From Candidatus Mesolinea sp. (lineage in GTDB: Bacteria > Chloroflexota > Anaerolineae > Anaerolineales > Anaerolineaceae), in contig DAOUFK010000002.1 in assembly GCA_034430095.1 (NCBI GenBank), forward strand, positions 7,617 through 71,616: DNA of 64,000 nt, in the 5' to 3' direction. The notes under the pieces are model-generated. The model was not told the DNA's origin. It was given only the letters and a program-made list of their open reading frames with translations, and did not search any database. The position numbers and the translations under genes were made by a program. Shown in pieces: positions 1 through 64,000 of the stretch. Numbering within the stretch: the first letter of the stretch is position 1; every line of letters starts with the position of its first letter.

Positions 1-38
1 GGCACATCCAGCCGGCTTAGAATATTTTTACTTGAGGA

Positions 39-1004
39 CTAGATATAGCGCCATTCCTGCAGCCCTTCCGGAATCTGGGCAGCAATTTGGGCTGCCACCG
101 CGGCGTTATTGCGCAGCAGTGCTAAGTTGACTTTTAAGCTTTCGCCACCGCTGAGCACGTTCATCTTAGCCAGCAGGTATGGTGTAAGAGCACTACCACG
201 CACACCCTCACCTTCGGCTAACTGCAAGGCTTGCGCAATCAAGGCTTCCATGCGCTCGCGCGGCATGGCACTTTCTGCAGGCGGCGGCATCACCACTAGG
301 ACGCTCGTACTGAACGTGAGCTTCCAATGCGCACGGGCGACTTCTGCCACTTCCTGGGCGCTCTCGGCGCGCAGGGGTACCTTCAGCCCGCTCTGGGCAG
401 AGTAAAACGCCGGAAATTCATCCGTTTGGTAGCCGATGACGGGAATGCCTAGGGTCTCCAGCACCTCAAGCGTGGCGGGCAGGTCCAAAATGGCTTTAGC
501 GCCGGAGCACACCACCACGAGCGGGCTCTTGCGCAGCTGCAGCAGGTCTGCGGAGATATCGTAAGCCTGCGCGCGGTGCACCCCGCCAATCCCGCCGGTA
601 GCAAGCACCTTGATGCCAGCCCGCTCTGCGGCATAGAGCGTGGCAGAGACGGTTGTCCCGCCGTTCCATTTGCGCGCAATCGCTGCGCCCAAGTCGCGCA
701 GGCTGAGCTTGTGCGGGTCACGCGATTCTGCTAAGTTTTCCAGCTGGCTGCTACTCAAGCCCACGCGCAGTTGGCCTTCCTGCACGGCGACTGTAGCCGG
801 GAAGGCGCCGTTGTGCTTCACTGCGTCTTCCATGGCGCGGGCGATGGTGAGGTTTTCCGGCCAAGGGACGCCGTGGGTGATTAGCGCTGATTCCAGCGCC
901 ACCAGCGGCTTGCCGTTACGCTTGGCGCGTTCCACATCATCCGAGATGCGGAAATCCGGTGCCGGTTTTTTACCAAAGTTGAAAAATCCACGTTTATTTT
1001 CCAT
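39..1004 (-). CDS. psuG: pseudouridine-5'-phosphate glycosidase
   Basis: ORF 39-1082. Family motifs are visible along the whole length (PLVALESALITHG, GGTTVSAT, ATGGIGGVHR, DISADL, VVCSGAKAILD, LTPYLL). I moved the start to ATG 1004 (MENKRG...) because the longer ORF runs into the stop of the upstream gene at 1079. Confidence 0.9.
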   Translation of the reverse strand: MENKRGFFNFGKKPAPDFRISDDVERAKRNGKPLVALESALITHGVPWPENLTIARAMEDAVKHNGAFPATVAVQEGQLRVGLSSSQLENLAESRDPHKLSLRDLGAAIARKWNGGTTVSATLYAAERAGIKVLATGGIGGVHRAQAYDISADLLQLRKSPLVVVCSGAKAILDLPATLEVLETLGIPVIGYQTDEFPAFYSAQSGLKVPLRAESAQEVAEVARAHWKLTFSTSVLVVMPPPAESAMPRERMEALIAQALQLAEGEGVRGSALTPYLLAKMNVLSGGESLKVNLALLRNNAAVAAQIAAQIPEGLQEWRYI

Positions 1005-1078
1005 GGGGCTAATTTTACCTGAAAGGAGACAATTTGGAGGACGATTCTCGATTTGCTTCGAAGTTTGCTGCGGGAAGT

Positions 1079-3847
1079 TCAATTGGATGAGTCCGGGAAA
1101 TTGACATTTTCACTCTTGAGCGCCTTTTCCAGCCATTCCTCGAAAGGCTCAGTGAAGACTGCAAAATTTTCGTAGGTGAGCTTTAGGTTTTTATATAATC
1201 TCTGTAGGTGAAAGTGGTTGGGATTAAGTGTGTATTTTAGGATACGATAGGCTTTGAAAAGAAATTCAAGAGCCTGGGTGAAGTCGCCTTGATCATAATA
1301 AAGTATTCCAATATTGTTATAGATCGCGGCGATATCAGGGTGCTCCAGCCCCAACACTTTTTCTTTAATGGCCAGTGCCTTTTGATAATAGTTCAAAGCC
1401 TGGAAGTAATTGCCTTGAATTTTATAGAGTATTCCAATATTATTATAGCTCGTGGCGGTATTAGGATGTTCGAGACCAAACACTTTTTCACGAATGGCCA
1501 ATGCCTTTTGATAATAGTTCAAAGCCTGGGAGTAATTGCCTTGATCATGATAGAGTGCTCCAATATTGTTATAGCTCTCGGCGGTATCAGGATGTTCGAG
1601 ACCTAACACTTTTTCACGAATGGCCAATGCCTTTTGAGAATAGTTCAAAGCCTGGGGGTAATTGCCTTGATCATGATAGAGTATTCCAATATTGTTATAG
1701 CTCGCGGCGGTATCAGGATGTTCGAAACCTAACACTTTTTCGCGAATGGCCAATGCCTTTTGAGAATAGTTCAAAGCCTGGGAGTAATTGCCTTGATCAT
1801 GATAGAGTGCTCCAATGTTGTTATAGCTCTCGGCGGTGTCAGGATGTTCGAGACCTAACACTTTTTCATGTATGGCCAATGCCTTTTGATAATAGTTCAA
1901 AGCTTGGGGGTAATTGCCTTGATTATGATAGAGTACTCCAATATTAGCATAGCTCGCGGCGGTACCTGGGTGTTCCATACCCAACACTTTTTCGCGAATA
2001 GACAGTGCCTTTTGATAATAGTTCAAAGCCTGGGAGTAATTGCCTTGATCATGATAGAGTATTCCAATATTGGCATAGCTCGCGGCGGTATCAGGATGTT
2101 CCGATCCCAACACTTTTTCGCGAATAGCCAATGCCTTTTGATAATAGTTCATAGCCTGAGGGAAGTCGCCTAAATAAAAATGATGGTTATAAGCGGTTTT
2201 ATTAAGTAATAGTGAGAAGTCAGCACTTTCAGGGATAGGTTGGAAAAATTCAATTAAAGAATCAGCATAATTTATACGTTTACCTTTTTCAGTATATGGC
2301 AAATCTCCAGAAATAAATTCTTTTTGGGTGAAAGAATCAATCAGCCCTTGACAATCCTCAAGGGTAGCTCGAGTTTGCAACCTGATAGACTCTTGCAAAA
2401 GCTGATGCATGGTATAGCCAAGTTCATTTTGCTGAAGCCAACCGCGCTCTACTAGCCAAATGAGGTCGTTTATATCGCAAGGCATCCAACTCTTAATGTG
2501 CACTGGGATGGGCGTGCTGTGCGGCAGCACCGAGAAGACACGCAAAACATGCTGCTTCGCTTCATCCAACCCCGCCATTTCGTAGAGCGCTTTTACGTGC
2601 TCCTGCAGAGTTTGGGCACTCGTCGAGTGTTCTGTTGCCAGCCTCACATGAGAGAACGCAAAACCGTGTTCACGCATCCTTTCCCATACATTATTGAGTT
2701 GTTCCCCTTCGGCTTGCGCACTGCGAGCAAGAAGTTCAACTAAATAGGTGTTCCTTCCTACTGAATTGATGATGGTTTGGGCTGTTTCTCTTTGCTCTCG
2801 ATTGGGATCCAACTTGTAATGCAGGTAAAAGATGTCTGTGCAAGATTCTAATGAGAGAGCATTTAGGAGAAAGACCTCCATGCCCTTTATCTCTGGTAAC
2901 CTGGAAGTGATCAATATCCTAACACTAGGCGAAAAGGCGGCGATAGCTTGCAAGTCTGTATGGTTGGGGATGTCATTGACGTTATCAAGAACGATAAGCA
3001 CATTCTTCTCAGTGGTGTTCAGGAACTCTTTAATTTGAAACAAACGATTTTGCGGGTCGGGGTTTTGCTCCAGTATCCTCAAGGTGAGCAACTGGTTTTC
3101 TAAACTGCCATCATAAGTCAGCCAGGCGAGGTGATCAAACTGGTCTTCTAGGGAATGACAAACTGCTCGGGCGAGTTTTGTTTTACCCAAACCCGCTGAG
3201 CTGCTGATCATCACAATTCTCTGACCGTTCAATAACCTTTGGACAAGCTCATTAGTTTCTTCTTCCCGATGCAAAATGCTTTCGGGTGTAAACAGCTCGA
3301 TGGGCGTGAGATATTTGGGATAATTGACCGGAGCCGCGCTCACATTTTGTAACTCCCTAATTTTGTCCAAAATGAGGTGAGTATTAACGTTAGTATCTAA
3401 GATAAGTAGATTAGAATCTTTTTGAATTCCAGAATTAATGTTGAGAAGAAGCTTTTTAAGGATTTCGTCAGTATTTAATAAAGTCCAGTCTTGATTTTTT
3501 GTGGGTTCAAGCTGATTAAGCGCATCGAGAAAATTTTTGCGGAAAAGGTCATAAGCATTATCCGTTAAATATTCTTGCATATTATCAATGGAAAATATTA
3601 TTTCTTTAAACTTAATGATTTGCTGCTTATTGAAATATGGCTTGAGCGTTTCGTCTAAAGATTTTTGAATAAGCCGATCAAAGCCCTTGATGACGTTTGG
3701 CTTCTTAGTCGTATTAAAGCTCGAAATGATATCTCCGGCTATTCCTGGAAGGATATTAATAAGTCCAGACGGATTTGAAGCAAGATACGCATAAAGACCT
3801 AGCTCAAGTAGTGCTCCAACTATATTTGAATAATCAATGCTCAACAT
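1079..3847 (-). CDS. STAND-class NTPase: unknown N-terminal domain (~190 aa) + NB-ARC-like P-loop ATPase + about 8 TPR (42-aa, TPR_12-type) repeats
   Basis: Walker A is SSSAGLGKTKLA (aa 215-226), Walker B is VLIVLDNV, and an RILITSR motif follows. The C-terminal half is built of units of the form ALNYYQKALAIREKVLGxEHPDTAxSYNNIGxLYxxQGNY. The gene is visibly more AT-rich than its flanks. Confidence 0.85.
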   Translation of the reverse strand: MLSIDYSNIVGALLELGLYAYLASNPSGLINILPGIAGDIISSFNTTKKPNVIKGFDRLIQKSLDETLKPYFNKQQIIKFKEIIFSIDNMQEYLTDNAYDLFRKNFLDALNQLEPTKNQDWTLLNTDEILKKLLLNINSGIQKDSNLLILDTNVNTHLILDKIRELQNVSAAPVNYPKYLTPIELFTPESILHREEETNELVQRLLNGQRIVMISSSAGLGKTKLARAVCHSLEDQFDHLAWLTYDGSLENQLLTLRILEQNPDPQNRLFQIKEFLNTTEKNVLIVLDNVNDIPNHTDLQAIAAFSPSVRILITSRLPEIKGMEVFLLNALSLESCTDIFYLHYKLDPNREQRETAQTIINSVGRNTYLVELLARSAQAEGEQLNNVWERMREHGFAFSHVRLATEHSTSAQTLQEHVKALYEMAGLDEAKQHVLRVFSVLPHSTPIPVHIKSWMPCDINDLIWLVERGWLQQNELGYTMHQLLQESIRLQTRATLEDCQGLIDSFTQKEFISGDLPYTEKGKRINYADSLIEFFQPIPESADFSLLLNKTAYNHHFYLGDFPQAMNYYQKALAIREKVLGSEHPDTAASYANIGILYHDQGNYSQALNYYQKALSIREKVLGMEHPGTAASYANIGVLYHNQGNYPQALNYYQKALAIHEKVLGLEHPDTAESYNNIGALYHDQGNYSQALNYSQKALAIREKVLGFEHPDTAASYNNIGILYHDQGNYPQALNYSQKALAIREKVLGLEHPDTAESYNNIGALYHDQGNYSQALNYYQKALAIREKVFGLEHPNTATSYNNIGILYKIQGNYFQALNYYQKALAIKEKVLGLEHPDIAAIYNNIGILYYDQGDFTQALEFLFKAYRILKYTLNPNHFHLQRLYKNLKLTYENFAVFTEPFEEWLEKALKSENVNFPDSSN
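1244..2176. repeat. tandem 126-bp coding repeats (TPR units) with high nucleotide identity
   Basis: The unit start ggcca(a/g)tgcc recurs at 1370, 1496, 1622, 1748, 1874, 2000 and 2126, an exact 126-nt period. Degenerate units sit at both ends. Confidence 0.85.
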
Positions 3848-4022
3848 CCTAAGGCCTCCCTGACTTACCTGAGGTTTGCTAAGTCCAACAAAACAAATTA
3901 TACATTTTAAAACGATTTATTTCACTTTTTCTTCCAGGTTAAAATTCGCATCTTTAGCACATTCTTCCTGTTCTTACCGGTTACAATAAAGCCACACAAG
4001 CACAGATACGAGGACTATTCGC

Positions 4023-5747
4023 ATGGAGATTATTAATCACACCCCCGTCACAAAGCGTTGGAACGTCGCCGCGCCTATCCCCCCAGAAATCAATCAGGAG
4101 TTGGCGGATTTCCCGCCTTTGCTGCGGCAGCTGCTCTACAACCGCGGCGTGAGGGATGCCGAAACAGCGCAGGCTTTCCTCTCTGCCAGCGCGCCAGAGG
4201 CAACAGACCCGTTCCTCATCCGCGATATGTCCCAAGCTGTAGAGCTGCTGCATGCCGCTATTACAGAAGGCACTCCCATTGCCATTTATGGCGACTACGA
4301 CGTGGACGGCGTAACCTCGACTGTGTTGCTCTACGAGCTGCTCCAGAAGCTGGGCGCAAGCCCGCGCATTTACATCCCCAACCGCTTTGATGAGGGTTAC
4401 GGACTCAACCTGGACGCTGTCGAGCAGCTTGCGAATGAGGGCATCGGATTGATCATCACAGTCGACTGTGGCATCCGCTCGGTGGAGGAAATAGCCTTAG
4501 CGCGCCGCTTGGGCATGCGGGTGATCCTCACCGACCACCACCAACCGGGCGAGGTACTCCCGCCGGCAGATGCGATCCTCAATGTACACCAGCCTGGTGA
4601 TAGTTATCCTTTCAAAGACCTGGTAGGCGTGGGATTAGCTTATAAGCTTGCTGCCGCCTACTTGACAGCTTACCCCCAGCCAGGTGTGAGCGCTGAGGAT
4701 TGGCTCGACTTGGTGGCATTGGGTACGGTGGCAGATATGGCACCGCTCGCCGGCGAGAACCGAGCGCTTGTGCGCGCAGGTATCCAAACGATGAGCAAAT
4801 TAGGGCGGCAGGGGTTATATTCTCTCGCGCAGGTTTCGGGCGTTAACCTGGAGCAACTGAATGCGAGCCATATTGGCTTTCGCTTAGCGCCACGCCTCAA
4901 CGCGGCTGGTAGGTTGGATTCTGCTATGTCGGCTTTCCACCTGCTCTCCGCGCAGGATGCACTTACTGCCGGAGAGCTCGCTCTGCAACTCGACTCGCAA
5001 AACAGAGAACGGCAGGAGATCATGGCTCGCATCCAGGAAAGCGTGCTGCAAAATGTCCTCCAAGCCGAGGTGCAGCCCCTGATTGTATTTGACGCCTCAC
5101 CGGAATATAACGAAGGCGTGGTTGGGCTGGCGGCTTCACGCATCGCCGAGGCGCTCTACCGACCCAGCATCATCGGACACCGAGGAGAAGAGATGGTGGT
5201 CGCTTCTTGCCGCTCGATCGCTGGGTTCAACATTACTCAGGCGCTGGATGCTTGTGCCGATTTACTCGTGCGCTATGGCGGGCATTCCATGGCAGCTGGT
5301 CTGACGGTTACCAACGAAAACCTGCCTGAGCTGCTGCGCCGGCTTAATAGTTTAGCAGAGCAGAGCCTACAAGGGCTCGAGCTAGCGCCGGTGCTTGCGA
5401 TAGACAAAGAGATTGCAATAGATAGCTTACCTGCAGCAGAAATCCCACGGATCTTTGAGATGGTCAGCTTGCTAGAACCAACCGGGCGCGGAAACCCGGA
5501 GGCGCTCTTCTGCAGCCGTAATTTACAAGTGAATAGGGTTTACCCCGTAGGCAATGGTCAACATCTTCGGCTTGTGCTGAATGCGGGTCGCGTGCGCTAT
5601 GAAGCCATTGCATTCGGCCAGGGGCACTGGAACGGGCAATTACCGGGGATGGTTGATATCGCCTATTCCTTTGAGATCAATAAATATCAGGGACGGGAAA
5701 GCTTGCAGCTGAATATCAAGGATATCAAGCCTTCGGAAGGGATTTAG
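4023..5747 (+). CDS. recJ: single-stranded-DNA-specific exonuclease RecJ
   Basis: 574-aa ORF with DHH-family motifs (IAIYGDYDVDGVTS, ITVDCG, LTDHHQPG, GTVADMAPL, GGHSMAAG). Confidence 0.9.
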   Translation: MEIINHTPVTKRWNVAAPIPPEINQELADFPPLLRQLLYNRGVRDAETAQAFLSASAPEATDPFLIRDMSQAVELLHAAITEGTPIAIYGDYDVDGVTSTVLLYELLQKLGASPRIYIPNRFDEGYGLNLDAVEQLANEGIGLIITVDCGIRSVEEIALARRLGMRVILTDHHQPGEVLPPADAILNVHQPGDSYPFKDLVGVGLAYKLAAAYLTAYPQPGVSAEDWLDLVALGTVADMAPLAGENRALVRAGIQTMSKLGRQGLYSLAQVSGVNLEQLNASHIGFRLAPRLNAAGRLDSAMSAFHLLSAQDALTAGELALQLDSQNRERQEIMARIQESVLQNVLQAEVQPLIVFDASPEYNEGVVGLAASRIAEALYRPSIIGHRGEEMVVASCRSIAGFNITQALDACADLLVRYGGHSMAAGLTVTNENLPELLRRLNSLAEQSLQGLELAPVLAIDKEIAIDSLPAAEIPRIFEMVSLLEPTGRGNPEALFCSRNLQVNRVYPVGNGQHLRLVLNAGRVRYEAIAFGQGHWNGQLPGMVDIAYSFEINKYQGRESLQLNIKDIKPSEGI

Positions 5748-5770
5748 CTGGGGAGTTGGAGATAAAAAAG

Positions 5771-5843
5771 TGCCCCCAAAGGAATTCGAATCCTTGTTTT
5801 GGCCTTGAGAGGGCCACGTCCTAGGCCGCTAGACGATGGGGGC
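5771..5843 (-). tRNA. tRNA-Glu (anticodon CTC)
   Basis: The reverse complement reads GCCCCCATCGTCTAGCGGCCTAGGACGTGGCCCTCTCAAGGCCAAAACAAGGATTCGAATTCCTTTGGGGGCA. It folds as a cloverleaf with a 7-bp acceptor stem, anticodon loop CTCTCAA and T-loop TTCGAAT. CCA is not encoded. Confidence 0.9.
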
Positions 5844-6212
5844 AAATGGTTCCTATTATCTGCTTGAGCGAAAACATAATATCATACGGCTGTCGCCTCG
5901 TCAATCCAAACTTGTGCGGGAGTTGTGCGGGGGTGTTGAAAAAATCAAACTGACTGGCAAAATGAGTGAGTGATGGCAACCGCCACCATTAATCGAGTAA
6001 TATTATAGCTCTAACCCTGACCCGTCTCAGCGATAATTAATGTGAATTATGATATAAAATTGTCCGCTGGGAAGGGGAGCTAGAGGGGAAAGGCTGACAA
6101 CACCCTGTTAATCCAGTTGTTTTTAGTTCGTTGCAATTGAACTTACATGAAGTAAGTTATTTCTTTAATCCTATTTCAACCCTCTCACTGGTAATAGAGA
6201 TGAATGACCTAC

Positions 6213-6848
6213 TCACATAGAAGAATTTTCGCCTCGCTGTGGCGTGCGCAGCAGTCCCCACACTTGAGGAGCGGATGGGAAGGGCTTTTCACTTCCGACG
6301 ATGCTGAAACCTAACGATTGGTAAAAACCAAGGTTAGCTGGGTTATGAGTCTCCAAGTAACTTGGCACTTGCAATTCATCCGCACGGGAGATGCCGGCTT
6401 GAACCAGCGCTCGACCAAGACCTTTGCCTTGATGTGATGGTTCTACCCCAACAGCTTCTAAGTAAAAATGAGGAGTGGAGACGGCTTGACGATGCAACTG
6501 ATTGGAAACTTGTGCCAACATGATGCTACGTTTGAGCTCAAGATGGGACACTTTAAAGGGGAAAAGAAATAAACCAGCCCGTAAAACCCCGAGCGGAAGG
6601 AGCCCGGTATGCTTTGGATCTAACCAAATTGATATGCCATGATATTCTGAATCTGCAAAAACCAAACCATAATGGTTAGCATAACTGAGGAGTTTGTTAA
6701 ATAACCAGGGCAGCAGACGAGTCCGTCGCTCTGCATCCGGAAATACAAAGGTGTAGAAAGGATCGTCCGCAAACGCAGAAGATAGAATCTCAGCGAAACG
6801 CGGTCTCCTAAAGCGATGACCAGAAAGGATTTCGATTGAGGCAGCCAT
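6213..6848 (-). CDS. GNAT-family N-acetyltransferase
   Basis: The ORF contains an acetyl-CoA-binding motif (VGVEPSHQGKGLGRALV) and a C-terminal YQSLGF motif. I chose the start at ATG 6848 (MAASIEIL); the longer ORF would overlap the divergent promoter region and the start of the next gene. Confidence 0.75.
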   Translation of the reverse strand: MAASIEILSGHRFRRPRFAEILSSAFADDPFYTFVFPDAERRTRLLPWLFNKLLSYANHYGLVFADSEYHGISIWLDPKHTGLLPLGVLRAGLFLFPFKVSHLELKRSIMLAQVSNQLHRQAVSTPHFYLEAVGVEPSHQGKGLGRALVQAGISRADELQVPSYLETHNPANLGFYQSLGFSIVGSEKPFPSAPQVWGLLRTPQRGENSSM

Positions 6849-6953
6849 TTTACTTTTAGGAATTGTTAGACAATCCAATTTATTTGTCAATAGTTTACAC
6901 CTGAAAGTAAATTGATCCTCTACTATAATCACTGTAAAAAAAGGAGTTAAATT

Positions 6954-7928
6954 ATGGAGTATAGACATTTAGGAAAAGCTGGGATTAAAGTTTCGGAGCT
7001 TTCGATTGGCTCCTGGGTTACTTACGGCAAACAGGTTGACGTCGCCTCTGCAAAGGAAATCCTAACGGCTGCTTGGGAAGCCGGCGTAAATTTCTTCGAT
7101 AATGCTGAGGCTTATGCCCGCGGTGAATCAGAAGTTATTATGGGCAAGGCGCTCAAGGAATTGGGCTTGCCGCGGGAGCAATATTTGGTCTCCACTAAAA
7201 TCTTCTGGGGCGGCTCGGGACCTAATGATACAGGCTTAAATTACAAACACCTCATCGAAGGGGTCAATAACTCCCTAAAACGCTTCGGTCTGGAGTACGT
7301 TGACTTTGTATTTGCCCACCGCCCGGACCCAGAAACCCCTATGGAAGAGGTGGTATGGGGCTTCAATCAGATCATACAGGAGGGCAAAGCCTTTTATTGG
7401 GGCACTTCGGAATGGTCTGCCGCAGAAATTATGTTAGCTTATCAGGTGGCACGCGAAAATCACTTGCGTCCGCCTTCTATGGAGCAGCCCCAATACAACT
7501 TGCTGCACCGTCGGCGCTTTGAAGAAGAGTACGCCATCCTTTATAAGGAATTAGGCTATGGCACCACCGTTTGGAGCCCGCTGGCAGGCGGTCTGCTCAC
7601 CGGTAAATATAACGACGGCAAAGTTCCGGAAGGCAGCCGCGCAACCTTACCTGGCTTCGAGTGGGTAAAAACTGAAATTCTGAACCCGGAAAAGCTGAAG
7701 GTAACCCGTAAGTTAGCTGTCATTGCCGAAGACTTAGGCGTCAGCATGGCGCAGATGTCTTTGGCTTGGATCCTCAAGAATCCCAATGTCTCCACGGTGA
7801 TTACCGGCGCCAGCCGTGTGGAGCAGGTGCGCGAAAACATGAAAGCGATCGACGTGGTGCATAAACTGGATGCTGAAGTGATGGCACGCATCGAGGCTGT
7901 TTTGGCGGACTATCACGAAGAGTGTTAA
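6954..7928 (+). CDS. aldo/keto reductase (Kv-beta-like subfamily)
   Basis: 324-aa ORF beginning [21 protein letters not shown]. It also shows [19 protein letters not shown] and GTSEWSA motifs typical of the AKR superfamily. Confidence 0.85.
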
Positions 7929-7938
7929 GTCGTTAGAA

Positions 7939-7979
7939 ATAACGAATAAAGCGCGGTTAACCCGCGCTTTATTCGTTAT
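7939..7979. terminator. bidirectional hairpin between convergent genes
   Basis: An 18-bp perfect stem (ataacgaataaagcgcgg / ccgcgctttattcgttat) with a 5-nt loop lies between the stops at 7928 (+) and 7992 (-). Confidence 0.6.
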
Positions 7980-7991
7980 CATTGAAGTCTC

Positions 7992-9362
7992 TTATTCGGC
8001 TTTATCTACGCCCTTCATAGATTTATCTTTCTCCTCCAGCGCTTTGGCTTGTGCCTCCCGCCAACGCCGGACGCGCTCCGCGACTTGGGCTTCATAGCCC
8101 TGCTCGCCAGGATGGTAAAACTGGGTGCCCACCACGCCGTCCGGCAGGTATTGCTGCGGTGTCCAATGCTCCGGGTGGCTGTGAGGGTAATCATAGCCGG
8201 CGCCATGCCCAAAGCCCTTTGCATCCCGGCTGGGGTCCATGAGGTGCAGGGGCACCGGTCCAGCGCCTTCCGCTTCAATTTTATCTTGCGCTGCAAAATA
8301 GGCACTTGCGGAGTTAGACTTGGGCGCTGTGGCGAGGTAAAGCGTGGCTTCTACGATGGGGTAAATGCCTTCGGGCATGCCAATGTATTCAAAAGCCTGG
8401 GCAGCGGCATTGGCAACCACCAAGCCTTGCGGGTCGGCTAAGCCAATATCCTCGCCCGCAAGAATAATTAACCGCCTTAAGATGAAGCGTGGGTCCTCAC
8501 CAGCCAAAAGCATTTTCGCCAACCAATAAAGGGCAGCATCCGGGTCGGAGCCGCGCACGGACTTAATAAAAGCGGAAATGGTGTCGTAATGGGCATCCTC
8601 GTTTTTATCGTACCGCAGGACGCGCTTTTGAATAGACTCGGCGGCAATCTCCAGAGTGATATGCACTTTGCCATCTCTGGGTGGCGTGGTTTCCACAGCC
8701 AGCTCGAGGGCGTTGAGGGCGCTGCGTGCATCACCACCCGCCATGGAAGCTAAATGCTGCAGAGCGTCGGCATACACGAGCACGTTGCGCTTGCCATATC
8801 CGCGCTCTGGGTCTGCCAAGGCGCGCTTGAGCAAGGTGAGGATGTCTTCTTCTGAAAGCGGTTTGAGCTCGAAGATGCGCGAACGGCTGACCAGGGCTTG
8901 GATGACGTCGAAATAAGGGTTTTGGGTAGTGGCGCCGATGAGGGTGAGCAGACCAGTTTCCACGTGTGGCAGGAGGGCATCTTGTTGAGCTTTATTCCAA
9001 CGGTGCACCTCGTCGATGAAAAGGATCGTACGCCGGCGGTAAAGGCGGCGCCGTTCGATGGCGTCTTTGATGATCTCGCGCAGGTCTGGGATGCCCGCCA
9101 GCACGGCGCTGAGGCTGACGAACTCGGCTTGGGTTTGATTTGCGATCACGCGGGCGATCGTGGTTTTGCCCGTGCCAGGTGGTCCATAAAAGATAATGGA
9201 GGAGAACAGGCGGTCCGCTTCGATGGCGCGGCGCAACAAAGTGCCTGGACCTAAGATGTGCTCCTGTCCGACGATTTCATCCAGCGTTCTAGGGCGCATG
9301 CGTGCCGCTAAGGGTGCCTCAGCGCTCAATTGCTCCTGCAGGGAATGGTCAAACAAATCCAT
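7992..9362 (-). CDS. rarA: replication-associated recombination protein A (AAA+ ATPase)
   Basis: 456-aa ORF with Walker A GPPGTGKTT, Walker B ILFIDEVHR and the MgsA C-terminal motifs (HYDTISAFIKSVRGSDPDAALYWLAKML, IGLADP). Confidence 0.9.
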   Translation of the reverse strand: MDLFDHSLQEQLSAEAPLAARMRPRTLDEIVGQEHILGPGTLLRRAIEADRLFSSIIFYGPPGTGKTTIARVIANQTQAEFVSLSAVLAGIPDLREIIKDAIERRRLYRRRTILFIDEVHRWNKAQQDALLPHVETGLLTLIGATTQNPYFDVIQALVSRSRIFELKPLSEEDILTLLKRALADPERGYGKRNVLVYADALQHLASMAGGDARSALNALELAVETTPPRDGKVHITLEIAAESIQKRVLRYDKNEDAHYDTISAFIKSVRGSDPDAALYWLAKMLLAGEDPRFILRRLIILAGEDIGLADPQGLVVANAAAQAFEYIGMPEGIYPIVEATLYLATAPKSNSASAYFAAQDKIEAEGAGPVPLHLMDPSRDAKGFGHGAGYDYPHSHPEHWTPQQYLPDGVVGTQFYHPGEQGYEAQVAERVRRWREAQAKALEEKDKSMKGVDKAE

Positions 9363-9449
9363 CTATAAATTTTACTACTTATGCGGAATTTATTAAACGG
9401 AAAACTAAATAGAAAAAATGAACAGGTATATCAATAAATACTTATCTAG

Positions 9450-9899
9450 TTAGTCAGTGCGATCAGGAAGATCAAAAAGATCAATTAATTGTTGTGGGGT
9501 CTCTATCTTTTTTACTTTTTCCAGCAAGTCTTCCTGGCTTAATATTTCAGCTATTTTTGAAAGCAATTCAATATGCGCATTTGCGTTGGGGGTGCAAAAA
9601 GCCAGTACTAAGTGAACGGGATCATTATCTTGATTCCCAAAGTTTACCGGTTTACATAACAATACAGCAGCAATACCAACGTCAAGAGCCCCTTCTTCTG
9701 GTCTAGCATGAGGAATAGCCACTCCGGGGGTCATAACAATATAGGGCCCGAGCTCATTAGCTAGATTAATCATTCCATCTATGTATGAAGGGGTAGCTTT
9801 ATGGTTATTAACTAAGATATTACCAGCAGTACGTACAGCATCTTCCCATGAATCTACTTCAATATTAATTAAAATCATTTCAGGCGATAGTATTTTCAT
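9450..9899 (-). CDS. PTS sugar transporter subunit IIA (EIIA-2, mannitol/fructose/ascorbate type)
   Basis: 149-aa ORF containing the phosphorylation-site context GVAIPHARPE. Confidence 0.8.
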   Translation of the reverse strand: MKILSPEMILINIEVDSWEDAVRTAGNILVNNHKATPSYIDGMINLANELGPYIVMTPGVAIPHARPEEGALDVGIAAVLLCKPVNFGNQDNDPVHLVLAFCTPNANAHIELLSKIAEILSQEDLLEKVKKIETPQQLIDLFDLPDRTD

Positions 9900-9915
9900 C
9901 TCACTAGTCCATTAG

Positions 9916-10857
9916 CTAAACATTTTTTAAGATATTTAAATAAATGCTATTACTATCTAAACCGTGCTTAACGCGCAATTCGTCCGTTGATGCGGATTCA
10001 CCAAATTTATCTTGACTTCCTATACGAAGTAGACGACCTCCAACAGTAGAAACAAGTTCGGCAACCGCTCCACCCAATCCACCATAGATTGAGTGGTTTT
10101 CAATTGTCACAATCAACTTAGATTCCTTGGAAAGTTGTAAAATAAAGTCTTCATCTAAAGGTTTAATAGATCGAATGTTAACAACACTAATACCCATGCC
10201 TTTCTCAGCTAACATACGTGCAGCCTCATAAGCATTGAAAATCATACTCCCGTCTGCAATCAGCACTACATCGCGTCCTTTATCCATCCAGAAATCAGCT
10301 CGGCCAGGAGTAAACTTAACATCTGCAGGATAATATACAGGAACTGGTTGTCTCCCTATACGGATATAGTTTAGCTTGTCATTGCCGATAAGAGTGCGCA
10401 TAGCAGAACTTGTTTCATGAATATCCGATGGGGTATGAACATCAAGCCAGGGGATAACTCGGGCGAGGGCAAGATCCTCAAGCATTTGATGCGTACCTCC
10501 GTCGGGGCCAATGTCAAAACCGGGATGAGTGCCAATAATTGTAAACGGAACATGTGCATAGGCAGCCATTCTAATTTGTGTCCAAGGGAGTCCAATGGAG
10601 AACATAGTAAAACTAACTAAAACAGGATGGTAACCTGCAATGCTAAGACCGGTAGCTACACTCAAAGCGTTTTGTTCTTGTGATCCTAATTGAATAAAAC
10701 GCGAAGGAAATTTTTGCTCAAATGAACTTAAACGGGTGGACCTTCCCAGATCACAATCTAAAACGAGAAGCGTTTTATCTTCATCCGCAATTTGAAGTAA
10801 TGTTTTTCCGATGATATCTCTCGGAGCAATAAGTCTTGTGTCGATCATATAAATCAT
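9916..10857 (-). CDS. transketolase, C-terminal (pyrimidine-binding) subunit
   Basis: 313-aa ORF matching the second half of split transketolases (EQNALSVATGLS, GPDGGTHQMLEDLA). Confidence 0.85.
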   Translation of the reverse strand: MIYMIDTRLIAPRDIIGKTLLQIADEDKTLLVLDCDLGRSTRLSSFEQKFPSRFIQLGSQEQNALSVATGLSIAGYHPVLVSFTMFSIGLPWTQIRMAAYAHVPFTIIGTHPGFDIGPDGGTHQMLEDLALARVIPWLDVHTPSDIHETSSAMRTLIGNDKLNYIRIGRQPVPVYYPADVKFTPGRADFWMDKGRDVVLIADGSMIFNAYEAARMLAEKGMGISVVNIRSIKPLDEDFILQLSKESKLIVTIENHSIYGGLGGAVAELVSTVGGRLLRIGSQDKFGESASTDELRVKHGLDSNSIYLNILKNV

Positions 10858-10861
10858 TCCC

Positions 10862-11683
10862 TTATTCAGATAAGCCTAATTCTTGTAAGGCCTTTTTTAG
10901 CAAATCGTCAGGTAAATCAGCTGAATGCCATTGGGGCACATTTTCCATAAAGCTTACCCCTTTTCCTTTGATGGTATTGCAAGTGAACCAGATAGGTCCA
11001 GATTGGTTAGACTTAAAATTGTTTAAAGAACATAGCATTTCCAAGTAATTGTGTCCATCGATATCTTTAACAGTCCAACCAAAGTTTTCTATCTTCTGAG
11101 AAAGAGGGTAGACGTTCATGATGTCTGTCGCAATTCCCTCTTGTGTCAATTTATTTTCATCTAAAAAAATAATTAAGTTTGACAGTGAAAACTTTGCGGC
11201 TGACTGTATTGCTTCCCAAGTCTGGCCTTCGTTCATGTCTCCATTGCCTAAGATAACATAGACTTTCTTATTTGAGGAGCGCAATCTTTCTGCAAGTGCA
11301 AGACCAACTCCTAGCGACAATCCTTGCCCTAAATGTCCAGTATTTACTTGGACAAAAGGCAACTTATTACGATCAGGATGCCCTTGAAGTCGACTCCCCA
11401 ATTTCCGATAGGTTAGTAATTCATCCTCAGGTAAATAACCCAATTCAACGAGAACACTATAGAAAGCTGGAGCTGCATGACCTTTGCCCAGCACAAACCA
11501 GTCCTTGTTATGGTCGGTGGGGTCGAAATGACCCCACCCAACCAGGACTGTTTGAATCATATCTATTGCGGATAAGGAGCCACCAGGATGACCTGCATGA
11601 GCTGAATTTATCATCCTTAGAATTCTTCCTCTAAGAATAGGGGCCCGTTTTTCTAATGTTTCTGCAAGTTCTGTTAACTCCAT
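10862..11683 (-). CDS. transketolase, N-terminal (TPP-binding) subunit
   Basis: 273-aa ORF with TPP-binding motifs (GHPGGSLS, KGHAAPAFY, GHLGQGLS, GNGDMNEGQTWEA). Confidence 0.85.
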   Translation of the reverse strand: MELTELAETLEKRAPILRGRILRMINSAHAGHPGGSLSAIDMIQTVLVGWGHFDPTDHNKDWFVLGKGHAAPAFYSVLVELGYLPEDELLTYRKLGSRLQGHPDRNKLPFVQVNTGHLGQGLSLGVGLALAERLRSSNKKVYVILGNGDMNEGQTWEAIQSAAKFSLSNLIIFLDENKLTQEGIATDIMNVYPLSQKIENFGWTVKDIDGHNYLEMLCSLNNFKSNQSGPIWFTCNTIKGKGVSFMENVPQWHSADLPDDLLKKALQELGLSE

Positions 11684-11698
11684 TTTATCCTCTATACT

Positions 11699-12967
11699 TT
11701 ATTTTGTAATAAGCTTCAATAAGAAATACAAAGGAATACCGACCGCATTAAAATCTGTCTCCGGAAAAGCTGTACCAGATAATCCCATTTGTTCAAAAAT
11801 AGGATACATAATTGCAGGACCGATAGCAATCATAATTCCAGCGCATAATGCACCAATGATTGCGCCTTTCCATCCTCCGGTAGCATTCCCAAAGACACCT
11901 GCTGTGCCCCCTATGAAAAAGTAAGGAATTGCTACAGGAATAATAACGGGGGCTTTTAAGAGGATTAATACGAACATGGTAAGTAAACCACCAGCATAAG
12001 CAGCTAGAAATCCAATAATGACAGCTGTAGGAGCATACGGAAACACTACCGGGCAATCTAATGCAGGTACCGCATTAGGTATTACTTTTTCGGAGATACC
12101 GATGAATGCAGGCACGATCTCACCAAGGAACATGCGAACACCGGTAATAATTACATATACTGCACCTGCAAATGTTAAAGATTGCAAGAATGGGAAAAGA
12201 AGCCAATTAACTCCAGCAGAAAGCTCCTCAACGGCACCTTTTCCTGCAACTAATGCAGTTATATAAAAGAAAATGAGCATCGTGACAGAGATTGCTGATA
12301 CATAATCGCGGAAAAAAGTTAACCCTTGAGGTAGTTTTATTTTTTCAGTGCTATCCTCAGGGTTCCCAACTTTTGATCCTATCCATGAGGAAAAACTATA
12401 TGCAATTGTGCAATAATGACCGATGCCAATGTCGTCTGAGCCTGTGATTGCGTGCATGCCTTTTTTGCCTAAGAATGGAAAAATAGCTGCACCAATTCCC
12501 AGAATAATAGAACCAACTATTATTGTGATAGTATTCGACACTCCAGCGGCGCCAAAGACAACGGCCAACATCGCTGCAAAAAACAGATTGTGTTGACCTG
12601 TTAGGAAAATATACTTAAATTTAGTCAGGCGGGCAAATATCAAGTTCACAATAAAACCAAATACCATAATCAACGCTGTTGCTACACCGAAATCTTTCAT
12701 TGCTATAGCTGTAATATTTTCAGCTAATGGGGTAACACCAACAAGGTTGAATGCTTTTGAAAATAATGTTTGGAAGTTTCCCAACGCTACAACACCAGCC
12801 CCCGCACCAATGCCAAAAACGAGGAATCCAACCATTGTCTTTATAACACCCGAAGCTATCTCAGGGAACGATTTTTTTTGAATTAGTAAGCCTACTAACG
12901 CTACCAAACCCACCAAGACGGTTGCATTCCCAAGAAAATCTTTAACGAAAGTCAATAAAATATCCAT
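11699..12967 (-). CDS. PTS ascorbate-family transporter subunit IIC (UlaA/SgaT family)
   Basis: Polytopic membrane ORF of the UlaA/SgaT type. I chose the start at ATG 12967, which is preceded by AAGGAG; the ORF-track start at 12991 is a TTG. Confidence 0.85.
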   Translation of the reverse strand: MDILLTFVKDFLGNATVLVGLVALVGLLIQKKSFPEIASGVIKTMVGFLVFGIGAGAGVVALGNFQTLFSKAFNLVGVTPLAENITAIAMKDFGVATALIMVFGFIVNLIFARLTKFKYIFLTGQHNLFFAAMLAVVFGAAGVSNTITIIVGSIILGIGAAIFPFLGKKGMHAITGSDDIGIGHYCTIAYSFSSWIGSKVGNPEDSTEKIKLPQGLTFFRDYVSAISVTMLIFFYITALVAGKGAVEELSAGVNWLLFPFLQSLTFAGAVYVIITGVRMFLGEIVPAFIGISEKVIPNAVPALDCPVVFPYAPTAVIIGFLAAYAGGLLTMFVLILLKAPVIIPVAIPYFFIGGTAGVFGNATGGWKGAIIGALCAGIMIAIGPAIMYPIFEQMGLSGTAFPETDFNAVGIPLYFLLKLITK

Positions 12968-13071
12968 TTTGTTCTCCTTATGTATTAACAAATTATTTTT
13001 TAGAATAAATAAATTCTATATGTGTTCTACATAAATCCTCCTTTCATAGATATCCGCTCAGACAATTTATA

Positions 13072-13371
13072 TCAATTCTGCTTACTATTTAGTTCTTCTA
13101 ACTCTCTCAACAAACCTATTGATATCTCTGAACGACTAACTATATTTTTTATTCCTAAGACTGGTTTTCCTATTGGTTTTAAAATATCTACAAGATCCGC
13201 CATACAAACAAACAGATCAGCGTCGCTTCCTTTAGCAGAGGACACAACATCAGAAGAAATATAGAAGGGTAATCCCCCTTCCTTCACTGCTCGTTCCACT
13301 TGAACTTTTAACATGATGCTACTTCCCATACCCGTTCCACAAACAACTAATAATTTATACTTTTTATCCAT
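13072..13371 (-). CDS. PTS subunit IIB
   Basis: 99-aa ORF with the Cys phosphorylation-site context LLVVCGTGMGSS. Confidence 0.75.
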   Translation of the reverse strand: MDKKYKLLVVCGTGMGSSIMLKVQVERAVKEGGLPFYISSDVVSSAKGSDADLFVCMADLVDILKPIGKPVLGIKNIVSRSEISIGLLRELEELNSKQN

Positions 13372-13383
13372 AGAACTCCTAAT

Positions 13384-14151
13384 TTAACACAATGTGATCT
13401 TCACACCTAAGTTTTCAATTTCATGTAAGATTTCCGCATCTGCGTCTTTTGAAGTAACGATTCGTTCTGCAATTCCAATTGGTGCAACGATGCTTGTTGC
13501 AACATAGCCAATTTTAGTATGGTCTGCTGTAATAATGACACTTTTACTTGTTTTCATGATCATACGGTCCGTTTGCAGCTCTTGAGGAAAATCACTTGTT
13601 AAGCCATATTTAGGATGAACACCGCGCATACCCATTATTACTTTGTCCACATGTAAGTTTTGCAGTATTGTTTCAGAAAAATGACCATAAAATGAGTATT
13701 CATTACGCCGAAGAAATCCGCCAATTGCAATTACTGGCATTTTAGCGTTTGAGGTAAGCTCCTCGATGACAGGTAAAGCATTTGTAACAACTGTAATGTC
13801 GTCTCGATAAATTAATGCTTTAGCAACGTAGGTAGTTGTGGTTCCAGATCCTAAAAAAACCATTTCCCCTGGTCCAATAAGTTTTGCTGTTTCTTTACCT
13901 ATTCTTTGTTTTACATCTGCAAGAGTTTTCATTCGGTTATAAATGTTATTGATATTCTTCAAAGGGAGATTGGAGGTTGCATATGCACCACCATATATTT
14001 TCCGAAGATATCCTTGATTTTCAAGATCATTTAAATCTCGTCGTATCGTCATTGCGGAGACGTGGAATATATCAGCTAGCTCATTGACCTTGACATGCCC
14101 CTCTCGATCAATCTTATCAAGAATGATTGCTAATCGCTCCTCTTTGAACAT
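13384..14151 (-). CDS. DeoR-family transcriptional regulator
   Basis: The N-terminal HTH reads ERLAIILDKIDREGHVKVNELADIFHVSAMTIRRDLNDLE, followed by a DeoR C-terminal sensor domain. The start is ATG 14151. Confidence 0.85.
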   Translation of the reverse strand: MFKEERLAIILDKIDREGHVKVNELADIFHVSAMTIRRDLNDLENQGYLRKIYGGAYATSNLPLKNINNIYNRMKTLADVKQRIGKETAKLIGPGEMVFLGSGTTTTYVAKALIYRDDITVVTNALPVIEELTSNAKMPVIAIGGFLRRNEYSFYGHFSETILQNLHVDKVIMGMRGVHPKYGLTSDFPQELQTDRMIMKTSKSVIITADHTKIGYVATSIVAPIGIAERIVTSKDADAEILHEIENLGVKITLC

Positions 14152-14241
14152 AGCTCTAACATTATATAAATCAAAATGGGATAAGTCAACAAAGACACAC
14201 AACCGAACATATAAAAACAATAAACAATAATATTATTATAA

Positions 14242-15270
14242 TTAATAACTTCGGCTTATATCCACCTGGTTATAGAGCGGCTCGCCGGCTTGGTAGCGCT
14301 GTAAGTTTTCAACGAATAATTCTACAACCGCATCCATCAGCTTCGGGCTGATGCCAGAAACATGTGGCGTGATGATCACATTGGGCAGGCTCCACAAGGG
14401 GCTTTCTGGCGGCAGCGGCTCCTGCTCGAAGACGTCCAACACCGCTCCGCCGACCCTGCCTGATTTCAATGCCGACACGAGAGCAGCTTCATCCACCAGT
14501 CCGCCACGGGCAATATTCACAAAGCCGGCACCAGGCTTCATCGCCTCGAACATTTTATCCGAGAAAAGATGATAGGTCTCCTTGGTGAGCGGCAAAGCCA
14601 GCACCACAAAATCACATTCTGGCAGCATACCCGGCAGCCCTTCGATAGGGTAGAGACGGCGGAAGTAATTGCCTTTCGGGTCGCCTAAGCCTTGGGCGTT
14701 ATAGCCGTTATCTTCTGGCTGCATCACGTTGCGCTTGGCTGCCAGCACAGTAGCCCCAAAGGCATAAAGCAGGCGCGCTACTTCGCGTCCAATGGAACCA
14801 TAACCAACGATGCCGACAGTGCTTTCGCGCAATTCCTGAGGCATTAGCGCGTCACCGTAATTAGGCAGCCATTTTTTCTCGTGCTGTGCCTGGATGGCTT
14901 TGGGCAGCTTATGCGAAAGCGCTAATAGTGCCATCAGGGCATATTCGCCCAATTGGCTCACGCGAACGCCGCTTGCGGAAGTGAGCATTATGCCTGCCGC
15001 AGAGCTAACGGGATACTCTAATGCATGCTCCACACCAGCAAAGGAAACTTGAATCCATTTGAGCGCTGGGGCTTGCTCTCGAGTAGGCAAATTGCGCCCG
15101 CTGGTGAGCAATACCTCAGCCTTTTCCCAGATTTCTTTTGGCAGGTTTGCGGCATCTTTAGCGTTCACCACAGTCAAATGGATATTTTTAACTTTATTTT
15201 TGATGTATTCCTGCTGAGCTTCGTTCAGTTCGATGGTACTCAGCACTTCCACAGGTTTATTCTCACTCAT
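14242..15270 (-). CDS. D-isomer-specific 2-hydroxyacid dehydrogenase family protein
   Basis: NAD-binding motif GIVGYGSIGREVA, plus ARGGLVDE and ITPHVSG motifs. Confidence 0.8.
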   Translation of the reverse strand: MSENKPVEVLSTIELNEAQQEYIKNKVKNIHLTVVNAKDAANLPKEIWEKAEVLLTSGRNLPTREQAPALKWIQVSFAGVEHALEYPVSSAAGIMLTSASGVRVSQLGEYALMALLALSHKLPKAIQAQHEKKWLPNYGDALMPQELRESTVGIVGYGSIGREVARLLYAFGATVLAAKRNVMQPEDNGYNAQGLGDPKGNYFRRLYPIEGLPGMLPECDFVVLALPLTKETYHLFSDKMFEAMKPGAGFVNIARGGLVDEAALVSALKSGRVGGAVLDVFEQEPLPPESPLWSLPNVIITPHVSGISPKLMDAVVELFVENLQRYQAGEPLYNQVDISRSY

Positions 15271-16035
15271 CTATATATAAATCCTCTGAGGGTCTAATTC
15301 CTCTCTCAATATGCGTAATTCCTCAGGCGTTGGCGCTGGAGTCACTTCCACCTGGGGGGCTTGCTTGAGCTGCCAGCCAGTGTTAGCTTGTACCTCTTCA
15401 AAGGTACAGCCGGGGTGTAAGGCAGCTAAGATCAACTCGCCTTGCTCATCGGGCTTGAGGATGCATAAATTGGTGACCACAGCTTGCGGCCCTGCACCGC
15501 GCACACCAGTTTTAGCGCGAGCATCGCCGCCTTCCAAAAATCCAATCGATGTATGAAAGTCTACCCGAGCTGGGAAGCGCCGCTTTTGGTGCGGGGTGAT
15601 GATATAGCAGCGGTTTGCCCAGGCTGCGATCTCCATCGACCCGCCGGAACCCGGCAGGCGCACCTTGGGGTGGAAGTAATCACCAATGACAGTAGCATTG
15701 ATGTTGCCAAACTGATCAATCTGCGCGCCGCCCAAGAAACCGACGTCAATATTGCCGCGCTGCAGATAGAACGAAAAGATATCAAACATCGAGCAGACAG
15801 CTAACGCTCCACTCACGAGGGTGGGGTCACCGATGGAAAGCGGCAGGCGTTCGGGCTGCGCGCCAATCACGCCGGCTTCGTAGATCATTTGTAGGTGCGG
15901 AGCGTGTGTGCGACGAGCAAGATTGCAAGCTAAGTTCGGAATGCCTACACCTACGAAGACCTGGTCGCCATCCTGGAGAAGGCGGGCAGCATTGATAATC
16001 ATCAATTCTGTGGTGTTATAAGCTGCTTCACTCAT
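15271..16035 (-). CDS. CoA-transferase subunit B (3-oxoacid/glutaconate CoA-transferase family)
   Basis: Family motifs GGAQIDQFGNIN and PGSGGSMEIA. I chose the start at ATG 16035 (MSEAAY), which forms an ATGAGTGA overlap with the upstream stop. The ORF track extends to 16065. Confidence 0.8.
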   Translation of the reverse strand: MSEAAYNTTELMIINAARLLQDGDQVFVGVGIPNLACNLARRTHAPHLQMIYEAGVIGAQPERLPLSIGDPTLVSGALAVCSMFDIFSFYLQRGNIDVGFLGGAQIDQFGNINATVIGDYFHPKVRLPGSGGSMEIAAWANRCYIITPHQKRRFPARVDFHTSIGFLEGGDARAKTGVRGAGPQAVVTNLCILKPDEQGELILAALHPGCTFEEVQANTGWQLKQAPQVEVTPAPTPEELRILREELDPQRIYI

Positions 16036-16939
16036 TGGTAAAGCTCCCATAGTTAACCGGGGCACTCAGGCGCTGCCCAACGTGCAGGCGGCTGTGCGTC
16101 TCTTCGCCCAATTTCTGCCAATACTCCGCACGGTCGCGTACGCCAAATACCCATTCGTCCAAGTACGCGCTCACACTCGCTTCATCCTTACTGATTTCTT
16201 CCCAAGCTAAATATAACGCGTTGTCGCGGTCATAATAACCCTGGGTGTAAGAAGGGTGAGCGCAATAAGGCACGTGGCAGACGGCATCTACAATCATGGC
16301 GGGGATCAGCGTGCGGTTCGGGTCGGAGCGGATCACACTCTCATCCACAATCTCCTCGGCGGTAAGGATGACACGCTTGGCTGCAAAAGCGGCTTCACGT
16401 TGCTCGCCTAAGATGCCCCAAATATGCGCATTACCCTCGCTATCAGCGCGCTGAACATGCACAATGGCGACATCAGGGTTAAGCGCCGGCACCACAATTA
16501 CATCGTCCCCACCATAAGGGTCTTTCACACGCCGGTATTGCGGGTTCACGCGCTCCAAATCCACGGCGCCAGTTTGGCGCATGGGCATAAAGGGCAAACC
16601 GCTGGCACCAGCTTGCAGCCGGCTGATCATGCCGAAGTGGGAGTATTCCTCCCACTCTAAGGTACCGTTTTGGATGCCTTCGCGCAGCCACTTGAGCGAG
16701 CCGACCCCGGGATTGCCGGAGTAGGAGAAGATCACCTTACGCGCACAGCCAGCGGCGACCATTAGGTCATAAATCAGATCGGGGGTAGCGCGTGCTAAAG
16801 TCAAGTCCTTGCGCCCTTGGCGGATGATCTCGTGCCCAGCGGCGAAGGGGATAAGGTGGGTGAAGCCAGCGGCATAGATAGTATCACCATCATGCACATA
16901 GCTTTGTATCGCCTCGTTGAGGCTGACCAGTTTAGACAT
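16028..16939 (-). CDS. CoA-transferase subunit A
   Basis: The ORF begins MSKLVSLNEAIQSYVHDGDTIYAAGF, a typical subunit-A N-terminus. The start is ATG 16939, 1 nt after the upstream stop. Confidence 0.8.
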   Translation of the reverse strand: MSKLVSLNEAIQSYVHDGDTIYAAGFTHLIPFAAGHEIIRQGRKDLTLARATPDLIYDLMVAAGCARKVIFSYSGNPGVGSLKWLREGIQNGTLEWEEYSHFGMISRLQAGASGLPFMPMRQTGAVDLERVNPQYRRVKDPYGGDDVIVVPALNPDVAIVHVQRADSEGNAHIWGILGEQREAAFAAKRVILTAEEIVDESVIRSDPNRTLIPAMIVDAVCHVPYCAHPSYTQGYYDRDNALYLAWEEISKDEASVSAYLDEWVFGVRDRAEYWQKLGEETHSRLHVGQRLSAPVNYGSFTNE

Positions 16940-16940
16940 G

Positions 16941-17198
16941 TTATTTCTTTCCGCTTTCGATCCAGGATTTGTGTTGGTGTTTCTGCTCTTCACGGCGGGA
17001 GGGCGAAATTGATTCGCCCTCATCCGTTGTTTTGCTTGGGCGGCTGAGTAATGCCAACCCAAAAATTAAGACTAACAATCCTAATATTTGGTAGGATGCA
17101 ATTGGCAACTGGCGCACCCAGGACCAAGCCAACCAAATGAGGTTGGCAAAGCCCAAAATGGTGAGAACTCTGCCGACTTTCTTTAGGAACGCATCCAT
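16941..17198 (-). CDS. small hypothetical membrane protein (2 predicted TM helices)
   Basis: 85-aa ORF packed tightly between the aldehyde dehydrogenase and CoA-transferase genes. It has two hydrophobic stretches. I do not recognise a family. Confidence 0.4.
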   Translation of the reverse strand: MDAFLKKVGRVLTILGFANLIWLAWSWVRQLPIASYQILGLLVLIFGLALLSRPSKTTDEGESISPSRREEQKHQHKSWIESGKK

Positions 17199-17210
17199 TT
17201 TAGGTCAAAA

Positions 17211-18797
17211 TTAGGAACGGCGCACCGTATTGCGGATCTGCTCGTGCAGGTAAAGCGGCAGATAATACAATCCGCCAGCATTCTTGCCGCTGGAGCCAGA
17301 ACCTTTCCATCCTCCAAAGGGTTGGAAACCAGGCCAGGCGCCTGTGGTGGACCCCTGCGGACGGTTGGCATACACCACACCTGCTTGGATGTTGTCGTAG
17401 AACCAATCGATCTCGGATGGGTCGCCATAGAAGCCGGCGGTTAAGCCATAAATTGTGTCATTAGCCAATTGCATAGCTTCATCCAGATCCTTGACCCGCT
17501 CGACCATGGTAATAGGCAGGAACATTTCCTTCTTCCAGAGTGGATGATCGCGGGGGACGTCAGCTACGATAGTAGGCGCGCAGAAATAGCCTTTATCATA
17601 GATGCCGCCCTTGAGCTGCTTGCCTCCAGTGAGGATGGTGCCGGCTGCAGCCAGGTCTGTTATATAGCTCTGGTAGTCCGCATAAGCTTTCTTGTTGATG
17701 ACAGGTCCTAAGTAAACCTGCCGTTCCGTCGGGTCACCCACCGCAAACTTTTCCGTGAGCTCAACCATCCGCTGTACGACCTTATCATAAAGCGGTTCCT
17801 CGATGTAAACCCGTGAGGCAGCGGAGCATTTTTGCCCTTGCAGACCAAAAGCCGAGCGCACAGTGCCTAAGGCAGCATCTTCCACGTCCGCATGGCGGGA
17901 GATTATCGTGGGGTTTTTTCCGCCTAATTCCAGAATGGTAGGGCGCACATACTTGAGGTTGGTGTGATTATAGTAAAGGTTCATGCCTACATCATAAGAA
18001 CCTGTGAAAGTGATGCCGCTCACATCTGGGCTCTCAACTAATGCATTACCCAATGTGGAACCAGGACCAGTGGCTAGATTGACAACGCCATCTGGTAATC
18101 CAGCTTGGCGTAGGCAATCCACCAGCAGCGAAACCGTCCAGCAAGTATCGCTGGAGGGTTTGATCACGACGGTGTTGCCTGTTACGAGCGCAGAACCCGT
18201 TGGCCCAGCGGTGAGCGCAGCCGGGAAGTTGAATGGGCTAATGACCAGCCAAACGCCATAGGGGCGCAGCACGGATTGGTTAGTGGAGATGAAGCCCGGC
18301 AATGGGTCCGAGCCCATATCGCGCACATAGCCGCCGTTGGCTTCCATCTGGCTGCAGGCATAACGGATGAGCGCGATAGCCTCTGCGACTTCGCCTAAGG
18401 CTTCGCTGCGGTTTTTGCCGACCTCTAAAACCATGGCTGCTGCGACCTCGTAGACGCGCTCGTCGAGGATGTCAGCTGCTTTACGCAGCAGAGCAACGCG
18501 TTCTTCCCAGGGAGTATGGCTCCAGGCGGGGAAGGCAGCTTTGGCAGCAGCAATCGCATCGGCGGCATCCTGGGCTGTGCCCTTTTGGAAGGTAGCTAAG
18601 TGCCAGTCGGTGTTGATGGGGGAGTGCTCGTAATTCTTTTCGGTGGTAAAGCGTTCCTCGCCATTGATGAGCAATGGGTATTCCTGACCCAAATTGCTTT
18701 TAATCTTTTGGAGTGCAGCTTCAAAATTGATGTGCAGTTCTTCAGGGGGATTGAACATGGTGGCATAGGTGAGTTTGAAAGAAGATTCTTTCGGCAT
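17211..18797 (-). CDS. aldehyde dehydrogenase family protein (1-pyrroline-5-carboxylate dehydrogenase-like)
   Basis: 528-aa ORF with the ALDH catalytic motifs ELGGKNP and FGLQGQKCSAASR. The C-terminal FGGWKGSGSSGK resembles RocA/PutC-type enzymes. Confidence 0.85.
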   Translation of the reverse strand: MPKESSFKLTYATMFNPPEELHINFEAALQKIKSNLGQEYPLLINGEERFTTEKNYEHSPINTDWHLATFQKGTAQDAADAIAAAKAAFPAWSHTPWEERVALLRKAADILDERVYEVAAAMVLEVGKNRSEALGEVAEAIALIRYACSQMEANGGYVRDMGSDPLPGFISTNQSVLRPYGVWLVISPFNFPAALTAGPTGSALVTGNTVVIKPSSDTCWTVSLLVDCLRQAGLPDGVVNLATGPGSTLGNALVESPDVSGITFTGSYDVGMNLYYNHTNLKYVRPTILELGGKNPTIISRHADVEDAALGTVRSAFGLQGQKCSAASRVYIEEPLYDKVVQRMVELTEKFAVGDPTERQVYLGPVINKKAYADYQSYITDLAAAGTILTGGKQLKGGIYDKGYFCAPTIVADVPRDHPLWKKEMFLPITMVERVKDLDEAMQLANDTIYGLTAGFYGDPSEIDWFYDNIQAGVVYANRPQGSTTGAWPGFQPFGGWKGSGSSGKNAGGLYYLPLYLHEQIRNTVRRS

Positions 18798-18901
18798 TGA
18801 ACAATACCTCCTCAGGTTAGGTTGTTATTACCGTGATTGTATCACAGGTAAGATCGGGGAAATGGATTTACGCTTTATAGGAAGGTGATGCGAAAAGCAT
18901 C

Positions 18902-19852
18902 TTATTCGATTGCGTGGTAGTCGATTGGTTTTACCGGACGTTCAACGTGTTGATTGCCCTGGGAGACACCATTGGGGTAGTAAAAGCGTTGGCGCAGCTG
19001 CCAAGTAAGGGGTCCACTATAGCGGTAGCCCTGATAAGTACCCCAAAACTGGCACAGGCGGAACCAGATAATGCTCCCGAAGCTGCGGAGGAGTTCGCCA
19101 TCATGCGCGGCGTTTTGCATATCGCGTATGATGTTGCGCGCCGAAAGGCGCACGAAATCCAGAAAGCCAAAACGCTCATGAATGTAAATGTGCTTAAAGG
19201 CGATAGCTTCGCGCTTGTAGCGGTTGAAGACCGCTCGCGGCGTTTCGTTATGCACATGGATGATCTCGGCTTCAGGTGCATAGTGGATCTTGTAACCAAC
19301 GTTCATCATGCGCGTAGCCCACTCCAAATCCTCCAAGCCGGGCAAGGTCTCGTTATAGGGGTGCTCAAGCGCCAAACTGCGCCGCACCGCGGCATTGGCG
19401 TTATTGCAAAACGGACTTTCCTGGTATTGCTGGGCGTCATCCGGATACCAGCTGGCAAATATTTGGCGTTCCGAGTATTTCGAAGTCTCTCCGCCACGCT
19501 GTTTGCCGTAAACCAAGGCAATTTGCGGGTCAGCAAAAGGAGCCAACAATTTCTCCAACCAATCGGGGTAAACTGGGTAGACGTGCGCACTGGCAAACAC
19601 TAGGAGCTCGGCGCTGGCAGCTTGAATGCCCAGGTTGAGCGAACGACCAAAGGTAAACTCCTCGGGTGCGATGTGCACCACCTGCACCGGGTAGCGTGCT
19701 GCCACCATCAGCGTGCCATCCGTCGAGCCCGAATCGACGAGGATGATCTCAACGTCTTTGACCGTCTGCTGGGCGATGCCTTCGAGCAGGCGGCCAAGGT
19801 GTTTCTCTTCGTTATAGGAGCGGATGATGACTGAGCAAGCTGGTTGTGGCAA
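18902..19852 (-). CDS. glycosyltransferase family 2
   Basis: N-terminal GT-A motifs SVIIRSYNEEKHL and ILVDSGSTDGT. The start is TTG, preceded by AAGGTG. Confidence 0.8.
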   Translation of the reverse strand: MPQPACSVIIRSYNEEKHLGRLLEGIAQQTVKDVEIILVDSGSTDGTLMVAARYPVQVVHIAPEEFTFGRSLNLGIQAASAELLVFASAHVYPVYPDWLEKLLAPFADPQIALVYGKQRGGETSKYSERQIFASWYPDDAQQYQESPFCNNANAAVRRSLALEHPYNETLPGLEDLEWATRMMNVGYKIHYAPEAEIIHVHNETPRAVFNRYKREAIAFKHIYIHERFGFLDFVRLSARNIIRDMQNAAHDGELLRSFGSIIWFRLCQFWGTYQGYRYSGPLTWQLRQRFYYPNGVSQGNQHVERPVKPIDYHAIE

Positions 19853-19942
19853 CTTTCACCTTTTGCGTAGTGATTCCTAAGTGTATCTTCAGAAAATCTA
19901 TTATACCTGAAGCTTTGGAAGCCAAGTACTTTGTGGTTGCGT

Positions 19943-19977
19943 AAAAAAATAGCAGCCAGATGACCTGGCTGCTATTT
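19943..19977 (-). terminator. rho-independent terminator downstream of the ABC permease gene
   Basis: A 13-bp stem (aaatagcagccag / ctggctgctattt) with a 5-nt loop. On the minus strand it is followed by a T7 run. Confidence 0.65.
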
Positions 19978-20000
19978 AGGATTAATTTGAAAACCTAATC

Positions 20001-21212
20001 TTATCTGCCTTTGCGGGTGGCGCGGTCAACGATGACAGCACCAACCAGCACAGCACCGCGCACGATGTATTGGATGGATATATCAATGCCCATCAGGTTC
20101 ATCCCGGAGGTCAGGGACATCATCACCAGGGCGCCGATGATCGAACCAGTGATCGTGCCTACACCGCCAGCAGCCGAAACACCACCTACGAAAGCAGCTG
20201 CGATGGCATCGGTCTCGAATCCAAGTCCAGCAGTGGTGGTGGCTGATTGCAAGCGGGAGGCATAGAGAATGCCAGAGAGGGCTGAGAGGACACCCATGAA
20301 GGCAAACACGAGCTGGGTGATACGAGCAACGCTAATACCGCTGAGCTCAGCAGCTTCTGGGTTGCCACCTACGGCGTAGATGTGTCGTCCTAAAGGCGTC
20401 TTAGTGGTGATAAAGGTAAACAAAGCAACCACAATCAGCACGACGACCAAGCTCCAAGAAAGTCCGTTATAACCAGAGAGCACCCATACGACGTATCCGA
20501 TGATGGCAGAAGTCAGGATCATCTGTAAGATGAACATTGAAGGGGATGAAACCTCAAAGTTATAAGAAATTTTCTTCTGGCGGCTGCGGATGGCTGAAAT
20601 AATGGAAAAGATAATTGCAATCACGCCAATAATCAGCGTGACTTTGTGGCGGTCATCCAAAAAACCAATGTCAGGGATGTCGGGGATAAAACCGTTGCCG
20701 ATCGCATTGAACACGGGATCTCGGATGATGATTGTACCTGTCCCCATGGTCACAAGCAGCAGTGCACCGCGGAAAATCAAGCCGGCTGCCATCGTGGAGA
20801 CGAAAGCCGGAACGCCTAATTTAGCAATTGGCAAGGAGGTGAGCAGCCCAGAAAGTGCACCCAAGATGAGCACCACTGGAATGACAGCGTAGACAGGCCA
20901 TCCCCAAGCGGTCATCGCAATAGCGGCAAAGGCACCCAAGAAACCAGCCAGATATCCCACTGAAAGGTCGATGTGCCGAATGACAATCACCAACGTCATA
21001 CCGACGGCTAGAACGGCGATGTAGCCCATTTGGTTGAGCAGGTTGCTGATATTACGCGAGGAGATGAAGACGCCATCTGTAGTGATCGTGAAGATAAGCA
21101 TAATTACGATCAGCGCAATAAACATAAAATATTGGCTGAAATTTGCCGATAAAAGGGATAAGATTTCAGAGAAAATACTTGGCTTTGCGGGATCAGATTT
21201 TTCGTCAAACAT
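20001..21212 (-). CDS. gguB: sugar ABC transporter permease (GguB/XylH type)
   Basis: 403-aa polytopic ORF resembling XylH/GguB throughout (ARNISNLL, IDLSVG, RHIYAVGGNPEAAELSGI). Confidence 0.8.
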   Translation of the reverse strand: MFDEKSDPAKPSIFSEILSLLSANFSQYFMFIALIVIMLIFTITTDGVFISSRNISNLLNQMGYIAVLAVGMTLVIVIRHIDLSVGYLAGFLGAFAAIAMTAWGWPVYAVIPVVLILGALSGLLTSLPIAKLGVPAFVSTMAAGLIFRGALLLVTMGTGTIIIRDPVFNAIGNGFIPDIPDIGFLDDRHKVTLIIGVIAIIFSIISAIRSRQKKISYNFEVSSPSMFILQMILTSAIIGYVVWVLSGYNGLSWSLVVVLIVVALFTFITTKTPLGRHIYAVGGNPEAAELSGISVARITQLVFAFMGVLSALSGILYASRLQSATTTAGLGFETDAIAAAFVGGVSAAGGVGTITGSIIGALVMMSLTSGMNLMGIDISIQYIVRGAVLVGAVIVDRATRKGR

Positions 21213-21223
21213 GGCATCTCTCC

Positions 21224-22747
21224 TTAATATTCCACTGCAATTTCCATGATTTTTTCCTGTGTGGCTTCTTCACCGGCGAGCTCACCTTTGATTTGACCAC
21301 CAGACATCACATAAACACGATCACTCATCCCCAAGATTTCAGGCAGCTCCGAAGAAATCATAATAATGCTCATCCCTCTTTCGACCAGAGAATTCATAAT
21401 CGTGTAAATTTCGTACTTTGCGCCTACGTCAATTCCGCGTGTTGGTTCATCCAAGATCATCACACCCGGCTTGACGAACAACCACTTGCCGAGTGAGACT
21501 TTTTGCTGATTCCCACCACTGAGGTTAAGCACCTTTTGTTCAATTGAGGGGGTCTTGATGTTGAGGTTCTGTTTGTAATCATTGGCAACGACAATTTCCT
21601 CATTTTCATTGATGATGCCCCGCTCGGTAATTTCGCGTAGGTTTGCTAGAGTGATATTCGTCTTGACGTCTTGAATCAAAATCAGACCGTTCCCCTTCCG
21701 GTCCTCGGTGACGTATGCTAATTGGGAAATGATAGCATCATGCGGGTTGCGGAATTTTTGCTCTTTTCCCTTAATAAAAATCTTCCCGCTCACATGGAAA
21801 CGATCCGGATTACCAAAAATGCTCTTGGCAAGCTCAGTGCGCCCCGAGCCCATCAAGCCAGCGATGCCGACAATTTCGCCTGCGTGTACGTTAATGTCGA
21901 TATCTTTGAGGATTTGCCGACCTAAAGCAGGGGAATAAGCCGACCAGTTTTCGAGACGTAAAACCTCCTCTCCGATTTTAGTTTTTTCCCGCTTCGGGAA
22001 AACGTTATCAATCGAACGGCCGACCATATGCCTGATCAAGGTGTTTTCCCTCACCTGATGCTCTCTATTATCCAAGGTGCATATTGTTTTTCCGTCCCGC
22101 AACACGGTGATGGTATCCGCTACAGCTAAAACCTCACGTAATTTATGCGAAATCAAAATGCATGTTACCCCCTGCTGTTTGAGGCCTTTGATTAATTCGA
22201 GCAAGTTGTCACTATCAGTTTCATTAAGTGCAGCTGTAGGCTCATCCAATATGAGGATTTTTACATCCTTTTTAAGCGCTTTTGCGATTTCGATCAGCTG
22301 CTGCTTACCGACGCCAAGCGTCTTGACTTTGGTTTCTGGGTTGACGTCTAAGCCTACTTTTTTGAGAATTTCAGCTGCTTGCTTAATGGTTTCATAGGAA
22401 TCAATGGTAAGACCATTGGTAATTTCGTTGCCTAAAAAGATGTTATCGTACACAGATAATTCAGGCACAAGGGCAAGTTCCTGATAGATAATGGCAATAC
22501 CAGCACTTTCGCTATCGCGTATGCCTGAAAACTTTTGTGGTTCACCATTAATAAAGATCTCACCACTGTATGTGCCGTAAGGATGAACCCCACTGAGAAC
22601 TTTCATCAAAGTAGATTTTCCCGCACCGTTTTCACCGACTAAACAGTGAATTTCACCTTTTGCGACGCTAAAAGTGACCTCGTCAAGCGCCTTAACCCCG
22701 GGGAATTCTTTGGTGATAGATTTCATTTCTAGGATAGGCTGTTCCAT
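21224..22747 (-). CDS. gguA: sugar ABC transporter ATP-binding protein (two fused ABC domains, GguA/XylG type)
   Basis: 507-aa ORF. Walker A is GENGAGKST, with two LSGGNQQK/LGVGKQQ signature motifs and a YGTYSGEI motif. Confidence 0.85.
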   Translation of the reverse strand: MEQPILEMKSITKEFPGVKALDEVTFSVAKGEIHCLVGENGAGKSTLMKVLSGVHPYGTYSGEIFINGEPQKFSGIRDSESAGIAIIYQELALVPELSVYDNIFLGNEITNGLTIDSYETIKQAAEILKKVGLDVNPETKVKTLGVGKQQLIEIAKALKKDVKILILDEPTAALNETDSDNLLELIKGLKQQGVTCILISHKLREVLAVADTITVLRDGKTICTLDNREHQVRENTLIRHMVGRSIDNVFPKREKTKIGEEVLRLENWSAYSPALGRQILKDIDINVHAGEIVGIAGLMGSGRTELAKSIFGNPDRFHVSGKIFIKGKEQKFRNPHDAIISQLAYVTEDRKGNGLILIQDVKTNITLANLREITERGIINENEEIVVANDYKQNLNIKTPSIEQKVLNLSGGNQQKVSLGKWLFVKPGVMILDEPTRGIDVGAKYEIYTIMNSLVERGMSIIMISSELPEILGMSDRVYVMSGGQIKGELAGEEATQEKIMEIAVEY

Positions 22748-22780
22748 TAACGCCTCCTTATTGCGAAATGTAATATTTAT

Positions 22781-22812
22781 AGAATAGTGACTGGTTTCCC
22801 AGTCACTATTCT
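22781..22812 (-). promoter_or_regulatory. intercistronic stem-loop between the binding-protein and ATPase genes
   Basis: A 14-bp perfect stem (agaatagtgactgg / ccagtcactattct) with a 4-nt loop and no clear T-run. The position is typical for differential expression of the SBP versus the transporter genes. Confidence 0.45.
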
Positions 22813-22830
22813 ACCCCAAATCAACCGATT

Positions 22831-23967
22831 TTACTTAAGATTTTCTAGCCCAGTGAACTGATCTGCTGAGTAATAGCCAGAGTCAATGATGGCTTCAATC
22901 AGGTTGGTTCGGTCCACGCTGATAACCTCTGATGGTTTGGCGGGAACATCAATCACACCATTGTTGTAGGTGGTGGTTGCTTCAGGTGTACCGCCCTCCA
23001 AGAACGTCACGGCAGCCTTAATTGCATCAGCAACCAGTACGCGCACGTCCTTCAGCACGGTCATGGACTGCTTGCCATCAATGATATATTGCACTGATGC
23101 AATTTCAGCATCCTGTCCAGTGATCACGTAGGAAGTGACGTCAGTATCGGCAGCGAAGGCATCCGCAATCGCGCGGGCTGTGCCGTCATTGGGTGCCAAG
23201 ATGAAGACATCACCCTTATCAGCAGCTGTAGCAGCAGTCAGGTTGGATTCAGCTAAGTTCTTGGCGACGTTGAAGTCCCAGTTGGTGGTAACCTGACCAA
23301 TGATCCTGCCCATTTCCTCACGGGTGAGTGTGGGCTTATCTTGCAGTGCCACAGCTTCGGAGGAGTTCTTGATTACGAAAGTGCCATCCACAATCTTGGG
23401 TTGCAGCACGCTCCAAGCGCCTTCAAAGAACAAGAAAGCATTGTTATCGGAAGCAGCGCCAGCATACAAGTACAGCGGGTTGCCTGTGCCGGTGGCATGA
23501 TCAACCAGATATTGCCCTTGGGCTTTACCCACGGAGACGCTATCGAAGGTTACATAATAATCAACAGCTTCGGTATCGGTGATCAGGCGGTCATAGGAAA
23601 TAACCTTGACGCCGGCTGCACGGGCAGCCTCAGCTGAAGCAGCTGCAGCGGTGCTATCGTGCGGGCAGATGATGAGAACTTTGATGCCCTTGGAAATCAG
23701 GGTTTCAACGTTCTGCTTTTCTTTGGCGGAATCACCCTGGCTGAAGAGAATTTCCACGCTGTAGTTCTCTTTTTCCAGGGCATCTTTGAAGCGGTTTTCA
23801 TCCTGGATCCAGCGGGGTTCATCCTTGGTGGGTAAAACAATCCCAACTGCCAGCGTTTCTTCGCCGGTGGTCTCAGTGGGGGTAGCTTCGCCACCACACG
23901 CTGCGAGGGCAAAGCTACTGACAATCAATATGCTTAAAAGCATCCAAACAAACTTCTTACTTTTCAT
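22831..23967 (-). CDS. chvE: multiple-sugar ABC substrate-binding lipoprotein (ChvE type)
   Basis: Lipobox LAACGG. The ChvE-like pattern runs along the whole protein (PTKDEPRWI, GIKVLII, VISYDRLI, YYVTFD, DNNAFLFFEGA, ITGQDAE, GGYY). Confidence 0.8.
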   Translation of the reverse strand: MKSKKFVWMLLSILIVSSFALAACGGEATPTETTGEETLAVGIVLPTKDEPRWIQDENRFKDALEKENYSVEILFSQGDSAKEKQNVETLISKGIKVLIICPHDSTAAAASAEAARAAGVKVISYDRLITDTEAVDYYVTFDSVSVGKAQGQYLVDHATGTGNPLYLYAGAASDNNAFLFFEGAWSVLQPKIVDGTFVIKNSSEAVALQDKPTLTREEMGRIIGQVTTNWDFNVAKNLAESNLTAATAADKGDVFILAPNDGTARAIADAFAADTDVTSYVITGQDAEIASVQYIIDGKQSMTVLKDVRVLVADAIKAAVTFLEGGTPEATTTYNNGVIDVPAKPSEVISVDRTNLIEAIIDSGYYSADQFTGLENLK

Positions 23968-24199
23968 TCTTAACTCCTTCTTTCAAAATTAGAATTGGGA
24001 CTTGCTGTTTGGAAAAGACTAAGACCTATTTTCTGTTAGCGACCATCTCCTTTCTCGTGTAGAGTTAACACACCCTTATTATAAGACTAATTGTGGATTA
24101 AGCTGAAACATTCGGCAATTCTAGACCTGCAGAAAGTTATCAAAACAAAAAAATCGTAACCGCGCCTCCTTCGTTGCCATAAAAACCCAAGGCGAGCTA

Positions 24200-25720
24200 T
24201 TACTTATTGATTAAAGGCAAGTAATTGTAATGCTCAGCCACAATGGGCGTAGGTGTGGGCAAGGGTTCAGGGTGGATGGTAATTGTGCCTGCGGAAGCTA
24301 AGCCAGCTGTTCCATCCTCTAAAGCCGCTTGCACGTACACTCGGTGTTGCCCAGGTTGAAGAGCAGAGACGTCCAACTCGGTAGATAGCACTTCCTCAGC
24401 TTCATCCCAAAACCTATCATCTGGTTGGATCTCATAGAGGACGGCGTTCTCTTGCCACGGAGCCAAATCAAAGCTATACACAGCGGAAGCACCTATCGGC
24501 GAGGGATTCGTAGGAAATCTGTAAAGGTTAGTATTGGCAACAGCTGAAAGCTGCCAAATAGTCTGCCCATTTTCTATACCAGGTTGAATGCTCAAGTTGG
24601 AAATTTCTGGTCCTGCTGGTAGGCTATATGGAGCAAAAGAGGCTTTTGCTGCTCGTATCAGCATGTTGAGATTGGCATTGAGTTCCTGTTCAAAGTCCCA
24701 GCAGTTCATAAAGTATTGACCTTCTGAACTGCTCCCAATCGCGTAAGCTAAAGCAGGTATACCTAGCTCACCGTAGACGTAATCCTCGGGCGTACCATGG
24801 AATTGTGTTGTAGGCTCAGTCGGAAAAGCGTCTAAACCATAGGCAAGTTTATTGGCTAAGGTGTAAAGCTCAGCTTGTTCGGGAGCTTCATCACCTGTGT
24901 AAAAATAAGGGTACCTGAAAATGTCCCCGTAGCTCTCCATATTAAGAAGGAGACCGTTTACCGCTGCAATATCAAAAGGGTCCTCGTCGCGGTAGTCAGG
25001 GAAAACATTGGCAAGATACACTTGAATATCGGATGATTCTGGCTCAGAAAGGGCAGAAGCGCCGCTATAGGCGTTAATGCAGCCAGAGTAACCTCCCTCC
25101 CACTCGAAGAAAAAATTGCGCCGCAGGTCGGTGCCTGTACTGCTCGGTTCGGTGGGGCAAGTGGTCGCATTGAGGTTTTTCATGCGGGCATTTGTGCCAC
25201 CCGTTTCAGCCCAGCCGCTCGCAATTTGCTCTTCTACTATAGCACGGCCATCTGGGTTGGCGACTAAAAGAAGGTGGATTTCGGTCTCGTCGAGCAGCCA
25301 GGCGACCTCTGGGTCGTGGTCATAGTTTTCCAAAAGGTGTTCAGCGAAGCGAAGGTTTAGTTCAACGGGTGCCAAATCACGGGCATGCAAAGCACTCATT
25401 ACAAAAAGGACCGGCTTACTACCATCCGTGTTCTGGTTAGTGAGCTTGAGAACGTTGAGGTCGAAGCCCTCATCGTCGCTGCCATATTGTTTTAACCAAG
25501 AATCGCCGATATCGAGCCAGTCAACCAGGTCGGAGTATGCTTCAGCAAGGCTTGCGGCATCAGCAAGAACTGTATCCAGCGTGCGATAACAAGAGAAATC
25601 TGGGAGCATGGCGACTGCTTCTTGCGCCAGGGGTCCCCGCTGAGTGAAGGGGGGAAAGCATAGTGTAAAAACGAAACAAACTAGAACCCCAGCAATCCAG
25701 AATCGGTGAGATTTGAGCAC
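24200..25720 (-). CDS. secreted M14-family (carboxypeptidase-like) protein with a C-terminal beta-rich domain
   Basis: Signal peptide present. M14 landmarks are LHARDL (the position of HxxE), VANPDG, DLRRNF and ESYGDIFRYPY (the position of HSYSQ). Confidence 0.7.
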   Translation of the reverse strand: MLKSHRFWIAGVLVCFVFTLCFPPFTQRGPLAQEAVAMLPDFSCYRTLDTVLADAASLAEAYSDLVDWLDIGDSWLKQYGSDDEGFDLNVLKLTNQNTDGSKPVLFVMSALHARDLAPVELNLRFAEHLLENYDHDPEVAWLLDETEIHLLLVANPDGRAIVEEQIASGWAETGGTNARMKNLNATTCPTEPSSTGTDLRRNFFFEWEGGYSGCINAYSGASALSEPESSDIQVYLANVFPDYRDEDPFDIAAVNGLLLNMESYGDIFRYPYFYTGDEAPEQAELYTLANKLAYGLDAFPTEPTTQFHGTPEDYVYGELGIPALAYAIGSSSEGQYFMNCWDFEQELNANLNMLIRAAKASFAPYSLPAGPEISNLSIQPGIENGQTIWQLSAVANTNLYRFPTNPSPIGASAVYSFDLAPWQENAVLYEIQPDDRFWDEAEEVLSTELDVSALQPGQHRVYVQAALEDGTAGLASAGTITIHPEPLPTPTPIVAEHYNYLPLINK

Positions 25721-25862
25721 GGCTAACTCCTTTGTAGAAAAATTTCAAGAGCAAATTATACAAGGAGAGGCTCATTTAGGAGTAAAGATGTCATCATTAT
25801 CTGTAACCGGGATAATCTCAAAAAGTTGACAGCCTTGCCGGGATAGATTATGCTTATTTTAA

Positions 25863-25967
25863 GTTCGGGCGGGACCGGCACGGCGGAGCCCTGCGAACCC
25901 CGTCAGGTCCGAGAGGAAGCAGCGGTAAGGAGGTCGCTTCGGGTGTTGCCGACAAACCTGCCCGAAC
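25863..25967 (+). ncRNA. ffs: signal recognition particle RNA (small bacterial 4.5S type)
   Basis: The conserved domain IV core GTCAGGTCCGAGAGGAAGCAGC is present. A long closing helix pairs gttcgggcggg with cctgcccgaac. Confidence 0.8.
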
Positions 25968-25980
25968 ACTTTTATCTACC

Positions 25981-26886
25981 ATGACTGAACCATCCACCAC
26001 CACTCCCCCGGTCTGCTCTTACGAGGGCTCCGATTATCAGCAATCCTTCTGGGAAGCAGGCCAGCGCCAATATGAAGATGCCGTCGAAGCCATTGCCCTC
26101 CGGCGACTGCTTCCGGCAAAGGGTGAGCTGTTGCTCGAGCTGGGCGCCGGTGCTGGCCGCAATACACCGCGCTATGACGGCTATAAGCGCGTGGTTCTTC
26201 TGGATTACTCCCGTACGCAGCTGCTGCAAGCGCGCGAGCGCTTAGGTGATAACCCGCGCTACATATACGTTGCAGCAGATGTATACAAACTGCCGTTTGT
26301 AACTGGTCTTTTTGATGGTGCCACGATGATCCGTACGCTGCACCATATGGCTGAACCCGGCTTAGCCTTGCAGAGCGTCCGTCGCGTACTGGCTCAGGAC
26401 GCTATTTTTATCTTAGAATTTGCCAATAAGCGCAATCTGAAAGCGGTATTTCGTTACCTCAGCGGCAAGCAAGCCTGGAATCCCTTTTCACCCGAACAGG
26501 TGGAATTTGCCGCGCTCAACTTTGACTTTCACCCGAAGACCATTCGCCGATTATTGGCACAGAATGATTTTAAGATTGAGCGGCAATTAGCTGTCTCTTA
26601 TTTCCGTGTGGGTTGGCTCAAGCAGCACCTGCCGCTCGGGTTCTTGGTGGGTTTAGACTCAGCCTTGCAGTGGACGGGAGCATTCGCGCAGTATTCGCCG
26701 AGCGTTTTCACCCGTGCAAAGGCAATTGGCACTGCGCCTGCCGAGCATCCCCAGGGATTTTTTGCCTGCCCTGTGTGTGGAGCTGCCTTAGCAGAAAGCG
26801 CTTCCTCTCAGACCTGCCCAGGTTGTGGCAACTTATGGGAGTATTCTGAAGGTATCTACGACTTTCGGATTAAACCTGTAGCTTGA
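25981..26886 (+). CDS. class I SAM-dependent methyltransferase with C-terminal zinc-ribbon
   Basis: SAM motif I is LLELGAGAGRN. The C-terminal cysteines are arranged CPVCG...CPGCG. Confidence 0.75.
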   Translation: MTEPSTTTPPVCSYEGSDYQQSFWEAGQRQYEDAVEAIALRRLLPAKGELLLELGAGAGRNTPRYDGYKRVVLLDYSRTQLLQARERLGDNPRYIYVAADVYKLPFVTGLFDGATMIRTLHHMAEPGLALQSVRRVLAQDAIFILEFANKRNLKAVFRYLSGKQAWNPFSPEQVEFAALNFDFHPKTIRRLLAQNDFKIERQLAVSYFRVGWLKQHLPLGFLVGLDSALQWTGAFAQYSPSVFTRAKAIGTAPAEHPQGFFACPVCGAALAESASSQTCPGCGNLWEYSEGIYDFRIKPVA

Positions 26887-26888
26887 CC

Positions 26889-28223
26889 CTATGCGTCAAG
26901 CACTTTATCAGGGCAATCGGCAGGTTGAGTGCTCACATCTAAATTAAGCGGATTAGCGCTTGGCAAGCTTCTCCCTTTCCAAAACCAGAAATAGTACATC
27001 GCCACAGAAGCAATATAGAAGAAGATCGTTATAAGGAAGGGCGGGGCAAAACCGTAGTTTACTTGGAAGTACCCGCTAAACGTCGGACTGAATGCCCAAC
27101 CAAAATTACTTGCCATGCTGGATAGGCTCGCTACCATAGCACGCGATTCTGGTTCGACTTGTTCCATCGTAAAAGTCGTATAAACAGGCGAGCTCATGTT
27201 CATCAGCACCAAGCGAAAATAATAAGCCGTAGCTGCCACGCCAAACCAAGGTGCGAAACCCAACAAGGCTAAGAAGGGAATGGAGAGACCTTGCGTTGCG
27301 ACAACAACCTGGATCTTACCAAATTTTTCTGCTAATGCTGGTGCTAAAAGCAGCCCGATGCCCATTGCAAGCGATCCCCAAGCGAACAGCACACCAATGG
27401 AAGCGTCAGAGAGGTTATGCACGTTGCGGAAGAAAACGTTCATGAAAGGCATAATCATGCCGGCACCGATCGAGGTAAATAAAATCGGGAGGATCAGTTT
27501 GCTCAATTTGCCTGGGTTCTTGCGCATGTAATTAATTGGCGCAAAAGAAGCTAAATTGCTATCTTTGGTACGGTTTTGACTGATCATAAAAATCGGGATG
27601 AGGGAAACTGCCACGCCGATCACGATGATCCCCAAAGCCCAAGCGTAGGCAGTGGCACTGGTTGCGCTCACTGCCAATCTCGTGCCTGCCCAGGTCGGCA
27701 AATACCCTCCTACCCATTGGCCAATGGATGAGGCGGTCATGCTTAAGCCAGAGCTGAAGCTGAAGAGATAGGTGCGCTCGGTTTCACCACTATTTTCCAT
27801 CAAGAAAGGTCCCATGGTTATAGCGGTGAGCGATTGGGCTAAGCCAATCACGATGTTCATCACCACAAAGATGGGCACTGATGGGTAGAGCACCATCATG
27901 AGGATAGCAACGCCCATCCCGCTGTGCCCCAAGATGAAAGCACGCTTGTGGCCAATGCGGTTGGCTAAGTATCCCATAGGCAGCGCCACGATGAGTGAAG
28001 TCGCGCTGCGTGCAGTGACTAAATTGCCCAAAACGGCTTCGTTGTAGCCCAAGCTTAGTACGTAGAAGTTGAAAAGCAGCTGATAAACCCCTATAGCTGA
28101 GCCATAAATGATGGTGCCAATGAGGTATTTCCTAGCATTAGGGCTGAAGGCAGCGACGCGCTCTAAATAGGTTTTTACAAAAGTTGTCTTTTTAGCTTCA
28201 ACAGTTGATGGTATTTTCTCCAT
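26889..28223 (-). CDS. MFS transporter
   Basis: 444-aa ORF with about 12 hydrophobic segments and an MFS loop motif (GYLANRIGHKR). Confidence 0.8.
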   Translation of the reverse strand: MEKIPSTVEAKKTTFVKTYLERVAAFSPNARKYLIGTIIYGSAIGVYQLLFNFYVLSLGYNEAVLGNLVTARSATSLIVALPMGYLANRIGHKRAFILGHSGMGVAILMMVLYPSVPIFVVMNIVIGLAQSLTAITMGPFLMENSGETERTYLFSFSSGLSMTASSIGQWVGGYLPTWAGTRLAVSATSATAYAWALGIIVIGVAVSLIPIFMISQNRTKDSNLASFAPINYMRKNPGKLSKLILPILFTSIGAGMIMPFMNVFFRNVHNLSDASIGVLFAWGSLAMGIGLLLAPALAEKFGKIQVVVATQGLSIPFLALLGFAPWFGVAATAYYFRLVLMNMSSPVYTTFTMEQVEPESRAMVASLSSMASNFGWAFSPTFSGYFQVNYGFAPPFLITIFFYIASVAMYYFWFWKGRSLPSANPLNLDVSTQPADCPDKVLDA

Positions 28224-28224
28224 C

Positions 28225-29286
28225 TTAATCCCCCTGAATAAACCTTTTGAGCAGATCTTGGGTTGCTTCTAAGCCTTCATAGCGTGTGGTGTAATAACGG
28301 TCTCCTTCTGGGGAAACGGTAACGCGCACCAAGCCGGCTAAGCGCAGCTCGCGGAGGTGATGGGTAACGGTAGGCGGGCGAAGCCGCAGCAGGCGCGAAA
28401 GCTGTGCGGCAGTCTGTGGCGATTGCACAACCGTGCGCAGAATGCGTAGACGGGTAGGGTCTGCCAGTGCCTTAAGGCTGAGCAGTAGGCTATCCGGGAT
28501 AACCTCACCCGGGATTAAAGCCATGCTATCGGGTCGAGCGCCAAAAATCACAAGCAAAGTATCCACATCTAAGCGGTTGTAGAACAGGAAAGGTGATCCC
28601 CAAAAAGAGGGAGCTAAATAGATACGGCGAGCTTTGTCCAAATCAGCCAGGCGCACGCCGGCAGATAGTTCTTCGAGCATCGTAGGAAGCTGCAAAGAGC
28701 CTGCCCGCATCTGTGCATGCGAAAGTCCTTGGCGCAGCACGGGGAGAATGCGCTGCTCTTCTTCCAGAAAGAAAGCTTCCATATAGGCTTTTAGCGCCTT
28801 CAGGTACTTTTCGCCAAACTCCTCTCGATGTGCCCAGGTTTCATAAAGCAAATTTAAATAAGTAGGGGTGACCAATCGGTCACGGTTCTGGAAGTTATTG
28901 CTAATAATGCTTTTTTCGGTTGCAGTCCATTTACGCTGTGAGGTGGTATTGAGCAATACATCGCGTACCGCTGCGGGTGTGCCATAAGATAAACTCAGAG
29001 CTTCGAGCCTTTTTTCGGCTGGTAAATGTTCGAGCGCATCGATAACAGCTTGGGCGTCTCTGGGCATTGGAACGTTATGAACAAAGGGAAGCGGCTCGTA
29101 CATCAGAGTGATGGCTGTCTCGAGGGTCTCACGTTCTTCGGCGGGAAGGCGTGAGCGCACGCCAGCTGCCCAAGAGGCACGCAAGCCATGTTGTTCAGGG
29201 CGGTGGAGCACAAGCAAGCTGATGAAAAGGTCATAGCCGCTGCCCATTTCCCATCTAAGGCGGGTGTAATCTGATTCAGGCAACAT
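28225..29286 (-). CDS. ArsR-type winged-helix transcriptional regulator with a large N-terminal domain
   Basis: The C-terminal part reads LADPTRLRILRTVVQSPQTAAQLSRLLRLRPPTVTHHLRELRLAGLV. I do not recognise the N-terminal ~250 aa. Confidence 0.65.
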   Translation of the reverse strand: MLPESDYTRLRWEMGSGYDLFISLLVLHRPEQHGLRASWAAGVRSRLPAEERETLETAITLMYEPLPFVHNVPMPRDAQAVIDALEHLPAEKRLEALSLSYGTPAAVRDVLLNTTSQRKWTATEKSIISNNFQNRDRLVTPTYLNLLYETWAHREEFGEKYLKALKAYMEAFFLEEEQRILPVLRQGLSHAQMRAGSLQLPTMLEELSAGVRLADLDKARRIYLAPSFWGSPFLFYNRLDVDTLLVIFGARPDSMALIPGEVIPDSLLLSLKALADPTRLRILRTVVQSPQTAAQLSRLLRLRPPTVTHHLRELRLAGLVRVTVSPEGDRYYTTRYEGLEATQDLLKRFIQGD

Positions 29287-29426
29287 AAATCCTCACGCTA
29301 AGTAAATAATTATCTATTATATTAGCCCATTATCTAATTGGTCAAGTGGAGGAAAGTCTGCTTAGGCTGTGCCGCTTTTTTGGAGTCTCCCACATTCGAT
29401 TAAAATAGTCCCGTAGAGGTGTGAAT

Positions 29427-30602
29427 ATGCATTCGATTTTTGACTATCTCGACTGGCGGGGTGATCTTTCCTTCAATCGGGACCCGCTCAACGAAGTGGA
29501 TAACCTGATTTTCTCGGTTTTATCCTATAGTGACTTTAGCGGCGTGGTCCCAGGATTAGATAAACCCGGCTCAGTCACCTTGCAGGAGGCTGCAGACCGT
29601 ATCGGACCAGCCTCTCACGAAGTCACCACCAACCTGACGCGCTCGTTTTTCGCTGCGCTGCCTTTACTCTTGGAGAAATGCGCTCAAACCGAACGTTTTG
29701 CCAATCTGCAGCTCTCGCATTATATCGATCGTATCGAATTTGCTAAAGCTGAGCAGTTCTCTGCTATCGTCTTCTCCTTAGAAGAAAACTTGCATTTCAT
29801 CGCCTTTAGCGGCACGGATGATACCTTGGCAGGTTGGAAGGAAGACCTCGAAATGAGCTTCCGAGACGCGGTTCCGGCTCAGAGGGATGCGACGCGCTAT
29901 GCTCAAGCCGTAATGGCAAACCTGAGCGGCGAATTTTATCTTGGTGGGCATTCCAAAGGTGGTAATCTGGCGGTTTACGCGGCCGCGCACCTAAAGCCGG
30001 AAGAACAGCAACGTATTATTGCAGTTTACAACAATGATGGACCGGGTTTTCTCGCCAACATTATTGAAAAGGAAGGCTACCAGCGCATTATTCACAAAGT
30101 GACCACTTTTATCCCCCAATCTTCTGTGGCAGGCATATTGCTGGAGCATGGGGAGGAATATCGGATCGTCAGCAGCAGCGAAACAGGCTTACTGCAGCAT
30201 AACGCCTTCTCCTGGGAAGTGTTGGGTAAGCATTTCGTTTATGAACAAGAGCTTTCTAAAAGCAGCTTGGTGCTCAGTCAGGCTATCCAGGCTTGGTTGG
30301 ATGAAATCCCCTTAGAGCAAAGAGCGCATTTTGTAGAAGCGTTGTTCCAGGTGATCGAAGCGACCGGTGCCAAAACTTTGAGCGAACTCTCGGAGGATAA
30401 ACTGGCTGCGGCTCGCGCGATGATCACCACCTTTACCCAATTGGAAGAGGAGACCCAGACCATCCTAAAAAAAGTGGTGGAAAGCTTCTTTACCGAAAGC
30501 CAGAAAATATTACGTTCTTCATTAGGAGAGGGCGTAGAAAACTTGGTGCAAAAAACCATACTCCGCAAGAAATCCAACGGTCCTAATACCCAAAAAAGCT
30601 GA
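29427..30602 (+). CDS. DUF2974/Mbeg1-like alpha/beta-hydrolase (lipase-like) protein
   Basis: N-terminal DWRGDLSF motif and nucleophile elbow GGHSKGGNLAVYAA. I chose the start at ATG 29427, after GAGGTG. Confidence 0.6.
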   Translation: MHSIFDYLDWRGDLSFNRDPLNEVDNLIFSVLSYSDFSGVVPGLDKPGSVTLQEAADRIGPASHEVTTNLTRSFFAALPLLLEKCAQTERFANLQLSHYIDRIEFAKAEQFSAIVFSLEENLHFIAFSGTDDTLAGWKEDLEMSFRDAVPAQRDATRYAQAVMANLSGEFYLGGHSKGGNLAVYAAAHLKPEEQQRIIAVYNNDGPGFLANIIEKEGYQRIIHKVTTFIPQSSVAGILLEHGEEYRIVSSSETGLLQHNAFSWEVLGKHFVYEQELSKSSLVLSQAIQAWLDEIPLEQRAHFVEALFQVIEATGAKTLSELSEDKLAAARAMITTFTQLEEETQTILKKVVESFFTESQKILRSSLGEGVENLVQKTILRKKSNGPNTQKS

Positions 30603-30650
30603 TCCTTTATGGGTATAATAGAAGTGACTATACCCAGAAAGAAGGCAGCC

Positions 30651-30902
30651 ATGAGTGATATTCAGTTTCCGCATTTCAGCAAAGAAGAAAAGATCTCAGC
30701 GCTTATCGAGCAGCTCAGCGCTTACATCGAACAATATCACGGCGGCACAGTCGAGCTCGTTGCAATTGAGGGGGATGAGGTTAAGGTGCACTTGGGCGGG
30801 GCTTGTGAAGGCTGTCCCCTGCTGCCTGCAACTTTACAGGGTTGGGTAGCTGGCACATTGCGTCAATTCTTCCCTGAAGTAACCGTTAGGTCAGTGGATT
30901 AA
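30651..30902 (+). CDS. NifU/Nfu-like Fe-S cluster domain protein
   Basis: The core reads GGTVELVAIEGDEVKVHLGGACEGCPLLPATL. The start is ATG 30651. Confidence 0.7.
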   Translation: MSDIQFPHFSKEEKISALIEQLSAYIEQYHGGTVELVAIEGDEVKVHLGGACEGCPLLPATLQGWVAGTLRQFFPEVTVRSVD

Positions 30903-30915
30903 TTTGGAGGAAACA

Positions 30916-31842
30916 CTAAGCTGCTGTAGCTTGCATTTCCTTCTGCACGGTGTTATAGAGTGTCTCCCCTTTGATTTCATCCAGGGTGTAGCACGTTCCG
31001 CCCATCATATCGGCTAATTCCTGCGCCAAACCTGTATCGAAAGCTTTAGCTTCCATATTAATAACCACGCTGTGAATGTCTTCTTTAGCAAATAAGCTCG
31101 CCATTTCCTTGATTTCTTCTTTCACCGGTTTATTCCCCATTGGCACGTTCCCAGCACCATCGGTGAGAACGATGAGCAGCGGCTGTACATCCGGGTGAAG
31201 AATTTTCTCGCGCGTGATGACCTCATAAGCCATTTTTAAGCCTGCAGCTAAAGGTGTTTTACCGCCCACGGGGATATCCGCTAAAGCGCGTTGGGCTAAA
31301 AGCACGGAGTTGGTAGGAGCAAGCACGAGCGTAGCCCGGTCTTTCTGGAAAACAATCAAGCCCACACGATCGCGGCGTTGGTATGCGTCCTTGAGCAGGG
31401 AAAAGATGGCGCTTTTGGTGGCTTGCATGCGCTCTGCCACTGCCATAGACCAAGACCCATCTACCAAAAAGAGGATCAGGTTGCCCGTTTTTTTGACGCG
31501 CACCTTTTTCTGGAAGTCTTCCGGGCGCACGGCAAACGCCACGTTTTCTTTCTCGCGAATGGCTTTTCGCTGCCTCTGGAAAGGCGCTGCTGCCCGGATG
31601 GTCGCATCAAAGGCGAGATCATCGGCTTTATGCGGAGAGGGGCGGGCTTTGATGTAGCGCCCGCGTTTGCGGTCGGTATAAGTCTCAGAGCGCCTGCCGC
31701 CATGCTTGCGCACCATTTCATCCAACGGAGTGTCCAATTGGCGGGTATCAAAAGGCTCGCCGGGTTTAACTACCTTGCCACCATCCCACCAATGAGCATC
31801 CAGCTCGGTAAAAACTTGTTGCTGCGCTTCCCCTACTGGCAC
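30916..31842 (-). CDS. VWA-domain protein (chelatase subunit D-like C-terminal half)
   Basis: The MIDAS context LFLVDGSWSM is followed by a VLTDGAGN motif. The gene lies directly downstream of the ChlI-like ATPase gene. Confidence 0.75.
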   Translation of the reverse strand: MPVGEAQQQVFTELDAHWWDGGKVVKPGEPFDTRQLDTPLDEMVRKHGGRRSETYTDRKRGRYIKARPSPHKADDLAFDATIRAAAPFQRQRKAIREKENVAFAVRPEDFQKKVRVKKTGNLILFLVDGSWSMAVAERMQATKSAIFSLLKDAYQRRDRVGLIVFQKDRATLVLAPTNSVLLAQRALADIPVGGKTPLAAGLKMAYEVITREKILHPDVQPLLIVLTDGAGNVPMGNKPVKEEIKEMASLFAKEDIHSVVINMEAKAFDTGLAQELADMMGGTCYTLDEIKGETLYNTVQKEMQATAA

Positions 31843-31859
31843 TTGCAGGTCATCTGGCT

Positions 31860-32984
31860 CTAAGCTGATGCGCTCCTGCTCACTGCCCGTTTTTTTTTAC
31901 CTGTATCGTCCTCATCAGAGGGCGTTTGCTCGGCTTCTACCGCAGCCTGTTCTTTGAGCTGCTCGATGCGCTCTTCTAACGCCTCAATGCCGATATCCGA
32001 CCTACGGAAAGGACCTGCTTTGACCCGATGCGGCAAAGCGAGCTCAGCAGCCAGAGCGATATCGTTGGGCACAATGCGCGTGCGGCCGTCAAAGGCAGCT
32101 TGTGCGCGGGCAGCCTTGAGGATAACCAGGTCTGATCGGTGGCCATCCACCTCCAGCGAGGCAGTCAAGTCGGCGATGATTAGTAAGTCTCGGGTGGTGT
32201 AAGTAACTTCATCGACCAACGCGCGGGCTTTTTGGATGCGGTTGGAAAGCGCTTGTTCGCGGGGCAACCAAGCCTCGCGGAATTTGACCGGATCTTGCTC
32301 GAAAGCGATGTTACGCTCCATAATCTCCACGCGCGCGCGGGCATCCAGGATGCCGCGAATATCCACCGAGAGGGCAAAGCGGTCCAGCAGCTGTGGTCGC
32401 AGATCACCTTCCTCTGGGTTCATGGTACCCACTAAGATAAAGCGGGCGGGATGGCTAAATGAGATCCCTTCGCGCTCGACGATGTTCATCCCCATCGCAG
32501 CAGAATCCAGCAGAATATCCACGACATGGTCATCCAGCAGGTTAACCTCGTCGATATAAAGCAGTCCGCGGTTTGCAGCAGCTAAGACGCCGGGCTCAAA
32601 GTGGCGTTCGCCTTTTTGAATGGCACGCTCGATATCCAGCGTCCCGACCACACGGTCTTCAGTGGCAGAAACGGGCAAGTTGATGAAGGGTGTTGGGCGG
32701 CGGATGACAGGTAAAGGCTCCTTGGAAGCCGCGGCGCGCTCGATGCACTCGGTGCACCAATGGGTTGGGTCGTGCGGGTCACAGCCAAAACGGCAGCCTT
32801 CAATTGCTTCTTCCTCCGGCAGGAGGGCAGCCAAGGCACGCGCGGCAGTAGACTTGGCTGTACCGCGTTCGCCGCGGATGAGCACGCCGCCTATGCGCGG
32901 GTCGACTGCATTGAGCACTAAGGCACGACACATGCGTTCCTGCCCAACGATAGCCGTAAACGGATAAACAATGCGTTGATTCAT
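31860..32984 (-). CDS. ChlI/BchI-like AAA+ chelatase ATPase subunit
   Basis: The ORF begins YPFTAIVGQERMCRALVL. Walker A is GERGTAKST, Walker B is LYIDEVNLLDDH, and there is an ARFILVGTMNPEEG motif. A Cys-rich insert reads CRFGCDPHDPTHWCTEC. Confidence 0.85.
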   Translation of the reverse strand: MNQRIVYPFTAIVGQERMCRALVLNAVDPRIGGVLIRGERGTAKSTAARALAALLPEEEAIEGCRFGCDPHDPTHWCTECIERAAASKEPLPVIRRPTPFINLPVSATEDRVVGTLDIERAIQKGERHFEPGVLAAANRGLLYIDEVNLLDDHVVDILLDSAAMGMNIVEREGISFSHPARFILVGTMNPEEGDLRPQLLDRFALSVDIRGILDARARVEIMERNIAFEQDPVKFREAWLPREQALSNRIQKARALVDEVTYTTRDLLIIADLTASLEVDGHRSDLVILKAARAQAAFDGRTRIVPNDIALAAELALPHRVKAGPFRRSDIGIEALEERIEQLKEQAAVEAEQTPSDEDDTGKKKRAVSRSASA

Positions 32985-33081
32985 CTATTTCTTTTCCTCA
33001 ACGCTAAGTTTACCATGCAGCCGTAAGAAAAACCTTAGAAGGTATATCACCACAAGAGATTAATGGGCTTTGTTCTTGCAT

Positions 33082-33124
33082 GGTACCCTGCAGGTAGGCT
33101 GCGCACTCGGAGACCGGCGAGAAC
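33082..33124 (-). repeat. dispersed ~70-nt intergenic repeat, truncated copy
   Basis: The reverse complement, gttctcgccggtctccgagtgcgcagcctacctgcagggtacc, matches the 5' two-thirds of the copies at 37041 and 59197. Confidence 0.6.
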
Positions 33125-33225
33125 AACATAATGTTCTTGCAGGGTCTCCAGACCCTGCAAGGCATTTGACCTTTAGGTCTCAGGTTTCTTGCTGGTTCTG
33201 GAGGACGGAGAAACTTGAAAAAGAT

Positions 33226-33294
33226 GGAGACCTACGGTCAAAACCACTCGCTGGTCCTTACAGGAGGCTGCGCCCTAAGGACACCGGCGAGAAC
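33226..33294 (-). repeat. dispersed ~70-nt intergenic repeat, full copy
   Basis: The reverse complement is gttctcgccggtgtccttagggcgcagcctcctgtaaggaccagcgagtggttttgaccgtaggtctcc. Confidence 0.65.
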
Positions 33295-33320
33295 GAGGGC
33301 AAACAACAATGGGAGAATGG

Positions 33321-34496
33321 CTATTCTTCCGCTCTTACCAAAATATGCGTCACGGCAGTAGAACCAGTTCCCGCTAAGGCTTGGATCATACCGATACGTG
33401 CCTGAAGCACCTGCGAAGCGCCAGCCTCACCGCGCAGTTGCAGGCAAGCTTCAATTGCCTGATAGACCCCAGCTGCGCCCAATGGATTGCCGCGGGCTTT
33501 ATGCCCACCCAGTGTAGCCACGGGTAAGGGCTGCCTCTGCCAGCGGGCGTGGTCAAAGGCTAAGCGCCATCCTTGCCCACGTGGAGCAAGTCCCGCTGCC
33601 TCGAGGGAAAGGATAGCATGCAGCGTGGTGATGTCTGCATATTCAAAGAAATCTGCTTGCGCTGGGGTGATTCCGGCTTGCTGGCAGGCACGCTGCACCG
33701 AGACAGCTGCAGCTTCAAAGAAGAGTGGGTCGCTGCGGTCATGCAGAGCAAAGCGGTCTGTCACTAAGCTTGAACCGGCAATACGCACGAGTGGATGAAT
33801 AAGGTTCTGAGGAACCACCTCGCGGCGCGCCAGGAGTACAGCCGCGGCGCCATCAGCTAACGGGGCAATGTCATAGAGGTTAAACGGCTCCGCAAGCATG
33901 CCAGCCTTCAGGTAGGTCTCCAGCGCCAACGGCTTGCGATACATCGCATGGGGATTATGCACAGTATTGGCATGCGCGAGCATGGGGAAAGCAGCTAAAG
34001 CTTCCCGCTCCACTTGGTTTTCATAGATATAGCGCTGCATGAGTAAGGCTGCTTGACCAATCGGGGTAAGCCCTTCGGCAGCTTCGTAGTCCGAGTCTAA
34101 TGTACGCACTGAGAGCGAGTCGATATCACTATCGAGCACGTCGGTGGCTTTTTCGACGCCAACCGCTAAGGCGACATCCACCATGCCAGAACGAATAGCG
34201 GTGTAAGCCATACGCAGCGCAGCTCCGCCAGAGGCATCGGCTGCCTCCGCAGTGGTGCCTTCCGCACCCTTAAGCCCAGCCCATTCGCACAGCAGCGCAC
34301 CCAAGTTGGCTTGATGCGAAGCGCTGGCAGCAAGCATATTGCCCACAAAGATCGCCTGGGGTTGCAGCTCGCCGGCATCTTTTATGGCAGCGCGGATAGC
34401 CTGCACACCCAAGTCGCGCAGCGAGAGATTCCACAGCTCACCCACATTGGTTTGCCCGATGCCGGCAATATATACTTCAGGTTTGGTGTCAGCCAT
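33321..34496 (-). CDS. thiolase-domain protein (archaeal-type acetoacetyl-CoA thiolase)
   Basis: 391-aa thiolase-fold ORF immediately downstream of HMG-CoA synthase. The C-terminal GGHKARGNPLGAAG motif is present. Confidence 0.8.
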   Translation of the reverse strand: MADTKPEVYIAGIGQTNVGELWNLSLRDLGVQAIRAAIKDAGELQPQAIFVGNMLAASASHQANLGALLCEWAGLKGAEGTTAEAADASGGAALRMAYTAIRSGMVDVALAVGVEKATDVLDSDIDSLSVRTLDSDYEAAEGLTPIGQAALLMQRYIYENQVEREALAAFPMLAHANTVHNPHAMYRKPLALETYLKAGMLAEPFNLYDIAPLADGAAAVLLARREVVPQNLIHPLVRIAGSSLVTDRFALHDRSDPLFFEAAAVSVQRACQQAGITPAQADFFEYADITTLHAILSLEAAGLAPRGQGWRLAFDHARWQRQPLPVATLGGHKARGNPLGAAGVYQAIEACLQLRGEAGASQVLQARIGMIQALAGTGSTAVTHILVRAEE

Positions 34497-34503
34497 AACG
34501 CGC

Positions 34504-35607
34504 CTACTTCACTGTAATCTCGCCGCGGAAGCGCACGTAAGTAGCGTAGTCGATTTCCGTGCGGCGGGCAATGTATTCCTGCGTGGTGAGGACTTTGCCT
34601 TGGCGTTCGCGGATGGGCTCTTGCACGCGAATAACGAAAGCATCCGAGCCGGCGCCAGAGCCATAAGAGGTCATAAGGATTAAATCTCCAGGCTTTGCCA
34701 CGTCCAGGATGGCGGACAGCCCAATGAGCGCTGAGCCGGAATACGTATTGCCGATCATAGGCGTGAGCAGCCCGATCTTGATCTGCTCAGGGGTAAAACC
34801 CAGTTCCTTAGCCACCCGCTGTGGGAACTTGGTATTGGGTTGATGGAAGACGGCGTAAGTGAAATCTGCGGGTTTAAGCCCTGTCTCGGTTAACATCGTG
34901 CGCGCAGCGGAGGTAATGTGCTGGAAATAAGCTGGCTCTCCCGTAAAGCGCTGACCGTGCTCTGGGTAAACAGCGTGCTCCCGACGCCAGAAATCGGGCG
35001 TATCAGTGACGTAAGAGTAGGTGGCTTCGATGGTTGCTAAGGCTTCCTCAGCCGGACCAATAATGTAGGCTGCGCCGCCGGAAGAAGCGGTATATTCAAG
35101 CGCATCGCCGGGCTTGCCTTGGGCGGTGTCCATACCAATAGCTAAAGCGTATTTGCCCATTCCTGAACCCACCAAGCCGATGCCAGCCACGATAGCTTCT
35201 GTACCAGCTTTGCAAGCAAACTCCCAATCGCCGGCTTGAATATGGGGCGAAGCACCGATAGCCTCTGCAACCACTGTGCCGCTGGGCTTCACCGCATAGG
35301 GATGCGACTCGGAGCCTACCCACACCGCGCGCAGCTCACGGGGGTCGATGCCGGCGCGCTTGAGCGCGTTGCGGGCTGCTTCGATAGACATGGTAATCAC
35401 GTCCTCATCCAATCCAGCCACTGCCTTTTCGACGACCGGCAAACCTTCATCGCCGGCGCCCCAGATGCGCGCGATTTCCTTGGCTGGTAGGCGGTAGCGC
35501 GGAACATAGGCGCCATAGCCAATGATGCCCACCGGGAGCTGCGGCTGCAGCAGCAGACTTCCAGCCTCGTGTTGATGTTCGTGTTCACTCATAATTTCTC
35601 TGTTCAC
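34504..35607 (-). CDS. hydroxymethylglutaryl-CoA synthase (archaeal/UPF0219 type)
   Basis: Motifs [25 protein letters not shown] and FACKAGT (catalytic Cys context). The ORF-track start at 35607 is GTG. An alternative ATG at 35592 forms an ATGAGTGA overlap with the HMGR stop. Confidence 0.8.
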
Positions 35608-36871
35608 TCCAATCGCGCAAGATTTCTTTTGCGCGTTCTATTCTAATATTATCTTCTTGGATAAGCTGCTCAGCGAGGTGCTCTACCTCGGCGGGCTCCG
35701 CCCCCGCCGAGAGCGCCACCTGGCGAGCATGCAAACGCATGTGTCCGCGCTGGATGCCCTCGGTAGCCAGGGCACGCAGGGCTGCTAAGTTTTGTGCTAA
35801 GCCCACGCTCGCGATGATGACTGCCAGTTCCCCCGAGCTTTTAGCGCCCAGCAGCTTCAGGTTGGCGCGTGCGGCTGGGTGTGCTTGGGTAGAGCCGCCG
35901 GTAATGCCGACTGCCATAGGCAGCTCGAGCGTTCCGTGCAAGTCGCCATTCTCGGTTTTTTCCCAGAGGGAAAGGCTGGTGTAACAGCCTGAGCGCGAAG
36001 CATAGGCATGCGCGCCGGCTTCCACGCCTCGCCAGTCGTTGCCCGTGGCAATCACTACGGCGTCAATGCCATTCATAATGCCCTTGTTGTGCGTCGCTGC
36101 GCGGTAGGGGTCCACTGCAGCAAACGCCCATGCCTCCAGGATGCCATCGCGCACCTGCTCACCGCTAAATGCGCCGAAAGCCAAGGCACTGGTGGGGATA
36201 GTCACTTCGGACTTGGCTAAACGCCGGTCAGCCAAATTGCTGAGGATGCGTAAATGCGCCCGTTCGCCGCTGAGCGCCTCCAACGGACCGGCTAGGCGCT
36301 CAGCTGCGGTGTTCACCGCATTGGCGCCCATTACGTCGCGCACGTCATAGATCAGATGCACGACTAAAAACGGTCCGATGGGAGAAGACGCAATCTGGCG
36401 CACTTGGAGATCCTTGGCGCCGCCGCCTAATGCTTCGATAGTCGGGTGCAAGCCGTGCAAGCTCGCCAACAGCTCATCTTTATGCATCAGGATTGCAGCT
36501 TCGGCTGCGGGGAGGTCTGCTAGGTTCAGCAGCTGGATTTGAGCGATCATCTCCGGAGCGGTGGCACTAGCACGGAAGCCTCCGCCGGCTTGAGCCAGCT
36601 TTGCCATGTAGGACACGCCGGCAATGACCGAAGGCTCTTCAATCGCCATTGGGATAAGCACTGGCTTGGCGTTGATGATAAAGTGCTGCGCGATGCCTAA
36701 GGGCAGCGCGTATAAGCCGATAGCATTCTCGATCATCTGGTTAGCTGCCTCTGCGCTCAGCCCGCCCTCAGCTGACCAGGCAGTCATATCCTCAGGGCTC
36801 AAAGCCGAGTGTTCTGTTATCCACTGAAGGCGCTCATCTAAGGTTAATTGGTAAAACTTCTTACTTTCCAG
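35585..36871 (-). CDS. mvaA: hydroxymethylglutaryl-CoA reductase, class II
   Basis: Class II motifs [25 protein letters not shown] and DAMGAN-like [11 protein letters not shown]. The ORF-track start (TTG 36802) truncates a conserved-looking N-terminus. I extended the CDS to CTG 36871 (see finding); the exact start is uncertain. Confidence 0.8.
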
Positions 36872-37040
36872 TTTATAAATCCTTTATTTACAGAAATCAG
36901 GAGCTCTCAGGCTCCCATTTGCATACTTTTAGCATGCTGAATCTCTAAAAAACTATCAGAATCGGTATATTGTCTTTCAGATTTGGAATCTTAGCCCATT
37001 CCGCTGACCGTTCTATGTGCAACCTTATATGTTTCTCCTT

Positions 37041-37111
37041 GTTCTCGCCGGTTTCTAAGTGCGTAGCCTGTCCGCAGGGTACCAAGCGAGTGGTTTTGAC
37101 CATAGGTCTCC
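37041..37111 (+). repeat. dispersed ~70-nt intergenic repeat, full copy
   Basis: The sequence is gttctcgccggtttctaagtgcgtagcctgtccgcagggtaccaagcgagtggttttgaccataggtctcc. It lies in the divergent region between mvaA and trxB. Confidence 0.65.
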
Positions 37112-37240
37112 TGGTATCCTGTCTATTTTGCTAATTTAGAACATTATCACTTTGCTCTTATGCAACCTTACGCGCTACTATTTAATAAGGCTCAAGTCCG
37201 TTATACTATTTTGGATTGAATAAAAAATAGAGGCGAATTG

Positions 37241-38203
37241 ATGAACGATACCCAACCTGAACTTATTTACGATGTGGTGATTATCGGCGGTGGTCCAGCC
37301 GGCTCCACAGCTGGCATTTACACCGCGCGGGCAAATCTTTCCACATTGGTTTTGGATAAAGGTTTGACCACGGGTGCCTTAGGCACAACGAGTAAAATTG
37401 CGAATTACCCAGGCGTTATGGGTGAGGTGAGCGGGGCGCAGCTTCTCAAGACCATGCGCGCTCAAGCCGAGAGCTTTGGCGCACGCTACGTCAACGATAA
37501 AGCGATTGGTACGGACCTGGCGGGAAGCCCCAAGGTGGTCTATGGCAACGCTGGCATCTATCCTGCTCGTGCCGTTATCATCGCCACCGGCTCGTTAGGG
37601 CGCAGCAACCTGATCAAGGGCGAGGCGGAGTTCCTCGGACGTGGGGTTTCCTATTGTGCGGTGTGTGATGCTGCTTTCTTTAGGGACGAGGCAGTAGCTG
37701 TGGCAGGCAAAAATGACGAAGCCGTCGAAGAGGCGCTTTATCTCGCACGTTTTGCCAGCCAGGTTACACTGCTTTGCCCTACGCCGGAGCTGGTGGCTGC
37801 AGAAGAGCTGATTGCCGAAATCAAAGCTAATTCTAAGATCGAAGTGCTTTTGAGTGCAGCCATACACGAGATTTACGGCAACGCGCATGTGGAGGGTATA
37901 GCTTACGCCCAGCGCGGTAAAGAAGGTGAGCAAAGACTGGCGGTCAAAGGTGTGTTTATATACCTGCAAGGCGGCGTGCCGATCACGGACTTTTTGCAGG
38001 GGCAAATCGAGACCAGCGCGCAAGGCTGCATTTTGGTCGATCGCGAGTTCCAAACCAACGTGCCAGGCGTGTTTGCAGTGGGGGACGTGCTTTGCCAGCA
38101 TATCAAGCAAGCTGTGATTGCTGCAGCCGACGGAGCCACCGCTGGTATTGCCGTAGAAAAATACCTGCGCGGACGCGCCAAAATGGGCGTCGATTGGAAA
38201 TAA
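37241..38203 (+). CDS. trxB: thioredoxin-disulfide reductase
   Basis: FAD motif VVIIGGGPAGSTAG, redox-active CAVCDA and a GDV motif. The start is ATG 37241, after AGAGG. Confidence 0.9.
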   Translation: MNDTQPELIYDVVIIGGGPAGSTAGIYTARANLSTLVLDKGLTTGALGTTSKIANYPGVMGEVSGAQLLKTMRAQAESFGARYVNDKAIGTDLAGSPKVVYGNAGIYPARAVIIATGSLGRSNLIKGEAEFLGRGVSYCAVCDAAFFRDEAVAVAGKNDEAVEEALYLARFASQVTLLCPTPELVAAEELIAEIKANSKIEVLLSAAIHEIYGNAHVEGIAYAQRGKEGEQRLAVKGVFIYLQGGVPITDFLQGQIETSAQGCILVDREFQTNVPGVFAVGDVLCQHIKQAVIAAADGATAGIAVEKYLRGRAKMGVDWK

Positions 38204-38243
38204 ATGCCCGTTATGTGGATGGCAAGCTGGTAGAATAAAGCCT

Positions 38244-38990
38244 ATGCCGCAGGTCATCCCTGAAAATTTGGAAAAAGCCGCAGAGCGCGGCGAGCCTTCA
38301 CACGTCTGGCGCGCCGGGCAGGAGCGCCGCTTTGCCATGTTGCGTGAGGCAGCTGGAGAACGCATCAATGGGCGGGTGCTCGTGGACGGCAGCGGGGTCG
38401 GGACGTATCTGCGCCATTTGGTGCCGCTGAGCCGGCAAGCCATCGGGCTGGATATCGAGTTTCCACGGGTGCAGGAGAGCCATGCCTTTGCAGAGCTGGT
38501 GGTTTGCGGAGCTGGCGAACATTTGCCCTTTCCCACTGGCAGCATAGACCTGGTCTTCAGCCACGAGGTGCTAGAGCATGTGCAGGATGACCAAGCCACG
38601 GTGCAGGAGATGGTGCGGGTGCTAAGACCAGGCGGGCGCATTGTGCTTTTTTGCCCTAACCGCGGCTATCCTTTTGAGACACATGGTATTTTTTGGCGCG
38701 GCAAATATCATTTTGGCAATATCCCGCTGGTCAACTATCTCCCCCGCCGTCTGCGGGATAAACTTACGCCGCATGTGCGGATCTATACGCGTTCGGATTT
38801 AGCGCGACTGTTTGCCGGGCTGCCGGTGCAGGTTGTGACCAAAAGAACCATCTTCGGTGCCTACGATAATATCATCGAGCGGCATCCGCGCTTGGGCAAA
38901 GCTCTGAGGGCTGTACTGCAAGCCCTGGAAAACACGCCATTGCAGCGCATGGGGCTTTCCCACTTTTGGGTGATCGAAAAGGCTGCCTGA
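38244..38990 (+). CDS. class I SAM-dependent methyltransferase
   Basis: Motif I is VLVDGSGVGTY. Post-I and motif II are FSHEVLEHVQD and LRPGGRIVL. Confidence 0.75.
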   Translation: MPQVIPENLEKAAERGEPSHVWRAGQERRFAMLREAAGERINGRVLVDGSGVGTYLRHLVPLSRQAIGLDIEFPRVQESHAFAELVVCGAGEHLPFPTGSIDLVFSHEVLEHVQDDQATVQEMVRVLRPGGRIVLFCPNRGYPFETHGIFWRGKYHFGNIPLVNYLPRRLRDKLTPHVRIYTRSDLARLFAGLPVQVVTKRTIFGAYDNIIERHPRLGKALRAVLQALENTPLQRMGLSHFWVIEKAA

Positions 38991-39073
38991 GAGAGACTTT
39001 AGTGCAGCAGGATAGGGGAAATGTTTTGAGAAAAGTACGAGCATGCACCCCTGAATAAGGTTTGGCGCAAAGC

Positions 39074-39101
39074 TTGACTTTTAGATTTTTTATTCTATAA
39101 T
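39074..39101 (+). promoter_or_regulatory. sigma70-type promoter of the first tRNA-fMet copy
   Basis: TTGACT (39074-39079), a 16-nt spacer and TATAAT (39096-39101). The -10 element ends 9 nt upstream of tRNA position 1. Confidence 0.55.
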
Positions 39102-39110
39102 ACTAACCAC

Positions 39111-39182
39111 TGCGGGGTAGAGCAGTGGCAGCTCGTCGGGCTCATAACCCGGAGGTCAGTGGTTCGAATCCACTCCCCGCTA
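39111..39182 (+). tRNA. initiator tRNA-Met (anticodon CAT), copy 1
   Basis: Cloverleaf with anticodon loop CTCATAA. Initiator hallmarks are three consecutive G:C pairs closing the anticodon stem (GGG/CCC), A11:U24, and an unpaired 1:72 position (U.U). CCA is not encoded. Confidence 0.9.
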
Positions 39183-39186
39183 CTAT

Positions 39187-39215
39187 AAACAGAGCCTTGA
39201 AAAGGCTCTGTTTTT
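39187..39215 (+). terminator. rho-independent terminator after tRNA copy 1
   Basis: Stem acagagcc / ggctctgt, a 7-nt loop, then TTTTT. Confidence 0.6.
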
Positions 39216-42200
39216 GACTAGAACGGAAATTTTGCTGAAATACACAATTTCAAATGTCAAATTTCTCTCTAATAATTTGCCGGACTCGTTGGCTATCAAA
39301 CCCATTATTTTCAGTAGTGGTGATTAAATTGTCGGCAAAACCATGTTTTTTATACCAATTTTTCTTATTCTCCCAATGTTCTCTGTATTTTTGATTTGTT
39401 AACATCCCCAAGTGTTCCCAATACCATTGTTCTCCATGAATGTTGATAGTGAAATCTGGCAAATACATTGTTCCATCAGGAGCATATAATGGCACTTCAT
39501 ACAAGAATGGTATGTTTAAATCAGCCAATATATTAGCAATTATCACTTCAGATTTGGACCTCACCATGAGGCTAGTCAATGTTCTATGGATTTTGCCTTC
39601 TTCATACCATTCGTGCATTCTGAAGAGCTCAGCCGGCGAAGGCTTGAATGTAAACAAGGAAGAATTTATTCGATTGAGGATTGACCTTTCTGGCCTGCAT
39701 AAAGAAAGCAGGGGTTGGACATCTTCTTGAATTAATAATGTGCAATGGCTCTGAGCTCGTGTGATTCCTGTGTAGAACAATTCTCGCGATAAGAGAGCCT
39801 GCTTATATTTAGGTAAAACGAAATATACTCGCTGAAACTCACTGCCTTGGGATTTATGAACAGAAATGGCATATGCTAATTCAAGATTCTCAGTAACTGA
39901 TTCTTCGTTTTCATAATTCACCCAATAGTCTGGTTTTCGACTAAAGACTACTTGGAATCTTTCTATTCGGAAATTATTCCATTTCCACTTATCATTTTTA
40001 AGATCAAAACCATGAACTCGAACCATGCCAATTTCGCCATTAAATACTTCGATCCTTTCGTTTTTCCCTGTTTTGTGACAATATGCCATAACAGGGTTTG
40101 ATTTGGGACGGTTTACTATTTGTATCACTTTATCGAAGTAAGTTATTCCCCCTAACTGACCCTTTTTATCAAGTAACCAACCGCCTTTATGACGTTGGAT
40201 AATTCGATTAATGTTCTCCGTGCCATAAAGCTCTCCACGGTAGGGTGAGATAATTTGAAGAGACTCAGGGTAATCACCATCGGCTTTCTTGAATACAGAA
40301 TTCCATAATTCATATGGTTTACCTTGATCAAATTGCTTTCCCGAATCTTCTTCTAAATCTTTCACAATTGTTTTAAGTAAAATGTCTTCGAGCTCACCTG
40401 GCGTATTCCAATAAAGAACTCTCAGATCACCGCTAACATCTCCACCTTCAATTATTTTTGTTAGCATTTGGTCTTTAATTATTTCATCCTCTTCATTTTT
40501 GCCTGTTTGCGAATCACTTCGGAGAAAAATAGAGGCTGAATCTATAATGCCAGTGCCTTTATCTGTTAATCTATTTGTGAGTTGACGCATGTTAATTTTT
40601 AATTCTCCAATGGCTTCTGGTTGTTCAGTCTGAAGCCAGTCCATCAAATCAGCAAAAACCCTGCCAGTCCCGATGGGTGGCAATTGATTAGGATCACCCA
40701 CAAAAATTAAACGTTGAACTGAATTCCAATTGATTGCTCGGAAAAGCGTTGCAAGAAGTGGTAGATCTAGCATTGACGATTCATCGATAATATAAGTTGT
40801 TATAGCCTCTTCTTTTTGTCCGCCAGTTCGTTTAAACGTTAAATTCTCATTCAACCAGCCACGCTTGGCCAAAAATGAATGAATCGTCGCTGCTTGTTCA
40901 TGTGTTCGTTCCCTTAATCGATCAGCTGCTTTCCCCGTTGGCGCTAATAATTGAAAACTAGTGCCTTCTCCATGTGCTTTCTTAATTGCATTAATAATTG
41001 CGCCAACAACTGTAGTTTTTCCAGTGCCAGCACTTCCGCTAAGAATGCTAATTGGGCGCAAGAAGGTTCCTTGGCAAACCTTTATTTGTTGCGCGATAGC
41101 ATCTTCATATTCTTCTGGATGCGATTCAGAGAGCGGGCTTTTAGGGTCAAATAAGAAAAGATGCCAATTGCTGTCTGTCATTGGAAATTTGAGTTTAATA
41201 TTTTGCCTTTGGGCAAGGTCCCTGAGCACACTCTCAATATCACGCTCATCATCGAAAATTTGCTTCAAATACAGATAAAGCTGATTTGATTCATACCTGA
41301 ATTTCAATGCTTTGCTAATTTCATTTTTGTCGATCTCTAGATATCGGAGATTGAAATGAGCTTTTTTCCATTCGGGCAAATAACCGAGTTTGTGATTGAT
41401 GCTTTCTAGAATTGAATCTGCTAACAAAAAAGTGTGTTGATCTTGGTGTCGCAACTGTTCTACACAAAGAGCCCGTAGACGCTGCCAACTTTCAGGTTCT
41501 ACGAGTGTTGCTTTACCTAAATCTGGAGAGGGGAGCATTCCATGATCAATTTGGTTAAACGTTATTTGGTCATCTACATCTAAACCTATATATTGTTCAT
41601 ATAATATATAAGGGTTCTGCGATATTTCTTCTGGAGCCGATAGAATACAAACATTTCCAGGTTGGTCGATAATTCGTGAAATTTGATCAGTGCGCAAATC
41701 AAAACGTGGCAAGGTTTCACTGATTAACATTTGCTGATTAGGTTCTAATAATTGCCATTTCTTTCTGACTGAAGAAATACGCTGAGCTGATATGGTCATA
41801 TCGGGAATCGTACTGATCTCCCCACTCAGGAATGAAAACAGCAAATCTGTAACCTTTTGCTCACCAAGAATGGGGATCTGTTTGGTGGCATACTCTATTC
41901 CTTCAGAGAACTTTAAATAATCTAAAACTCGCAATAAACCAGGATATAAACCACGACTTTGCCAAAGTTCTGCCATAAGTGAACTCAACCAAGTTAACCT
42001 CAATGGCCAATTCTCATGGTTATCACCAATTTCTATAAGAACGCCAACAATTTCAGCCATTTGTTCAATGAGTGCGAGCGCACCATCATCGGTTATGTGC
42101 CGACTAGCATATTTAAATGCACGGGGGTTTTCCGGAACAAAAAGAATACGTTCTAGAACTTTCGGCTGATCCATATATGCATAATATGGGATTCTCAGAC

Positions 42201-43267
42201 CTTCCGTAGGATAGTTTGAAGTGATATTTCGCATCCACACATTTGGTCCGTAGCGTCGCTCCATTTCTTCAGATTGATCCGTCCAGGTAATTTCTTCACC
42301 AATAGATTTGATACGAGACATACCTATGATTACGTATTTTTGCTGCTCGTTCTCGCTGAACGGATTACTGTAATTTGCATAATAGAAAATTAAGCTCTTC
42401 GAAGGCGTGATTTTTGAGAAATATTCATTAACAGCTGTCCTCCGTTTTATTGGGTCATATTTCGGATATTTCGTTTCAGTATTAAGCACTTCTTCTTTAT
42501 ATACTTCTTCATAGGGCCATGTGCAGATGGTGTAGGGCGGTATAGTCCATGTGCGAGGGCTTGTATTATCTGTGAACCATTTTGGAGGCGGCATTTGTGC
42601 TGGTATTGGAAACGGGCTAAAAGCATTGACGCTGGCTAGACAAGGGATATAAAAATTGCTCAGTTCATTAACAGGCTTACCTGCAATTGGCTCCTCTAAC
42701 TGCAAATTGCGCCTTTCAGCAATTAAATCACCAGGAAAAGAAAAAAGCCCAGTGCAATAGGTGTTTTCCTTAGGATTACGGCAAACACAACCGTTCCATC
42801 CATAATCATGCCAAGCCATCCTTGCCGAAATGTGAATGGTCATATTTCCTCCAAATCTTTGCTTCTCGTATCATTAGTTAGGATGCTGTTCTAGACATTG
42901 ACCCTATTACAAAATTTCTACTTTTTTAGTAATTGAAATATATCACTAAATTGTTATTAAATATCTATATTATTTCGCAGTATTACTGCCTTATCAATAT
43001 TAATGATTAATCGAGATAACGGAATTACATGGAAGATAAACCCTAGCATTAATAAATTATGCCACCTTGTTACCAAAAGCGGAATGATTGAGGGCGGATA
43101 AAATTTCTAAGATATTTAGTTTTAGAAGTATCCATTTTCTACTTTTTACTGCCAATTGTTAATCAATTATAGCATAGACGTACTCACAACAACTTTTTAA
43201 GGATCTGTAATAAATCCTACTGATTACAATACTTTAAAAACCTGATCAATGGTTTGCTGTTTAAGGG
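39196..43267. mobile_element. AT-rich 4.07-kb insert between two identical tRNA-fMet genes (integrase-less genomic islet)
   Basis: It is bounded by perfect 88-bp direct repeats (39108-39195 and 43268-43355). The composition is visibly AT-rich compared with the flanks. The content is one gene plus a 424-bp leader. Confidence 0.55.
39250..42843 (-). CDS. 1197-aa multidomain protein: unknown N-terminal region (~590 aa) + RecD-like SF1 helicase core + C-terminal PD-(D/E)xK-like nuclease module
   Basis: The start is preceded by a GGAGG SD. Helicase motifs are Walker A SGSAGTGKTT (aa 602-611), Walker B YIIDESSM (684-691), GDPNQLPPIG (716-725), AISVHKSQGSEF (992-1003) and FYTGITRAQ (1023-1031). The C-terminal tail reads SKSEVIIANILxxLxIPFxYE...PDF...EHLG (aa 1096-1146). 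Confidence 0.85.
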   Translation of the reverse strand: MTIHISARMAWHDYGWNGCVCRNPKENTYCTGLFSFPGDLIAERRNLQLEEPIAGKPVNELSNFYIPCLASVNAFSPFPIPAQMPPPKWFTDNTSPRTWTIPPYTICTWPYEEVYKEEVLNTETKYPKYDPIKRRTAVNEYFSKITPSKSLIFYYANYSNPFSENEQQKYVIIGMSRIKSIGEEITWTDQSEEMERRYGPNVWMRNITSNYPTEGLRIPYYAYMDQPKVLERILFVPENPRAFKYASRHITDDGALALIEQMAEIVGVLIEIGDNHENWPLRLTWLSSLMAELWQSRGLYPGLLRVLDYLKFSEGIEYATKQIPILGEQKVTDLLFSFLSGEISTIPDMTISAQRISSVRKKWQLLEPNQQMLISETLPRFDLRTDQISRIIDQPGNVCILSAPEEISQNPYILYEQYIGLDVDDQITFNQIDHGMLPSPDLGKATLVEPESWQRLRALCVEQLRHQDQHTFLLADSILESINHKLGYLPEWKKAHFNLRYLEIDKNEISKALKFRYESNQLYLYLKQIFDDERDIESVLRDLAQRQNIKLKFPMTDSNWHLFLFDPKSPLSESHPEEYEDAIAQQIKVCQGTFLRPISILSGSAGTGKTTVVGAIINAIKKAHGEGTSFQLLAPTGKAADRLRERTHEQAATIHSFLAKRGWLNENLTFKRTGGQKEEAITTYIIDESSMLDLPLLATLFRAINWNSVQRLIFVGDPNQLPPIGTGRVFADLMDWLQTEQPEAIGELKINMRQLTNRLTDKGTGIIDSASIFLRSDSQTGKNEEDEIIKDQMLTKIIEGGDVSGDLRVLYWNTPGELEDILLKTIVKDLEEDSGKQFDQGKPYELWNSVFKKADGDYPESLQIISPYRGELYGTENINRIIQRHKGGWLLDKKGQLGGITYFDKVIQIVNRPKSNPVMAYCHKTGKNERIEVFNGEIGMVRVHGFDLKNDKWKWNNFRIERFQVVFSRKPDYWVNYENEESVTENLELAYAISVHKSQGSEFQRVYFVLPKYKQALLSRELFYTGITRAQSHCTLLIQEDVQPLLSLCRPERSILNRINSSLFTFKPSPAELFRMHEWYEEGKIHRTLTSLMVRSKSEVIIANILADLNIPFLYEVPLYAPDGTMYLPDFTINIHGEQWYWEHLGMLTNQKYREHWENKKNWYKKHGFADNLITTTENNGFDSQRVRQIIREKFDI

Positions 43268-43270
43268 CAC

Positions 43271-43342
43271 TGCGGGGTAGAGCAGTGGCAGCTCGTCGGG
43301 CTCATAACCCGGAGGTCAGTGGTTCGAATCCACTCCCCGCTA
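43271..43342 (+). tRNA. initiator tRNA-Met (anticodon CAT), copy 2
   Basis: This copy is identical over all 72 nt to copy 1. No consensus promoter is visible in the AT-rich sequence upstream. Confidence 0.9.
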
Positions 43343-43350
43343 CTATAAAC

Positions 43351-43375
43351 AGAGCTTGAAAAAGCTCTTTTTTTG
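43351..43375 (+). terminator. rho-independent terminator after tRNA copy 2
   Basis: Stem agagctt / aagctct, a 4-nt loop, then a T7 run. It is a diverged version of the copy-1 terminator. Confidence 0.5.
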
Positions 43376-43535
43376 ATTTCAGCGCCAATTAACAGGCTGG
43401 CGGCGGAAAGCAAGTTAAAAATAGCCCTGTTAATATTAGTGATCCACATTATAATATACGTAAAATAATCTCTTGGTAAATTGTTTCCTTAATGAAATTA
43501 TTTACAAAACACCCTCTCCTATTATGGTTTAAAGG

Positions 43536-45122
43536 ATGAATATGATAACGAATAAATCTGAGCTCTATGATGTAGTCATCATTGGAGGGGGAATTTCCGG
43601 CCTCACCGCTGCTGCGTTCTTGAGCAATGGAGGAGCAAAAGTGCTAGTTTGCGAACAGGCAGATCACGTAGGTGGACTATTCAACTCATTCTGGCAATCA
43701 GGCTACTCATTCGATGGTGGTATAAAAGCAGTCGAGAACAGCTCGGTAATGATGCCCATGCTTGCTCAGCTTGGCTTGTTGGAGCAAATTCATTTTCAAA
43801 CCAGCCCTATAGCGCTTGTCACTGGCGGCCAGGTACAGGTTATTCATCAATTCAGTGATGTGGAAGCCTACTTAGGCATGCTGGAAGGATTTTTCCCGTC
43901 CGAACAAGCCGGCCTGAAGCAAATCCTACAGGACCTGAAGACTATATATGATCTGATGGATGGCTTTCTCACCTTCCCTATCCCATTTTTCGATCAGTCT
44001 GGAGCTGGGAATAAAGCGCAGGCCGACTGGTTCAAACAGCACACAGCTCTACTCACGCGCTTACCGCGTGCCGCCGTCCTTATGCGTCAAGTCCTGCGAC
44101 CTTACTTGCAGCAGCATCTCAGTAACCCCAGTCTAATCAATCTCATGAGCGATCTCTTTCCGGACGGTACCAGCCTCTTTTTCGGTTTAGGATATTTCCG
44201 CATGTTTTTGGACTATTACTATCCCGAGGGAGGCATTCAGGTTATTCCACGCGTTCTAGCGGATGCGATACAGAAGTGGGGCGGGGAAATAAGGCTGAAT
44301 GCGCGCGTGGAGCAGGTACTTTTTAACGGAAAGCAAGCCAATGGCGTGCGATTGAGTGAAGGAGAAGAAATCCATGCAGGATTTATCATCGCCGCGAGCG
44401 ACCTGCGCCAGGCGCTCACCCGCCTAGTACCGGAGGAAATGCTGCCCAAAAAGTTTGTGCGCAAGCTGCACGCCGCCGAAGTTTCACATTCTGTGTTTAA
44501 CGTCTACTTGGGCCTTGACGTACCCGTTGAGAGCCTGAACTTTCACGGCTGTTCGCATGTTTTCTACCACCCGGATTTGGATGGAATCAGTGAGGAAGAC
44601 CGCCTTACACGCGAGGATTATTTTGCCCATGTTCCGCAGGAGATATCCATTCCCTGCCAGCATGACTCTCAACTGGCGCCTCCCGGCAAAACGGGAATTA
44701 ATATCAGCGCGATGACCTCCTGGAAATATAATGGCGGTTGGGAGAGGGAGCCGGCGGAATATGAACGGATAAAGGAATCCTATACACAGAAAATGATTGC
44801 CAGCCTGGAGAAGTTTATTCCCCATCTCAGTGAGCATATCGAAGTATGCTTTGCAGCCACGCCGCGCACTATCGCCATGCAAACCTCTAATACCCAAGGT
44901 GCAATTATGGGCTGGTCTTTTCATCGCGAACAGACTTTTACGCGGGGGAACTTCCTTCAAATGCGTTCGAGCGTCAAAACACCCATTCCCAGACTTTTGG
45001 CAGCTGGTCATTGGGCTTATTCCCCGGGCGGCTCGCCTGTAGCTGTTTTGACTGGAAAACTAGCTGCCGAAGCTATCTTGCATGATAAGACAAGTTCGGA
45101 GGCCTATGATGAGACTGACTGA
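43536..45122 (+). CDS. phytoene-desaturase-family (CrtI-like) FAD-dependent oxidoreductase
   Basis: N-terminal dinucleotide-binding motif DVVIIGGGISGLTAAAFL and a C-terminal GHWAYSPGGSPVA-type motif. Confidence 0.8.
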   Translation: MNMITNKSELYDVVIIGGGISGLTAAAFLSNGGAKVLVCEQADHVGGLFNSFWQSGYSFDGGIKAVENSSVMMPMLAQLGLLEQIHFQTSPIALVTGGQVQVIHQFSDVEAYLGMLEGFFPSEQAGLKQILQDLKTIYDLMDGFLTFPIPFFDQSGAGNKAQADWFKQHTALLTRLPRAAVLMRQVLRPYLQQHLSNPSLINLMSDLFPDGTSLFFGLGYFRMFLDYYYPEGGIQVIPRVLADAIQKWGGEIRLNARVEQVLFNGKQANGVRLSEGEEIHAGFIIAASDLRQALTRLVPEEMLPKKFVRKLHAAEVSHSVFNVYLGLDVPVESLNFHGCSHVFYHPDLDGISEEDRLTREDYFAHVPQEISIPCQHDSQLAPPGKTGINISAMTSWKYNGGWEREPAEYERIKESYTQKMIASLEKFIPHLSEHIEVCFAATPRTIAMQTSNTQGAIMGWSFHREQTFTRGNFLQMRSSVKTPIPRLLAAGHWAYSPGGSPVAVLTGKLAAEAILHDKTSSEAYDETD

Positions 45123-47523
45123 GGATTTGGTCTTGCGGGATCACTATGATGTGATTGTGATTGGTGCTGGCTTGGGCGGCATGACAGCCGCCAGCCTACT
45201 GGCAAAGCGAGGTCTATATGTTTTGATGATCGAACAACAAGGCAAGCCTGGCGGTGCGTGTTCTTCATTCAAACGTGAAGACCACGTCCATGATGTTGGC
45301 GCAGCTATGCTGTATGGCTTCGGTGAAAAAGGATTTAGACCCTTTCACTTCTTACTCAACGAACTTGAGGAACCGATTGACATCATCCCTCACGCCACAT
45401 TAGCACGGATGAGTTTTGAGGGTCGAGAAATTATCTTCTGGCCGGATTTGCAACGGTTCATTGACGAACTGACCGAGATATTTCCAGATGAAAAAGAGGG
45501 GTTGCGGGCATTTTATGCTGATCTCTACAAGATGTACGAAAACATCGTCATCAAGAACCAGGTGATTGTTCCGCCCTCGGAATATTCAGCTCGCCAAGGC
45601 TTGCGCAGATTGCTCAGTGACCCATTTTCGATCTTTAAAATGCAAAAGCTGCTCTCTACTAGCACCATGGAACTACTCAAGAAGTATTTTCATACTCCTG
45701 AGCTATTTAATTTCTACGATAAACTGTGCTCCGCCTATGCCTATACCACTGCCGAAGAGACCCCGGCTGTTCTGGCAGCAACAATGTTTATTGATAACCA
45801 CGTTGGGGGTGTTTATTATCCAGCTGGTGGCGCACAAATGCTGCCCAATACACTGGAAAAAGCTTTCGAGCGCGATGGTGGACAAGTGATCTACCACCAA
45901 CTTGTCGATGAAATCCTTATCCAAAATGGGCACGCTTATGGGGTGAGGCTGCAAAATGGGATCGAGATCCTTGCCGACCGGGTGATTGCTAATACCACAG
46001 TCTGGAATATCTACGGGCGTCTGGTGCGCGCCGAACACATTGATCCTAAGCGGCTCGACTGGGCACGCTCCTTAATCCCCACGTTCCCAAGTATGACCCT
46101 TTATATGGTAATTGACCGCCAGGGTATTCCAGAAAATTATTATCCGTGGGAAATCTTTATTGAAAATCGAAAGGTCATCGACTCATCCGACCTGACGCTT
46201 TATATCAATTCGTTGGTAGATACTACGCTTTGTCCTCCAGACGAGCTGAACGTGATGGCGATTGCCCCGAATTTACGTCCTTGGCCGCACTCCAATGACC
46301 CGGCTTACCATTCAAAAGACTACGAGGTACAGAAACAGCAAGAAGCGGAGCGTATGATCGATCAGATCGAACAGCACATTCCCGGCTTCCGGCAGCACAT
46401 CCGTTCTGTCATTATTGGGACACCGACCACGATTGAAAGATACTTGCTTAAGAATGGTGGCGCAGTAGGGGGGCCTAAAAATCAAATTGGGCAGGAAATG
46501 TTGAAGCGCTTGCATGCCCGCAGTGAATGGAAGAACCTCTACTTTTGCGGGGACTCAACTGTCATGGGCACTGGTGCACCTGCAACGGTTGTCTCAGGTG
46601 TTGGAGCAGCGAATGTCATCCTGCGCGAGCTGCACAAACCTGAATTTGAAGCCCATCCTATTTCCAAACAATACATCCATTTCGTTGATACTCCTTACCG
46701 CCGGTCTGAATACCTTCCAGGCACACCAGTCTCGCAGGAAAATGCCTTTCTGGCTGCCGCAAAATGCCAGGGCTGCGAAGAACCAGAATGCGTCAAAGGC
46801 TGCCCAGCTGGCATTGATATCCCTGGTTTTTTGCGCCGGATGGAAGCGAAGAATTATATCGGTGCAGCCAGGTTGATTCGCGAGAAAAATCCCTTTGGCG
46901 AGACGTGTGGTTTTACCTGCGCAGCAGAGAAACTTTGCCAGCAAAATTGTTACCGCAAGGACTTTACGGGAAAGCCAGTCAACATCGCTGAACTTCAAAG
47001 CTGGGTATGTCAGGAGGCTGGAGAGGATGGTTGGGCTCAGCGCGAACCTGTTGACAAGGATCACACCATCGCAGTTATCGGTTGCGGACCATCAGCCATG
47101 AGCTGTGCGTACTATCTGACCCTGGCTGGGTGCCGAGTGACCATCTTTGCCAAGGAAAGCCGACCAGGAGGCAAGCTTCTTGAAAAAGCAATGGCAAATC
47201 CCAGGCTTCAGGCAGCACTCCAACGGGATATTGAGGGGGTCCTTGCTAGCGGCGTCACGTTTTTGGGCAATCGTGAACCCCTACAAGAGACGGACCTGGA
47301 GCAGATGTGTAAACAATATTCTTGTGTGTATATCACCAAGAATCAGCTTTCAGGTCCGCAGGATCCAGAAGCTTCGGTTCCGTTTTCGGATCCTGTTGCG
47401 CAATTAACGGGGCTCTTCATTGGCGAGGAGTTTCTAATAAATGGGGTGAGTGTGGTCGAGGCTGTTGCCATTGGCCGCCGGGCAGCTCTGGAGATCTGCA
47501 AGTATTTAAACCTCTCAGCGTGA
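45106..47523 (+). CDS. CrtI-like FAD oxidoreductase fused to a GltD-like [4Fe-4S]/NAD(P)H-binding module
   Basis: The N-terminal part has DVIVIGAGLGGMTAASLL and the CrtI-family C-terminal motif YFCGDSTVMGTGAPA. The following ~280 aa have CQGCEEPECVKGCPAGIDIP, a second Cys cluster and a second Rossmann motif, IAVIGCGPSAMSCAYYL. The start ATG 45106 overlaps the upstream stop. Confidence 0.75.
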   Translation: MMRLTEDLVLRDHYDVIVIGAGLGGMTAASLLAKRGLYVLMIEQQGKPGGACSSFKREDHVHDVGAAMLYGFGEKGFRPFHFLLNELEEPIDIIPHATLARMSFEGREIIFWPDLQRFIDELTEIFPDEKEGLRAFYADLYKMYENIVIKNQVIVPPSEYSARQGLRRLLSDPFSIFKMQKLLSTSTMELLKKYFHTPELFNFYDKLCSAYAYTTAEETPAVLAATMFIDNHVGGVYYPAGGAQMLPNTLEKAFERDGGQVIYHQLVDEILIQNGHAYGVRLQNGIEILADRVIANTTVWNIYGRLVRAEHIDPKRLDWARSLIPTFPSMTLYMVIDRQGIPENYYPWEIFIENRKVIDSSDLTLYINSLVDTTLCPPDELNVMAIAPNLRPWPHSNDPAYHSKDYEVQKQQEAERMIDQIEQHIPGFRQHIRSVIIGTPTTIERYLLKNGGAVGGPKNQIGQEMLKRLHARSEWKNLYFCGDSTVMGTGAPATVVSGVGAANVILRELHKPEFEAHPISKQYIHFVDTPYRRSEYLPGTPVSQENAFLAAAKCQGCEEPECVKGCPAGIDIPGFLRRMEAKNYIGAARLIREKNPFGETCGFTCAAEKLCQQNCYRKDFTGKPVNIAELQSWVCQEAGEDGWAQREPVDKDHTIAVIGCGPSAMSCAYYLTLAGCRVTIFAKESRPGGKLLEKAMANPRLQAALQRDIEGVLASGVTFLGNREPLQETDLEQMCKQYSCVYITKNQLSGPQDPEASVPFSDPVAQLTGLFIGEEFLINGVSVVEAVAIGRRAALEICKYLNLSA

Positions 47524-47647
47524 GCGAAGGCAGCCGGCAAGTATGCTCAGCCGATCTGGTCAGGCTAAAAAACTAAGCTAGGTAGAACCTTCTAGCTGAA
47601 ATATTGGTTCTGTTTACGCTATACTCCAGTTATAAAGGAGATAAAAT

Positions 47648-48361
47648 ATGGCAATTCAAAACAAAGTTACAGTTATTTCTGGCGCTACGGGCGGACTAGG
47701 CAGGGTGGTAGCGCGGGAGTTTGCAGCGCAAGGCGCAAAGTTGGTTTTGGTGAGCCACAACGCAGAGCACCTGGCGCAGCTCGAAACTGAACTTAATCTT
47801 TCCCCTGAGAATTTCCTCAGCATTGTGGCTGACCTCACACAAAGGGATTCCGCACAGAAGATCCTCGATGCCGCTGTGGCAAAGTTTGGCAGGGTGGATA
47901 TTCTGTTCAACTTCATTGGCGGCTGGATCGCCGGTAAGCCTGTCTCAGACGTCGCGCCTGAGGAGGTCGAGAACATGCTCGCTCAGCACTTTTGGACGAG
48001 CTTCAACTTGGCTCAAGCCTTTGTCCCACATATGCTGGAGAACCACTGGGGGCGCTACGTGGTCATTTCGACGCCTGGCGTGGGCACTCCACCAGCCAAC
48101 AGCCTGCCTTATACCGTTGGCAAAGCTGCCGAGGAGACGCTGATGCTGACGCTTGCGGAAGAGCTTAAACACACAGGTGTGACAGCCAACATCCTGCGGG
48201 TGCGCAGCATCGACGTGGAGCACAAGCGTGAGCGCGAGCCCTCTCCCAAGAATGCTGCCTGGACTACACCGGAAGAAATCGCGGCCGCCTTGCTCTACCT
48301 CTGCTCAGATGAGGCGAATAGAGTAAACGGTGCCCGTATTCCCCTCTATGGCGCGCAGTAA
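47648..48361 (+). CDS. SDR-family oxidoreductase
   Basis: Cofactor motif SGATGGLGRVVA and catalytic YTVGK. Confidence 0.85.
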   Translation: MAIQNKVTVISGATGGLGRVVAREFAAQGAKLVLVSHNAEHLAQLETELNLSPENFLSIVADLTQRDSAQKILDAAVAKFGRVDILFNFIGGWIAGKPVSDVAPEEVENMLAQHFWTSFNLAQAFVPHMLENHWGRYVVISTPGVGTPPANSLPYTVGKAAEETLMLTLAEELKHTGVTANILRVRSIDVEHKREREPSPKNAAWTTPEEIAAALLYLCSDEANRVNGARIPLYGAQ

Positions 48362-48509
48362 ATCAGTTTGCTGCAAAGTTGTACCAATCTACATCCAGCA
48401 CTTCTAAAAAGAGGCTGGATTTTTTATTTGCACAAGCTTTTCTCTGCTGCAAAGTTGACATTGTTGATAAAAAGGGTAGGATTTAGTTACTATAAAAAAT
48501 ATAGTAGTG

Positions 48510-48827
48510 ATGAAGATGAAACCTACCTGCCCCATTGAAAAAGCGACCTCGTTCCTTGGCACCAAGTGGACGCTGGGAATCATCTATTTCCTCCAGGAGC
48601 CGCGGAGGTATTGTGAACTGCAAGAGTTGTTAGGCGGGATTAACCCCGTCACACTGACCCAGCGCCTTAAACTGCTGGAGGCAGAGGGAATCTTGAACCG
48701 CGAAGTGATCCCTGATGCCCAGCGGCATGTCGAATATAAGCTCAGCGCAAAAGGGAAGGACCTTGTTGCAGTTTATCAAGACTTGAGCATGTGGGTTTCG
48801 CGTTGGTATCCAGAGGAGGCATATTGA
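48510..48827 (+). CDS. HxlR-family transcriptional regulator
   Basis: The CPIEKATSFLGTKWTLGIIYFL motif is typical of HxlR. The start is ambiguous (GTG 48507, ATG 48510 or ATG 48516). Confidence 0.8.
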   Translation: MKMKPTCPIEKATSFLGTKWTLGIIYFLQEPRRYCELQELLGGINPVTLTQRLKLLEAEGILNREVIPDAQRHVEYKLSAKGKDLVAVYQDLSMWVSRWYPEEAY

Positions 48828-48934
48828 GAAAAATCGAAACCATTGACCTAACTCAGTTTGGTATCCAAACTATTGGTAACTATTGTGACCCCCTAACCGG
48901 GGAATGCTATTCTGATGATGCAAAGGAGAAAATC

Positions 48935-49099
48935 ATGGAAACAAGAATCGATCCCGTCTGCAAGATGGAAGTGAAAGTGGAAGGCGCTCAATACGTGAGT
49001 GAATATGCCGGAGAAAAGTATTACTTCTGCTCGGCTGGCTGCCAGGAGGCATTCGAAGAGCATCCGGAAAAGTATGTCGAAGGCGCTGCCAAAGCTTAG
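48935..49099 (+). CDS. YHS/TRASH-domain metal-binding protein
   Basis: The core reads DPVCKMEV...YYFCSAGCQEAFEEHPEKY. The start is ATG 48935, after AAGGAG. I reject the longer ORF starting at 48791. Confidence 0.7.
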   Translation: METRIDPVCKMEVKVEGAQYVSEYAGEKYYFCSAGCQEAFEEHPEKYVEGAAKA

Positions 49100-49114
49100 C
49101 TTAGCAGTGACTTA

Positions 49115-49151
49115 TTTGACTCATTCCGGCACTTGGCCGGAATGAGTCAAA
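49115..49151 (+). terminator. strong hairpin downstream of the YHS gene
   Basis: A 16-bp perfect stem (tttgactcattccggc / gccggaatgagtcaaa) with a 5-nt loop. No T-run follows, so terminator function is uncertain. Confidence 0.4.
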
Positions 49152-49290
49152 CTAATCATCAAAGATCGAGGTATTTTGCTTAGCATGCACACTTTAAAGC
49201 CACCTATTTTTCTTATTATTTATGTTTGCCCCTGCTGTTACCAGGGGCAGCGGACAAAACTTAATCAATTTACGCTAGCGGAGAAAAACG

Positions 49291-50238
49291 ATGCTTAATA
49301 TCCCCCAGCCCTTAGCCATTGCCGTGGACCGCATTCATCCGGATACCTTACCAGGCTACGTGCACCTTAAAGTTATCGATCTTGATAATCAAGTAATGTT
49401 TTATCAACAGGCGATTGGCTTGCAGCTCAATTGGCGCGAAGGCAACAGTGCCGGCTTGGGCATCGAGGGCAGGGACATTGTCCGTCTGACTCAGATTGCC
49501 AAAGGTCGGCGTTATCATGGGGTTACAGGTATTTATCACTTTGCAATTCTTTTTCCGAAACGGCGAGAACTGGCTCGGGTTGTGGCGCGCCTTTTCTCAA
49601 TGCGCTGGCAAAACTATCCAACGGACCATTTAATGACCAAGACGACTTATGTAGATGACCCCGAAGGCAACACGATTGAGCTTTATTGTGAATCTCCTGA
49701 AGATGGTATCTCTGAGGTAGTCAATGGTGAGTTTGTTGCGCGTCATGCCGACGGAAGACCTAGCAATGGGCGCGAACCATTAGACCTCGATGAGCTCTTT
49801 TCCCACCTAACGCCTGAGGATCAGTTGGATTTAAATGTGCCGCCAGAAACACGCATGGGTCATTTTCATCTCTATGTGGCTGATCTGACAGAGACTCGCC
49901 GCTTTTACCACGAAATCTTAGGCTTTGATGATATGGGTGTAGCCAGGAGCTTCCGCATGGGTATGGTCTCGGCAGGCGGCTACCATCATCATATTGGCTT
50001 CAACACCTGGCAGGGTGAAGGCGCGCCGCCGCCCCCTGAAGATGCGCTTGGGCTGCTCTATTTCACCTTCAATTTGCCCAATGCCCAGGAGCTCGAGCGC
50101 ATGGATGGTTTATTAGCCCAAAAAGGGGTGGCATTTGAGCGCCGGCCGGATGGATTGTTTCTGCATGATCCCTCACGTAACGCTTTGCTGTTGAGCACTG
50201 CGGATTTATTACTACCAGCCTCTTTAGAGGAGATATGA
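49291..50238 (+). CDS. two-domain VOC (glyoxalase/extradiol dioxygenase-like) protein
   Basis: Two repeats of the glyoxalase-fold pattern are present (HLKVIDLDNQVMFYQQAIGL and HFHLYVADLTETRRFYHEILGF). Confidence 0.75.
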   Translation: MLNIPQPLAIAVDRIHPDTLPGYVHLKVIDLDNQVMFYQQAIGLQLNWREGNSAGLGIEGRDIVRLTQIAKGRRYHGVTGIYHFAILFPKRRELARVVARLFSMRWQNYPTDHLMTKTTYVDDPEGNTIELYCESPEDGISEVVNGEFVARHADGRPSNGREPLDLDELFSHLTPEDQLDLNVPPETRMGHFHLYVADLTETRRFYHEILGFDDMGVARSFRMGMVSAGGYHHHIGFNTWQGEGAPPPPEDALGLLYFTFNLPNAQELERMDGLLAQKGVAFERRPDGLFLHDPSRNALLLSTADLLLPASLEEI

Positions 50239-50888
50239 TGCCTGAACTTAGGATTGATTTTTATCACGACGTGCTTTGAGTGTGGTGCTTTTTAGCCTCG
50301 GCGAGGCTACGGCGCATTATCAAAGATTACCCTCAGCTGAATATTGTGCACCATGCTTTTGCCTTAGCACCTGAGCTGGAATCCATTTCTCGCATGTTCG
50401 GCAATGCGAAAGAAGGCAAGGAGGAAATTATGGGCCACTGGGCGGCAGCTGCTTCCCAGCCGGATGGCGAAGCAATCAACGTGGCGTTGATGCGCAGCCG
50501 CAGCTTTCCCTACCCTTATTCGATGCCTGGTTTGTTAGCTTGTAAAGCAGCCGAGATGCAGGGGGGCATGCCAGCGCACTGGGATATGTTCGACCGCGTG
50601 CAGTGGGCGCATGCGGTGGAAGCGCGCAACATCACCGATAGCGCTGTGCTCAGGGATTGTGCTGCGGAAATTGGCTTGGATGTTGCCCGCTGGGAAGCGG
50701 ATTTTGCCAGCCCAGAGGCAAAGCAGGCGGTGCAAAACGATCTGCGCGAGGCACAACAGTTGGGCGTAAACGCCGTACCGACGCTGATCTTCAACCAGCG
50801 TTGGATCCTGCCTGGGGCAGTGCCCGAAAGCATGCTGCGGCAAATCGTTGAAAACTTGCTGGAAGGGAAAGAACCAACTGCTCGTTAA
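50235..50888 (+). CDS. DsbA/FrnE-family thiol:disulfide oxidoreductase with an in-frame TGA at the first Cys of CxxC (candidate selenoprotein, or a nonsense pseudogene)
   Basis: ATG 50235 follows GAGGAG and overlaps the upstream stop. The translation is MMPELRIDFYHDVL-TGA-VWCFLASARL..., so TGA (50277-50279) sits where the family has CxxC. The C-terminal GVNAVPTLIF motif is present. The ORF-track call (50280-50888) starts right after the TGA. Confidence 0.6.
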
Positions 50889-51345
50889 CTTTCATACCTG
50901 AATTAAATCGGCTCCAGCTCAGCACCGTAATCTTTGGATTTCGATATGCATCTAATAAGTCATTAGCTACCAGATTTAGCCAAAATTCTGCTTATATTAC
51001 GGGTTGATACAAGGGGGCTTGCTATGTGTCGCAGCTATCCTGGGTATAATTCTTGCGACGGATTCGACTGTGATCATTTGCATCACTCAATAACCAATGT
51101 ACTTTTGAAACAAGACGCCTTTGCTTGTGTTTTTGACAAGAACATTACTCATGATATTATTTCACTGGTAGAATGTATAATAATTACATCATCATTCTAT
51201 ATTTATTATAGGAAGGCGTACAACTCGACCAAGTTTATGCGGAGCGCTTGAAATGCAAGTGGACTGAAATTCTAAATCACCAATCTACCAATCTCTATCG
51301 GGAGGAAAAAGCATGAAAAATTAACCGTACTTCATTCTTGGAATA

Positions 51346-51900
51346 ATGGTTGTGCTGAGCGTTGTTCTATCTGCATGTGCAGGTCCAATTGAAGCTCCAA
51401 CGGAGTTTCCAACAAAAGCCCCAACGAAAGCTCCAACTACAGCTCCGACAAAAGCACCAACAAGAACACCAACCGAAACTCCGACAGAAGTGCCGACAGA
51501 GGAACCCATTGAATATGGTCAGATTAAGATTTGGAATTGGAATAATCCTGAGTTCTACTTGACTTATGACAAAGCAAAATGGGAAGCTACAGAATACGAC
51601 TCACTTGACTCAAAACTCTACCCAGGCTGTAACATTGCTGCCAATGGCTTTCGCGATGGCGGACCAGATGGGCCTCCGCCTTATACATACGAATCTGACA
51701 CTCATTTCTTTGCTGACACAGAGTTTTCATTGGAACTTGAAATCCCCAAGGCGACCGGAGTTGCGGATATGATCCATGTCTATTGGGATGATTACGCATA
51801 TCAATTAGCTCTTTTCCCAAGTACTGAAAACTATGATGAGTGCGTTGCGGAATTTTGGGAAGTAATGGAACTTTCCATAGCCAACAATTTTGGTCAATAG
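51346..51900 (+). CDS. lipoprotein with Pro/Thr-rich linker, unknown function
   Basis: Lipobox LSAC followed by (A/E)PTKAPT repeats. The upstream in-frame ATG 51313 has a strong SD but is separated from this ORF by a TAA codon (see finding). Confidence 0.55.
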   Translation: MVVLSVVLSACAGPIEAPTEFPTKAPTKAPTTAPTKAPTRTPTETPTEVPTEEPIEYGQIKIWNWNNPEFYLTYDKAKWEATEYDSLDSKLYPGCNIAANGFRDGGPDGPPPYTYESDTHFFADTEFSLELEIPKATGVADMIHVYWDDYAYQLALFPSTENYDECVAEFWEVMELSIANNFGQ

Positions 51901-52284
51901 TTTCGAGGCATTAAAACATATATATTAGAACCAAATTATCCGATTGAGGTTTTATAAGGGATCTCACTGGTCGATGGTTCCATCAATTTTTTGTGCTAGG
52001 GTGATGAATAACTTTTGTTAATCGATTAGATCCAGATTCTTAAAAAATATTTTTTATCTGCCTTCATCTTGAAGCAATTTCCCCTCACCAGCATCCGGGA
52101 GGACAGTTTTGGTTTGAAAACAGAAGCTGGAAAAAGCATCATAATATTGTTCTGTTATAAATAAAAATGGGTCGAGAATGTACTTTCTTTTTCCTTTTTC
52201 AAAACACTCTCGATACAATTCTTAAGATATCCTCTCCATAGGGTATAATCCTAAGCCTTGAACCTTATATGAGAAAGAGATTTT

Positions 52285-53652
52285 ATGGCTAAAACAACTG
52301 TACCTTGCCCTCGCTGCCGCACGCCTATCGTGGTGGAGATCACCCGGCTTTTCGACATGAATACCGACCCCCAGGCGAAAGATAAACTGCTTTCTGGAGC
52401 AGCCAACTTTATTTCCTGCCCAGTGTGCCACTATGAAGGCATCTATCCCACCCCCATTGTCTATCACGACCCGGAAAAAGAGCTGCTGCTCACCTACTAC
52501 CCGCCGGAATTAAACGTGCCTTTGCCAGAACAGGAAAAGATTATTGGACCCCTAATCAAAAAAGTGGTTGATGATCTCCTACCGGCTAAGCGTAAGGCTT
52601 ACCTCTTCCAACCACAAACCATGCTTACCCAACAGCATCTCTTCGAAACCATCCTCAAGGCGGATGGCATTACTCCAGAGATGATGAAAGCACAACAGGA
52701 AAAACTTCGCCTAATCCAAGACATGGTAGCGGCTTCACAAGATGCGCTGCCAGAAATTATTAAGCAGAATGACGGAAAAATCGATGAGGAACTATTTGTC
52801 CTTATTTCACGCTTAGCCGAGGCTTCGGCTGCCGGCGGAGATCAGCAAGGAGCGCAATTACTGGTTGGGCTGCAACGCGCCTTGCTCGAGCATTCTACTT
52901 ATGGCAGAAAACTTGCCGAAGAAGCTCAAGAGACTCAAGCAGCGATCCAAAGCCTACAGGAATTGAGCCAGGGGGGTGGGATTACGCGCGAATCTTTACT
53001 CGATTTGCTGATCAAGTCAGCGGATTCGGACGTGCGCCTGACCGCGCTGGTAACCCTCGTACGCGACGGCTTAGATTACTCCTTCTTCACCTTGCTTTCC
53101 GATCGCATCGAGCAAGCCACCGTGGAGGAACGCCCTAAGTTGGTTGCGTTGCGTGATAGGCTGCTTAAGCTCATCGATAAAGTGGATCAGGCGCGCGAAG
53201 CGCAGGCTGCGGCAGCCCAAGCTTTGCTCGATGAGCTGCTCCAGGCTGAGAATATTGAACAAGCTACCCAACAAGCGCTCCCGCAAATGGATCAGGCTTT
53301 TGTGGACGTACTCAACCACGCCGTTGACCAAGCCGAGAAAGCCAATGACGAGGAAAAGCTTCGTAAATTAGCGATCATTATTGCCATTTTACAAGCTTCC
53401 AGTCAATCTGGACGCTACATTCAGTTGATCGAGACGCTCTTACAGGCACAGGATGAAGCTGCACGCCACGCAATTTTTGAAAAAGCCGGCGATGCCGTGA
53501 ATGCAGATTTTCTGCAGATTCTTAACCAAGTGACAGCCCAAATCGAGCAATCGAACAATCAACATGAAATGGTAGAGCAATTAAAGGAAATTTACCGTGA
53601 AGCGCTGCGCTATTCGATGCAGCGAAACTTAGACCAGAGCGCTTCTGCTTAA
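52285..53652 (+). CDS. CpXC-domain protein with a long helical C-terminal region
   Basis: The N-terminus has CPRCR...(34 aa)...CPVCH, arranged as in the CpXC zinc-ribbon family. The remainder is Ala/Gln/Leu-rich and helical. Confidence 0.6.
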   Translation: MAKTTVPCPRCRTPIVVEITRLFDMNTDPQAKDKLLSGAANFISCPVCHYEGIYPTPIVYHDPEKELLLTYYPPELNVPLPEQEKIIGPLIKKVVDDLLPAKRKAYLFQPQTMLTQQHLFETILKADGITPEMMKAQQEKLRLIQDMVAASQDALPEIIKQNDGKIDEELFVLISRLAEASAAGGDQQGAQLLVGLQRALLEHSTYGRKLAEEAQETQAAIQSLQELSQGGGITRESLLDLLIKSADSDVRLTALVTLVRDGLDYSFFTLLSDRIEQATVEERPKLVALRDRLLKLIDKVDQAREAQAAAAQALLDELLQAENIEQATQQALPQMDQAFVDVLNHAVDQAEKANDEEKLRKLAIIIAILQASSQSGRYIQLIETLLQAQDEAARHAIFEKAGDAVNADFLQILNQVTAQIEQSNNQHEMVEQLKEIYREALRYSMQRNLDQSASA

Positions 53653-54293
53653 TGCGGCTGATTTTCTAAGCGTAACCCGTGACCCCGAACTGTGACGATG
53701 TATTCATAGTCGGGGTCAAGTTGATTAATCCGCTCGCGAAGGCGACGGACAAGCGCGTCTAAGGCTTGTTCGGTGACCCAGCTGCCTTCTTCGCCCCATA
53801 CGGCGTTGATGAGCTCATCCCGCGAAACGACCTCGCCCGCCTTTTGATAAAGCGCAGCAAGAAGGTTGAACTGTTGAGCAGAAAGAGGTGGTTCAATTTC
53901 AACCCCCCGCACCCACACCCGCCGAGAAGCTTCGTCCAGCCGCAGCACAAAGGCTTGTTGGAACTCCTCTGGCAAGTCCGTGAGCGGCAAGGTTGCATCA
54001 GCACTGAGGAATAAGAAGGTTTGCGTAAAGGCAATGCGGATTTCATCACCCTCATGCAGCTGCTGGGAGCCAACAATCCGCTGGCTATTAAGATAGGTGC
54101 CGTTCTTACTGCCTAAGTCCTCCAGGAATACGCCTTCGGTAGAAAGATAGATGCGTGCGTGCCGGCGTGAGATTTGGCGGTCTGGGATAACAATTTCACA
54201 GCTATCTTCCCGACCGATGATCAGCTCGCTGTTTACCGGCCACTGTAAGCCTTTGAGAGGACCACTGTCTGCAAGTACAATCAGGTTTTCCAT
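53649..54293 (-). CDS. FHA domain + OmpR/PhoB-type winged-helix DNA-binding domain protein
   Basis: The FHA core reads IGREDSCEIVIPDRQISRRHARI...LEDLGSKNGTYLN. The C-terminal part, LSAQQFNLLAALYQKAGEVVSRDELINAVWG...TVRGHGLRL, is a trans_reg_C pattern. Confidence 0.8.
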   Translation of the reverse strand: MENLIVLADSGPLKGLQWPVNSELIIGREDSCEIVIPDRQISRRHARIYLSTEGVFLEDLGSKNGTYLNSQRIVGSQQLHEGDEIRIAFTQTFLFLSADATLPLTDLPEEFQQAFVLRLDEASRRVWVRGVEIEPPLSAQQFNLLAALYQKAGEVVSRDELINAVWGEEGSWVTEQALDALVRRLRERINQLDPDYEYIVTVRGHGLRLENQPH

Positions 54294-54431
54294 CTGCTCC
54301 GCGAATCAGATATAATACATTTAGCGCTTAGTAACTTTTATTATAACGCACCCGATATTTGATTTTGCTTCCTGGGAACGCCGAACCTCCAGGTGGCAGG
54401 GTGATCTAAATATAAGGAGAAGGAAGACCCA

Positions 54432-55424
54432 ATGCCTGCACATCATGCTCAGGGCACAATTTTGCACGAGCGTTACCGCATCGACCGTGTTATTGGTCAG
54501 GGAGGATATGGTTTTATCTACCTGGCAGAAGATTTGCGCCTGAGTGGACGCTACTGTGCGGTAAAAGAAGTTTCTTATGATCCTTCGCTCCCGCCAGAGT
54601 TGCTAAAAGAATCTCGTGAGCAATTCCAGCGCGAAGCTACCGTTTTGGCACGCCTGGATCATCCTAACTTACCCAAGGTTTCCGATTACTTTTCCATCGA
54701 GGAGCGTGACTATTTGGTCATGGATTACGTCCCCGGTGATGACCTGCGTACGCTCGTCAGTAAAGCTGCACAGACGGGGGAATACTTAGAAGAGGAAGAG
54801 GTACTGGACTGGGCGCGGCAAATTGGCGATGCCCTCGAATACCTGCACAACCAGGAACCTCCCATCGTGCATCGGGATATCAAGCCTTCGAACCTAAAAC
54901 TGACCCCCAATGGTCGGGTAAAGCTGGTCGATTTTGGCTTGGTCAAGCTGTTAGCCCCAGGCGAAGTAACCATCACCATCTTGCAGGGGCAAGGAACCGC
55001 TATTTACACCCCGCTGGAGCAATATGGTGGGGATTCCCTGCATACCGATCGGCGAGCAGATATCTATGCCTTCGGTGCCACGCTTTATCACTTACTCACC
55101 AACCAGCCGCCCGTCAATGTCCGCGACCGCTTTTTGGATCCTCATAGCTTACCCAATCCACGGACAATCAACCCCGCCATTTCTACACGTGTGGCGGATG
55201 CTATCCTCTGGGCGATGGCGCTGCACCCCGACGATCGACCGGCTGATGTGAGTCAATTTATAAAGGCGCTCACCGGCGAAACGACCACAAGCCTGCGTAA
55301 TGGCTATAGCAATAGCAGCCCGCACCGGCATGCAAAAATCGGCACGTTAGAGCAGCGCTTGATAGCGATAGCTGCCAGTTTAGGCTTCCTTACTTTACTA
55401 CTCACCTTGCTGCGCAATCTCTAA
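54432..55424 (+). CDS. Hanks-type serine/threonine protein kinase, C-terminally membrane-anchored
   Basis: Kinase motifs GQGGYGFIY, AVKE, HRDIKPSN, DFG and TPLEQ. A C-terminal hydrophobic helix is present. Confidence 0.9.
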   Translation: MPAHHAQGTILHERYRIDRVIGQGGYGFIYLAEDLRLSGRYCAVKEVSYDPSLPPELLKESREQFQREATVLARLDHPNLPKVSDYFSIEERDYLVMDYVPGDDLRTLVSKAAQTGEYLEEEEVLDWARQIGDALEYLHNQEPPIVHRDIKPSNLKLTPNGRVKLVDFGLVKLLAPGEVTITILQGQGTAIYTPLEQYGGDSLHTDRRADIYAFGATLYHLLTNQPPVNVRDRFLDPHSLPNPRTINPAISTRVADAILWAMALHPDDRPADVSQFIKALTGETTTSLRNGYSNSSPHRHAKIGTLEQRLIAIAASLGFLTLLLTLLRNL

Positions 55425-55576
55425 GCTTACTGCTGAGGAATCACATAACTAAATGACTTAGAGGATCTTTACCCATGCCACTGAGTAATGAAAATTTTAT
55501 TGGGTGAGGAAGGGCAGACGAAGAAGCTAAAATTTAGGCTATGGAGTGCGCGCTACTCCTGGCGTATTTGCAAAGG

Positions 55577-58378
55577 TTAATGCTTACCCGATATGGGATT
55601 ACTCAGGGTCATCCACCAGAGCAAGGCTGCTACCCAGCCGATAAGCATTCCGACCAGAGTGACCTCCACAATAAACCAAGTGCCCCCTTCGCGGACTAAG
55701 TCTTCTAAACCTCCGATGCCTAAGGTAAGCAGCAGATAAGTGCTAAAACCGCCAATCAGGGCGCACAACCCAGAACGGATGCCCCACTGCTGGGTACCCC
55801 ACCAGAAACGTCCGGTGGCGTAAGCTGCGCCAAAGCCCAAAGCCATAAAAATGAGGGTCATCAACCAATCAATCATATCCGGATAGCCGCTGGGGTTGGG
55901 AGGTAACGTTTCCGTTGCGATGGGGCTAACTTCATAGGTTGGGGTCAGTGTTGGGGTAGGCGTGGAGGTACTGGTTGGGGTGGGTGTGGGCATGATCAAC
56001 TGCGCCAAACCGCCCTGTGTATTGAGGATTAATATACCAGAAGTATTGGCAGGTTCACTACTAGCGGTCACTTCAAAGATTCCGTCCCGCTCGATACGAT
56101 ATTCAATGGTGGCTAAGCCATCCACGGTGGTGGCTTGGGGTTGGGCGATAATCGCCTGATCGCCGGCTAAGCGGATAGTGAATTGCACCACAGTGCCATC
56201 AGGCACAATATGCTGGTTGTGGTCATGAATTACACCGGCTTGAATTTTTACTGTCTCTCCCACCACAAATAACGGAACAGGCGTTGTTTCTCCACCTGTT
56301 GGAGTTTCGGTACCGCTAGGGGTGCTTTGAGGGACATCCCTTGGGCTGATTAATGTTATCGGGATGACTTGGTTCGGATCTGGTGAAGTTACGACCATTA
56401 GGTCGTAACCCACTGCAGGCAAAGATACTGGCAGTGAGCCTGTTGGTTGCACCTCTTGCATGAGCACACGCGCTGCGACGTCAATGAATGCTTGGCTGCT
56501 GGAATAAAGGCCATAATACGCTGATAATTTGGAGATTTCAGTTGCATCCAGGTAGTAGGGGGCATCATAAGAAAAAACAACGATCTTTTTCTCGCGCAGC
56601 AAATCAAAGCGCTCTGCTAGCATGCGGCGCAAGGCGTATGTTTCTGGCAAATCGAGGTCTAAATCTTTTATGTTGAAAATCACCCATTGAGCGCGATTTA
56701 GGTTGGATGGTAAATAAGGATCAATTCCTTCAGTATTCCCATTGAGGAAGTCGATGAGCTGCTTGAATGTATAGGAGTTCAGCCGATTGGCTAAAATCAG
56801 ATTGCTGCCTGAGGGTCCATAGAGACTAAGCAGTGAGTTCTGGAATGCGTAATTTGGCAAATCATAAAGCACCTGGCAAGTGCTGCATTGGCGCTGCGTG
56901 CGTTCATCGGTAAAGATAATGATTGAGTCGTATGTTTCGGGCGGGCTAGGCAAGAGTGCATTGAGGTCTTCTGGGCTGGGTGAAATCAACGTTACTGCTT
57001 CTCGGGCGACGTTAAAATTGATTTCCTCAGCCTGCCCAAGGTTAGCTGAGCTTGTTGGGTCTGGGACGATAGTTTCTGGGTTAAAGCTGCCATAAAGTTC
57101 GAGCTTTGCTCTGAGGATGCGCAGCACAGCGGCGTCCACACGTTTGGCAAAGACAGAATCCTCTTCATATTTGCTGGCAAAGAGCTGCAGCGTGCGCGTG
57201 ATCGTTTCGTATGCGCTTTGGTCCAAAGGAGCTTTGAAATCATGTACGTAAAGCAAGTCATTGCCGGCTAAAAAAGCTGTCCGGGCGATGTTGAAGGCAT
57301 CAAAGGTTTGTCCGGTTGGGTCAAAAAAATTACGCACTGTGCGGCTGCCCAAGCTGTTGGAAACGGTTAAACCGCCAGCAGAGCGCCAGTTAGCGATAGG
57401 TTCTACCGCCAGCAGCTGCTCCAAAGCTGTGGCATCAAAGCTGACCGGGCGGGTGGTCGCGCGGATATTGCCCTGAAAGCCCTGAAAGCGAATATGCGCA
57501 ATCATCAAGCCGTCCACTTGGCTGGCAGGGTCTTCTGCAGAGGTGACTGTGAAGAAAGGCGCCAGCTCGATCTGCTTGAGCTGCTCTAAGGATTTGCGTA
57601 CCGTAGAAACCTCTTCCTCTGGGGAGCGATCGGCGCTGCCCAAACCGGGGAAGTTGCGCGCGATCACGCTAAGCCTGCCTTGGCTGCCGCTATGTAAGCC
57701 AGCCACATAAGCTTGCCCCAATTCCCCTACCCAATATTGGTCACCCCCAAAAAGCGATGGACCTGCATAACGCGCAGCCTCTATGTTCGCCGTGTCGGCG
57801 ACGTCTAGTGTGGGGCCGAGATAGAGGTTGAAGCCCAAAGCAGCCAACTCGCTGCCCATCACTTGCCCGACCTCCTCAGCTAACTCTGGTGACCAAGTGG
57901 CTCCCAAGCTCATTTGGTTAGGCAAAGGTGTGAGCCCGCTCAGGATTTGATCGTTTCCGCTGCCACCCTGCTCAATACCGATATAAAGCGGTATATAAAC
58001 GGGAGTAGGCTGGGGCGGCGTGGTATCTGGCAATGGCTGGGTCTTCTCCCAAGCTGTGTTTTGCATGGAGGCAATCAGGCTTTGGGCGGCTTGCGCAGTG
58101 TCCACATCTACAAAGTTATCCTGATCAGCGCGCAGCACAAACCCACCGACATGCCAGTTCGTGATGAGATCATAGAGCTCAGAATCCGGATCGATATCTG
58201 TTCCCTTGAAAGTAACCAAGAAAAGCTGCCCCACTTTTTCCGCTGGGGTCATTTGGGCAAGAAGTCCTTCAGCTTGGTCAGCTTGCGCAGGGGCACTTGC
58301 CCGCGCACCTGCCGGTAAGGCGCAGATGAGTAACATCAACGCGAGGACCAAGCGGAGAGAAACTTTAAACTGCTTCAT
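55577..58378 (-). CDS. glycoside hydrolase family 3 (NagZ-like) protein with PT-rich linker and C-terminal multi-pass membrane domain
   Basis: Signal peptide present. GH3 N-terminal motifs include KVGQLF and ARNFPGLGSADR. A PTPTPTSTSTPTPT linker is followed by about 4 TM helices. The start ATG 58378 forms an ATGA overlap with the upstream stop. Confidence 0.8.
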   Translation of the reverse strand: MKQFKVSLRLVLALMLLICALPAGARASAPAQADQAEGLLAQMTPAEKVGQLFLVTFKGTDIDPDSELYDLITNWHVGGFVLRADQDNFVDVDTAQAAQSLIASMQNTAWEKTQPLPDTTPPQPTPVYIPLYIGIEQGGSGNDQILSGLTPLPNQMSLGATWSPELAEEVGQVMGSELAALGFNLYLGPTLDVADTANIEAARYAGPSLFGGDQYWVGELGQAYVAGLHSGSQGRLSVIARNFPGLGSADRSPEEEVSTVRKSLEQLKQIELAPFFTVTSAEDPASQVDGLMIAHIRFQGFQGNIRATTRPVSFDATALEQLLAVEPIANWRSAGGLTVSNSLGSRTVRNFFDPTGQTFDAFNIARTAFLAGNDLLYVHDFKAPLDQSAYETITRTLQLFASKYEEDSVFAKRVDAAVLRILRAKLELYGSFNPETIVPDPTSSANLGQAEEINFNVAREAVTLISPSPEDLNALLPSPPETYDSIIIFTDERTQRQCSTCQVLYDLPNYAFQNSLLSLYGPSGSNLILANRLNSYTFKQLIDFLNGNTEGIDPYLPSNLNRAQWVIFNIKDLDLDLPETYALRRMLAERFDLLREKKIVVFSYDAPYYLDATEISKLSAYYGLYSSSQAFIDVAARVLMQEVQPTGSLPVSLPAVGYDLMVVTSPDPNQVIPITLISPRDVPQSTPSGTETPTGGETTPVPLFVVGETVKIQAGVIHDHNQHIVPDGTVVQFTIRLAGDQAIIAQPQATTVDGLATIEYRIERDGIFEVTASSEPANTSGILILNTQGGLAQLIMPTPTPTSTSTPTPTLTPTYEVSPIATETLPPNPSGYPDMIDWLMTLIFMALGFGAAYATGRFWWGTQQWGIRSGLCALIGGFSTYLLLTLGIGGLEDLVREGGTWFIVEVTLVGMLIGWVAALLWWMTLSNPISGKH

Positions 58379-59124
58379 GTTTCTTCCTCGAAGACCACAA
58401 GAGCCTCTGCTGGGTTGTTGCAAAAAACGCCATCCACGCCGTATGCACGCATGCGCAGGAGATCTTCGGGCGCGTCGACGGTATAGGTGTTCACTTGTTT
58501 GTGACTGGCGTGCAGGCGTGCAACCATCTCTGCGCTAACATCTGTATAGTATGGATGTAAAGCGTCATAAGGGAAAATCTTGCCCAAATTGCCTTGCATG
58601 CGGCGGTTGCCCGGGTTAGTGAGCAGACCAAGCTTGATATGCGGGTTTTGCATGTGCGCTCGGCTAAGGTTGAGCGGGTTAAAAGAAGAAAGCAGTACTG
58701 AATCTTCTAAATGGAATTTTTCCGTTAGGCGGATAACGTGCGAGGTCAGTGCGTCCAGTGGATGGGCATAGTTTTTGAGCTCGACGTTGATACGCAGTTT
58801 GCCGCCCAAGGCTTCGTAAACCTCCGCCAAGGTAGGTAACTTTTCACCGCGAAACGCTTCTCCAAAATAACTGCCGGCGTCCAGCTCGCGCAAAGCCGCT
58901 AAGGGCATTTCTGACACCTTGCCATGACCATTTGTGGTTCGGTCCACAGTGTCATCGTGGATTACGACGAGCTGCTTATCGGCGGTGAGCATCACGTCTA
59001 GCTCGATGCCGTCAGCACCAAGGCGCCGAGCTAATAAAAAGGCTGCTAGCGTATTTTCGGGCGCTAAAGCACTAGCCCCCCTGTGGGCGTAAATCAGGGG
59101 TCTGGATCTGTTCTCCTCTTCCAT
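58375..59124 (-). CDS. glycerophosphodiester phosphodiesterase
   Basis: GDPD motifs IYAHRGASALAPENT, GIELDV and IHDDTVDRTTNG. Confidence 0.85.
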   Translation of the reverse strand: MEEENRSRPLIYAHRGASALAPENTLAAFLLARRLGADGIELDVMLTADKQLVVIHDDTVDRTTNGHGKVSEMPLAALRELDAGSYFGEAFRGEKLPTLAEVYEALGGKLRINVELKNYAHPLDALTSHVIRLTEKFHLEDSVLLSSFNPLNLSRAHMQNPHIKLGLLTNPGNRRMQGNLGKIFPYDALHPYYTDVSAEMVARLHASHKQVNTYTVDAPEDLLRMRAYGVDGVFCNNPAEALVVFEEET

Positions 59125-59196
59125 TGCGCTAATTATAGCATCGCTGGTTCCAGAAAAACTTTGTTAAGATATAAGCAGCGGTCTGGCATCCGCATT

Positions 59197-59268
59197 GTTC
59201 TCGCCGGTCTCCTGAGTGCTTAGCCTGCCCATAGGGTACCGTGCGAATGGTTTTTACCGTAGGTCTCC
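59197..59268 (+). repeat. dispersed ~70-nt intergenic repeat, full copy
   Basis: The sequence is gttctcgccggtctcctgagtgcttagcctgcccatagggtaccgtgcgaatggtttttaccgtaggtctcc. It is bracketed by a 24-nt direct duplication. Confidence 0.65.
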
Positions 59269-59626
59269 ATATACATTTGGCATGGTCAGAGAGCATACTA
59301 AACCAAGATGTTAAAATATAAGCAGCGGTCTGTCGCCGGCCGCTGCTTATATTTGGAGGAGAAAGACAAATATTTGTGTACTAGAGTTGCCAATTCTGCA
59401 TCACATCATCAATCTGCTGGTGGGGGTTGAAGCGGGTTGTGTTGCGTTTCAATGGCTTACCTCTTGCAGATTGACCATAGTATAGCGCTAAAAGCTGTGT
59501 AAATGCTTAATGAATCCTTTGAAATACCTGTGAAGCGCTTCCTCTCAGCTTTTTCACAGCGATTAGGGTTATAGTGTGATATATAAGCAGTAAAATCAAT
59601 TGTTTGGAATATTGAGGAAGAAGAAA

Positions 59627-60304
59627 ATGCCGAAGGTCTTGGTTGTTGATGACGATATAAAACTGCTAAAGATGCTAAAGCGCACACTGGTATTTGAGAA
59701 CTTAGACGTATTGACGGCAACAAACGGCCGTGAAGCCCTCGAAGTAGTGCAGCAAGAAACCCCAGATTTGCTCATCGTGGATTGGATGATGCCGGAAATG
59801 GATGGCTTGGAGCTTATTCAACATTTGCGCGACGCCAATAACCGCATGCCCATTCTGATGCTCACTGCGCGGGATGCAGTCGAAAACCGTGTGTTTGGGC
59901 TGGAGTCTGGCGCTGATGACTACTTGGTCAAGCCCTTTGCGCCGGCGGAGCTGGTGGCACGTGTGCATGCCCTCCTGCGCCGTGTGGAACCTAAAGCCGA
60001 TGATCAAGAGGTGCAATATAATGATGTGCGCTTGGATCCGAAGCAGCATGAAGCGTGGCGGGGCGACCGCAAGCTTTCGCTGACTGTTACAGAGTTTAAT
60101 CTGCTGTATTACTTTTTGCGTCATCCGAGGCAGGTGCTCGAGCGTAATCAGATCCTCATGGAAGTGTGGGGTTATGACTTTGGTGGCGATAGCAACGTTT
60201 TGGAGATTTATATTAGCTACTTGCGTAAAAAGTTAGAAGCAGAGAATGAACCCCGCCTGATCCAAACGGTGCGGGGGATTGGCTATATGCTGCGCGAGGA
60301 ATAA
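59627..60304 (+). CDS. OmpR-family response regulator
   Basis: Receiver motifs VLVVDDD, DLLIVDWMMP and LTAR, followed by a trans_reg_C domain (LTVTEFNLLYYF...VRGIGY). The start is ATG 59627. Confidence 0.9.
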   Translation: MPKVLVVDDDIKLLKMLKRTLVFENLDVLTATNGREALEVVQQETPDLLIVDWMMPEMDGLELIQHLRDANNRMPILMLTARDAVENRVFGLESGADDYLVKPFAPAELVARVHALLRRVEPKADDQEVQYNDVRLDPKQHEAWRGDRKLSLTVTEFNLLYYFLRHPRQVLERNQILMEVWGYDFGGDSNVLEIYISYLRKKLEAENEPRLIQTVRGIGYMLREE

Positions 60305-61752
60305 TGTCCATCCGCGTGCGCTTTACTTTAGTTTACAACCTCATTTTGTTAGCAACGCTCACCGTCTTTAGCGTGGCGCTCTACAATATTCAGGCAATTA
60401 ATACTCTTCGAACACTGAAAAGTGCTCTGACGAAGAGCAGCGATGAGGTGGCAATTAACCTTATTCCACTTGTGCTGCTTTATCCGCCTTCGCTTGGTCC
60501 TAATTTGCAAGAAAGTGATCCACGCTTATTTGAGAATCTTTCTAATGCCTTAGAAATCAAGAGCTTGAGAGAGCGGGAGATCGTGCGCGTGTTAGATGCA
60601 TCTGGGAATCTGGTTGCCGCACCTTTTGGATTAGCAGACGAAGGCTTACCCATCAGCAAAGAGGGTATGGAGCAATTACAGAATGGTAATGCTTGGTGGG
60701 AGACTACTAACGCCGGTGTGAATTTGCTTGTGCTCAACCGACCCATCATTGTGGATAACCAACTTTATATGATTTTGCAGGTAGCACGTCCGCTCACCGA
60801 GCGCGAACAAAGCTTGCACGCCTTACGCAATACCCTTATCACGGCGGATCTAGTAGTTTTAGTGCTTGCTTCGATCATCGGCTGGGTGCTCTCTGGTTAT
60901 GTTCTGCGCCCAATCAAACGTATTACCCAGACAGCGCAGCAAATCGGTAACGAACAAGACTTTTCCCGACGGGTGGACTATAACGGTCCTAATGACGAAG
61001 TGGGTCAATTGGCGAAGACTTTCAACACCATGCTCGAGCAATTAGAAGAAGCCTACCAAAAGGTCTCCGGCGCATTGGAAATGCAGCGCGATTTTCTCGC
61101 GGATGTTTCGCACGAACTGCGCACTCCGCTCACTACCTTGCGGGGTAACCTGGGTTTGTTACGGCATGAACCGCCAATCCCGGAAGATGAAGCTGCAGAT
61201 ATCCTCAATGATATGGTTGATGAAACTGACCGCATGATCCGTTTAGTCAACGAGCTATTAGAGCAGGCTCGGGCAGATTCGACTAAAAACATGCTCTTGG
61301 AGCCGGTGAATCTTAAAGTACTGCTCCAAGACGTCGTGCGGCAGGCAAAGCTGCTGAGCGAAGATCGACAAATTAGCCTTGATATTCCTGACGATTTAAG
61401 CGTGATGGCAACCAAAGATTCTTTAAAGCAAGTAATGCTTATATTAGTTGATAACGCTATCAAGCATTCCCAGCGTGATATTGTGCTCGAAGCGCAGCGG
61501 GTGGACGATGAAGTGGAAATTCGGGTCATCGATTATGGTAAAGGTTTATCACCTGAAGAATTAACTCACGTTTTCGAGCGTTTTTACCGTGCTGATCGGC
61601 TCAGCGGCAACGGTTTTGGTTTGGGGCTTTCTATTGCTAAAGGCTTGGTGGAAAACATGAATGGGCGAATTAGTATGGCGAGCATTGTAGGAGTAGGCAC
61701 CACGGTTATGCTTAGGTTCAAGGCAGCCGGGCGCGAGGGAGAAGCGGCTTAA
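60304..61752 (+). CDS. sensor histidine kinase (2 TM, HAMP, HisKA, HATPase_c)
   Basis: H-box FLADVSHELRTPLT, N-box LVDNAIKHS, G-boxes IDYGKG and GFGLGLSI. It overlaps the response regulator stop codon. Confidence 0.9.
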   Translation: MSIRVRFTLVYNLILLATLTVFSVALYNIQAINTLRTLKSALTKSSDEVAINLIPLVLLYPPSLGPNLQESDPRLFENLSNALEIKSLREREIVRVLDASGNLVAAPFGLADEGLPISKEGMEQLQNGNAWWETTNAGVNLLVLNRPIIVDNQLYMILQVARPLTEREQSLHALRNTLITADLVVLVLASIIGWVLSGYVLRPIKRITQTAQQIGNEQDFSRRVDYNGPNDEVGQLAKTFNTMLEQLEEAYQKVSGALEMQRDFLADVSHELRTPLTTLRGNLGLLRHEPPIPEDEAADILNDMVDETDRMIRLVNELLEQARADSTKNMLLEPVNLKVLLQDVVRQAKLLSEDRQISLDIPDDLSVMATKDSLKQVMLILVDNAIKHSQRDIVLEAQRVDDEVEIRVIDYGKGLSPEELTHVFERFYRADRLSGNGFGLGLSIAKGLVENMNGRISMASIVGVGTTVMLRFKAAGREGEAA

Positions 61753-61850
61753 TCCTCTTGAAAAGCCGCCTTTGCGCATAGTATCTGCCCCTCATGATAA
61801 AATACCCCATGAACTAATCTCACCTTAGACACATGGAGTAGGAGGTTACA

Positions 61851-63191
61851 ATGGCTAAGATTACGCATGTGATTAAGCGCAATGGTGCGGTTGTGCCTTT
61901 CACCCCGGAGCGCATCACCAATGCCATTTACCGTGCGGCTGTGGCTGTGGGCGGACGCGACCGGAAAACTGCTGAAGAACTATCGCGCCAGGTGGTAGCG
62001 CTGCTTGAGGAAACTACCCCAGAAGGCGTGTACCCCAACATCGAGCAGATTCAAGATTTGGTCGAGAAAGTACTCATCGAAAATGGGCATGCCAAAGTGG
62101 CGAAGGCTTATATTCTCTACCGTGATGAGCGCGCCCGTCAGCGTGAAAAGCGCCTTGAACCGGGTCAAGGTCCTTCTGCCAATATCCCTTGGGCAAAACT
62201 GTGGAGCGTCTTAGATTGGGCTTGCAGCCACGAGGTGCACACGGTCAAACTCCTCAACGAGCATATACGTCAAGACAGGCTGAACGAAATTGTCACGGCA
62301 GCGGAGGCAGCCTACCATGAAGACGTTGAGAATGCTGCTAATTTGATCCTTGGACGGCATGGCGAGGTGCGTTTGGTGTTTATTGCTGGACCTTCCTCCA
62401 GTGGTAAGACGACGACGACTATTAAGCTCGGCGAGCACTTAGCAAAATCCGGCTTGCGCTTGGTCACTTTGAACGTGGATAATTACTTCCATGATTTAGA
62501 GATGCACCCCAAAGACGAATTTGGGGATTATGACTTTGAAACCCCGCAAGCACTTGATTTACCCCTGATCAATCAGCACTTAACCGCATTGCTGGATGGA
62601 CAGGAAGTTCAGCTTCCATACTACGACTTTAAGACCGGCAAACGAAGTGAGAAAACAACCCCAATGAAGCTGGAAAGCAATGAGATTATCCTAATCGACA
62701 GCCTGCACGGGCTATACCCTGAGATGACCAGTTCTGTGCCGGAAGAGATGAAGTTCAAGCTCTACATCGAACCATTGCTGCAGCTCAAGGATAATGAAGG
62801 ACGTTATGTACGCTGGACCGACATCCGCCTGATGCGGCGTATGCTGCGCGACGCAGTGCATCGCGCTTATGACCCCACCCAGACCTTGCTGCATTGGCAT
62901 TATGTACGCACCAGTGAGCTGCGCAACATCATCCCGTATGTGAATACAGTCGATACGATTATCAATAGCGCCATGCCTTACGAACTCCCGCTCTATAAGG
63001 CTAAGTTGGGGAATGAATTTGTCCGCTGGGCTGAAGAATACAAAGATGATCCGCTCCATCAGGATGCCTACGAGCGTGCGGAACGCGTGCATCAGCTTTT
63101 CGAGGAGATCGACGCTGTCGAGGATGACAGCATCGTGCCAGAAAACTCCGTGATCCGTGAATTTATCGGTGGGGGGATTTATAGGTATTAA
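61851..63191 (+). CDS. ATP-cone domain fused to a uridine-kinase/PRK-like P-loop kinase domain
   Basis: The N-terminal part, VIKRNGAVVPFTPERITNAIYRAA, is an ATP-cone pattern. The P-loop IAGPSSSGKTTT sits around aa 180. Confidence 0.7.
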   Translation: MAKITHVIKRNGAVVPFTPERITNAIYRAAVAVGGRDRKTAEELSRQVVALLEETTPEGVYPNIEQIQDLVEKVLIENGHAKVAKAYILYRDERARQREKRLEPGQGPSANIPWAKLWSVLDWACSHEVHTVKLLNEHIRQDRLNEIVTAAEAAYHEDVENAANLILGRHGEVRLVFIAGPSSSGKTTTTIKLGEHLAKSGLRLVTLNVDNYFHDLEMHPKDEFGDYDFETPQALDLPLINQHLTALLDGQEVQLPYYDFKTGKRSEKTTPMKLESNEIILIDSLHGLYPEMTSSVPEEMKFKLYIEPLLQLKDNEGRYVRWTDIRLMRRMLRDAVHRAYDPTQTLLHWHYVRTSELRNIIPYVNTVDTIINSAMPYELPLYKAKLGNEFVRWAEEYKDDPLHQDAYERAERVHQLFEEIDAVEDDSIVPENSVIREFIGGGIYRY

Positions 63192-63214
63192 TTTTTAGCG
63201 CAGACAAAAAAGAA

Positions 63215-63246
63215 AAAACAGCGAAAGGGGATTCTTTTGCTGTTTT
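63215..63246. terminator. bidirectional hairpin between convergent genes
   Basis: A-run, stem cagcgaaag / cttttgctg (one G.U pair), a 6-nt loop, then a T-run. Confidence 0.5.
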
Positions 63247-63255
63247 AGCTTTGAA

Positions 63256-63927
63256 TTACGGGGGGCAAGGCGCCGAGTAACCCTCAAAGTGCCCGCCATA
63301 AGGAATGTTATCCATGGAGTAGAGGTAGTTTCCTTGCTTATCGTAACAGGTGTAAGCGTAATAGCAGCGACCGTCGTAAATGCGGAATTCTGCTTCGCAA
63401 TCTACGGGGATGTATCTTGGATCAGTGCCGAACTCGGTGTAATAAACTTGCTTATAAACTTCCTGTGTGAGGGCTTCATCCGCATAAAAGGTAAATTCCA
63501 TATAAGACTGATCCCATTCCGTAAAATCGCTCAGGCATTCCATATGATAGGGATAAGTGGGATCAGGGTCGCAGACAATTTCGTGTGTACCTTCTACTAA
63601 GCCGTACACTCTATCTGGAACGCGGGAATTCAGGAAATAAAAGTGCGTCTGATCACCGTCGATCCAACCCTTATAATAATTGAATTTTTCTGAAAACCCT
63701 GGAAAGGGGATGAGGGTGAAGGTTGGCGTCGGCGAAGGCGTATCAGTGGGAACTAAAGTTGGGGTACTCGTGCTTGTGCTGGTCGGTGTAGAAGTGGGAG
63801 TGGAAGTTGCTGCCGCCGTAGGCAGCAAGGTGGGTGTAGCCGTGGGCAGCGCGGTCGATTGTGTGGCACAGCCGGCTAAAAGGTCGGCAGTAAAGAAGAT
63901 TAAGATTAGGCGTTGGAATTTCATCAT
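63256..63927 (-). CDS. lipoprotein with Thr/Pro-rich linker and Cys/Tyr-rich C-terminal domain, unknown function
   Basis: Lipobox LLAGC and a TSTPTSTPTSTSTSTPT linker. I do not recognise the globular domain. Confidence 0.55.
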   Translation of the reverse strand: MMKFQRLILIFFTADLLAGCATQSTALPTATPTLLPTAAATSTPTSTPTSTSTSTPTLVPTDTPSPTPTFTLIPFPGFSEKFNYYKGWIDGDQTHFYFLNSRVPDRVYGLVEGTHEIVCDPDPTYPYHMECLSDFTEWDQSYMEFTFYADEALTQEVYKQVYYTEFGTDPRYIPVDCEAEFRIYDGRCYYAYTCYDKQGNYLYSMDNIPYGGHFEGYSAPCPP

Positions 63928-64000
63928 ATTCTCGAAAATTTGCTAATTTTATCAAAGGAGTAAGCGTGCTTCTCCTTTAATTGCAAGGAACAGTGTAACC

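What the first reader, a model, noticed from the sequence alone, without database searches (positions are those of the whole stretch)
39108..43355. One-gene AT-rich islet bracketed by two perfect copies of the whole initiator tRNA-Met gene, with no integrase
Seen in the sequence:
- 88 bp at 39108-39195 recur without a mismatch at 43268-43355. Each copy holds the complete 72-nt tRNA-Met(CAT), 3 nt of 5' flank and 13 nt of 3' flank.
- Related but diverged terminator hairpins follow both copies.
- Only copy 1 has a near-consensus promoter (TTGACT-16-TATAAT).
- The 4,072 bp in between are strikingly AT-rich compared with both flanks. They contain a single 1197-aa gene on the opposite strand plus a 424-bp leader.

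Established knowledge: tRNA genes are classical island integration sites. Normally only a 3' tRNA fragment is duplicated, and a tyrosine integrase sits at one end.

Inference: neither of those is true here. This may be a minimal cargo-only islet. It could be mobilised in trans, or gained and lost by homologous recombination between the two tRNA copies. Its cargo has the architecture of a defence gene.
Basis: partly seen in the sequence, partly recalled or inferred. Interest (0 to 1): 0.9.

Follow-up and report, generated by a model that had tools for sequence, protein, structure and literature searches.

The report
Integrase-less defence islet between tRNA-fMet copies
A 4.16-kb piece of foreign DNA carrying one candidate anti-phage gene and its own full copy of the initiator tRNA gene has recently spread between strains of an uncultured Anaerolineae-like bacterium. 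It always lands in the initiator tRNA gene and carries no integrase, which makes it a clean natural test case for how single defence genes move.

Summary
Two perfect 88-bp copies (39108-39195 and 43268-43355), each holding a whole tRNA-Met(CAT) with initiator features, bracket 4,072 bp at GC 0.38. Flanks are at 0.49-0.55. The only gene is a 1197-aa protein that matches the PADLOC candidate defence family PDC-S68 end to end. It has a RecD-like helicase core and a probable C-terminal PD-(D/E)XK nuclease.

Close relatives carry a single tRNA-fMet here, so empty sites exist. Other relatives carry different, mostly defence, cargo at the same tRNA. Most of those are bounded by a classical 3' tRNA fragment starting at the anticodon loop, and some sit next to truncated tyrosine-integrase genes.

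The same islet, 99.3-100% identical and again bracketed by two full tRNAs, occurs in other strains whose flanks are 84-98% identical or unrelated. The junctions show that the islet carries its own tRNA copy and entered by reciprocal recombination inside the host tRNA gene.

It is therefore a discrete, recently mobile, integrase-less islet in a tRNA-linked defence hotspot. Whether homologous recombination or an integrase acting in trans moves it is unresolved. I rate it a new variant of a known kind, of moderate interest.

The parts
38244..38990 (+). Conserved left flank: class-I SAM methyltransferase (248 aa). It was used as the anchor to fetch related loci.
   Evidence: ORF. Pfam Methyltransf_23/11/25. 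86-97% nt identity in relatives L015-L029.
39074..39101 (+). Promoter of tRNA copy 1 (TTGACT-16-TATAAT). It is conserved in all relatives, occupied or empty.
   Evidence: 11 of 12 matches. Identical in L015-L029 and L112-L118.
39108..39195 (+). Repeat copy 1 (88 bp): CAC + tRNA-fMet + 13 nt.
39111..39183 (+). tRNA-Met(CAT) copy 1, initiator type, with a promoter; this is the functional copy. In occupied sites its 3' flank belongs to the islet.
   Evidence: Junction comparison.
39187..39213 (+). Terminator hairpin of 'type A' that travels with the islet. It forms the islet's left end.
   Evidence: Fold -16.5 kcal/mol, z = -5.6. The same sequence follows copy 1 in L112-L118, whatever lies to the right of copy 2.
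39250..42843 (-). Cargo gene: 1197-aa PDC-S68 family protein, a candidate anti-phage helicase-nuclease.
   Evidence: PADLOC PDLC05066, 1696 bits, residues 1-1193 against profile 1-1199 of 1202. Between islet copies, 19 of 25 nt differences are synonymous.
41164..42843 (-). N-terminal region of about 560 aa with no known family. It has invariant H4, R8, W11, H12, W16, C21, C30 and C68. Presumed sensor or regulatory part.
   Evidence: No Pfam hit. No PDB profile hit. Invariant columns. AF2 pLDDT is mostly 75-88.
39724..41091 (-). RecD-like SF1B helicase core (aa 585-1040). Walker A is GSAGTGKT at 603-610 and Walker B is DE at 687-688.
   Evidence: Pfam AAA_19, AAA_30, UvrD_C_2. TIGR RecD2 and RecD. 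PDB RecD, RecD2 and Dda by sequence and by fold, E = 1e-24. The motifs are invariant in 35 homologues.
39253..39591 (-). C-terminal domain (aa about 1085-1197) with an alpha-beta-beta-beta-alpha-beta restriction-endonuclease-like fold. E1099, D1130, E1143, H1144 and K1160 are invariant. Probable PD-(D/E)XK nuclease.
   Evidence: AF2 domain model with pLDDT 84-95 over these residues. Foldseek hits are weak (E = 3e-3 to 8e-2) but uniformly PD-(D/E)XK nucleases: R2 RLE, DrdV, Bax1, Hjc, PvuRts1I, Can2, TnsA. There is no sequence-level hit.
42844..43267 (.). AT-rich 424-bp leader, which forms the islet's right end. It holds a candidate promoter for the cargo gene on the minus strand (42997-42969, TTGATA-17-AATAAT). 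It has no promoter-like site facing tRNA copy 2 and no credible ORF.
   Evidence: It is not shared with 68-82% homologues of the gene. It is shared at 99.3% with L112-L118.
43268..43355 (+). Repeat copy 2 (88 bp).
43271..43343 (+). tRNA-Met(CAT) copy 2, without a promoter. Its 5' flank (…aagggCAC) belongs to the islet and its 3' flank belongs to the recipient genome. In other strains this copy is decaying.
   Evidence: L113 copy 2 has 2 substitutions. L110 and L111 copy 2 have acceptor-stem mutations.
43351..43368 (+). Resident terminator hairpin (type A) in front of the oxidoreductase module. Its homology to the islet's own terminator explains the 13-nt 3' extension of the perfect repeat in this strain.
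   Evidence: Orthologous flank in L016.
43536..47523 (+). Older accessory module: two CrtI-like FAD oxidoreductase genes (528 and 813 aa). It is present in L016 and absent from L017, L015, L025, L027, L028 and L112-L117.
47619..48361 (+). Right conserved boundary of the hotspot. Homology to all relatives resumes at 47619-47636, followed by the short-chain dehydrogenase gene at 47648-48361.

Best explanation
What it is. The islet is a 4,160-bp horizontally mobile unit with no integrase. It consists of one full-length, promoter-less tRNA-fMet gene with its own terminator, the PDC-S68 defence gene on the opposite strand, and that gene's 424-bp promoter region.

How it got there (shown by junction comparison). 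It entered the chromosome by one reciprocal crossover inside the host's initiator tRNA gene. That leaves two complete tRNA genes:
- Copy 1 = host promoter + tRNA + the islet's terminator.
- Copy 2 = the islet's 5' flank + tRNA + the host's original 3' flank.

The reverse crossover between the two copies would remove the islet without a scar.

Which recombination system (inferred). The step I consider most likely is general, RecA-type homologous recombination. The tRNA gene is the longest stretch that is identical across diverged hosts, so it would serve as a portable landing pad. This could act on a circle formed by recombination between the two copies in a donor, or on linear DNA taken up from a donor. 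Conditional on the islet being mobile, I give roughly 45% to homologous recombination and 35% to a tRNA-fMet-specific tyrosine integrase supplied in trans.

What the cargo does (inferred from domains). The protein most likely protects the cell by ATP-driven translocation or unwinding on invading DNA, coupled to cleavage by its C-terminal PD-(D/E)XK-like domain.

Context. The site as a whole is a tRNA-fMet-linked defence hotspot in a population of Anaerolineae-like bacteria from digester and sludge metagenomes.
For: Empty and alternative states of the site:
- All 16 close relatives fetched through the flanking methyltransferase have one tRNA-fMet.
- In L017 the tRNA is followed after 213 bp by the equivalent of window 47636.
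- Other relatives carry a REase-ARP nuclease, a DitA-like protein, SoFic, PDC-S62, BREX + GmrSD + PDC-S31, or a thiolase pair at the same tRNA. All these inserts have GC 0.39-0.45.

The islet moves as a unit:
- L112-L118 hold the same islet with two full tRNAs.
- The islet differs from the window's by 27-29 of 4081 nt, while the adjacent flank is 83.8% identical (92.3% over 3.2 kb).
- L112 and L117 have 0 of 4081 differences in the islet but 18 of 1100 in the flank.
- In those strains copy 2 is followed by the L017-type flank rather than the oxidoreductase genes. In L115-L118 the left flank is an IS-like gene rather than the methyltransferase.

The islet carries its own tRNA:
- Copy 1's 3' flank and copy 2's 5' flank stay with the islet, while copy 2's 3' flank changes with the background.
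- A version of the islet about 86% identical to the window's (L110, L111) has element-specific mutations in the 5' half of copy 2 (TGCAAGG). Those mutations are joined to two different 3' halves in two backgrounds that are 99.93% identical across the islet. This places the crossover between tRNA nt 6 and 44.

No integrase.

Points favouring homologous recombination:
- The repeat covers the 5' half of the tRNA, which an integrase-type att site does not need.
- Integrase-made islets at the same tRNA (L015, L016, L025, L027, L028, L120) duplicate only from the anticodon loop to the 3' end.
- The leader shares nothing with their conserved 'arm'.

The cargo is functional and defence-like:
- Full-length PDC-S68 match.
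- Invariant helicase motifs.
- RecD2-like fold.
- Nuclease-like C-terminal fold.
- 19 of 25 substitutions between islet copies are synonymous.
- Homologues P0004 and P0005 lie among restriction-modification, SNF2/PLD, Mrr and NERD-UvrD genes.
Against: - No circle junction, excision product or exact pre-insertion site (tRNA-terminator-oxidoreductase) was recovered. L016 shows that background only with a different islet in place.
- About 76 bp of homology is short for efficient RecA recombination, yet the islet reached at least four backgrounds with almost no divergence.
- A tyrosine-integrase family clearly works at this tRNA's anticodon loop. Copies with intact catalytic C-termini (HxxR…Y) exist in metagenomes as P0174 and P0180.
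- Every mappable crossover (L110, L111) includes the anticodon loop. The data therefore cannot separate the two mechanisms.
- In three element lineages the 5' edge of the borrowed tRNA lies 2-4 nt upstream of the gene. That points to shared ancestry or a defined boundary, which simple homology capture does not predict.
- PDC-S68 has no experimental support. No paper in the library mentions it.
Confidence: 0.5

Rival explanations
1. The islet is a cis/trans-mobilisable element, similar to a CIME. The two tRNA copies act as attL and attR for a tRNA-fMet-specific tyrosine integrase encoded elsewhere, either in the genome or on a co-resident element. That integrase cuts in the anticodon loop and excises or integrates the 4.16-kb circle.
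For: - Other islets at the same tRNA end in a 3' tRNA fragment that starts exactly at the anticodon loop.
- Truncated integrase genes lie directly 3' of the tRNA in L021-24 and L120. L120 is a complete 8.1-kb attL-int-cargo-attR island.
- Homologues with intact catalytic ends exist.
- This integrase has a SAM-like core-binding N-terminus, as simple Xer-type recombinases do, so arm sites may not be required.
- Mappable crossovers include the anticodon loop.
- Near-identical copies in several backgrounds argue for an efficient mechanism.
Against: - No integrase of this family is present in the 64-kb window or within 10 kb on either side.
- The integrase copies examined next to a tRNA-fMet or a fragment of it (L021-24, L119, L120) are truncated or frameshifted, and no homologue found exceeds 269 aa.
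- Integrase-made islets here duplicate only the 3' 43 nt and share a conserved arm. This islet lacks the arm.
- Identity through the 5' half of the tRNA has no role in this model.
Confidence: 0.3
2. The islet is not itself mobile. It is what remains of a larger integrase-bearing island, and it spreads only as a passenger when large chromosome segments are exchanged between related strains by recombination in conserved flanking genes. This is ordinary hotspot turnover.
For: - The site is a hotspot with conserved flanks and decayed integrases.
- Such turnover without recognisable mobility genes is described for E. coli and P. aeruginosa defence hotspots (PMC10121019).
- The dehydrogenase gene next to the hotspot is unusually diverged, as expected where flanks recombine.
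Against: - Identity drops from 99.3-100% to 84-98%, or to nothing, within a few nt of the tRNA ends on both sides.
- The islet sits in front of two different right-hand neighbours, the oxidoreductase module and the dehydrogenase flank. Its breakpoint is inside or at the tRNA, not in flanking genes.
- There is no integrase remnant or attR 'arm' inside the 4,072 bp.
Confidence: 0.12
3. The two tRNA genes are an ancestral tandem duplication into which the gene was inserted. Alternatively, the second copy is a long target-site duplication made on insertion, or the arrangement is an assembly artefact.
For: Many bacteria have tandem initiator tRNA genes (general knowledge). The two copies are identical.
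Against: - All relatives without the islet have one copy.
- Copy 2's 5' half carries element-specific mutations that travel with the islet, and it is joined to different 3' halves. This excludes a target-site duplication.
- The arrangement is assembled independently in at least seven samples by different assemblers, including contigs that span both copies.
Confidence: 0.03

Closest known systems
Classical tRNA-integrated genomic islands made by tyrosine integrases, anticodon-loop sublocation (Williams 2002, from my own knowledge; the paper is listed as reference 26 of PMC10121019)
   Same: Both target a tRNA gene, are bounded by direct repeats, have low GC, vary between strains and restore an intact tRNA. 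Relatives at this very site show the classical form: a full tRNA, cargo, then a 3' fragment starting at the anticodon loop, with integrase remnants.
   Different: This islet has no integrase. Its repeat is the whole tRNA gene, 5' half included, rather than the part 3' of the crossover. It lacks the arm sequence shared by the classical islets here.
CIMEs, cis-mobilisable elements (definition in ICEberg 2.0, PMC6323972)
   Same: Both are flanked by recombination sites and have lost or lack genes for integration and transfer. Both are thought to hitch-hike on another element's machinery.
   Different: CIMEs derive from ICEs or IMEs and are mobilised by an ICE that integrates next to them. Here no ICE or IME relative is seen, the unit is a single gene, and the 'sites' are full tRNA genes that could work through homology alone.
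tRNA-linked islands of Prochlorococcus built by tycheposons (bioRxiv 10.1101/2020.12.28.424599)
   Same: Both involve islands next to full-length tRNA genes, successive integrations that push older material inward, scattered partial tRNAs, fragmented integrases, and defence or niche cargo.
   Different: Tycheposons encode their own integrase and usually replication genes, and they leave partial tRNAs. This islet encodes neither and leaves a complete tRNA.
Chromosomal defence hotspots with no identifiable mobility genes: E. coli hotspot #37 and the P. aeruginosa core defence hotspots (PMC10121019; PMC10250203)
   Same: Both have conserved flanks, highly variable defence cargo between strains and often no recognisable mobile element. 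18 E. coli hotspots are at tRNA loci.
   Different: Here the unit has sharp, repeat-defined ends. It can also be shown to have moved intact between backgrounds, which suggests a concrete mechanism.
IMEX elements that exploit host XerCD at dif, such as CTX phage and the gonococcal genetic island (from my own knowledge)
   Same: Both are integrative elements without their own recombinase that rely on host recombination functions and a short chromosomal site.
   Different: The target is dif rather than a tRNA gene, and the recombinase is XerCD. Nothing here was tested for Xer involvement.
Helicase-nuclease single-gene defence proteins: PADLOC PDC-S68 (candidate), typeIV_RecD, Nhi, AbiO
   Same: It is a full-length PDC-S68 match, with partial matches of the helicase core to typeIV_RecD, RecD_like, Nhi and AbiO. 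The architecture is an SF1 helicase plus a nuclease-like domain.
   Different: PDC-S68 is only a computational candidate. The roughly 560-aa N-terminal region has no known relatives, and the nuclease assignment rests on weak fold matches.

Membership tests
Bacterial initiator tRNA (tRNA-fMet) | CAU anticodon | tested here: met
   ARAGORN gives anticodon cat for both copies.
Bacterial initiator tRNA (tRNA-fMet) | Three consecutive G:C pairs at the bottom of the anticodon stem (G29-31:C39-41) | tested here: met
   Read from the sequence TCGGG-CTCATAA-CCCGG. The criterion comes from established knowledge of initiator identity.
Bacterial initiator tRNA (tRNA-fMet) | No Watson-Crick pair at 1:72, and A11:U24 in the D stem | tested here: met
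   Position 1 = U and position 72 = U (mismatch; E. coli has C1xA72). Position 11 = A and position 24 = U. Read.
Classical tRNA-integrated island with tyrosine integrase | Integrase gene inside the element | tested here: not met
   The only ORF is PDC-S68. No Phage_integrase within 10 kb on either side. No relative of the local integrase family in the 64 kb.
Classical tRNA-integrated island with tyrosine integrase | Direct repeats limited to the tRNA segment from the crossover to the 3' end | tested here: not met
   The repeat covers the whole gene plus 3 nt upstream. Neighbouring islets at the same site do meet this criterion.
Classical tRNA-integrated island with tyrosine integrase | Strain-variable presence with an intact empty site, and atypical composition | tested here: met
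   Empty sites L017 and L057. GC 0.38 against 0.49-0.55, tetranucleotide z = 3.0.
CIME (cis-mobilisable element) | Lacks integration and transfer genes but keeps both flanking recombination sites | tested here: inconclusive
   The lack of such genes is met. Both copies contain the anticodon stem-loop used as the crossover site by related islands. Whether they function as att sites is unknown.
CIME (cis-mobilisable element) | Derived from, and mobilised by, a related ICE or IME | not testable with these tools
   No ICE or IME relative was seen in the window or in related loci. Testing would need complete genomes or experiments.
PADLOC PDC-S68 (candidate defence system) | Full-length match to the family profile | tested here: met
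   PDLC05066, E = 0, 1696 bits, residues 1-1193 against 1-1199 of 1202. Two sister profiles score 765 and 647 bits.
PADLOC PDC-S68 (candidate defence system) | Demonstrated anti-phage activity | not testable with these tools
   No paper in the library mentions PDC-S68. The 'PDC' label marks an untested candidate (my own knowledge).
PADLOC PDC-S68 (candidate defence system) | Lies among defence genes | tested here: met
   Homologues P0004 and P0005 lie beside SNF2/PLD, Mrr_N, NERD-UvrD and MmeI-like restriction-modification genes. The window's site holds defence genes in other strains.
SF1B RecD-like helicase | Walker A and B motifs, helicase motifs and two RecA-like domains with a RecD2-like fold | tested here: met
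   AAA_19, AAA_30, UvrD_C_2. RecD2 and RecD TIGRFAMs score below their cut-offs, so this is not an orthologue. GTGKT and DE are invariant. Foldseek matches RecD and RecD2 at E = 1e-24, TM (target-normalised) 0.64-0.70.
PD-(D/E)XK nuclease (C-terminal domain) | Alpha-beta-beta-beta-alpha-beta core with conserved acidic residues and Lys | tested here: inconclusive
   The secondary-structure order and invariant E1099, D1130, E1143 and K1160 fit. Foldseek hits are all nucleases of this fold but weak, E >= 3e-3. There is no sequence-profile hit. The canonical ExK reads EH.

The most novel reading that the evidence does not exclude
A class of recombinase-free 'tRNA cassette' elements exists. Each consists of a single defence gene plus a promoter-less full-length initiator tRNA gene. 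That tRNA gene acts purely as a portable homology patch. The cassette can therefore be inserted into, and cleanly lost from, the initiator tRNA gene of any host that shares the tRNA sequence, using only the cell's general recombination system. This would give a concrete mechanism for the turnover of defence genes in hotspots that show no mobility genes.
Probability: 0.3. Interest if true: 0.7.

Novelty: new variant of a known kind. Interest (0 to 1): 0.5.

Why it matters
Many defence genes sit in chromosomal hotspots where no mobility gene can be found, and how they get in and out is an open question. This islet is a minimal natural example with sharp ends and an identified empty site. The same tRNA holds several alternative cargoes, and near-identical copies of the islet occur in different genetic backgrounds.

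It therefore turns the question into an experiment: does a 76-nt tRNA gene suffice as a landing pad for RecA, or is a hidden integrase needed? It also offers a compact, well-conserved member of the untested PDC-S68 family for functional work. Finally, it documents a tRNA-fMet defence hotspot in Chloroflexota, a phylum in which such biology is hardly described.

Tried and rejected
Approaches that led nowhere:
- Homologues of the cargo gene at 68-82% aa identity (P0002, P0004, P0005) are not next to any tRNA. They share only the coding sequence with the window. tRNA-fMet linkage is therefore a property of this islet lineage and not of the gene family.
- Relatives of the downstream oxidoreductase in reference genomes are not near a tRNA.
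- An exact look-up of the oxidoreductase protein returned only the source contig, so the exact pre-insertion site was not found.
- Viral contigs contain neither the attR arm-plus-fragment nor the islet's leader-tRNA junction. They hold only two distant full-length homologues. There is no sign of a phage or satellite carrier.
- Plasmid and phage collections hold only 43-49% identical homologues, annotated 'AAA family ATPase'.
- Rfam finds nothing in the window beyond the tRNAs and SRP RNA, and nothing in the conserved arm.
- The N-terminal 345-580 aa gives no Pfam hit and no PDB profile hit. The C-terminal domain gives no sequence-level hit.

Ideas considered and rejected:
- Long target-site duplication: rejected on the L110 and L111 hybrids.
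- Group I intron in the anticodon loop: rejected, because copy 1 is complete and the fragments start at C32, not at an exon boundary.
- L111 as proof of co-transfer of the promoter, which would favour homologous recombination: rejected as ambiguous. Its GC 0.35 right flank could equally be another island integrated earlier in the same host, and the contig ends 43 nt upstream of copy 1.
- The approximately 4.1-kb Logan contigs as evidence for circles: rejected. 4,132 = 4,072 + 2 x 30, which is what a k = 31 assembly break at the repeat produces.

Full report
**1.

The 88-bp repeat is exact at 39108-39195 and 43268-43355 and continues imperfectly to 97 nt. ARAGORN and Rfam both call a complete tRNA-Met(CAT) in each copy.

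Read directly from the sequence, the tRNA has the marks of a bacterial initiator. These are three G:C pairs closing the anticodon stem, A11:U24, an unpaired 1:72 position (U.U) and A73.

Both copies are followed by related hairpin terminators of -16.5 and -9.0 kcal/mol. Only copy 1 has a strong promoter, TTGACT-16-TATAAT at 39074-39101.

The 4,072 bp between the copies have GC 0.38, against 0.55 on the left and 0.49 on the right. GC3 of the gene is 0.33, against 0.64-0.65 in the conserved neighbours. The interval is the second most atypical 4-kb tetranucleotide window of the 64 kb.

The interval holds one gene, at 39250-42843 on the minus strand (1197 aa), and a 424-bp leader with no credible ORF.

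No integrase lies in the islet or within 10 kb on either side. tblastn with the integrase family found at this tRNA in other genomes finds nothing in the window.

The window comes from a 180-kb JGI metagenome contig. Its relatives are labelled Anaerolineae or Chloroflexota.

**2. The cargo**

The protein matches the PADLOC candidate defence family PDC-S68 over its whole length, at 1696 bits.

Residues 585-1040 are a RecD-like SF1B helicase. The evidence is Pfam AAA_19, AAA_30 and UvrD_C_2, sub-threshold RecD2 and RecD TIGRFAM hits, and PDB RecD, RecD2 and Dda by sequence. A full-length AlphaFold model (pLDDT 78.6) matches RecD and RecD2 at E = 1e-24. Walker A and B are invariant in 35 homologues.

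The last 110 or so residues model confidently as alpha-beta-beta-beta-alpha-beta. Their Foldseek matches are weak but are all PD-(D/E)XK nucleases: R2 endonuclease, DrdV, Bax1, Hjc, PvuRts1I, Can2 and TnsA. E1099, D1130, E1143 and K1160 are invariant. I treat the nuclease assignment as probable, not shown.

The first 560 or so residues have no known relatives.

Between islet copies, 19 of 25 coding differences are synonymous, so the gene is under selection.

Homologues are common in metagenomes and occur on plasmids of other phyla. More distant homologues sit in multi-gene defence islands. No paper in the library mentions PDC-S68, so the defence role is a candidate only.

**3. The site in relatives**

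I used the methyltransferase just upstream (38244-38990) to fetch 80 metagenome loci. Sixteen of them are close relatives, at 84-97% nt identity. Every one of these has a single tRNA-fMet behind the same promoter.

What follows the tRNA differs from strain to strain:
- L017 is empty. After the tRNA come 213 bp and then the equivalent of window 47636 onward.
- Relative to L017, the whole stretch 39185-47635 of the window is therefore accessory. That includes the two oxidoreductase genes at 43536-47523.
- Other strains carry a REase-ARP nuclease (L016, L027, L028), a DitA-like DUF5677 protein (L025), PDC-S62 (L020) or a thiolase/DUF35 pair (L015).
- L021-24 carry a truncated integrase followed by PDC-S31, BREX genes and a GmrSD-type enzyme.
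- L057 has a SoFic gene inserted upstream of the tRNA promoter.
- All these inserts have GC 0.39-0.45.

This is a tRNA-linked, mostly defensive hotspot of the kind described in E. coli and Prochlorococcus.

**4. Classical att structure next door**

In L015, L016, L025, L027 and L028 the insert ends in a 3' tRNA fragment that starts exactly at the anticodon loop. The fragment is preceded by a conserved non-coding arm of 60-280 nt that is shared by islets with different cargo.

L120, in another genome, is a complete 8.1-kb island. It runs tRNA-fMet, integrase (truncated at 242 aa), cargo, then a 3' fragment starting at the anticodon loop.

Close homologues of this integrase are all 269 aa or shorter. 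Many are frameshifted, but two fragments, P0174 and P0180, keep the catalytic HxxR…Y end.

A tyrosine-integrase family therefore does target this tRNA's anticodon loop, and it leaves the usual partial repeat.

**5. The window's islet is a different thing, and it moves**

Members of the cargo protein's 90% cluster led to loci L110-L118.

L112-L118 contain the same DNA from 39054 to 43344 at 99.3% identity, again with two full tRNA genes. The islet differs from the window's by 27-29 of 4081 nt. It is identical among L112, L115, L116 and L117.

In these strains copy 2 is followed by the L017-type flank and the dehydrogenase gene, not by the oxidoreductases. That flank is only 83.8% identical to the window over its first 900 nt, and 92.3% over 3.2 kb.

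L117 differs from L112 at 18 of 1100 flank positions although the islets are identical. L115-L118 also have an IS-like gene instead of the methyltransferase on the left.

The islet is thus far younger than the genomes it sits in, and it has entered at least two kinds of pre-existing site.

**6. How it was inserted**

Comparing junctions gives three results:
- The terminator after copy 1 always goes with the islet.
- The sequence in front of copy 2 (…aagggCAC) always goes with the islet.
- The sequence after copy 2 is whatever the recipient had after its single tRNA.

This is the outcome of one reciprocal crossover between a host tRNA gene and an element that carries a full tRNA gene. The element has the order leader - CAC - tRNA - terminator - cargo and is 4,160 bp as a circle.

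In the window, the recipient's own terminator happened to be related to the islet's terminator. That is why the perfect repeat is 88 bp here and about 78 bp elsewhere.

A version about 86% identical to the window's (L110, L111) gives a direct test:
- Its copy 2 has element-specific acceptor-stem mutations (TGCAAGG) in both loci.
- These mutations are joined to two different 3' halves. One carries a 24-nt T-arm insertion. The other has a different T stem and an encoded CCA.
- Copy 1 is canonical in both loci.
- The two loci are 99.93% identical across the islet.

This excludes a target-site duplication or an ancestral tandem pair. It places the crossover between tRNA nt 6 and 44.

Copy 2 has no promoter and decays with time: two substitutions in L113 and the mutations in L110 and L111. 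The perfect copy 2 in the window therefore fits a recent arrival.

**7. Which recombination system**

This is not settled.

For general homologous recombination:
- There is no integrase nearby.
- The repeat includes the 5' half of the tRNA, which an att site does not need. Integrase-made islets at this very site do not have it.
- The conserved arm is absent.
- The tRNA gene is the longest stretch identical across these diverged hosts.

For an integrase acting in trans:
- Such an enzyme family demonstrably works here.
- Catalytically intact fragments exist.
- The islet has spread with almost no divergence.
- Every mappable crossover includes the anticodon loop.

L111 at first looked like co-transfer of the promoter into a GC 0.35 genome. 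It is equally explained by an older AT-rich island lying to its right, so I do not use it.

I put about 45% on homologous recombination, 35% on trans mobilisation (CIME-like), and about 12% on passive hotspot turnover. The rest goes to other explanations.

**8. Comparison and novelty**

The general picture is known. A tRNA-linked hotspot with variable defence cargo, partial tRNA repeats and decayed integrases has been described before.

What is unusual is a single-gene unit with no recombinase whose boundary repeats are complete tRNA genes. It carries its own tRNA copy and can be shown to have moved intact between backgrounds. L110 contains a second cargo, a PLD-like gene set, bracketed in the same way.

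I found no description of such elements in the searches I ran. Those searches were limited.

I file it as a new variant of a known kind. The structure is real and its reading was right, but the setting is ordinary and the key mechanistic claim is untested. My interest score is 0.5.

Noticed in passing
L016 8364-8430; L025 from 5835; L027 from 3459; L028 from 12843; L110 (reverse complement) 4186-4290 and 9607-9700: Pseudo-tRNA copies to the right of several islets share a conserved insertion of about 24 nt in the T arm (GGTTC|CCTGGACTGACCGTCAGGGCAGG|CGAATCC). With the preceding GGTCAGT it forms an inverted repeat, GGTCAGT-N10-ACTGACC. It occurs with different cargo and in different flanks, so it is either old or spread by gene conversion. 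Its meaning is unknown.
   Followed up: partly
L016 8096-8363; L025 5567-5834; L027 3191-3458; L028 12575-12842; L015 3230-3287: A conserved non-coding 'arm' of about 280 nt (60 nt in L015) lies directly upstream of the 3' tRNA fragment. It is shared by islets with different cargo genes. It is probably an attP-derived arm or a resident remnant. It has no Rfam match and is absent from the window.
   Followed up: partly
window 43536-47523: The two CrtI-like FAD oxidoreductase genes (528 and 813 aa, the second fused to Fer4_20/NAD-binding domains) are accessory too. They are present in L016 and absent from most relatives. They are preceded by the same type of terminator as the islets but have no tRNA remnant at their right end.
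   Followed up: partly
L057 566-2410; L116 6230-6552: The 5' side of the tRNA promoter also varies. One strain has a SoFic defence gene (PADLOC 352 bits) between the methyltransferase and the promoter. Another has an IS-like HTH transposase N-terminus there.
   Followed up: partly
L021 2570-12373 (also L022-L024): A larger island lies at the same tRNA. It holds a truncated tyrosine integrase (154 aa), PDC-S31, BrxA, PglZ, PglX and a HEC-05 GmrSD-type enzyme.
   Followed up: partly
L111 (reverse complement) 4300-13775: The 86%-type islet, 99.93% identical to the one in L110, lies next to 9.5 kb at GC 0.35 (Mur ligase, PMT_2, LNT, epimerase). Its copy 2 has a different tRNA-fMet 3' half with an encoded CCA. 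This is either a different low-GC host or an older AT-rich island. The contig ends 43 nt upstream of copy 1.
   Followed up: partly
window 9916-14220: This is a second compositionally atypical AT-rich block (GC 0.39, tetranucleotide z = 3.2). It encodes a split transketolase, a PTS EIIC (GAT family) permease and a DeoR regulator. It is probably another acquired, metabolic islet.
   Followed up: partly
window 47648-48361: The short-chain dehydrogenase gene bordering the hotspot is much more diverged between strains (77-84% nt) than the DNA further right (92-93%). This is expected if hotspot flanks recombine with distant alleles.
   Followed up: no
L016 6470-6500 versus 8432-8460: The two terminator hairpins in L016 have the same stem but reverse-complementary loops (ttgaaaaa versus tttttcaa), as if the hairpin had been flipped.
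   Followed up: no
P0051, P0058, P0059, P0071; L105 13646 versus L107 6998: Some PDC-S68 homologues are 1367-1388 aa long and carry an extra PF04326 domain. In another homologue's locus, strains diverge 55 nt after the stop codon, and three contigs end about 180 bp after the gene. This hints at a repeat or a variable junction there as well.
   Followed up: no
window 39108-39110 relative to the promoter at 39074-39101: The 5' edge of the duplicated block (CAC) lies 7-9 nt after the -10 box, about where transcription of the tRNA should start. In two other element lineages the edge is at -2 and -4. The borrowed tRNA unit thus runs roughly from transcription start to terminator. The reason is unknown.
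   Followed up: no
window 25867-25966 and 5770-5843: Bacterial small SRP RNA (56 bits) and a tRNA-Glu(CTC) gene. Both are ordinary.
   Followed up: no

Follow-up and report, generated by a model that had tools for sequence, protein, structure and literature searches.

We describe here a 1,197-residue protein, encoded on the minus strand at 39250..42843 (1197 aa plus stop codon, in an intact reading frame) of the window, the whole 64,000-nucleotide stretch of Candidatus Mesolinea sp. DNA that was analysed. The protein is built of three modules, an N-terminal domain, a RecD-type motor and a nuclease, and both the ATPase site and the nuclease site are intact and under strong purifying selection. 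It is probably a defence helicase-nuclease of some kind, and we tentatively favor the more specific reading of a self-contained, horizontally acquired effector that may act against phages or plasmids by a direct restriction mechanism. The first-pass annotation took the system to be undescribed, but PADLOC already lists it as a candidate, PDC-S68 (models PDLC05064-05066), of which the protein is by profile comparison a full-length member: residues 1-1193 align to positions 1-1199 of the 1202 in PDLC05066 (E=0, 1696 bits), and no structural difference separates the two. [quoted passage not shown] 2024 preprint, doi 10.1101/2024.01.29.577857), which were drawn from genes located inside BREX, DISARM and Type I RM loci (doi 10.1101/2024.01.29.577857). 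Searches by name of the literature and of the source-paper supplements returned no domain description, mechanism or phenotype for PDC-S68.

Acquisition of the gene at a tRNA

The gene was acquired horizontally at a tRNA. The ORF is the sole credible gene of a low-GC islet of ~4.06 kb (39205..43267; GC 0.29-0.46 in 200-nt windows, roughly 38% overall), within which there is no integrase, and the GC of the gene itself is 31-45% versus 50-58% in the flanks, about 12-15 points under host DNA. The islet lies between two plus-strand 97-nt direct repeats, 97% identical to each other, that are putative attL (39108..39204) and attR (43268..43364) sites. The left copy contains a tRNA-Met(CAT) at 39111-39183, putatively the native tRNA, together with 21 nt of 3' flank, and a strong promoter-like site (TTGACT-16-TATAAT, 39074-39101) is situated directly 5' of it; the right copy has a further tRNA-Met(CAT) of identical sequence (43271-43343) and its own terminator-like hairpin at 43351-43368. 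The closest related contig is without the gene and has different cargo at this tRNA. The foreign origin proposed at first reading is thus borne out by the low GC and the duplicated tRNA-Met flanks.

A perfect 12-bp palindromic hairpin (AAACAGAGCCTT/AAGGCTCTGTTT, 39187..39213), with a T-run after it on the plus strand, separates the left tRNA from the ORF's stop codon, and from its sequence it is likely to serve as a terminator for the tRNA. It may also terminate the minus-strand gene, although it is followed there only by TTTATAG and was not listed by the scan. At the other end of the gene, a Shine-Dalgarno sequence, GGAGG, can be read on the minus strand at 42848..42852, 4 nt 5' of the ATG, and a promoter-like sigma-70-like site (TTGATA-17-AATAAT, 42969..42997, minus strand), predicted by consensus match only (10/12), is ~125 nt 5' of the ATG.

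The motor and the nuclease

The helicase core (aa 585-1045, 39709..41091, minus strand) is of the SF1B/RecD type, as previously assigned, with the motifs GSAGTGKTT (603-611), YIIDESSM (683-690), VGDPNQLPPIG (motif III, 715-725), SVHKSQGSEF (994-1003) and FYTGITRAQ (1023-1031) all at the positions given for them; motifs V and VI are among those present. Pfam (AAA_19 4.8e-31, AAA_30 1.2e-29, UvrD_C_2 2.9e-14), NCBIfam (RecD2, TIGR01448, 2.8e-79; RecD 2.8e-57) and PDB matches (RecD, 1w36_D, 4.9e-24; D. radiodurans RecD2, 1.6e-17) agree, and among 181 full-length relatives the Walker A K609 is kept in all 181 and motif II D687/E688 in 179-180. The SH3-like insert that had also been reported corresponds to a weak 2B insert at ~aa 904-942, where the SH3_13 score falls under its cut-off (E=4.3e-4, 20.4 bits vs 41), although a precomputed PF18335 match is present in some relatives.

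The region preceding the motor (aa 350-584, 41092..41796, minus strand) is RecD2-like. The TIGR01448 alignment begins at aa 350, and PF14490 HHH_RecD2 is the top weak match, at ~aa 379-470 and ahead of a linker, in eight of ten family members; by these profile matches aa ~350-590 is RecD2's own HHH/accessory region. The statement that aa 1-589 match nothing therefore holds for aa 1 to ~345 but not for the remainder, and the extra N-terminal region is ~345 aa in size rather than 589. The protein and RecD2 (for example that of D. radiodurans, PDB 3e1s) have in common the HHH/accessory region, the 1A and 2A domains, the SH3-like 2B insert and all SF1B motifs, but the TIGR01448 profile goes unmatched over its initial ~118 positions, a 345-aa domain of the protein's own precedes the alignment, and unlike RecD2 it has an extra 110-aa C-terminal PD-(D/E)xK nuclease.

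That C-terminal module (aa 1085-1197, 39253..39591, minus strand) had been assigned a restriction-endonuclease fold, and structure prediction and residue conservation confirm this. AlphaFold models aa 1045-1197 with a pLDDT of 79.8 overall and >86 in the core, and the best Foldseek matches to this model are all PD-(D/E)xK nucleases (probability up to 1.0, E ~2e-3), including DrdV, Bax1, the R2 restriction-like endonuclease, Hjc, TnsA and PvuRts1I. Among the 181 full-length relatives E1143 and H1144 are each conserved in 180, E1099 and D1130 each in 179 and E1116 in 172, with K1097 and K1160 also near-invariant. The canonical Lys of (D/E)xK is not at its usual place, where the sequence is E1143-H-L, and the catalytic geometry of the nuclease is thus uncertain.

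The N-terminal domain

The family-specific N-terminal domain (aa 1-349, 41797..42843, minus strand) is confidently modeled (pLDDT 87) as an alpha/beta core from aa 1 to ~250, followed by a helical bundle at aa ~252-340. Its Cys/Trp-rich opening, noted in the first-pass annotation, is near-invariant in 209 sequences, with W11, W16 and C21 in all 209, H12 and C68 in 208 and C30 in 207; H4, Y155, N160, G174 and W203 are likewise invariant, and the Cys3-His set is a putative zinc site. No match to the domain is found in Pfam, PDB or BFVD, and a relaxase, primase or other replication domain at the N-terminus was sought in Pfam, NCBIfam and by Foldseek structure search with negative results. Among the 150 best of 1193 matches the domain is confined to the architecture described here, the shorter matches being collinear fragments.

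There is a weak hint that the core of the domain may be EVE/PUA-like. The top Foldseek match in the PDB, which falls short of significance, is the EVE-HNH enzyme VcaM4I (E=0.15, TM 0.2, rmsd 16.8 A), and in an hhalign comparison with an EVE profile aa 136-180, 'TAVNEYFSKI..SLIFYYANYSNP..YVIIGMSRIKS', line up with the EVE helix, the 'FFYHS' strand and the 'GIAG' strand, with P=0.019 in a register predicted beforehand and an HH probability of 2.5%. Under -M 50 scoring the comparison has P=0.074, the higher score was reached in one of 150 column shuffles, and no Pfam EVE, ASCH or SRA match occurs at E<=10 across 34 family members. VcaM4I and TspA15I are EVE-HNH modification-dependent endonucleases (PDB 6yex; Lutz et al. 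2019, PMC6765204). VcaM4I is without a motor, unlike the protein described here, in which the N-terminal domain is twice as large as an EVE domain and has a ~70-aa Cys-rich insertion, with the helical bundle after it. A role of the domain as a sensor is plausible.

Genomic context and function

The neighbors of the gene in the window are purely metabolic, as they are in one relative, and the contextual evidence thus derives from other loci. The family gene is frequently placed beside defence genes: recognised defence genes adjoin it in nine of the ten other loci examined, two small plasmids included, which fits the conflict-system role originally suggested. One locus has an Eco57I/MmeI-type methyltransferase fusion and SNF2, others have an integrase with BrxC/BrxD ATPases and Type I RM, Type I RM with SIR2, GmrSD_N with PglZ, AAA_15 and SNF2, an adjacent AAA_15/AAA_21 ATPase, or PLD-SNF2 with Mrr_N and NERD-UvrD, and at a further locus Type III RM is 19 nt upstream, together with an integrase. 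A Bartonella plasmid carries the gene with Type I RM, and on a Paracoccus plasmid Type ISP RM is 19 nt upstream. Twelve genome loci have among their neighbors RM systems of Types I and III, MADS, PARIS AriA, PbeA, AbiEii and a Type IV REase. Relatives are patchily distributed among Proteobacteria, Firmicutes, Acidobacteria, Spirochaetes, Nitrospirota and one archaeon. We infer from this, from the extra HEPN or AlbA_2 domains of some relatives and from the position of the gene as the sole cargo of a low-GC islet flanked by tRNA-Met genes, that the protein probably functions in defence.

One alternative, which we consider unlikely but worth weighing, is an indirectly triggered, abortive defence, in which the N-terminal domain restrains the helicase-nuclease until a phage protein or replication intermediate (for example SSB, a RecBCD inhibitor, free ends or forks) is sensed, and indiscriminate DNA degradation follows, the mode of action put forward for Nhi, Gabija and Hachiman. 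Nhi/AbiO and Hna are also single-gene defence proteins that combine a helicase and a nuclease, and in Nhi and Hna both active sites are required. The absence of any significant match of the N-terminal domain to a nucleic-acid reader agrees with this alternative, as does the C-terminal fusion in some relatives of HEPN_Swt1, an RNase, or Schlafen AlbA_2, domains characteristic of effectors that are abortive or toxic. So does the lack in the islet of a partner gene for an immunity protein or a methylase, which means that self-protection must come from autoinhibition or target specificity. PADLOC also gives ATPase-level matches to Nhi (E=2.6e-4) and AbiO (E=7.6e-5), as well as GajB. However, these matches are weak (best full-sequence E 1.6e-5 to 2.6e-4), the stretch matched in Nhi/AbiO and most of those in GajB are the generic ATPase and its N-terminal linker, and Hna does not appear in the top 25 matches from PADLOC. 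Nhi moreover has an N-terminal nuclease and an Upf1-like SF1 motor and is without the N-terminal domain seen here, whose conserved basic/aromatic surface and weak EVE-like signal suit nucleic-acid reading equally or better.

It is improbable that the protein is a mobile-element helper, a RecD/TraA-type helicase-nuclease for an element's replication, transfer or integration or for elimination of competing plasmids. The tRNA-flanked islet, the presence of the family on 25 plasmid records, the integrases adjoining some loci and a helicase-level similarity to TraA/TraI (PDB 5n8o, 9f0x) are in keeping with such a role, but the TraA/TraI matches reach 15-57 bits where the cut-offs are 590-2486 and are confined to the ATPase, relaxase, primase and Rep domains are all absent from the protein, and the islet has no other element gene. 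Furthermore, of the 25 plasmids 23 fall in the non-mobilizable type, and both small plasmids examined encode RepA and ParA of their own (with MobQ on that of Paracoccus), with RM genes rather than transfer genes adjoining the family gene.

Least probable is housekeeping repair or recombination, in which the protein would be a single-chain counterpart of AddAB/RecBCD or Dna2 acting on the ends of host DNA: these enzymes also couple an SF1 translocase to a PD-(D/E)xK nuclease at DNA ends, the SF1B motor and nuclease being the Dna2 parts list in reversed order, the best named sequence relatives are RecD and RecD2, and some loci have metabolic neighbors only, but both scores are under the equivalog cut-offs (RecD2 267 vs 500 bits, RecD 195 vs 310), Dna2 has an N-terminal nuclease with an Fe-S cluster, AddAB/RecBCD is multi-subunit and vertically inherited with no RecB or RecC partner gene near the ORF, and the low GC, absence from the closest related contig, patchy and plasmid-borne distribution, a Nitrospirota copy split into three ORFs and the defence genes at most loci all argue against it.

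We return to the direct restriction mechanism, for which SauUSI-type ATP-dependent Type IV restriction enzymes serve as the model. These are single chains with a PLD nuclease, an SF2 helicase and a DUF3427 modified-cytosine reader, and like them the protein joins a nuclease, an NTP-driven motor and a specificity domain in one polypeptide without a methyltransferase partner, although its domains run in the opposite order, its motor belongs to SF1B not SF2, its nuclease is PD-(D/E)xK not PLD, and its putative reader is unrelated in sequence. The N-terminal domain, with its putative Cys3-His zinc site and conserved aromatic/Asn-rich surface, would be the specificity module, recognising a feature of the invading nucleic acid, presumably DNA rather than RNA, with a non-canonical or modified base, or else a structure in the DNA, as the likeliest feature; this choice of trigger is a guess, since Nhi, Gabija and Hachiman respond to proteins or to DNA structures, not to base modifications. 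The RecD2-type SF1B motor and HHH DNA-binding region would then drive ATP-dependent translocation on one strand, 5'->3' by analogy with the RecD2 family, while the C-terminal nuclease would cut the DNA being tracked. Foreign DNA would thus be destroyed directly, as by ATP-dependent Type IV enzymes such as SauUSI.

Gene, family and catalytic modules of the helicase-nuclease

The helicase-nuclease is encoded by a single unbroken ORF of 1197 codons on the minus strand (42843 to 39250), with a Shine-Dalgarno GGAGG read in the sequence 4 nt before the ATG and a predicted sigma-70-like promoter site ~125 nt upstream of it. There are 705 relatives at E<=1e-5, mostly 1190-1200 aa long, and an identical or near-identical protein is present in public assemblies; the ORF is a real, conserved gene. 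By megablast the locus has no counterpart in 5,426 complete E. coli genomes. The protein belongs to PDC-S68, a family of PADLOC phage defence candidates (PDCs), and matches the PADLOC-DB v2 model PDLC05066 over its full length (E=0, 1696 bits, residues 1-1193 against profile positions 1-1199 of 1202), with sister PDC-S68 models scoring 765 and 646 bits. [quoted passage not shown] 2024 preprint, doi 10.1101/2024.01.29.577857). The first-pass annotation had proposed an undescribed defence system, and this wording is inaccurate because the family is already catalogued, although it is uncharacterised. Literature searches found no mention of PDC-S68, the supplements of the source preprint included, and searches for RecD-type single-gene defence and PUA-helicase fusions found the architecture described nowhere.

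The helicase core is of the SF1B/RecD-like type, with Walker A (aa 603-611), motif II with its DE (683-690), a GDxxQLPP motif III (715-725) and motifs V and VI (994-1003 and 1023-1031), all at the residues reported in the first pass, and K609, D687 and E688 show little or no variation among the relatives. Pfam matches above cut-off are to AAA_19 (4.8e-31), AAA_30 (1.2e-29) and UvrD_C_2 (2.9e-14), covering aa 585-735 and 989-1036; the SH3-like insert also reported there is recovered only as a sub-threshold match to SH3_13. The best named relatives in NCBIfam are RecD2 and RecD, each under its curated cut-off, and the best solved relatives are E. coli RecD and D. radiodurans RecD2.

The protein scores 267.1 bits against the RecD2 equivalog TIGR01448, for which the cut-off is 500, and the better of the two matched stretches spans just profile positions 119-462 of 713. 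Against RecD of RecBCD (TIGR01447) the score is 194.6 bits with a cut-off of 310.15, and no RecB or RecC partner lies near the gene, which has a methyltransferase gene, a tRNA gene and FAD oxidoreductase genes as its neighbours. Matches to the conjugative TraA_Ti and TraI proteins are confined to aa 593-738 and reach 15-57 bits, compared with cut-offs of 590-2486. Nhi and AbiO, which join an N-terminal nuclease to a Upf1-like helicase, match only within aa 498-720 (E=2.6e-4 and 7.6e-5 respectively). The RecD of CRISPR-Cas type IV-D (PADLOC typeIV_RecD, RecD_0_IVD) matches at 191 bits, with aa 505-794 as the better of two stretches, but that helicase associates with cas genes, whereas the islet holds this one gene. 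We considered and rejected a reading of the 'typeIV_RecD' label as Type IV restriction, since we take the descriptor RecD_0_IVD to mean the CRISPR type IV-D helicase.

Sequence searches with the C-terminus are silent, and its profile gives only chance-level matches to PDB sequences (E>=0.27). AlphaFold, given 30 relatives, models the core of aa 1045-1197 with confidence (pLDDT 86-96 over aa ~1095-1185), and the top 25 Foldseek matches of this model are all PD-(D/E)xK enzymes (probability up to 1.0, E ~2e-3), including DrdV, Bax1, the R2 restriction-like endonuclease, AF1548, Hjc, TnsA and PvuRts1I. As modelled, the C-terminus has the alpha-beta-beta-beta-alpha-beta core fold of this superfamily. 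E1099, D1130 (with P1129 before it, the pair being 99% conserved), E1143 and H1144 are kept in 179-180 of 181 full-length relatives, but the canonical lysine of the (D/E)xK motif is missing, as the sequence reads E1143-H-L with leucine two positions after E1143. K1097, which is lysine in 160 of the 181 relatives and arginine in the rest, or K1160, likewise conserved as lysine or arginine, may substitute for it; H1144 is a further candidate.

The N-terminal domain

The first reading found no match anywhere in aa 1-589, and this holds for aa 1 to ~345, which we refer to as the N-domain, but not for aa ~350 onward, where RecD2-like matches are present. The TIGR01448 alignment begins at aa 350, that of the PADLOC model 'RecD/Tra ATPase fused to N-terminal HHH domain' begins at aa 488, and PF14490 (HHH_RecD2) is the top match, individually weak, at aa ~379-470 in eight of ten diverse members. 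The model of the N-domain itself (pLDDT 86.8, pTM 0.81) shows an alpha/beta core in aa 1 to ~250 and, after it, a helical bundle. Searches of 34 members against Pfam at E<=10 returned nothing consistent, and no match to EVE, ASCH, SRA or YTH domains; NCBIfam gave no match, PDB sequences matched its profile at chance level only (E>=0.27), PDB folds gave no significant match to the model (best E=0.15), and the BFVD viral structures gave none below E=0.05, with incoherent matches. The first-pass annotation had named a relaxase at the N-terminus as a finding that would speak against defence, and there is no HUH/MobA match in Pfam (34 members), PDB sequences or folds.

Searched against 1.84 billion representatives, a profile of the N-domain matched 1,193 clusters. 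In the best 150 of these matches it always lies at or near the N-terminus of proteins of ~1150-1450 aa, and the mid-length matches, which might have represented other architectures, turn out to be collinear proteins cut short where their contigs end. The N-domain is therefore specific to this family. Two putatively viral sequences encode distant relatives of the N-domain (21-24% identity, E=5e-12 and 8e-5), the short unannotated 'Bacteriophage sp.' contigs MT837260.1 and MT839248.1 from human faeces, which are part of a phage collection. Within the N-domain W11, W16, C21, N27 and G174 are invariant in 209 of 209 sequences, and H12, C68 and Y155 (208 each), C30 (207) and H4 (203) are nearly so. 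This pattern suggests that three cysteines and one histidine form a putative structural zinc site.

The top PDB fold match, although weak (E=0.15, TM 0.20), is VcaM4I, an EVE-HNH modification-dependent endonuclease, and by eye aa 134-180 resemble the EVE helix and its 'FFYHS' and 'GIAG' strands. We compared EVE sequences from the PDB and a protein database with the N-domain alignment using hhalign, having predicted the register beforehand. The best alignment fell exactly in that register, with P=0.071 for four EVE sequences and P=0.019 for 124, and a rerun of the 124-sequence profile with -M 50 gave a score of 18.0 and P=0.074, although the HH probability is only 0.8-2.5%. The reversed EVE alignment scored far lower, and one of 150 column-shuffled profiles reached the higher score. 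The signal is weak, and we take it as no more than a hint of an EVE/PUA-like core.

The tRNA-Met islet and the loci of relatives

The gene is the only credible one in a 4.06 kb islet (39205-43267) of 29-46% GC within DNA of 50-58% GC. At either end of the islet lies one copy of a 97-nt direct repeat (39108-39204 and 43268-43364, copies 97% identical). Each copy contains a complete tRNA-Met(CAT) gene, the two genes being identical and in direct orientation; the left copy has a near-consensus promoter. A 62-aa ORF at 43261-43449 overlaps the second tRNA-Met copy and was dismissed as spurious. No integrase remains in the islet, and the genes beyond the repeats are metabolic, namely a mevalonate-pathway thiolase, an HMG-CoA synthase-like protein, HMG-CoA reductase, a thioredoxin-reductase-like flavoprotein, a small-molecule-type methyltransferase and FAD oxidoreductases. 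We also note that the identical protein (cluster P0001) has 46 member sequences but a sole contig on record, of 4,117 nt. This is about islet length, as though the duplicated tRNA interrupts assemblies.

A related metagenome contig (L091) is 97% identical over the left flank and tRNA-Met (tRNA-side repeat 920-998), but carries at the same tRNA a 2.3 kb cargo with a thiolase-like gene and a 132-aa ORF rather than the helicase-nuclease. This cargo closes with 44 nt (3288-3331) that repeat the 3' end of the tRNA in part, after which the contig rejoins the window 4.3 kb further on and lacks segment 43344-47635 with its two FAD oxidoreductase genes. Since the same tRNA-Met holds different cargo in the two sequences, it is a hot spot for integration, and the helicase-nuclease gene arrived there recently by horizontal transfer. 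Two other low-GC segments lie in the window. One (0.41-0.43) encodes a 922-aa STAND NTPase (1079-3847, minus strand) with an NB-ARC domain, many TPR repeats and an unassigned N-terminal ~190 aa, which could be an Avs-like immune sensor or regulator; the other (9916-14220, minus strand; 0.38-0.43) contains a split transketolase (N and C subunits), a PTS EIIC-GAT permease and a DeoR regulator, and looks like an acquired sugar-utilisation cassette.

We examined ten other distinct loci of relatives and 12 further genome loci. Eight of the ten have classical defence genes: an Eco57I/MmeI-type methyltransferase fusion, SNF2 and PDDEXK_3 (P0005); an integrase, BrxC/BrxD ATPases, a DEAD helicase and Type I RM (P0075); Type I RM and SIR2 (P0090); GmrSD_N, AAA_15-DUF3696, PglZ, SNF2 and a DNA methylase (P0030); PLD-SNF2, Mrr_N, SNF2 and NERD-UvrD (P0004); Type III RM 19 nt upstream and an integrase (P0007); Type I RM on a 23-kb Bartonella plasmid; and Type ISP RM 19 nt upstream on a 24-kb Paracoccus plasmid. 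A ninth (P0106) has an AAA_15/AAA_21 ATPase as its only candidate defence gene, and the tenth (P0012) has metabolic genes only. PglZ- or BREX-like genes lie near P0005 and P0030, and Type I RM adjoins P0075, P0090 and the Bartonella copy, so that the contexts from which PDCs were drawn (BREX, DISARM or Type I RM) recur among relatives but not in the window itself. The 12 further loci, from at least eight phyla and including one archaeon, have Type I and III RM, MADS, PARIS AriA, PbeA, AbiEii and a Type IV enzyme among their neighbours, along with ordinary genes. Each of the two small plasmids has RepA and ParA genes of its own, with MobQ in addition on the Paracoccus plasmid, so the helicase-nuclease is plasmid cargo and not plasmid machinery.

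Some relatives have C-terminal additions, HEPN_Swt1 in P0226 and Schlafen AlbA_2 in P0199, P0058, P0051, P0059 and P0071, both of which are domains typical of conflict systems. A divergent subfamily (P0191 and ~15 others) is longer at the N-terminus by ~90-100 aa that match nothing in Pfam, and in P0226 this extension includes a CxxC...CxxC zinc-ribbon-like motif. Giant proteins of 1,557-1,739 aa lie directly beside the homologue in four distant genomes, as two homologous pairs, L006 (7793-13009) with L010 (13821-18596) and L008 (13716-18386) with L016 (5076-9950). Pfam analysis of one giant per pair (L006, L008) identifies an N-terminal Sacsin-like domain and an SF1 or SF2 helicase. They may represent a partner that recurs, or else another defence gene, but were dropped as a conserved component of the system, being absent from the window and close relatives. 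A Nitrospirota homologue (L013, 9983-13733) is broken into three ORFs (574, 201 and 492 aa) and is probably a decaying pseudogene.

Proposed mechanism and implications

All three modules are under strong purifying selection, and therefore all three matter. RecD2 motors translocate 5'->3' on single-stranded DNA. We propose that the N-domain would select a substrate, that the SF1B motor would track along it, by extension from RecD2 in the 5'->3' direction on single-stranded DNA, and that the C-terminal nuclease would cut it, the same select-track-cut logic as in SauUSI, a single-chain ATP-dependent Type IV enzyme. Type IV restriction enzymes cleave in dependence on modified bases and lack a cognate methyltransferase. 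The islet contains no methyltransferase gene, and the adjacent Methyltransf_11 gene is beyond the repeat bounds and belongs to no DNA-methylase family. The chief alternative, compatible with the same data, is an indirect trigger with possibly abortive action, as in Nhi, Gabija or Hachiman. A role in repair or in a mobile element is less likely, given scores below the RecD2 and RecD cut-offs and a gene that is cargo on plasmids. A more specific form of the direct restriction model, which we consider rather unlikely, is that the N-domain is a hitherto unnoticed module with bound zinc and a distant likeness to PUA/EVE domains, which reads modified or damaged bases, and that PDC-S68 founds a new restriction class of RecD-motor-driven, modification-dependent, Type IV-like single-chain helicase-nucleases.

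Defence by helicase-nucleases is a familiar theme and the family is already flagged as a candidate; the most original part of the protein is the N-domain. The model would give one of the 145 untested PADLOC candidates a proposed mechanism and specific residues for mutation, and the tRNA-Met duplication shows how a single putative defence gene can arrive without bringing its own integrase. If active, the protein would be a motor-driven nuclease system packed into one gene, with members in many phyla, on plasmids and in one archaeon. No relative of the N-domain has been solved or annotated. Identification of its ligand would give prokaryotic immunity a new recognition domain, and if the N-domain reads modified bases it could be a tool for detecting DNA modifications. 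Were the PUA/EVE-like reader true, the new restriction class would be widespread, its members forming no fewer than 1,193 clusters (50% identity) from bacteria, plasmids and at least one archaeon.

Follow-up and report, generated by a model that had tools for sequence, protein, structure and literature searches.

The gene at 50238-50888 of the window (the whole 64-kb stretch of DNA analysed) most probably encodes a cytoplasmic thiol-disulfide oxidoreductase of the DsbA/FrnE family in which selenocysteine (Sec) replaces the N-terminal active-site Cys, giving the active site U-V-W-C; from the sequence evidence we put the probability of this reading at roughly 0.88. A sequence-only reading had proposed a candidate UxxC selenoprotein at this locus, and the proposal is now supported by Sec/Cys pairs among orthologues, conserved flanks, retention of a downstream hairpin and frozen synonymous sites within it. 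By analogy with the established bacterial mechanism, SelB carrying Sec-tRNA(Sec) would bind the stem-loop on the translating mRNA and decode the UGA as Sec, and the enzyme would then cycle between a selenolate/thiol and a selenenylsulfide formed with the Cys at +3. The features of the locus are collected in Table 1.

Table 1. Features of the predicted selenoprotein locus, in window coordinates.
Feature	Position	Strand	Basis
Promoter-like site	48455-48482		promoter scan
HxlR-family regulator, head of cluster	48507-48827	+	Pfam on matching contig
YHS-domain protein, head of cluster	48824-49099	+	Pfam on matching contig
Two-domain VOC/glyoxalase-family gene	49291-50238	+	Pfam Glyoxalase, E=2.8e-14
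Shine-Dalgarno GAGGAG for the selenoprotein start	50227-50232	+	sequence
Selenoprotein gene, cytoplasmic DsbA/FrnE-like thiol-disulfide oxidoreductase (predicted)	50238-50888	+	translation, Pfam, FrnE match, orthologue model
In-frame UGA, predicted Sec codon, at the N-terminal nucleophilic Cys of CxxC	50277-50279	+	orthologue alignment, FrnE CPWC
SECIS-like stem-loop	50282-50320	+	fold, pairing conservation, codon entropy, covariance model
TGC codon, resolving Cys of UxxC	50286-50288	+	sequence; nearly invariant in full-length homologues
CCG codon, conserved Pro of A-V-P-T loop (Pro182, 217-aa numbering)	50778-50780	+	alignments, model

The reading frame runs MMPELRIDFYHDVL-TGA-VWCFLASARLRRI and is open through to the TAA at 50886-50888. 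That it continues past the TGA had been recognized from the sequence, with a count of 203 codons that should be 202 sense codons. The ATG at 50235, its GAGGAG Shine-Dalgarno sequence and its overlap with the VOC stop were likewise correctly seen, but the second ATG, at 50238, is the more likely start because it leaves a 5-nt spacer to the Shine-Dalgarno sequence and because orthologues begin MPELRI or MSELRL. Translation from ATG 50238 gives 216 aa with Sec as residue 14, and translation from ATG 50235 gives 217 aa. Every TGA form has a purine-rich stretch and a start codon 10-14 codons before the TGA. In the window the stop codon of the VOC gene (TGA 50236-50238) overlaps both candidate ATGs, so that the two genes are probably translationally coupled.

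The domain assignment extends across the TGA: residues 6-203 match Pfam DSBA (PF01323) with E=2.9e-23 and 83.1 bits, against a gathering cut-off of 25.6. Residues 4-204 match FrnE (5CNW) with E=1.8e-15, and U falls on the first Cys of the FrnE CPWC motif, which bears out the earlier placement of the TGA at the nucleophilic Cys position. The structure modelled with AF2 was that of a natural Cys orthologue (P0002, 87% identical to the window protein). In this model (pLDDT 96.1) the Cys at the U position caps helix 15-30 (helix alpha1 N-cap), and the best fold matches found by Foldseek are YjbH, FrnE and DsbM, with TM 0.73-0.81; model and matches together identify a thioredoxin fold with an inserted helical domain. 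Helix alpha1 carries a CxxC-type motif at its N-terminus, and the conserved Pro loop is also present. The Pro of A-V-P-T is invariant in two homologue alignments and precedes strand 182-185 of the model, and we infer that this is the cis-Pro loop of the thioredoxin fold. According to the model and the translation, strand beta1 begins at residue 4 and Sec lies at residue 14-15, leaving no space for an N-terminal signal peptide; lacking an export signal, the protein falls outside the periplasmic DsbA class. It also falls outside FrnE sensu stricto: the C-terminal Cys pair is absent and the protein ends ...LLEGKEPTAR at residue 217. NCBIfam offers no specific model, the top match being the Rcas_1661 (seleno)lipoprotein with 25.5 bits against a cut-off of 190.

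Orthologues were compared codon by codon at 66 GTDB and 39 metagenome loci. The in-frame UGA aligns with Cys in homologues, and the alignment, which had been suggested as a check, revealed Sec/Cys pairs at exactly this codon. TGA occupies it in 19 GTDB species representatives of the clade, in one further genome (L061, Calditrichaeota) and in 25 of 36 metagenome loci, with TGA forms spread over Anaerolineae, Thermoflexus, Actinomycetota, Gemmatimonadota and Clostridiales; relatives of 85% identity and below carry TGT or TGC. Conservation at the protein level is found on both sides of the UGA: the peptide before it (F-Y/F-H-D-V-L) is conserved, with synonymous variation, over the 13 upstream codons, and the roughly 200 codons after it are intact in all TGA forms. 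In a neighbour-joining tree there is a single Sec clade that contains three nested Cys subclades, which indicates that Sec arose once and later reverted to Cys at least three times, at different dates. The TGA form of L061 would be either an independent gain of Sec or a pseudogene.

The hairpin downstream of the UGA has an upper stem of 7 bp (50293-50299 with 50303-50309; TAGCCTC-GGC-GAGGCTA) closed by the apical loop GGC (50300-50302), two linking pairs (50290-50291 with 50311-50312) and a lower stem (50282-50288 with 50314-50320). The hairpin at 50293-50309 had been noted before and is confirmed, except that the distance given, 16 nt, runs from the first base of the TGA and corresponds to 13 nt past its last base; the proposed extension (50286-50288 with 50314-50316) pairs as claimed and forms part of the conserved lower stem. 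It has the make-up expected of a SECIS: the stem-loop follows the UGA closely, its apical loop begins 20 nt past the UGA, and the first two loop positions are both G. Its 40 nt fold with -16.3 kcal/mol (z=-2.74; 3 of 200 shuffles were equally good), and the exact core motif occurs once in the 64 kb, where about 0.25 matches would be expected even if one mismatch were allowed.

Conservation of this element tracks the TGA codon. The core GCCUC-GGN-GAGGC is kept in all 29 distinct TGA forms, and codons 21-24 (GCC-UCG-GCG-AGG), which make up the hairpin core and loop, have an entropy of 0 in 19 Sec forms, whereas the 55 other conserved columns that are 4- or 6-fold degenerate all vary in the same forms (0.61-2.44 bits). 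Pairing in the upper stem is seen in 96.8% of cells, compared with 30-57% in slid controls, and pairing over the full structure in 91.3%. Compensating changes occur in the upper stem (G-C to A-U and U-A to C-G), but the four inner pairs are invariant, which restricts classical covariation support to two pairs, and some of the conservation is protein constraint since the hairpin lies inside the coding sequence. Cys forms with the same LASARL or LTSARL peptide use different codons and retain 4-6 of the 7 pairs; the two youngest Cys revertants keep all 7. Checks of hairpin conservation and with a covariance model, both of which bear on the earlier proposal, came out in its favour: TGA forms keep the hairpin while older Cys forms have lost it, and Sec forms score 58-78 bits against 17-38 bits for older Cys forms. 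These comparisons suggest that the SECIS stays fixed for as long as Sec is used and degenerates after reversion.

The genes for Sec incorporation were sought near the locus. Neither tRNA-Sec nor selA, selB or selD was found within the 64-kb window (ARAGORN, Rfam and SelA/SelB/SelD motif scans), no machinery was found in about 0.8 Mb of fetched flanks (SelB, SelD and SelA motif scans), in about 9 kb past the window start on the 180-kb parent contig or in a short Logan contig matching the window end, and ARAGORN found no tRNA-Sec in 66 loci. SelB has been reported, in one paper, from Anaerolinea thermophila UNI-1 and from single-cell genomes of Anaerolineales; literature searches on Sec machinery turned up nothing specific to Mesolinea or Thermoflexus. 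A scan of the window for other ORFs split by an in-frame TGA and carrying a redox motif returned only the DsbA/FrnE-like gene, the remaining matches being off-frame overlaps of real genes. General reassignment of TGA was considered and rejected, as 11 of the window's 42 long ORFs end in TGA as an ordinary stop, the VOC gene immediately upstream among them.

Other explanations of the in-frame TGA can be weighed against these observations. An ordinary DsbA/FrnE gene could have been killed by one nonsense mutation from TGC or TGT to TGA: a single-base change suffices, the TGA is taken for a stop in public gene calls, and Sec machinery was found neither in the window nor in the fetched flanks. This does not fit the retention of the same TGA across species-level genomes of several phyla and metagenome contigs, the intact downstream codons, the conserved upstream peptide or the frozen synonymous sites of the hairpin; a decaying pseudogene would show none of this conservation of TGA, flanks and hairpin, and the pseudogene alternative raised alongside the original proposal is therefore effectively refuted. 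It is also highly improbable that the real product is the annotated short protein, starting from GTG 50280 or a later Met, with the 14 codons before it forming a leader of their own or staying untranslated, and the hairpin having a regulatory function. GTG does follow the TGA immediately in the window, the ORF list gives a 202-aa ORF, and among database entries 15 begin precisely at this GTG and 61 at positions beyond it. However, the codon after the TGA is a non-start codon (GTA, GTC, GTT, GCC or GCG) in roughly half of the TGA-bearing forms, the sole SD-like sequence sits before the upstream ATG, and the upstream peptide, which evolves under selection at the protein level, matches that of full-length Cys orthologues; a protein begun after the TGA would be without strand beta1 and the nucleophilic residue.

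A reading that accepts the recoding is that UGA is read through with another amino acid, either Cys or, by near-cognate decoding, Trp. Cys would be inserted by a tRNA-Sec-like tRNA-Cys together with SelB, a route that has reportedly been described, and the sequence evidence demonstrates recoding and an RNA element rather than the identity of the inserted residue. We nevertheless regard this as improbable, given that the element fits bacterial SECIS geometry, with GG at the start of the loop and the usual distance from the UGA, that DsbA-like UxxC proteins are an established Sec family, and that Cys-inserting recoding is rare. Repeated reversion to TGT or TGC with loss of the hairpin is, moreover, the pattern reported for true Sec genes.

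The closest known system is the family of DsbA-like UxxC selenoproteins (form 1; COG2761, PF01323), first reported from the Sargasso Sea (Zhang, Fomenko and Gladyshev, 2005) and later found in Anaeromyxobacter, Desulfovibrio, Desulfotomaculum and others. The window clade resembles it in the Pfam domain, UxxC with Sec at the first Cys, a SECIS hairpin directly downstream and widespread Cys homologues, a likeness drawn from domain, motif, hairpin and homologues. The literature found on DsbA-like selenoproteins does not name the Anaerolineae/Thermoflexus clade or its relatives in Actinomycetota, Gemmatimonadota and Clostridiales. Among solved structures the best sequence match is FrnE of Deinococcus radiodurans (5CNW), which shares the fold, the active-site position and a cytoplasmic location without a signal peptide. 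Identity is only about 23%, and FrnE has CPWC and 260 aa with a C-terminal tail. FrnE carries a C-terminal Cys pair within this longer chain, whereas the window protein, ending at residue 217, does not. YjbH/SpxH (6GHO/6GHB) and DsbM of Pseudomonas aeruginosa (5HFG/5HFI) are also cytoplasmic proteins of the DsbA fold (TM as above), but neither has Sec, identity is 21-24%, and YjbH is a ClpXP adaptor for Spx, not a catalytic oxidoreductase. Compared with bacterial SECIS elements (E. coli fdhF and the bSECISearch consensus), the predicted element agrees in lying inside the coding sequence just past the UGA, in G at loop positions 1-2 and a loop starting at the same 20-nt distance, and in its layout of upper stem, internal mismatch and lower stem; it differs in its perfect 7-bp upper helix, 3-nt GGN loop and lack of a bulged U. 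No Rfam family covers it (permissive scan of 50200-50400), and its SECIS role here is a prediction.

Although the selenoprotein family is already known, the clade, its systematic truncation in databases and the series of Sec-to-Cys reversions are new. In practice, what matters most is that the gene is shortened by gene callers and in public databases: of the 120 closest database proteins, 76 lack part of the N-terminus, a RefSeq entry for Thermoflexus hugenholtzii being among them, none of the 120 is annotated with U, and all public gene calls found here truncate the selenoprotein gene. The active site is consequently missing from databases and the use of Sec in Anaerolineae/Thermoflexia is under-counted. 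The clade also provides a clean natural series for the loss of Sec and the decay of SECIS, and the Sec form of a cultured species makes it feasible to label with selenium and to study the function of the DsbA-like selenoprotein family. The current understanding of selenoproteins is unchanged by these results.

The gene neighbourhood hints that the protein takes part in the response to thiol, electrophile or quinone stress in the cytoplasm. A bolder and rather doubtful proposal is that the gene is the selenium-dependent part of a conserved, HxlR-controlled module for cytoplasmic electrophile/quinone detoxification. Control over a ring-cleaving VOC dioxygenase would lie with an HxlR-type regulator, the dioxygenase and the Sec-FrnE would be coupled in translation, and relatives would add luciferase-like oxidoreductases, DoxX and a Cys-type DsbA paralogue. 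The unit as a whole, including a GGN-triloop SECIS of unusual invariance, would have been transferred among at least four phyla. If true, the DsbA-like selenoprotein family would gain a defined physiological role and, in Thermoflexus hugenholtzii, a cultured test organism. The genomic context comprises an HxlR regulator, the VOC dioxygenase, luciferase-like oxidoreductases, DoxX and a second DsbA paralogue. Ten related loci have a neighbouring HxlR gene, and the pairing of VOC and selenoprotein genes recurs in L005, L007, L012, L027 and the Thermoflexus loci L110-L114.

The DsbA/FrnE-like gene opens at one of two adjacent ATGs (50235 and 50238), which are preceded by GAGGAG and overlap the TGA stop of the upstream VOC gene, as the sequence-only reading described for 50235. 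Of the two, ATG 50238 more likely serves as the start, given its better SD spacing and the MPELRI or MSELRL with which orthologues open. In this frame the sequence is MMPELRIDFYHDVL-TGA-VWCFLASARLRRI, up to a TAA. Its in-frame continuation past the TGA stands, with 202 sense codons rather than 203, and Pfam DSBA (PF01323) spans the TGA (residues 6-203, E=2.9e-23, the TGA being taken as a residue). The proposal that this is a candidate selenoprotein (UxxC) is supported by Sec/Cys pairs among relatives, by a translated segment upstream of the TGA and by selection on the hairpin downstream of it; judged from sequence, the gene probably encodes a selenoprotein with Sec at the TGA (probability about 0.88).

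Coordinates of features in the window and, where a locus is named, in homologous loci
Feature	Position	Strand	Remarks
Bacterial small SRP RNA, ordinary housekeeping RNA	25867-25966		56 bits vs gathering score 40
Direct repeat	39108-39204; 43268-43364		97 nt, 97% identical, copies 4160 nt apart
Helicase-like ORF (AAA_30/UvrD_C_2)	39250-42870	-	1206 aa
VOC/glyoxalase gene	49291-50238	+	315 aa; Pfam Glyoxalase E=2.8e-14; TGA stop 50236-50238
GAGGAG	50227-50232	+
DsbA/FrnE-like gene	50238-50888	+	in-frame TGA 50277-50279; TAA 50886-50888
Inverted repeat	50293-50309	+	TAGCCTC-GGC-GAGGCTA
Downstream neighbour	51346-51900		184 aa
TGT orthologues with perfect 7-bp stem	L004:131-184; L005:3043-3096; L077:10043-10096		85% identical
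Calditrichaeota TGA locus	L061:3040-3090
Cys form with CTG at start position	L008:1560-1605
Cys-type DsbA/FrnE paralogues	L002:1368-2929; L097:13383; L098:12921; L103:5028; L111:13751-14647

Relatives were taken from a protein search (the 120 closest database proteins), and the codon at the site was then read from fetched DNA. None of the 120 entries contains U: 44 are full-length (...HDVLC[VA]WC...), 15 begin exactly at V/MWCF, one codon past the Cys position, and 61 begin further downstream. For the assemblies named Thermoflexus hugenholtzii, the matching RefSeq protein, WP_448592326.1, is a truncated entry of 200 aa labelled 'DsbA family oxidoreductase'. At the DNA level, the anticipated Cys/Sec pairs are found when orthologues are aligned: 20 of 66 loci from species-representative genomes have TGA at precisely the window's codon and the remainder TGT or TGC (among them L004 and L005, 85% identical to the window), while metagenome loci with a readable site have TGA in 25 of 36 and Cys in 11. 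The main Sec clade comprises 19 of the 20 TGA loci, with hosts in Mesolinea and other Anaerolineae, other Chloroflexota, Actinomycetes, Coriobacteriia, Gemmatimonadota and Clostridiales; assemblies named Thermoflexus hugenholtzii have the TGA form. The twentieth, L061 from a Calditrichaeota MAG, has TGA at the same codon (…FFHDVL*SWCY…) outside this clade; its downstream sequence differs, with a weak 6-bp hairpin indistinguishable from shuffles, and an independent Sec gain and a pseudogene are both possible readings. Three Anaerolineaceae Cys forms (L008, L093, L094) have CTG where relatives start with ATG or TTG: their upstream frame is open and lacks a canonical start, so gene callers start at a GTG after the Cys codon, and these miscalled starts mimic the truncation of Sec forms.

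The inverted repeat reported downstream of the TGA is present, although it begins 13 nt past the last TGA base and not 16, with its apical loop starting at 20 nt. The element exceeds chance expectation: its 40-nt region folds with -16.3 kcal/mol (z=-2.74), a value that 3 of 200 shuffles match, and 64 kb contain the exact core motif a single time. Codons 21-24 (GCC-UCG-GCG-AGG), which make up the inner stem and the loop, show no codon entropy in 19 Sec forms, against 0.61-2.44 bits in each of the 55 other columns where a 4- or 6-fold degenerate residue is conserved. Of 29 distinct Sec segments, 23 keep 7/7 pairs of the 7-bp stem and 6 keep 6/7; UCG and AGG are invariant, and the loop changes at the third base only (GGC, GGA or GGU). 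By pair counting, 96.8% of upper-stem cells are paired (30-57% with a slid partner), with double changes from G-C to A-U and U-A to C-G; the extended 16-pair structure is 91.3% paired (34-54% slid). Same-clade Cys forms encoding LASARL or LTSARL use other codons (GCG, ACT, CGG, CGA, TTG) and form only 4-6 pairs, and the Cys form L016 shows no excess folding (z=+1.8). The two exceptions, L004 and L005/L077, keep 7/7 pairs (L004 with loop UGC in place of GGC); they are apparently the most recent reversions from Sec to Cys and retain a 'fossil' SECIS. A covariance model trained on GTDB Sec forms scored independently fetched Sec forms at 58-78 bits, recent revertants at 61-63 and older Cys forms at 17-38, although it also captures coding conservation and is thus not a purely structural test; distant Cys forms gave no score, and no further matches occurred elsewhere in the window. 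The hairpin is under RNA-level selection.

Other accounts of the TGA have to be weighed against Sec insertion. There is no general reassignment of TGA in this genome, where it acts as an ordinary stop and closes 11 of 42 long ORFs (the adjoining VOC gene included). In every TGA form a purine-rich stretch and a start codon lie 10-14 codons before the TGA, and the F-Y/F-H-D-V-L peptide is kept despite synonymous changes in its codons (TTT/TTC, TAT/TAC, CAC/CAT, GAC/GAT, GTN, CTN): the segment ahead of the TGA is translated. About half of the TGA forms have GTA, GTC, GTT, GCC or GCG as the next codon, and since these cannot start translation, the truncated protein that databases annotate does not explain the family in general. 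Both the truncated product and the pseudogene are unlikely, as is non-Sec read-through of the TGA.

For Sec decoding itself, no tRNA-Sec, selA, selB or selD lies within the 64-kb window, and no Sec machinery genes were found in about 9 kb past the window start (parent 180-kb contig), on the short Logan contig matching the other end or in about 0.8 Mb of flanks. Published data lend some support: a gene for a selenocysteine-specific elongation factor is present in Anaerolinea thermophila UNI-1 and in several single-cell genomes of Anaerolineales (PMC4959059), and Chloroflexota include Dehalococcoidia very rich in selenoproteins.

The window gene shows every sequence-level hallmark of the known DsbA-like UxxC selenoprotein family and is on that ground assigned to it. 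The family was introduced in 2005 as a new one, 'DsbA-like protein' (COG2761, UxxC), with Sargasso Sea data (PMC1088965); such genes were found in Anaeromyxobacter, Desulfovibrio and Desulfotomaculum genomes (2006), a 2016 survey lists the family with counts of 41 and 45, and a 2026 review has the entry 'DsbA-like protein form 1, PF01323, UxxC', the functions of such proteins being largely uncharacterised. The Sec clade of the window gene is not named in the cited literature on DsbA-like selenoproteins, has no NCBIfam model and is represented by truncated database entries; the finding is of value for annotation and, to some degree, for the study of Sec/Cys evolution.

Among solved structures, FrnE of Deinococcus radiodurans (5CNW; E=1.8e-15, residues 4-204) is nearest in sequence; the first Cys of its CPWC aligns with U, and its C-terminal tail is absent from the window protein. 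An AlphaFold model of a natural Cys orthologue (P0002, 87% identical; pLDDT 96.1) has the Cys/Sec position capping helix 15-30 and an invariant A-V-P-T loop preceding strand 182-185. In fold it is matched best by the cytoplasmic DsbA-like proteins YjbH, FrnE, DsbM and SCO1869 (TM 0.72-0.81), and the window protein leaves no room for a signal peptide.

In a neighbour-joining tree (without bootstrap), main-clade Sec forms make a single clade, sister to distant Cys forms, with three Cys subclades nested within. Read most simply, the tree has Sec arising once from Cys, spreading across phyla and reverting to Cys at least three times, and the decay of the hairpin tracks the age of each reversion. 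SECIS-like structures are reported to persist in closely related Cys forms of other families (PMC13582414), and dynamic Sec/Cys exchange is a theme of PMC1794560.

On the matching JGI contig (Ga0528475_000180) the gene order is HxlR regulator, YHS protein, VOC, window gene, with a promoter-like site ahead of the HxlR gene. HxlR adjoins in 10 related loci, and VOC immediately precedes the homologue in L005, L007, L012, L027 and the Thermoflexus loci, which in addition have DoxX proteins and another DsbA-like gene. In Mesolinea-like L002, YHS and the Sec gene are separated by a luciferase-like oxidoreductase and a CPWC DsbA paralogue; VOC is likewise absent from this slot in L001 and L003. HxlR/DUF24 regulators, VOC dioxygenases and DoxX proteins belong to quinone and catechol stress regulons of Bacillus, and by this analogy the gene may plausibly serve in the response to electrophile or thiol stress. 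In many Sec-form loci an ordinary DsbA/FrnE paralogue of the Cys type (CPWC or CSWC) lies no more than a few kb away, frequently accompanied by luciferase-like oxidoreductases and DoxX genes, so that Sec and Cys paralogues coexist in a single redox cluster.

In the downstream neighbour a short hydrophobic Cys-containing N-terminus is followed by a long repeat rich in Pro and Thr (APTEFPTKAPTKAPTTAPTKAPTRTPTETPTEVPTEEP); the protein, perhaps a lipoprotein or surface protein, seems to have no connection with the selenoprotein finding. Elsewhere in the window, each copy of the direct repeat comprises a whole tRNA-Met(CAT) gene and about 24 nt of 3' flank; the pair brackets the helicase-like ORF and may have arisen by duplication or mark the place where an element was inserted.
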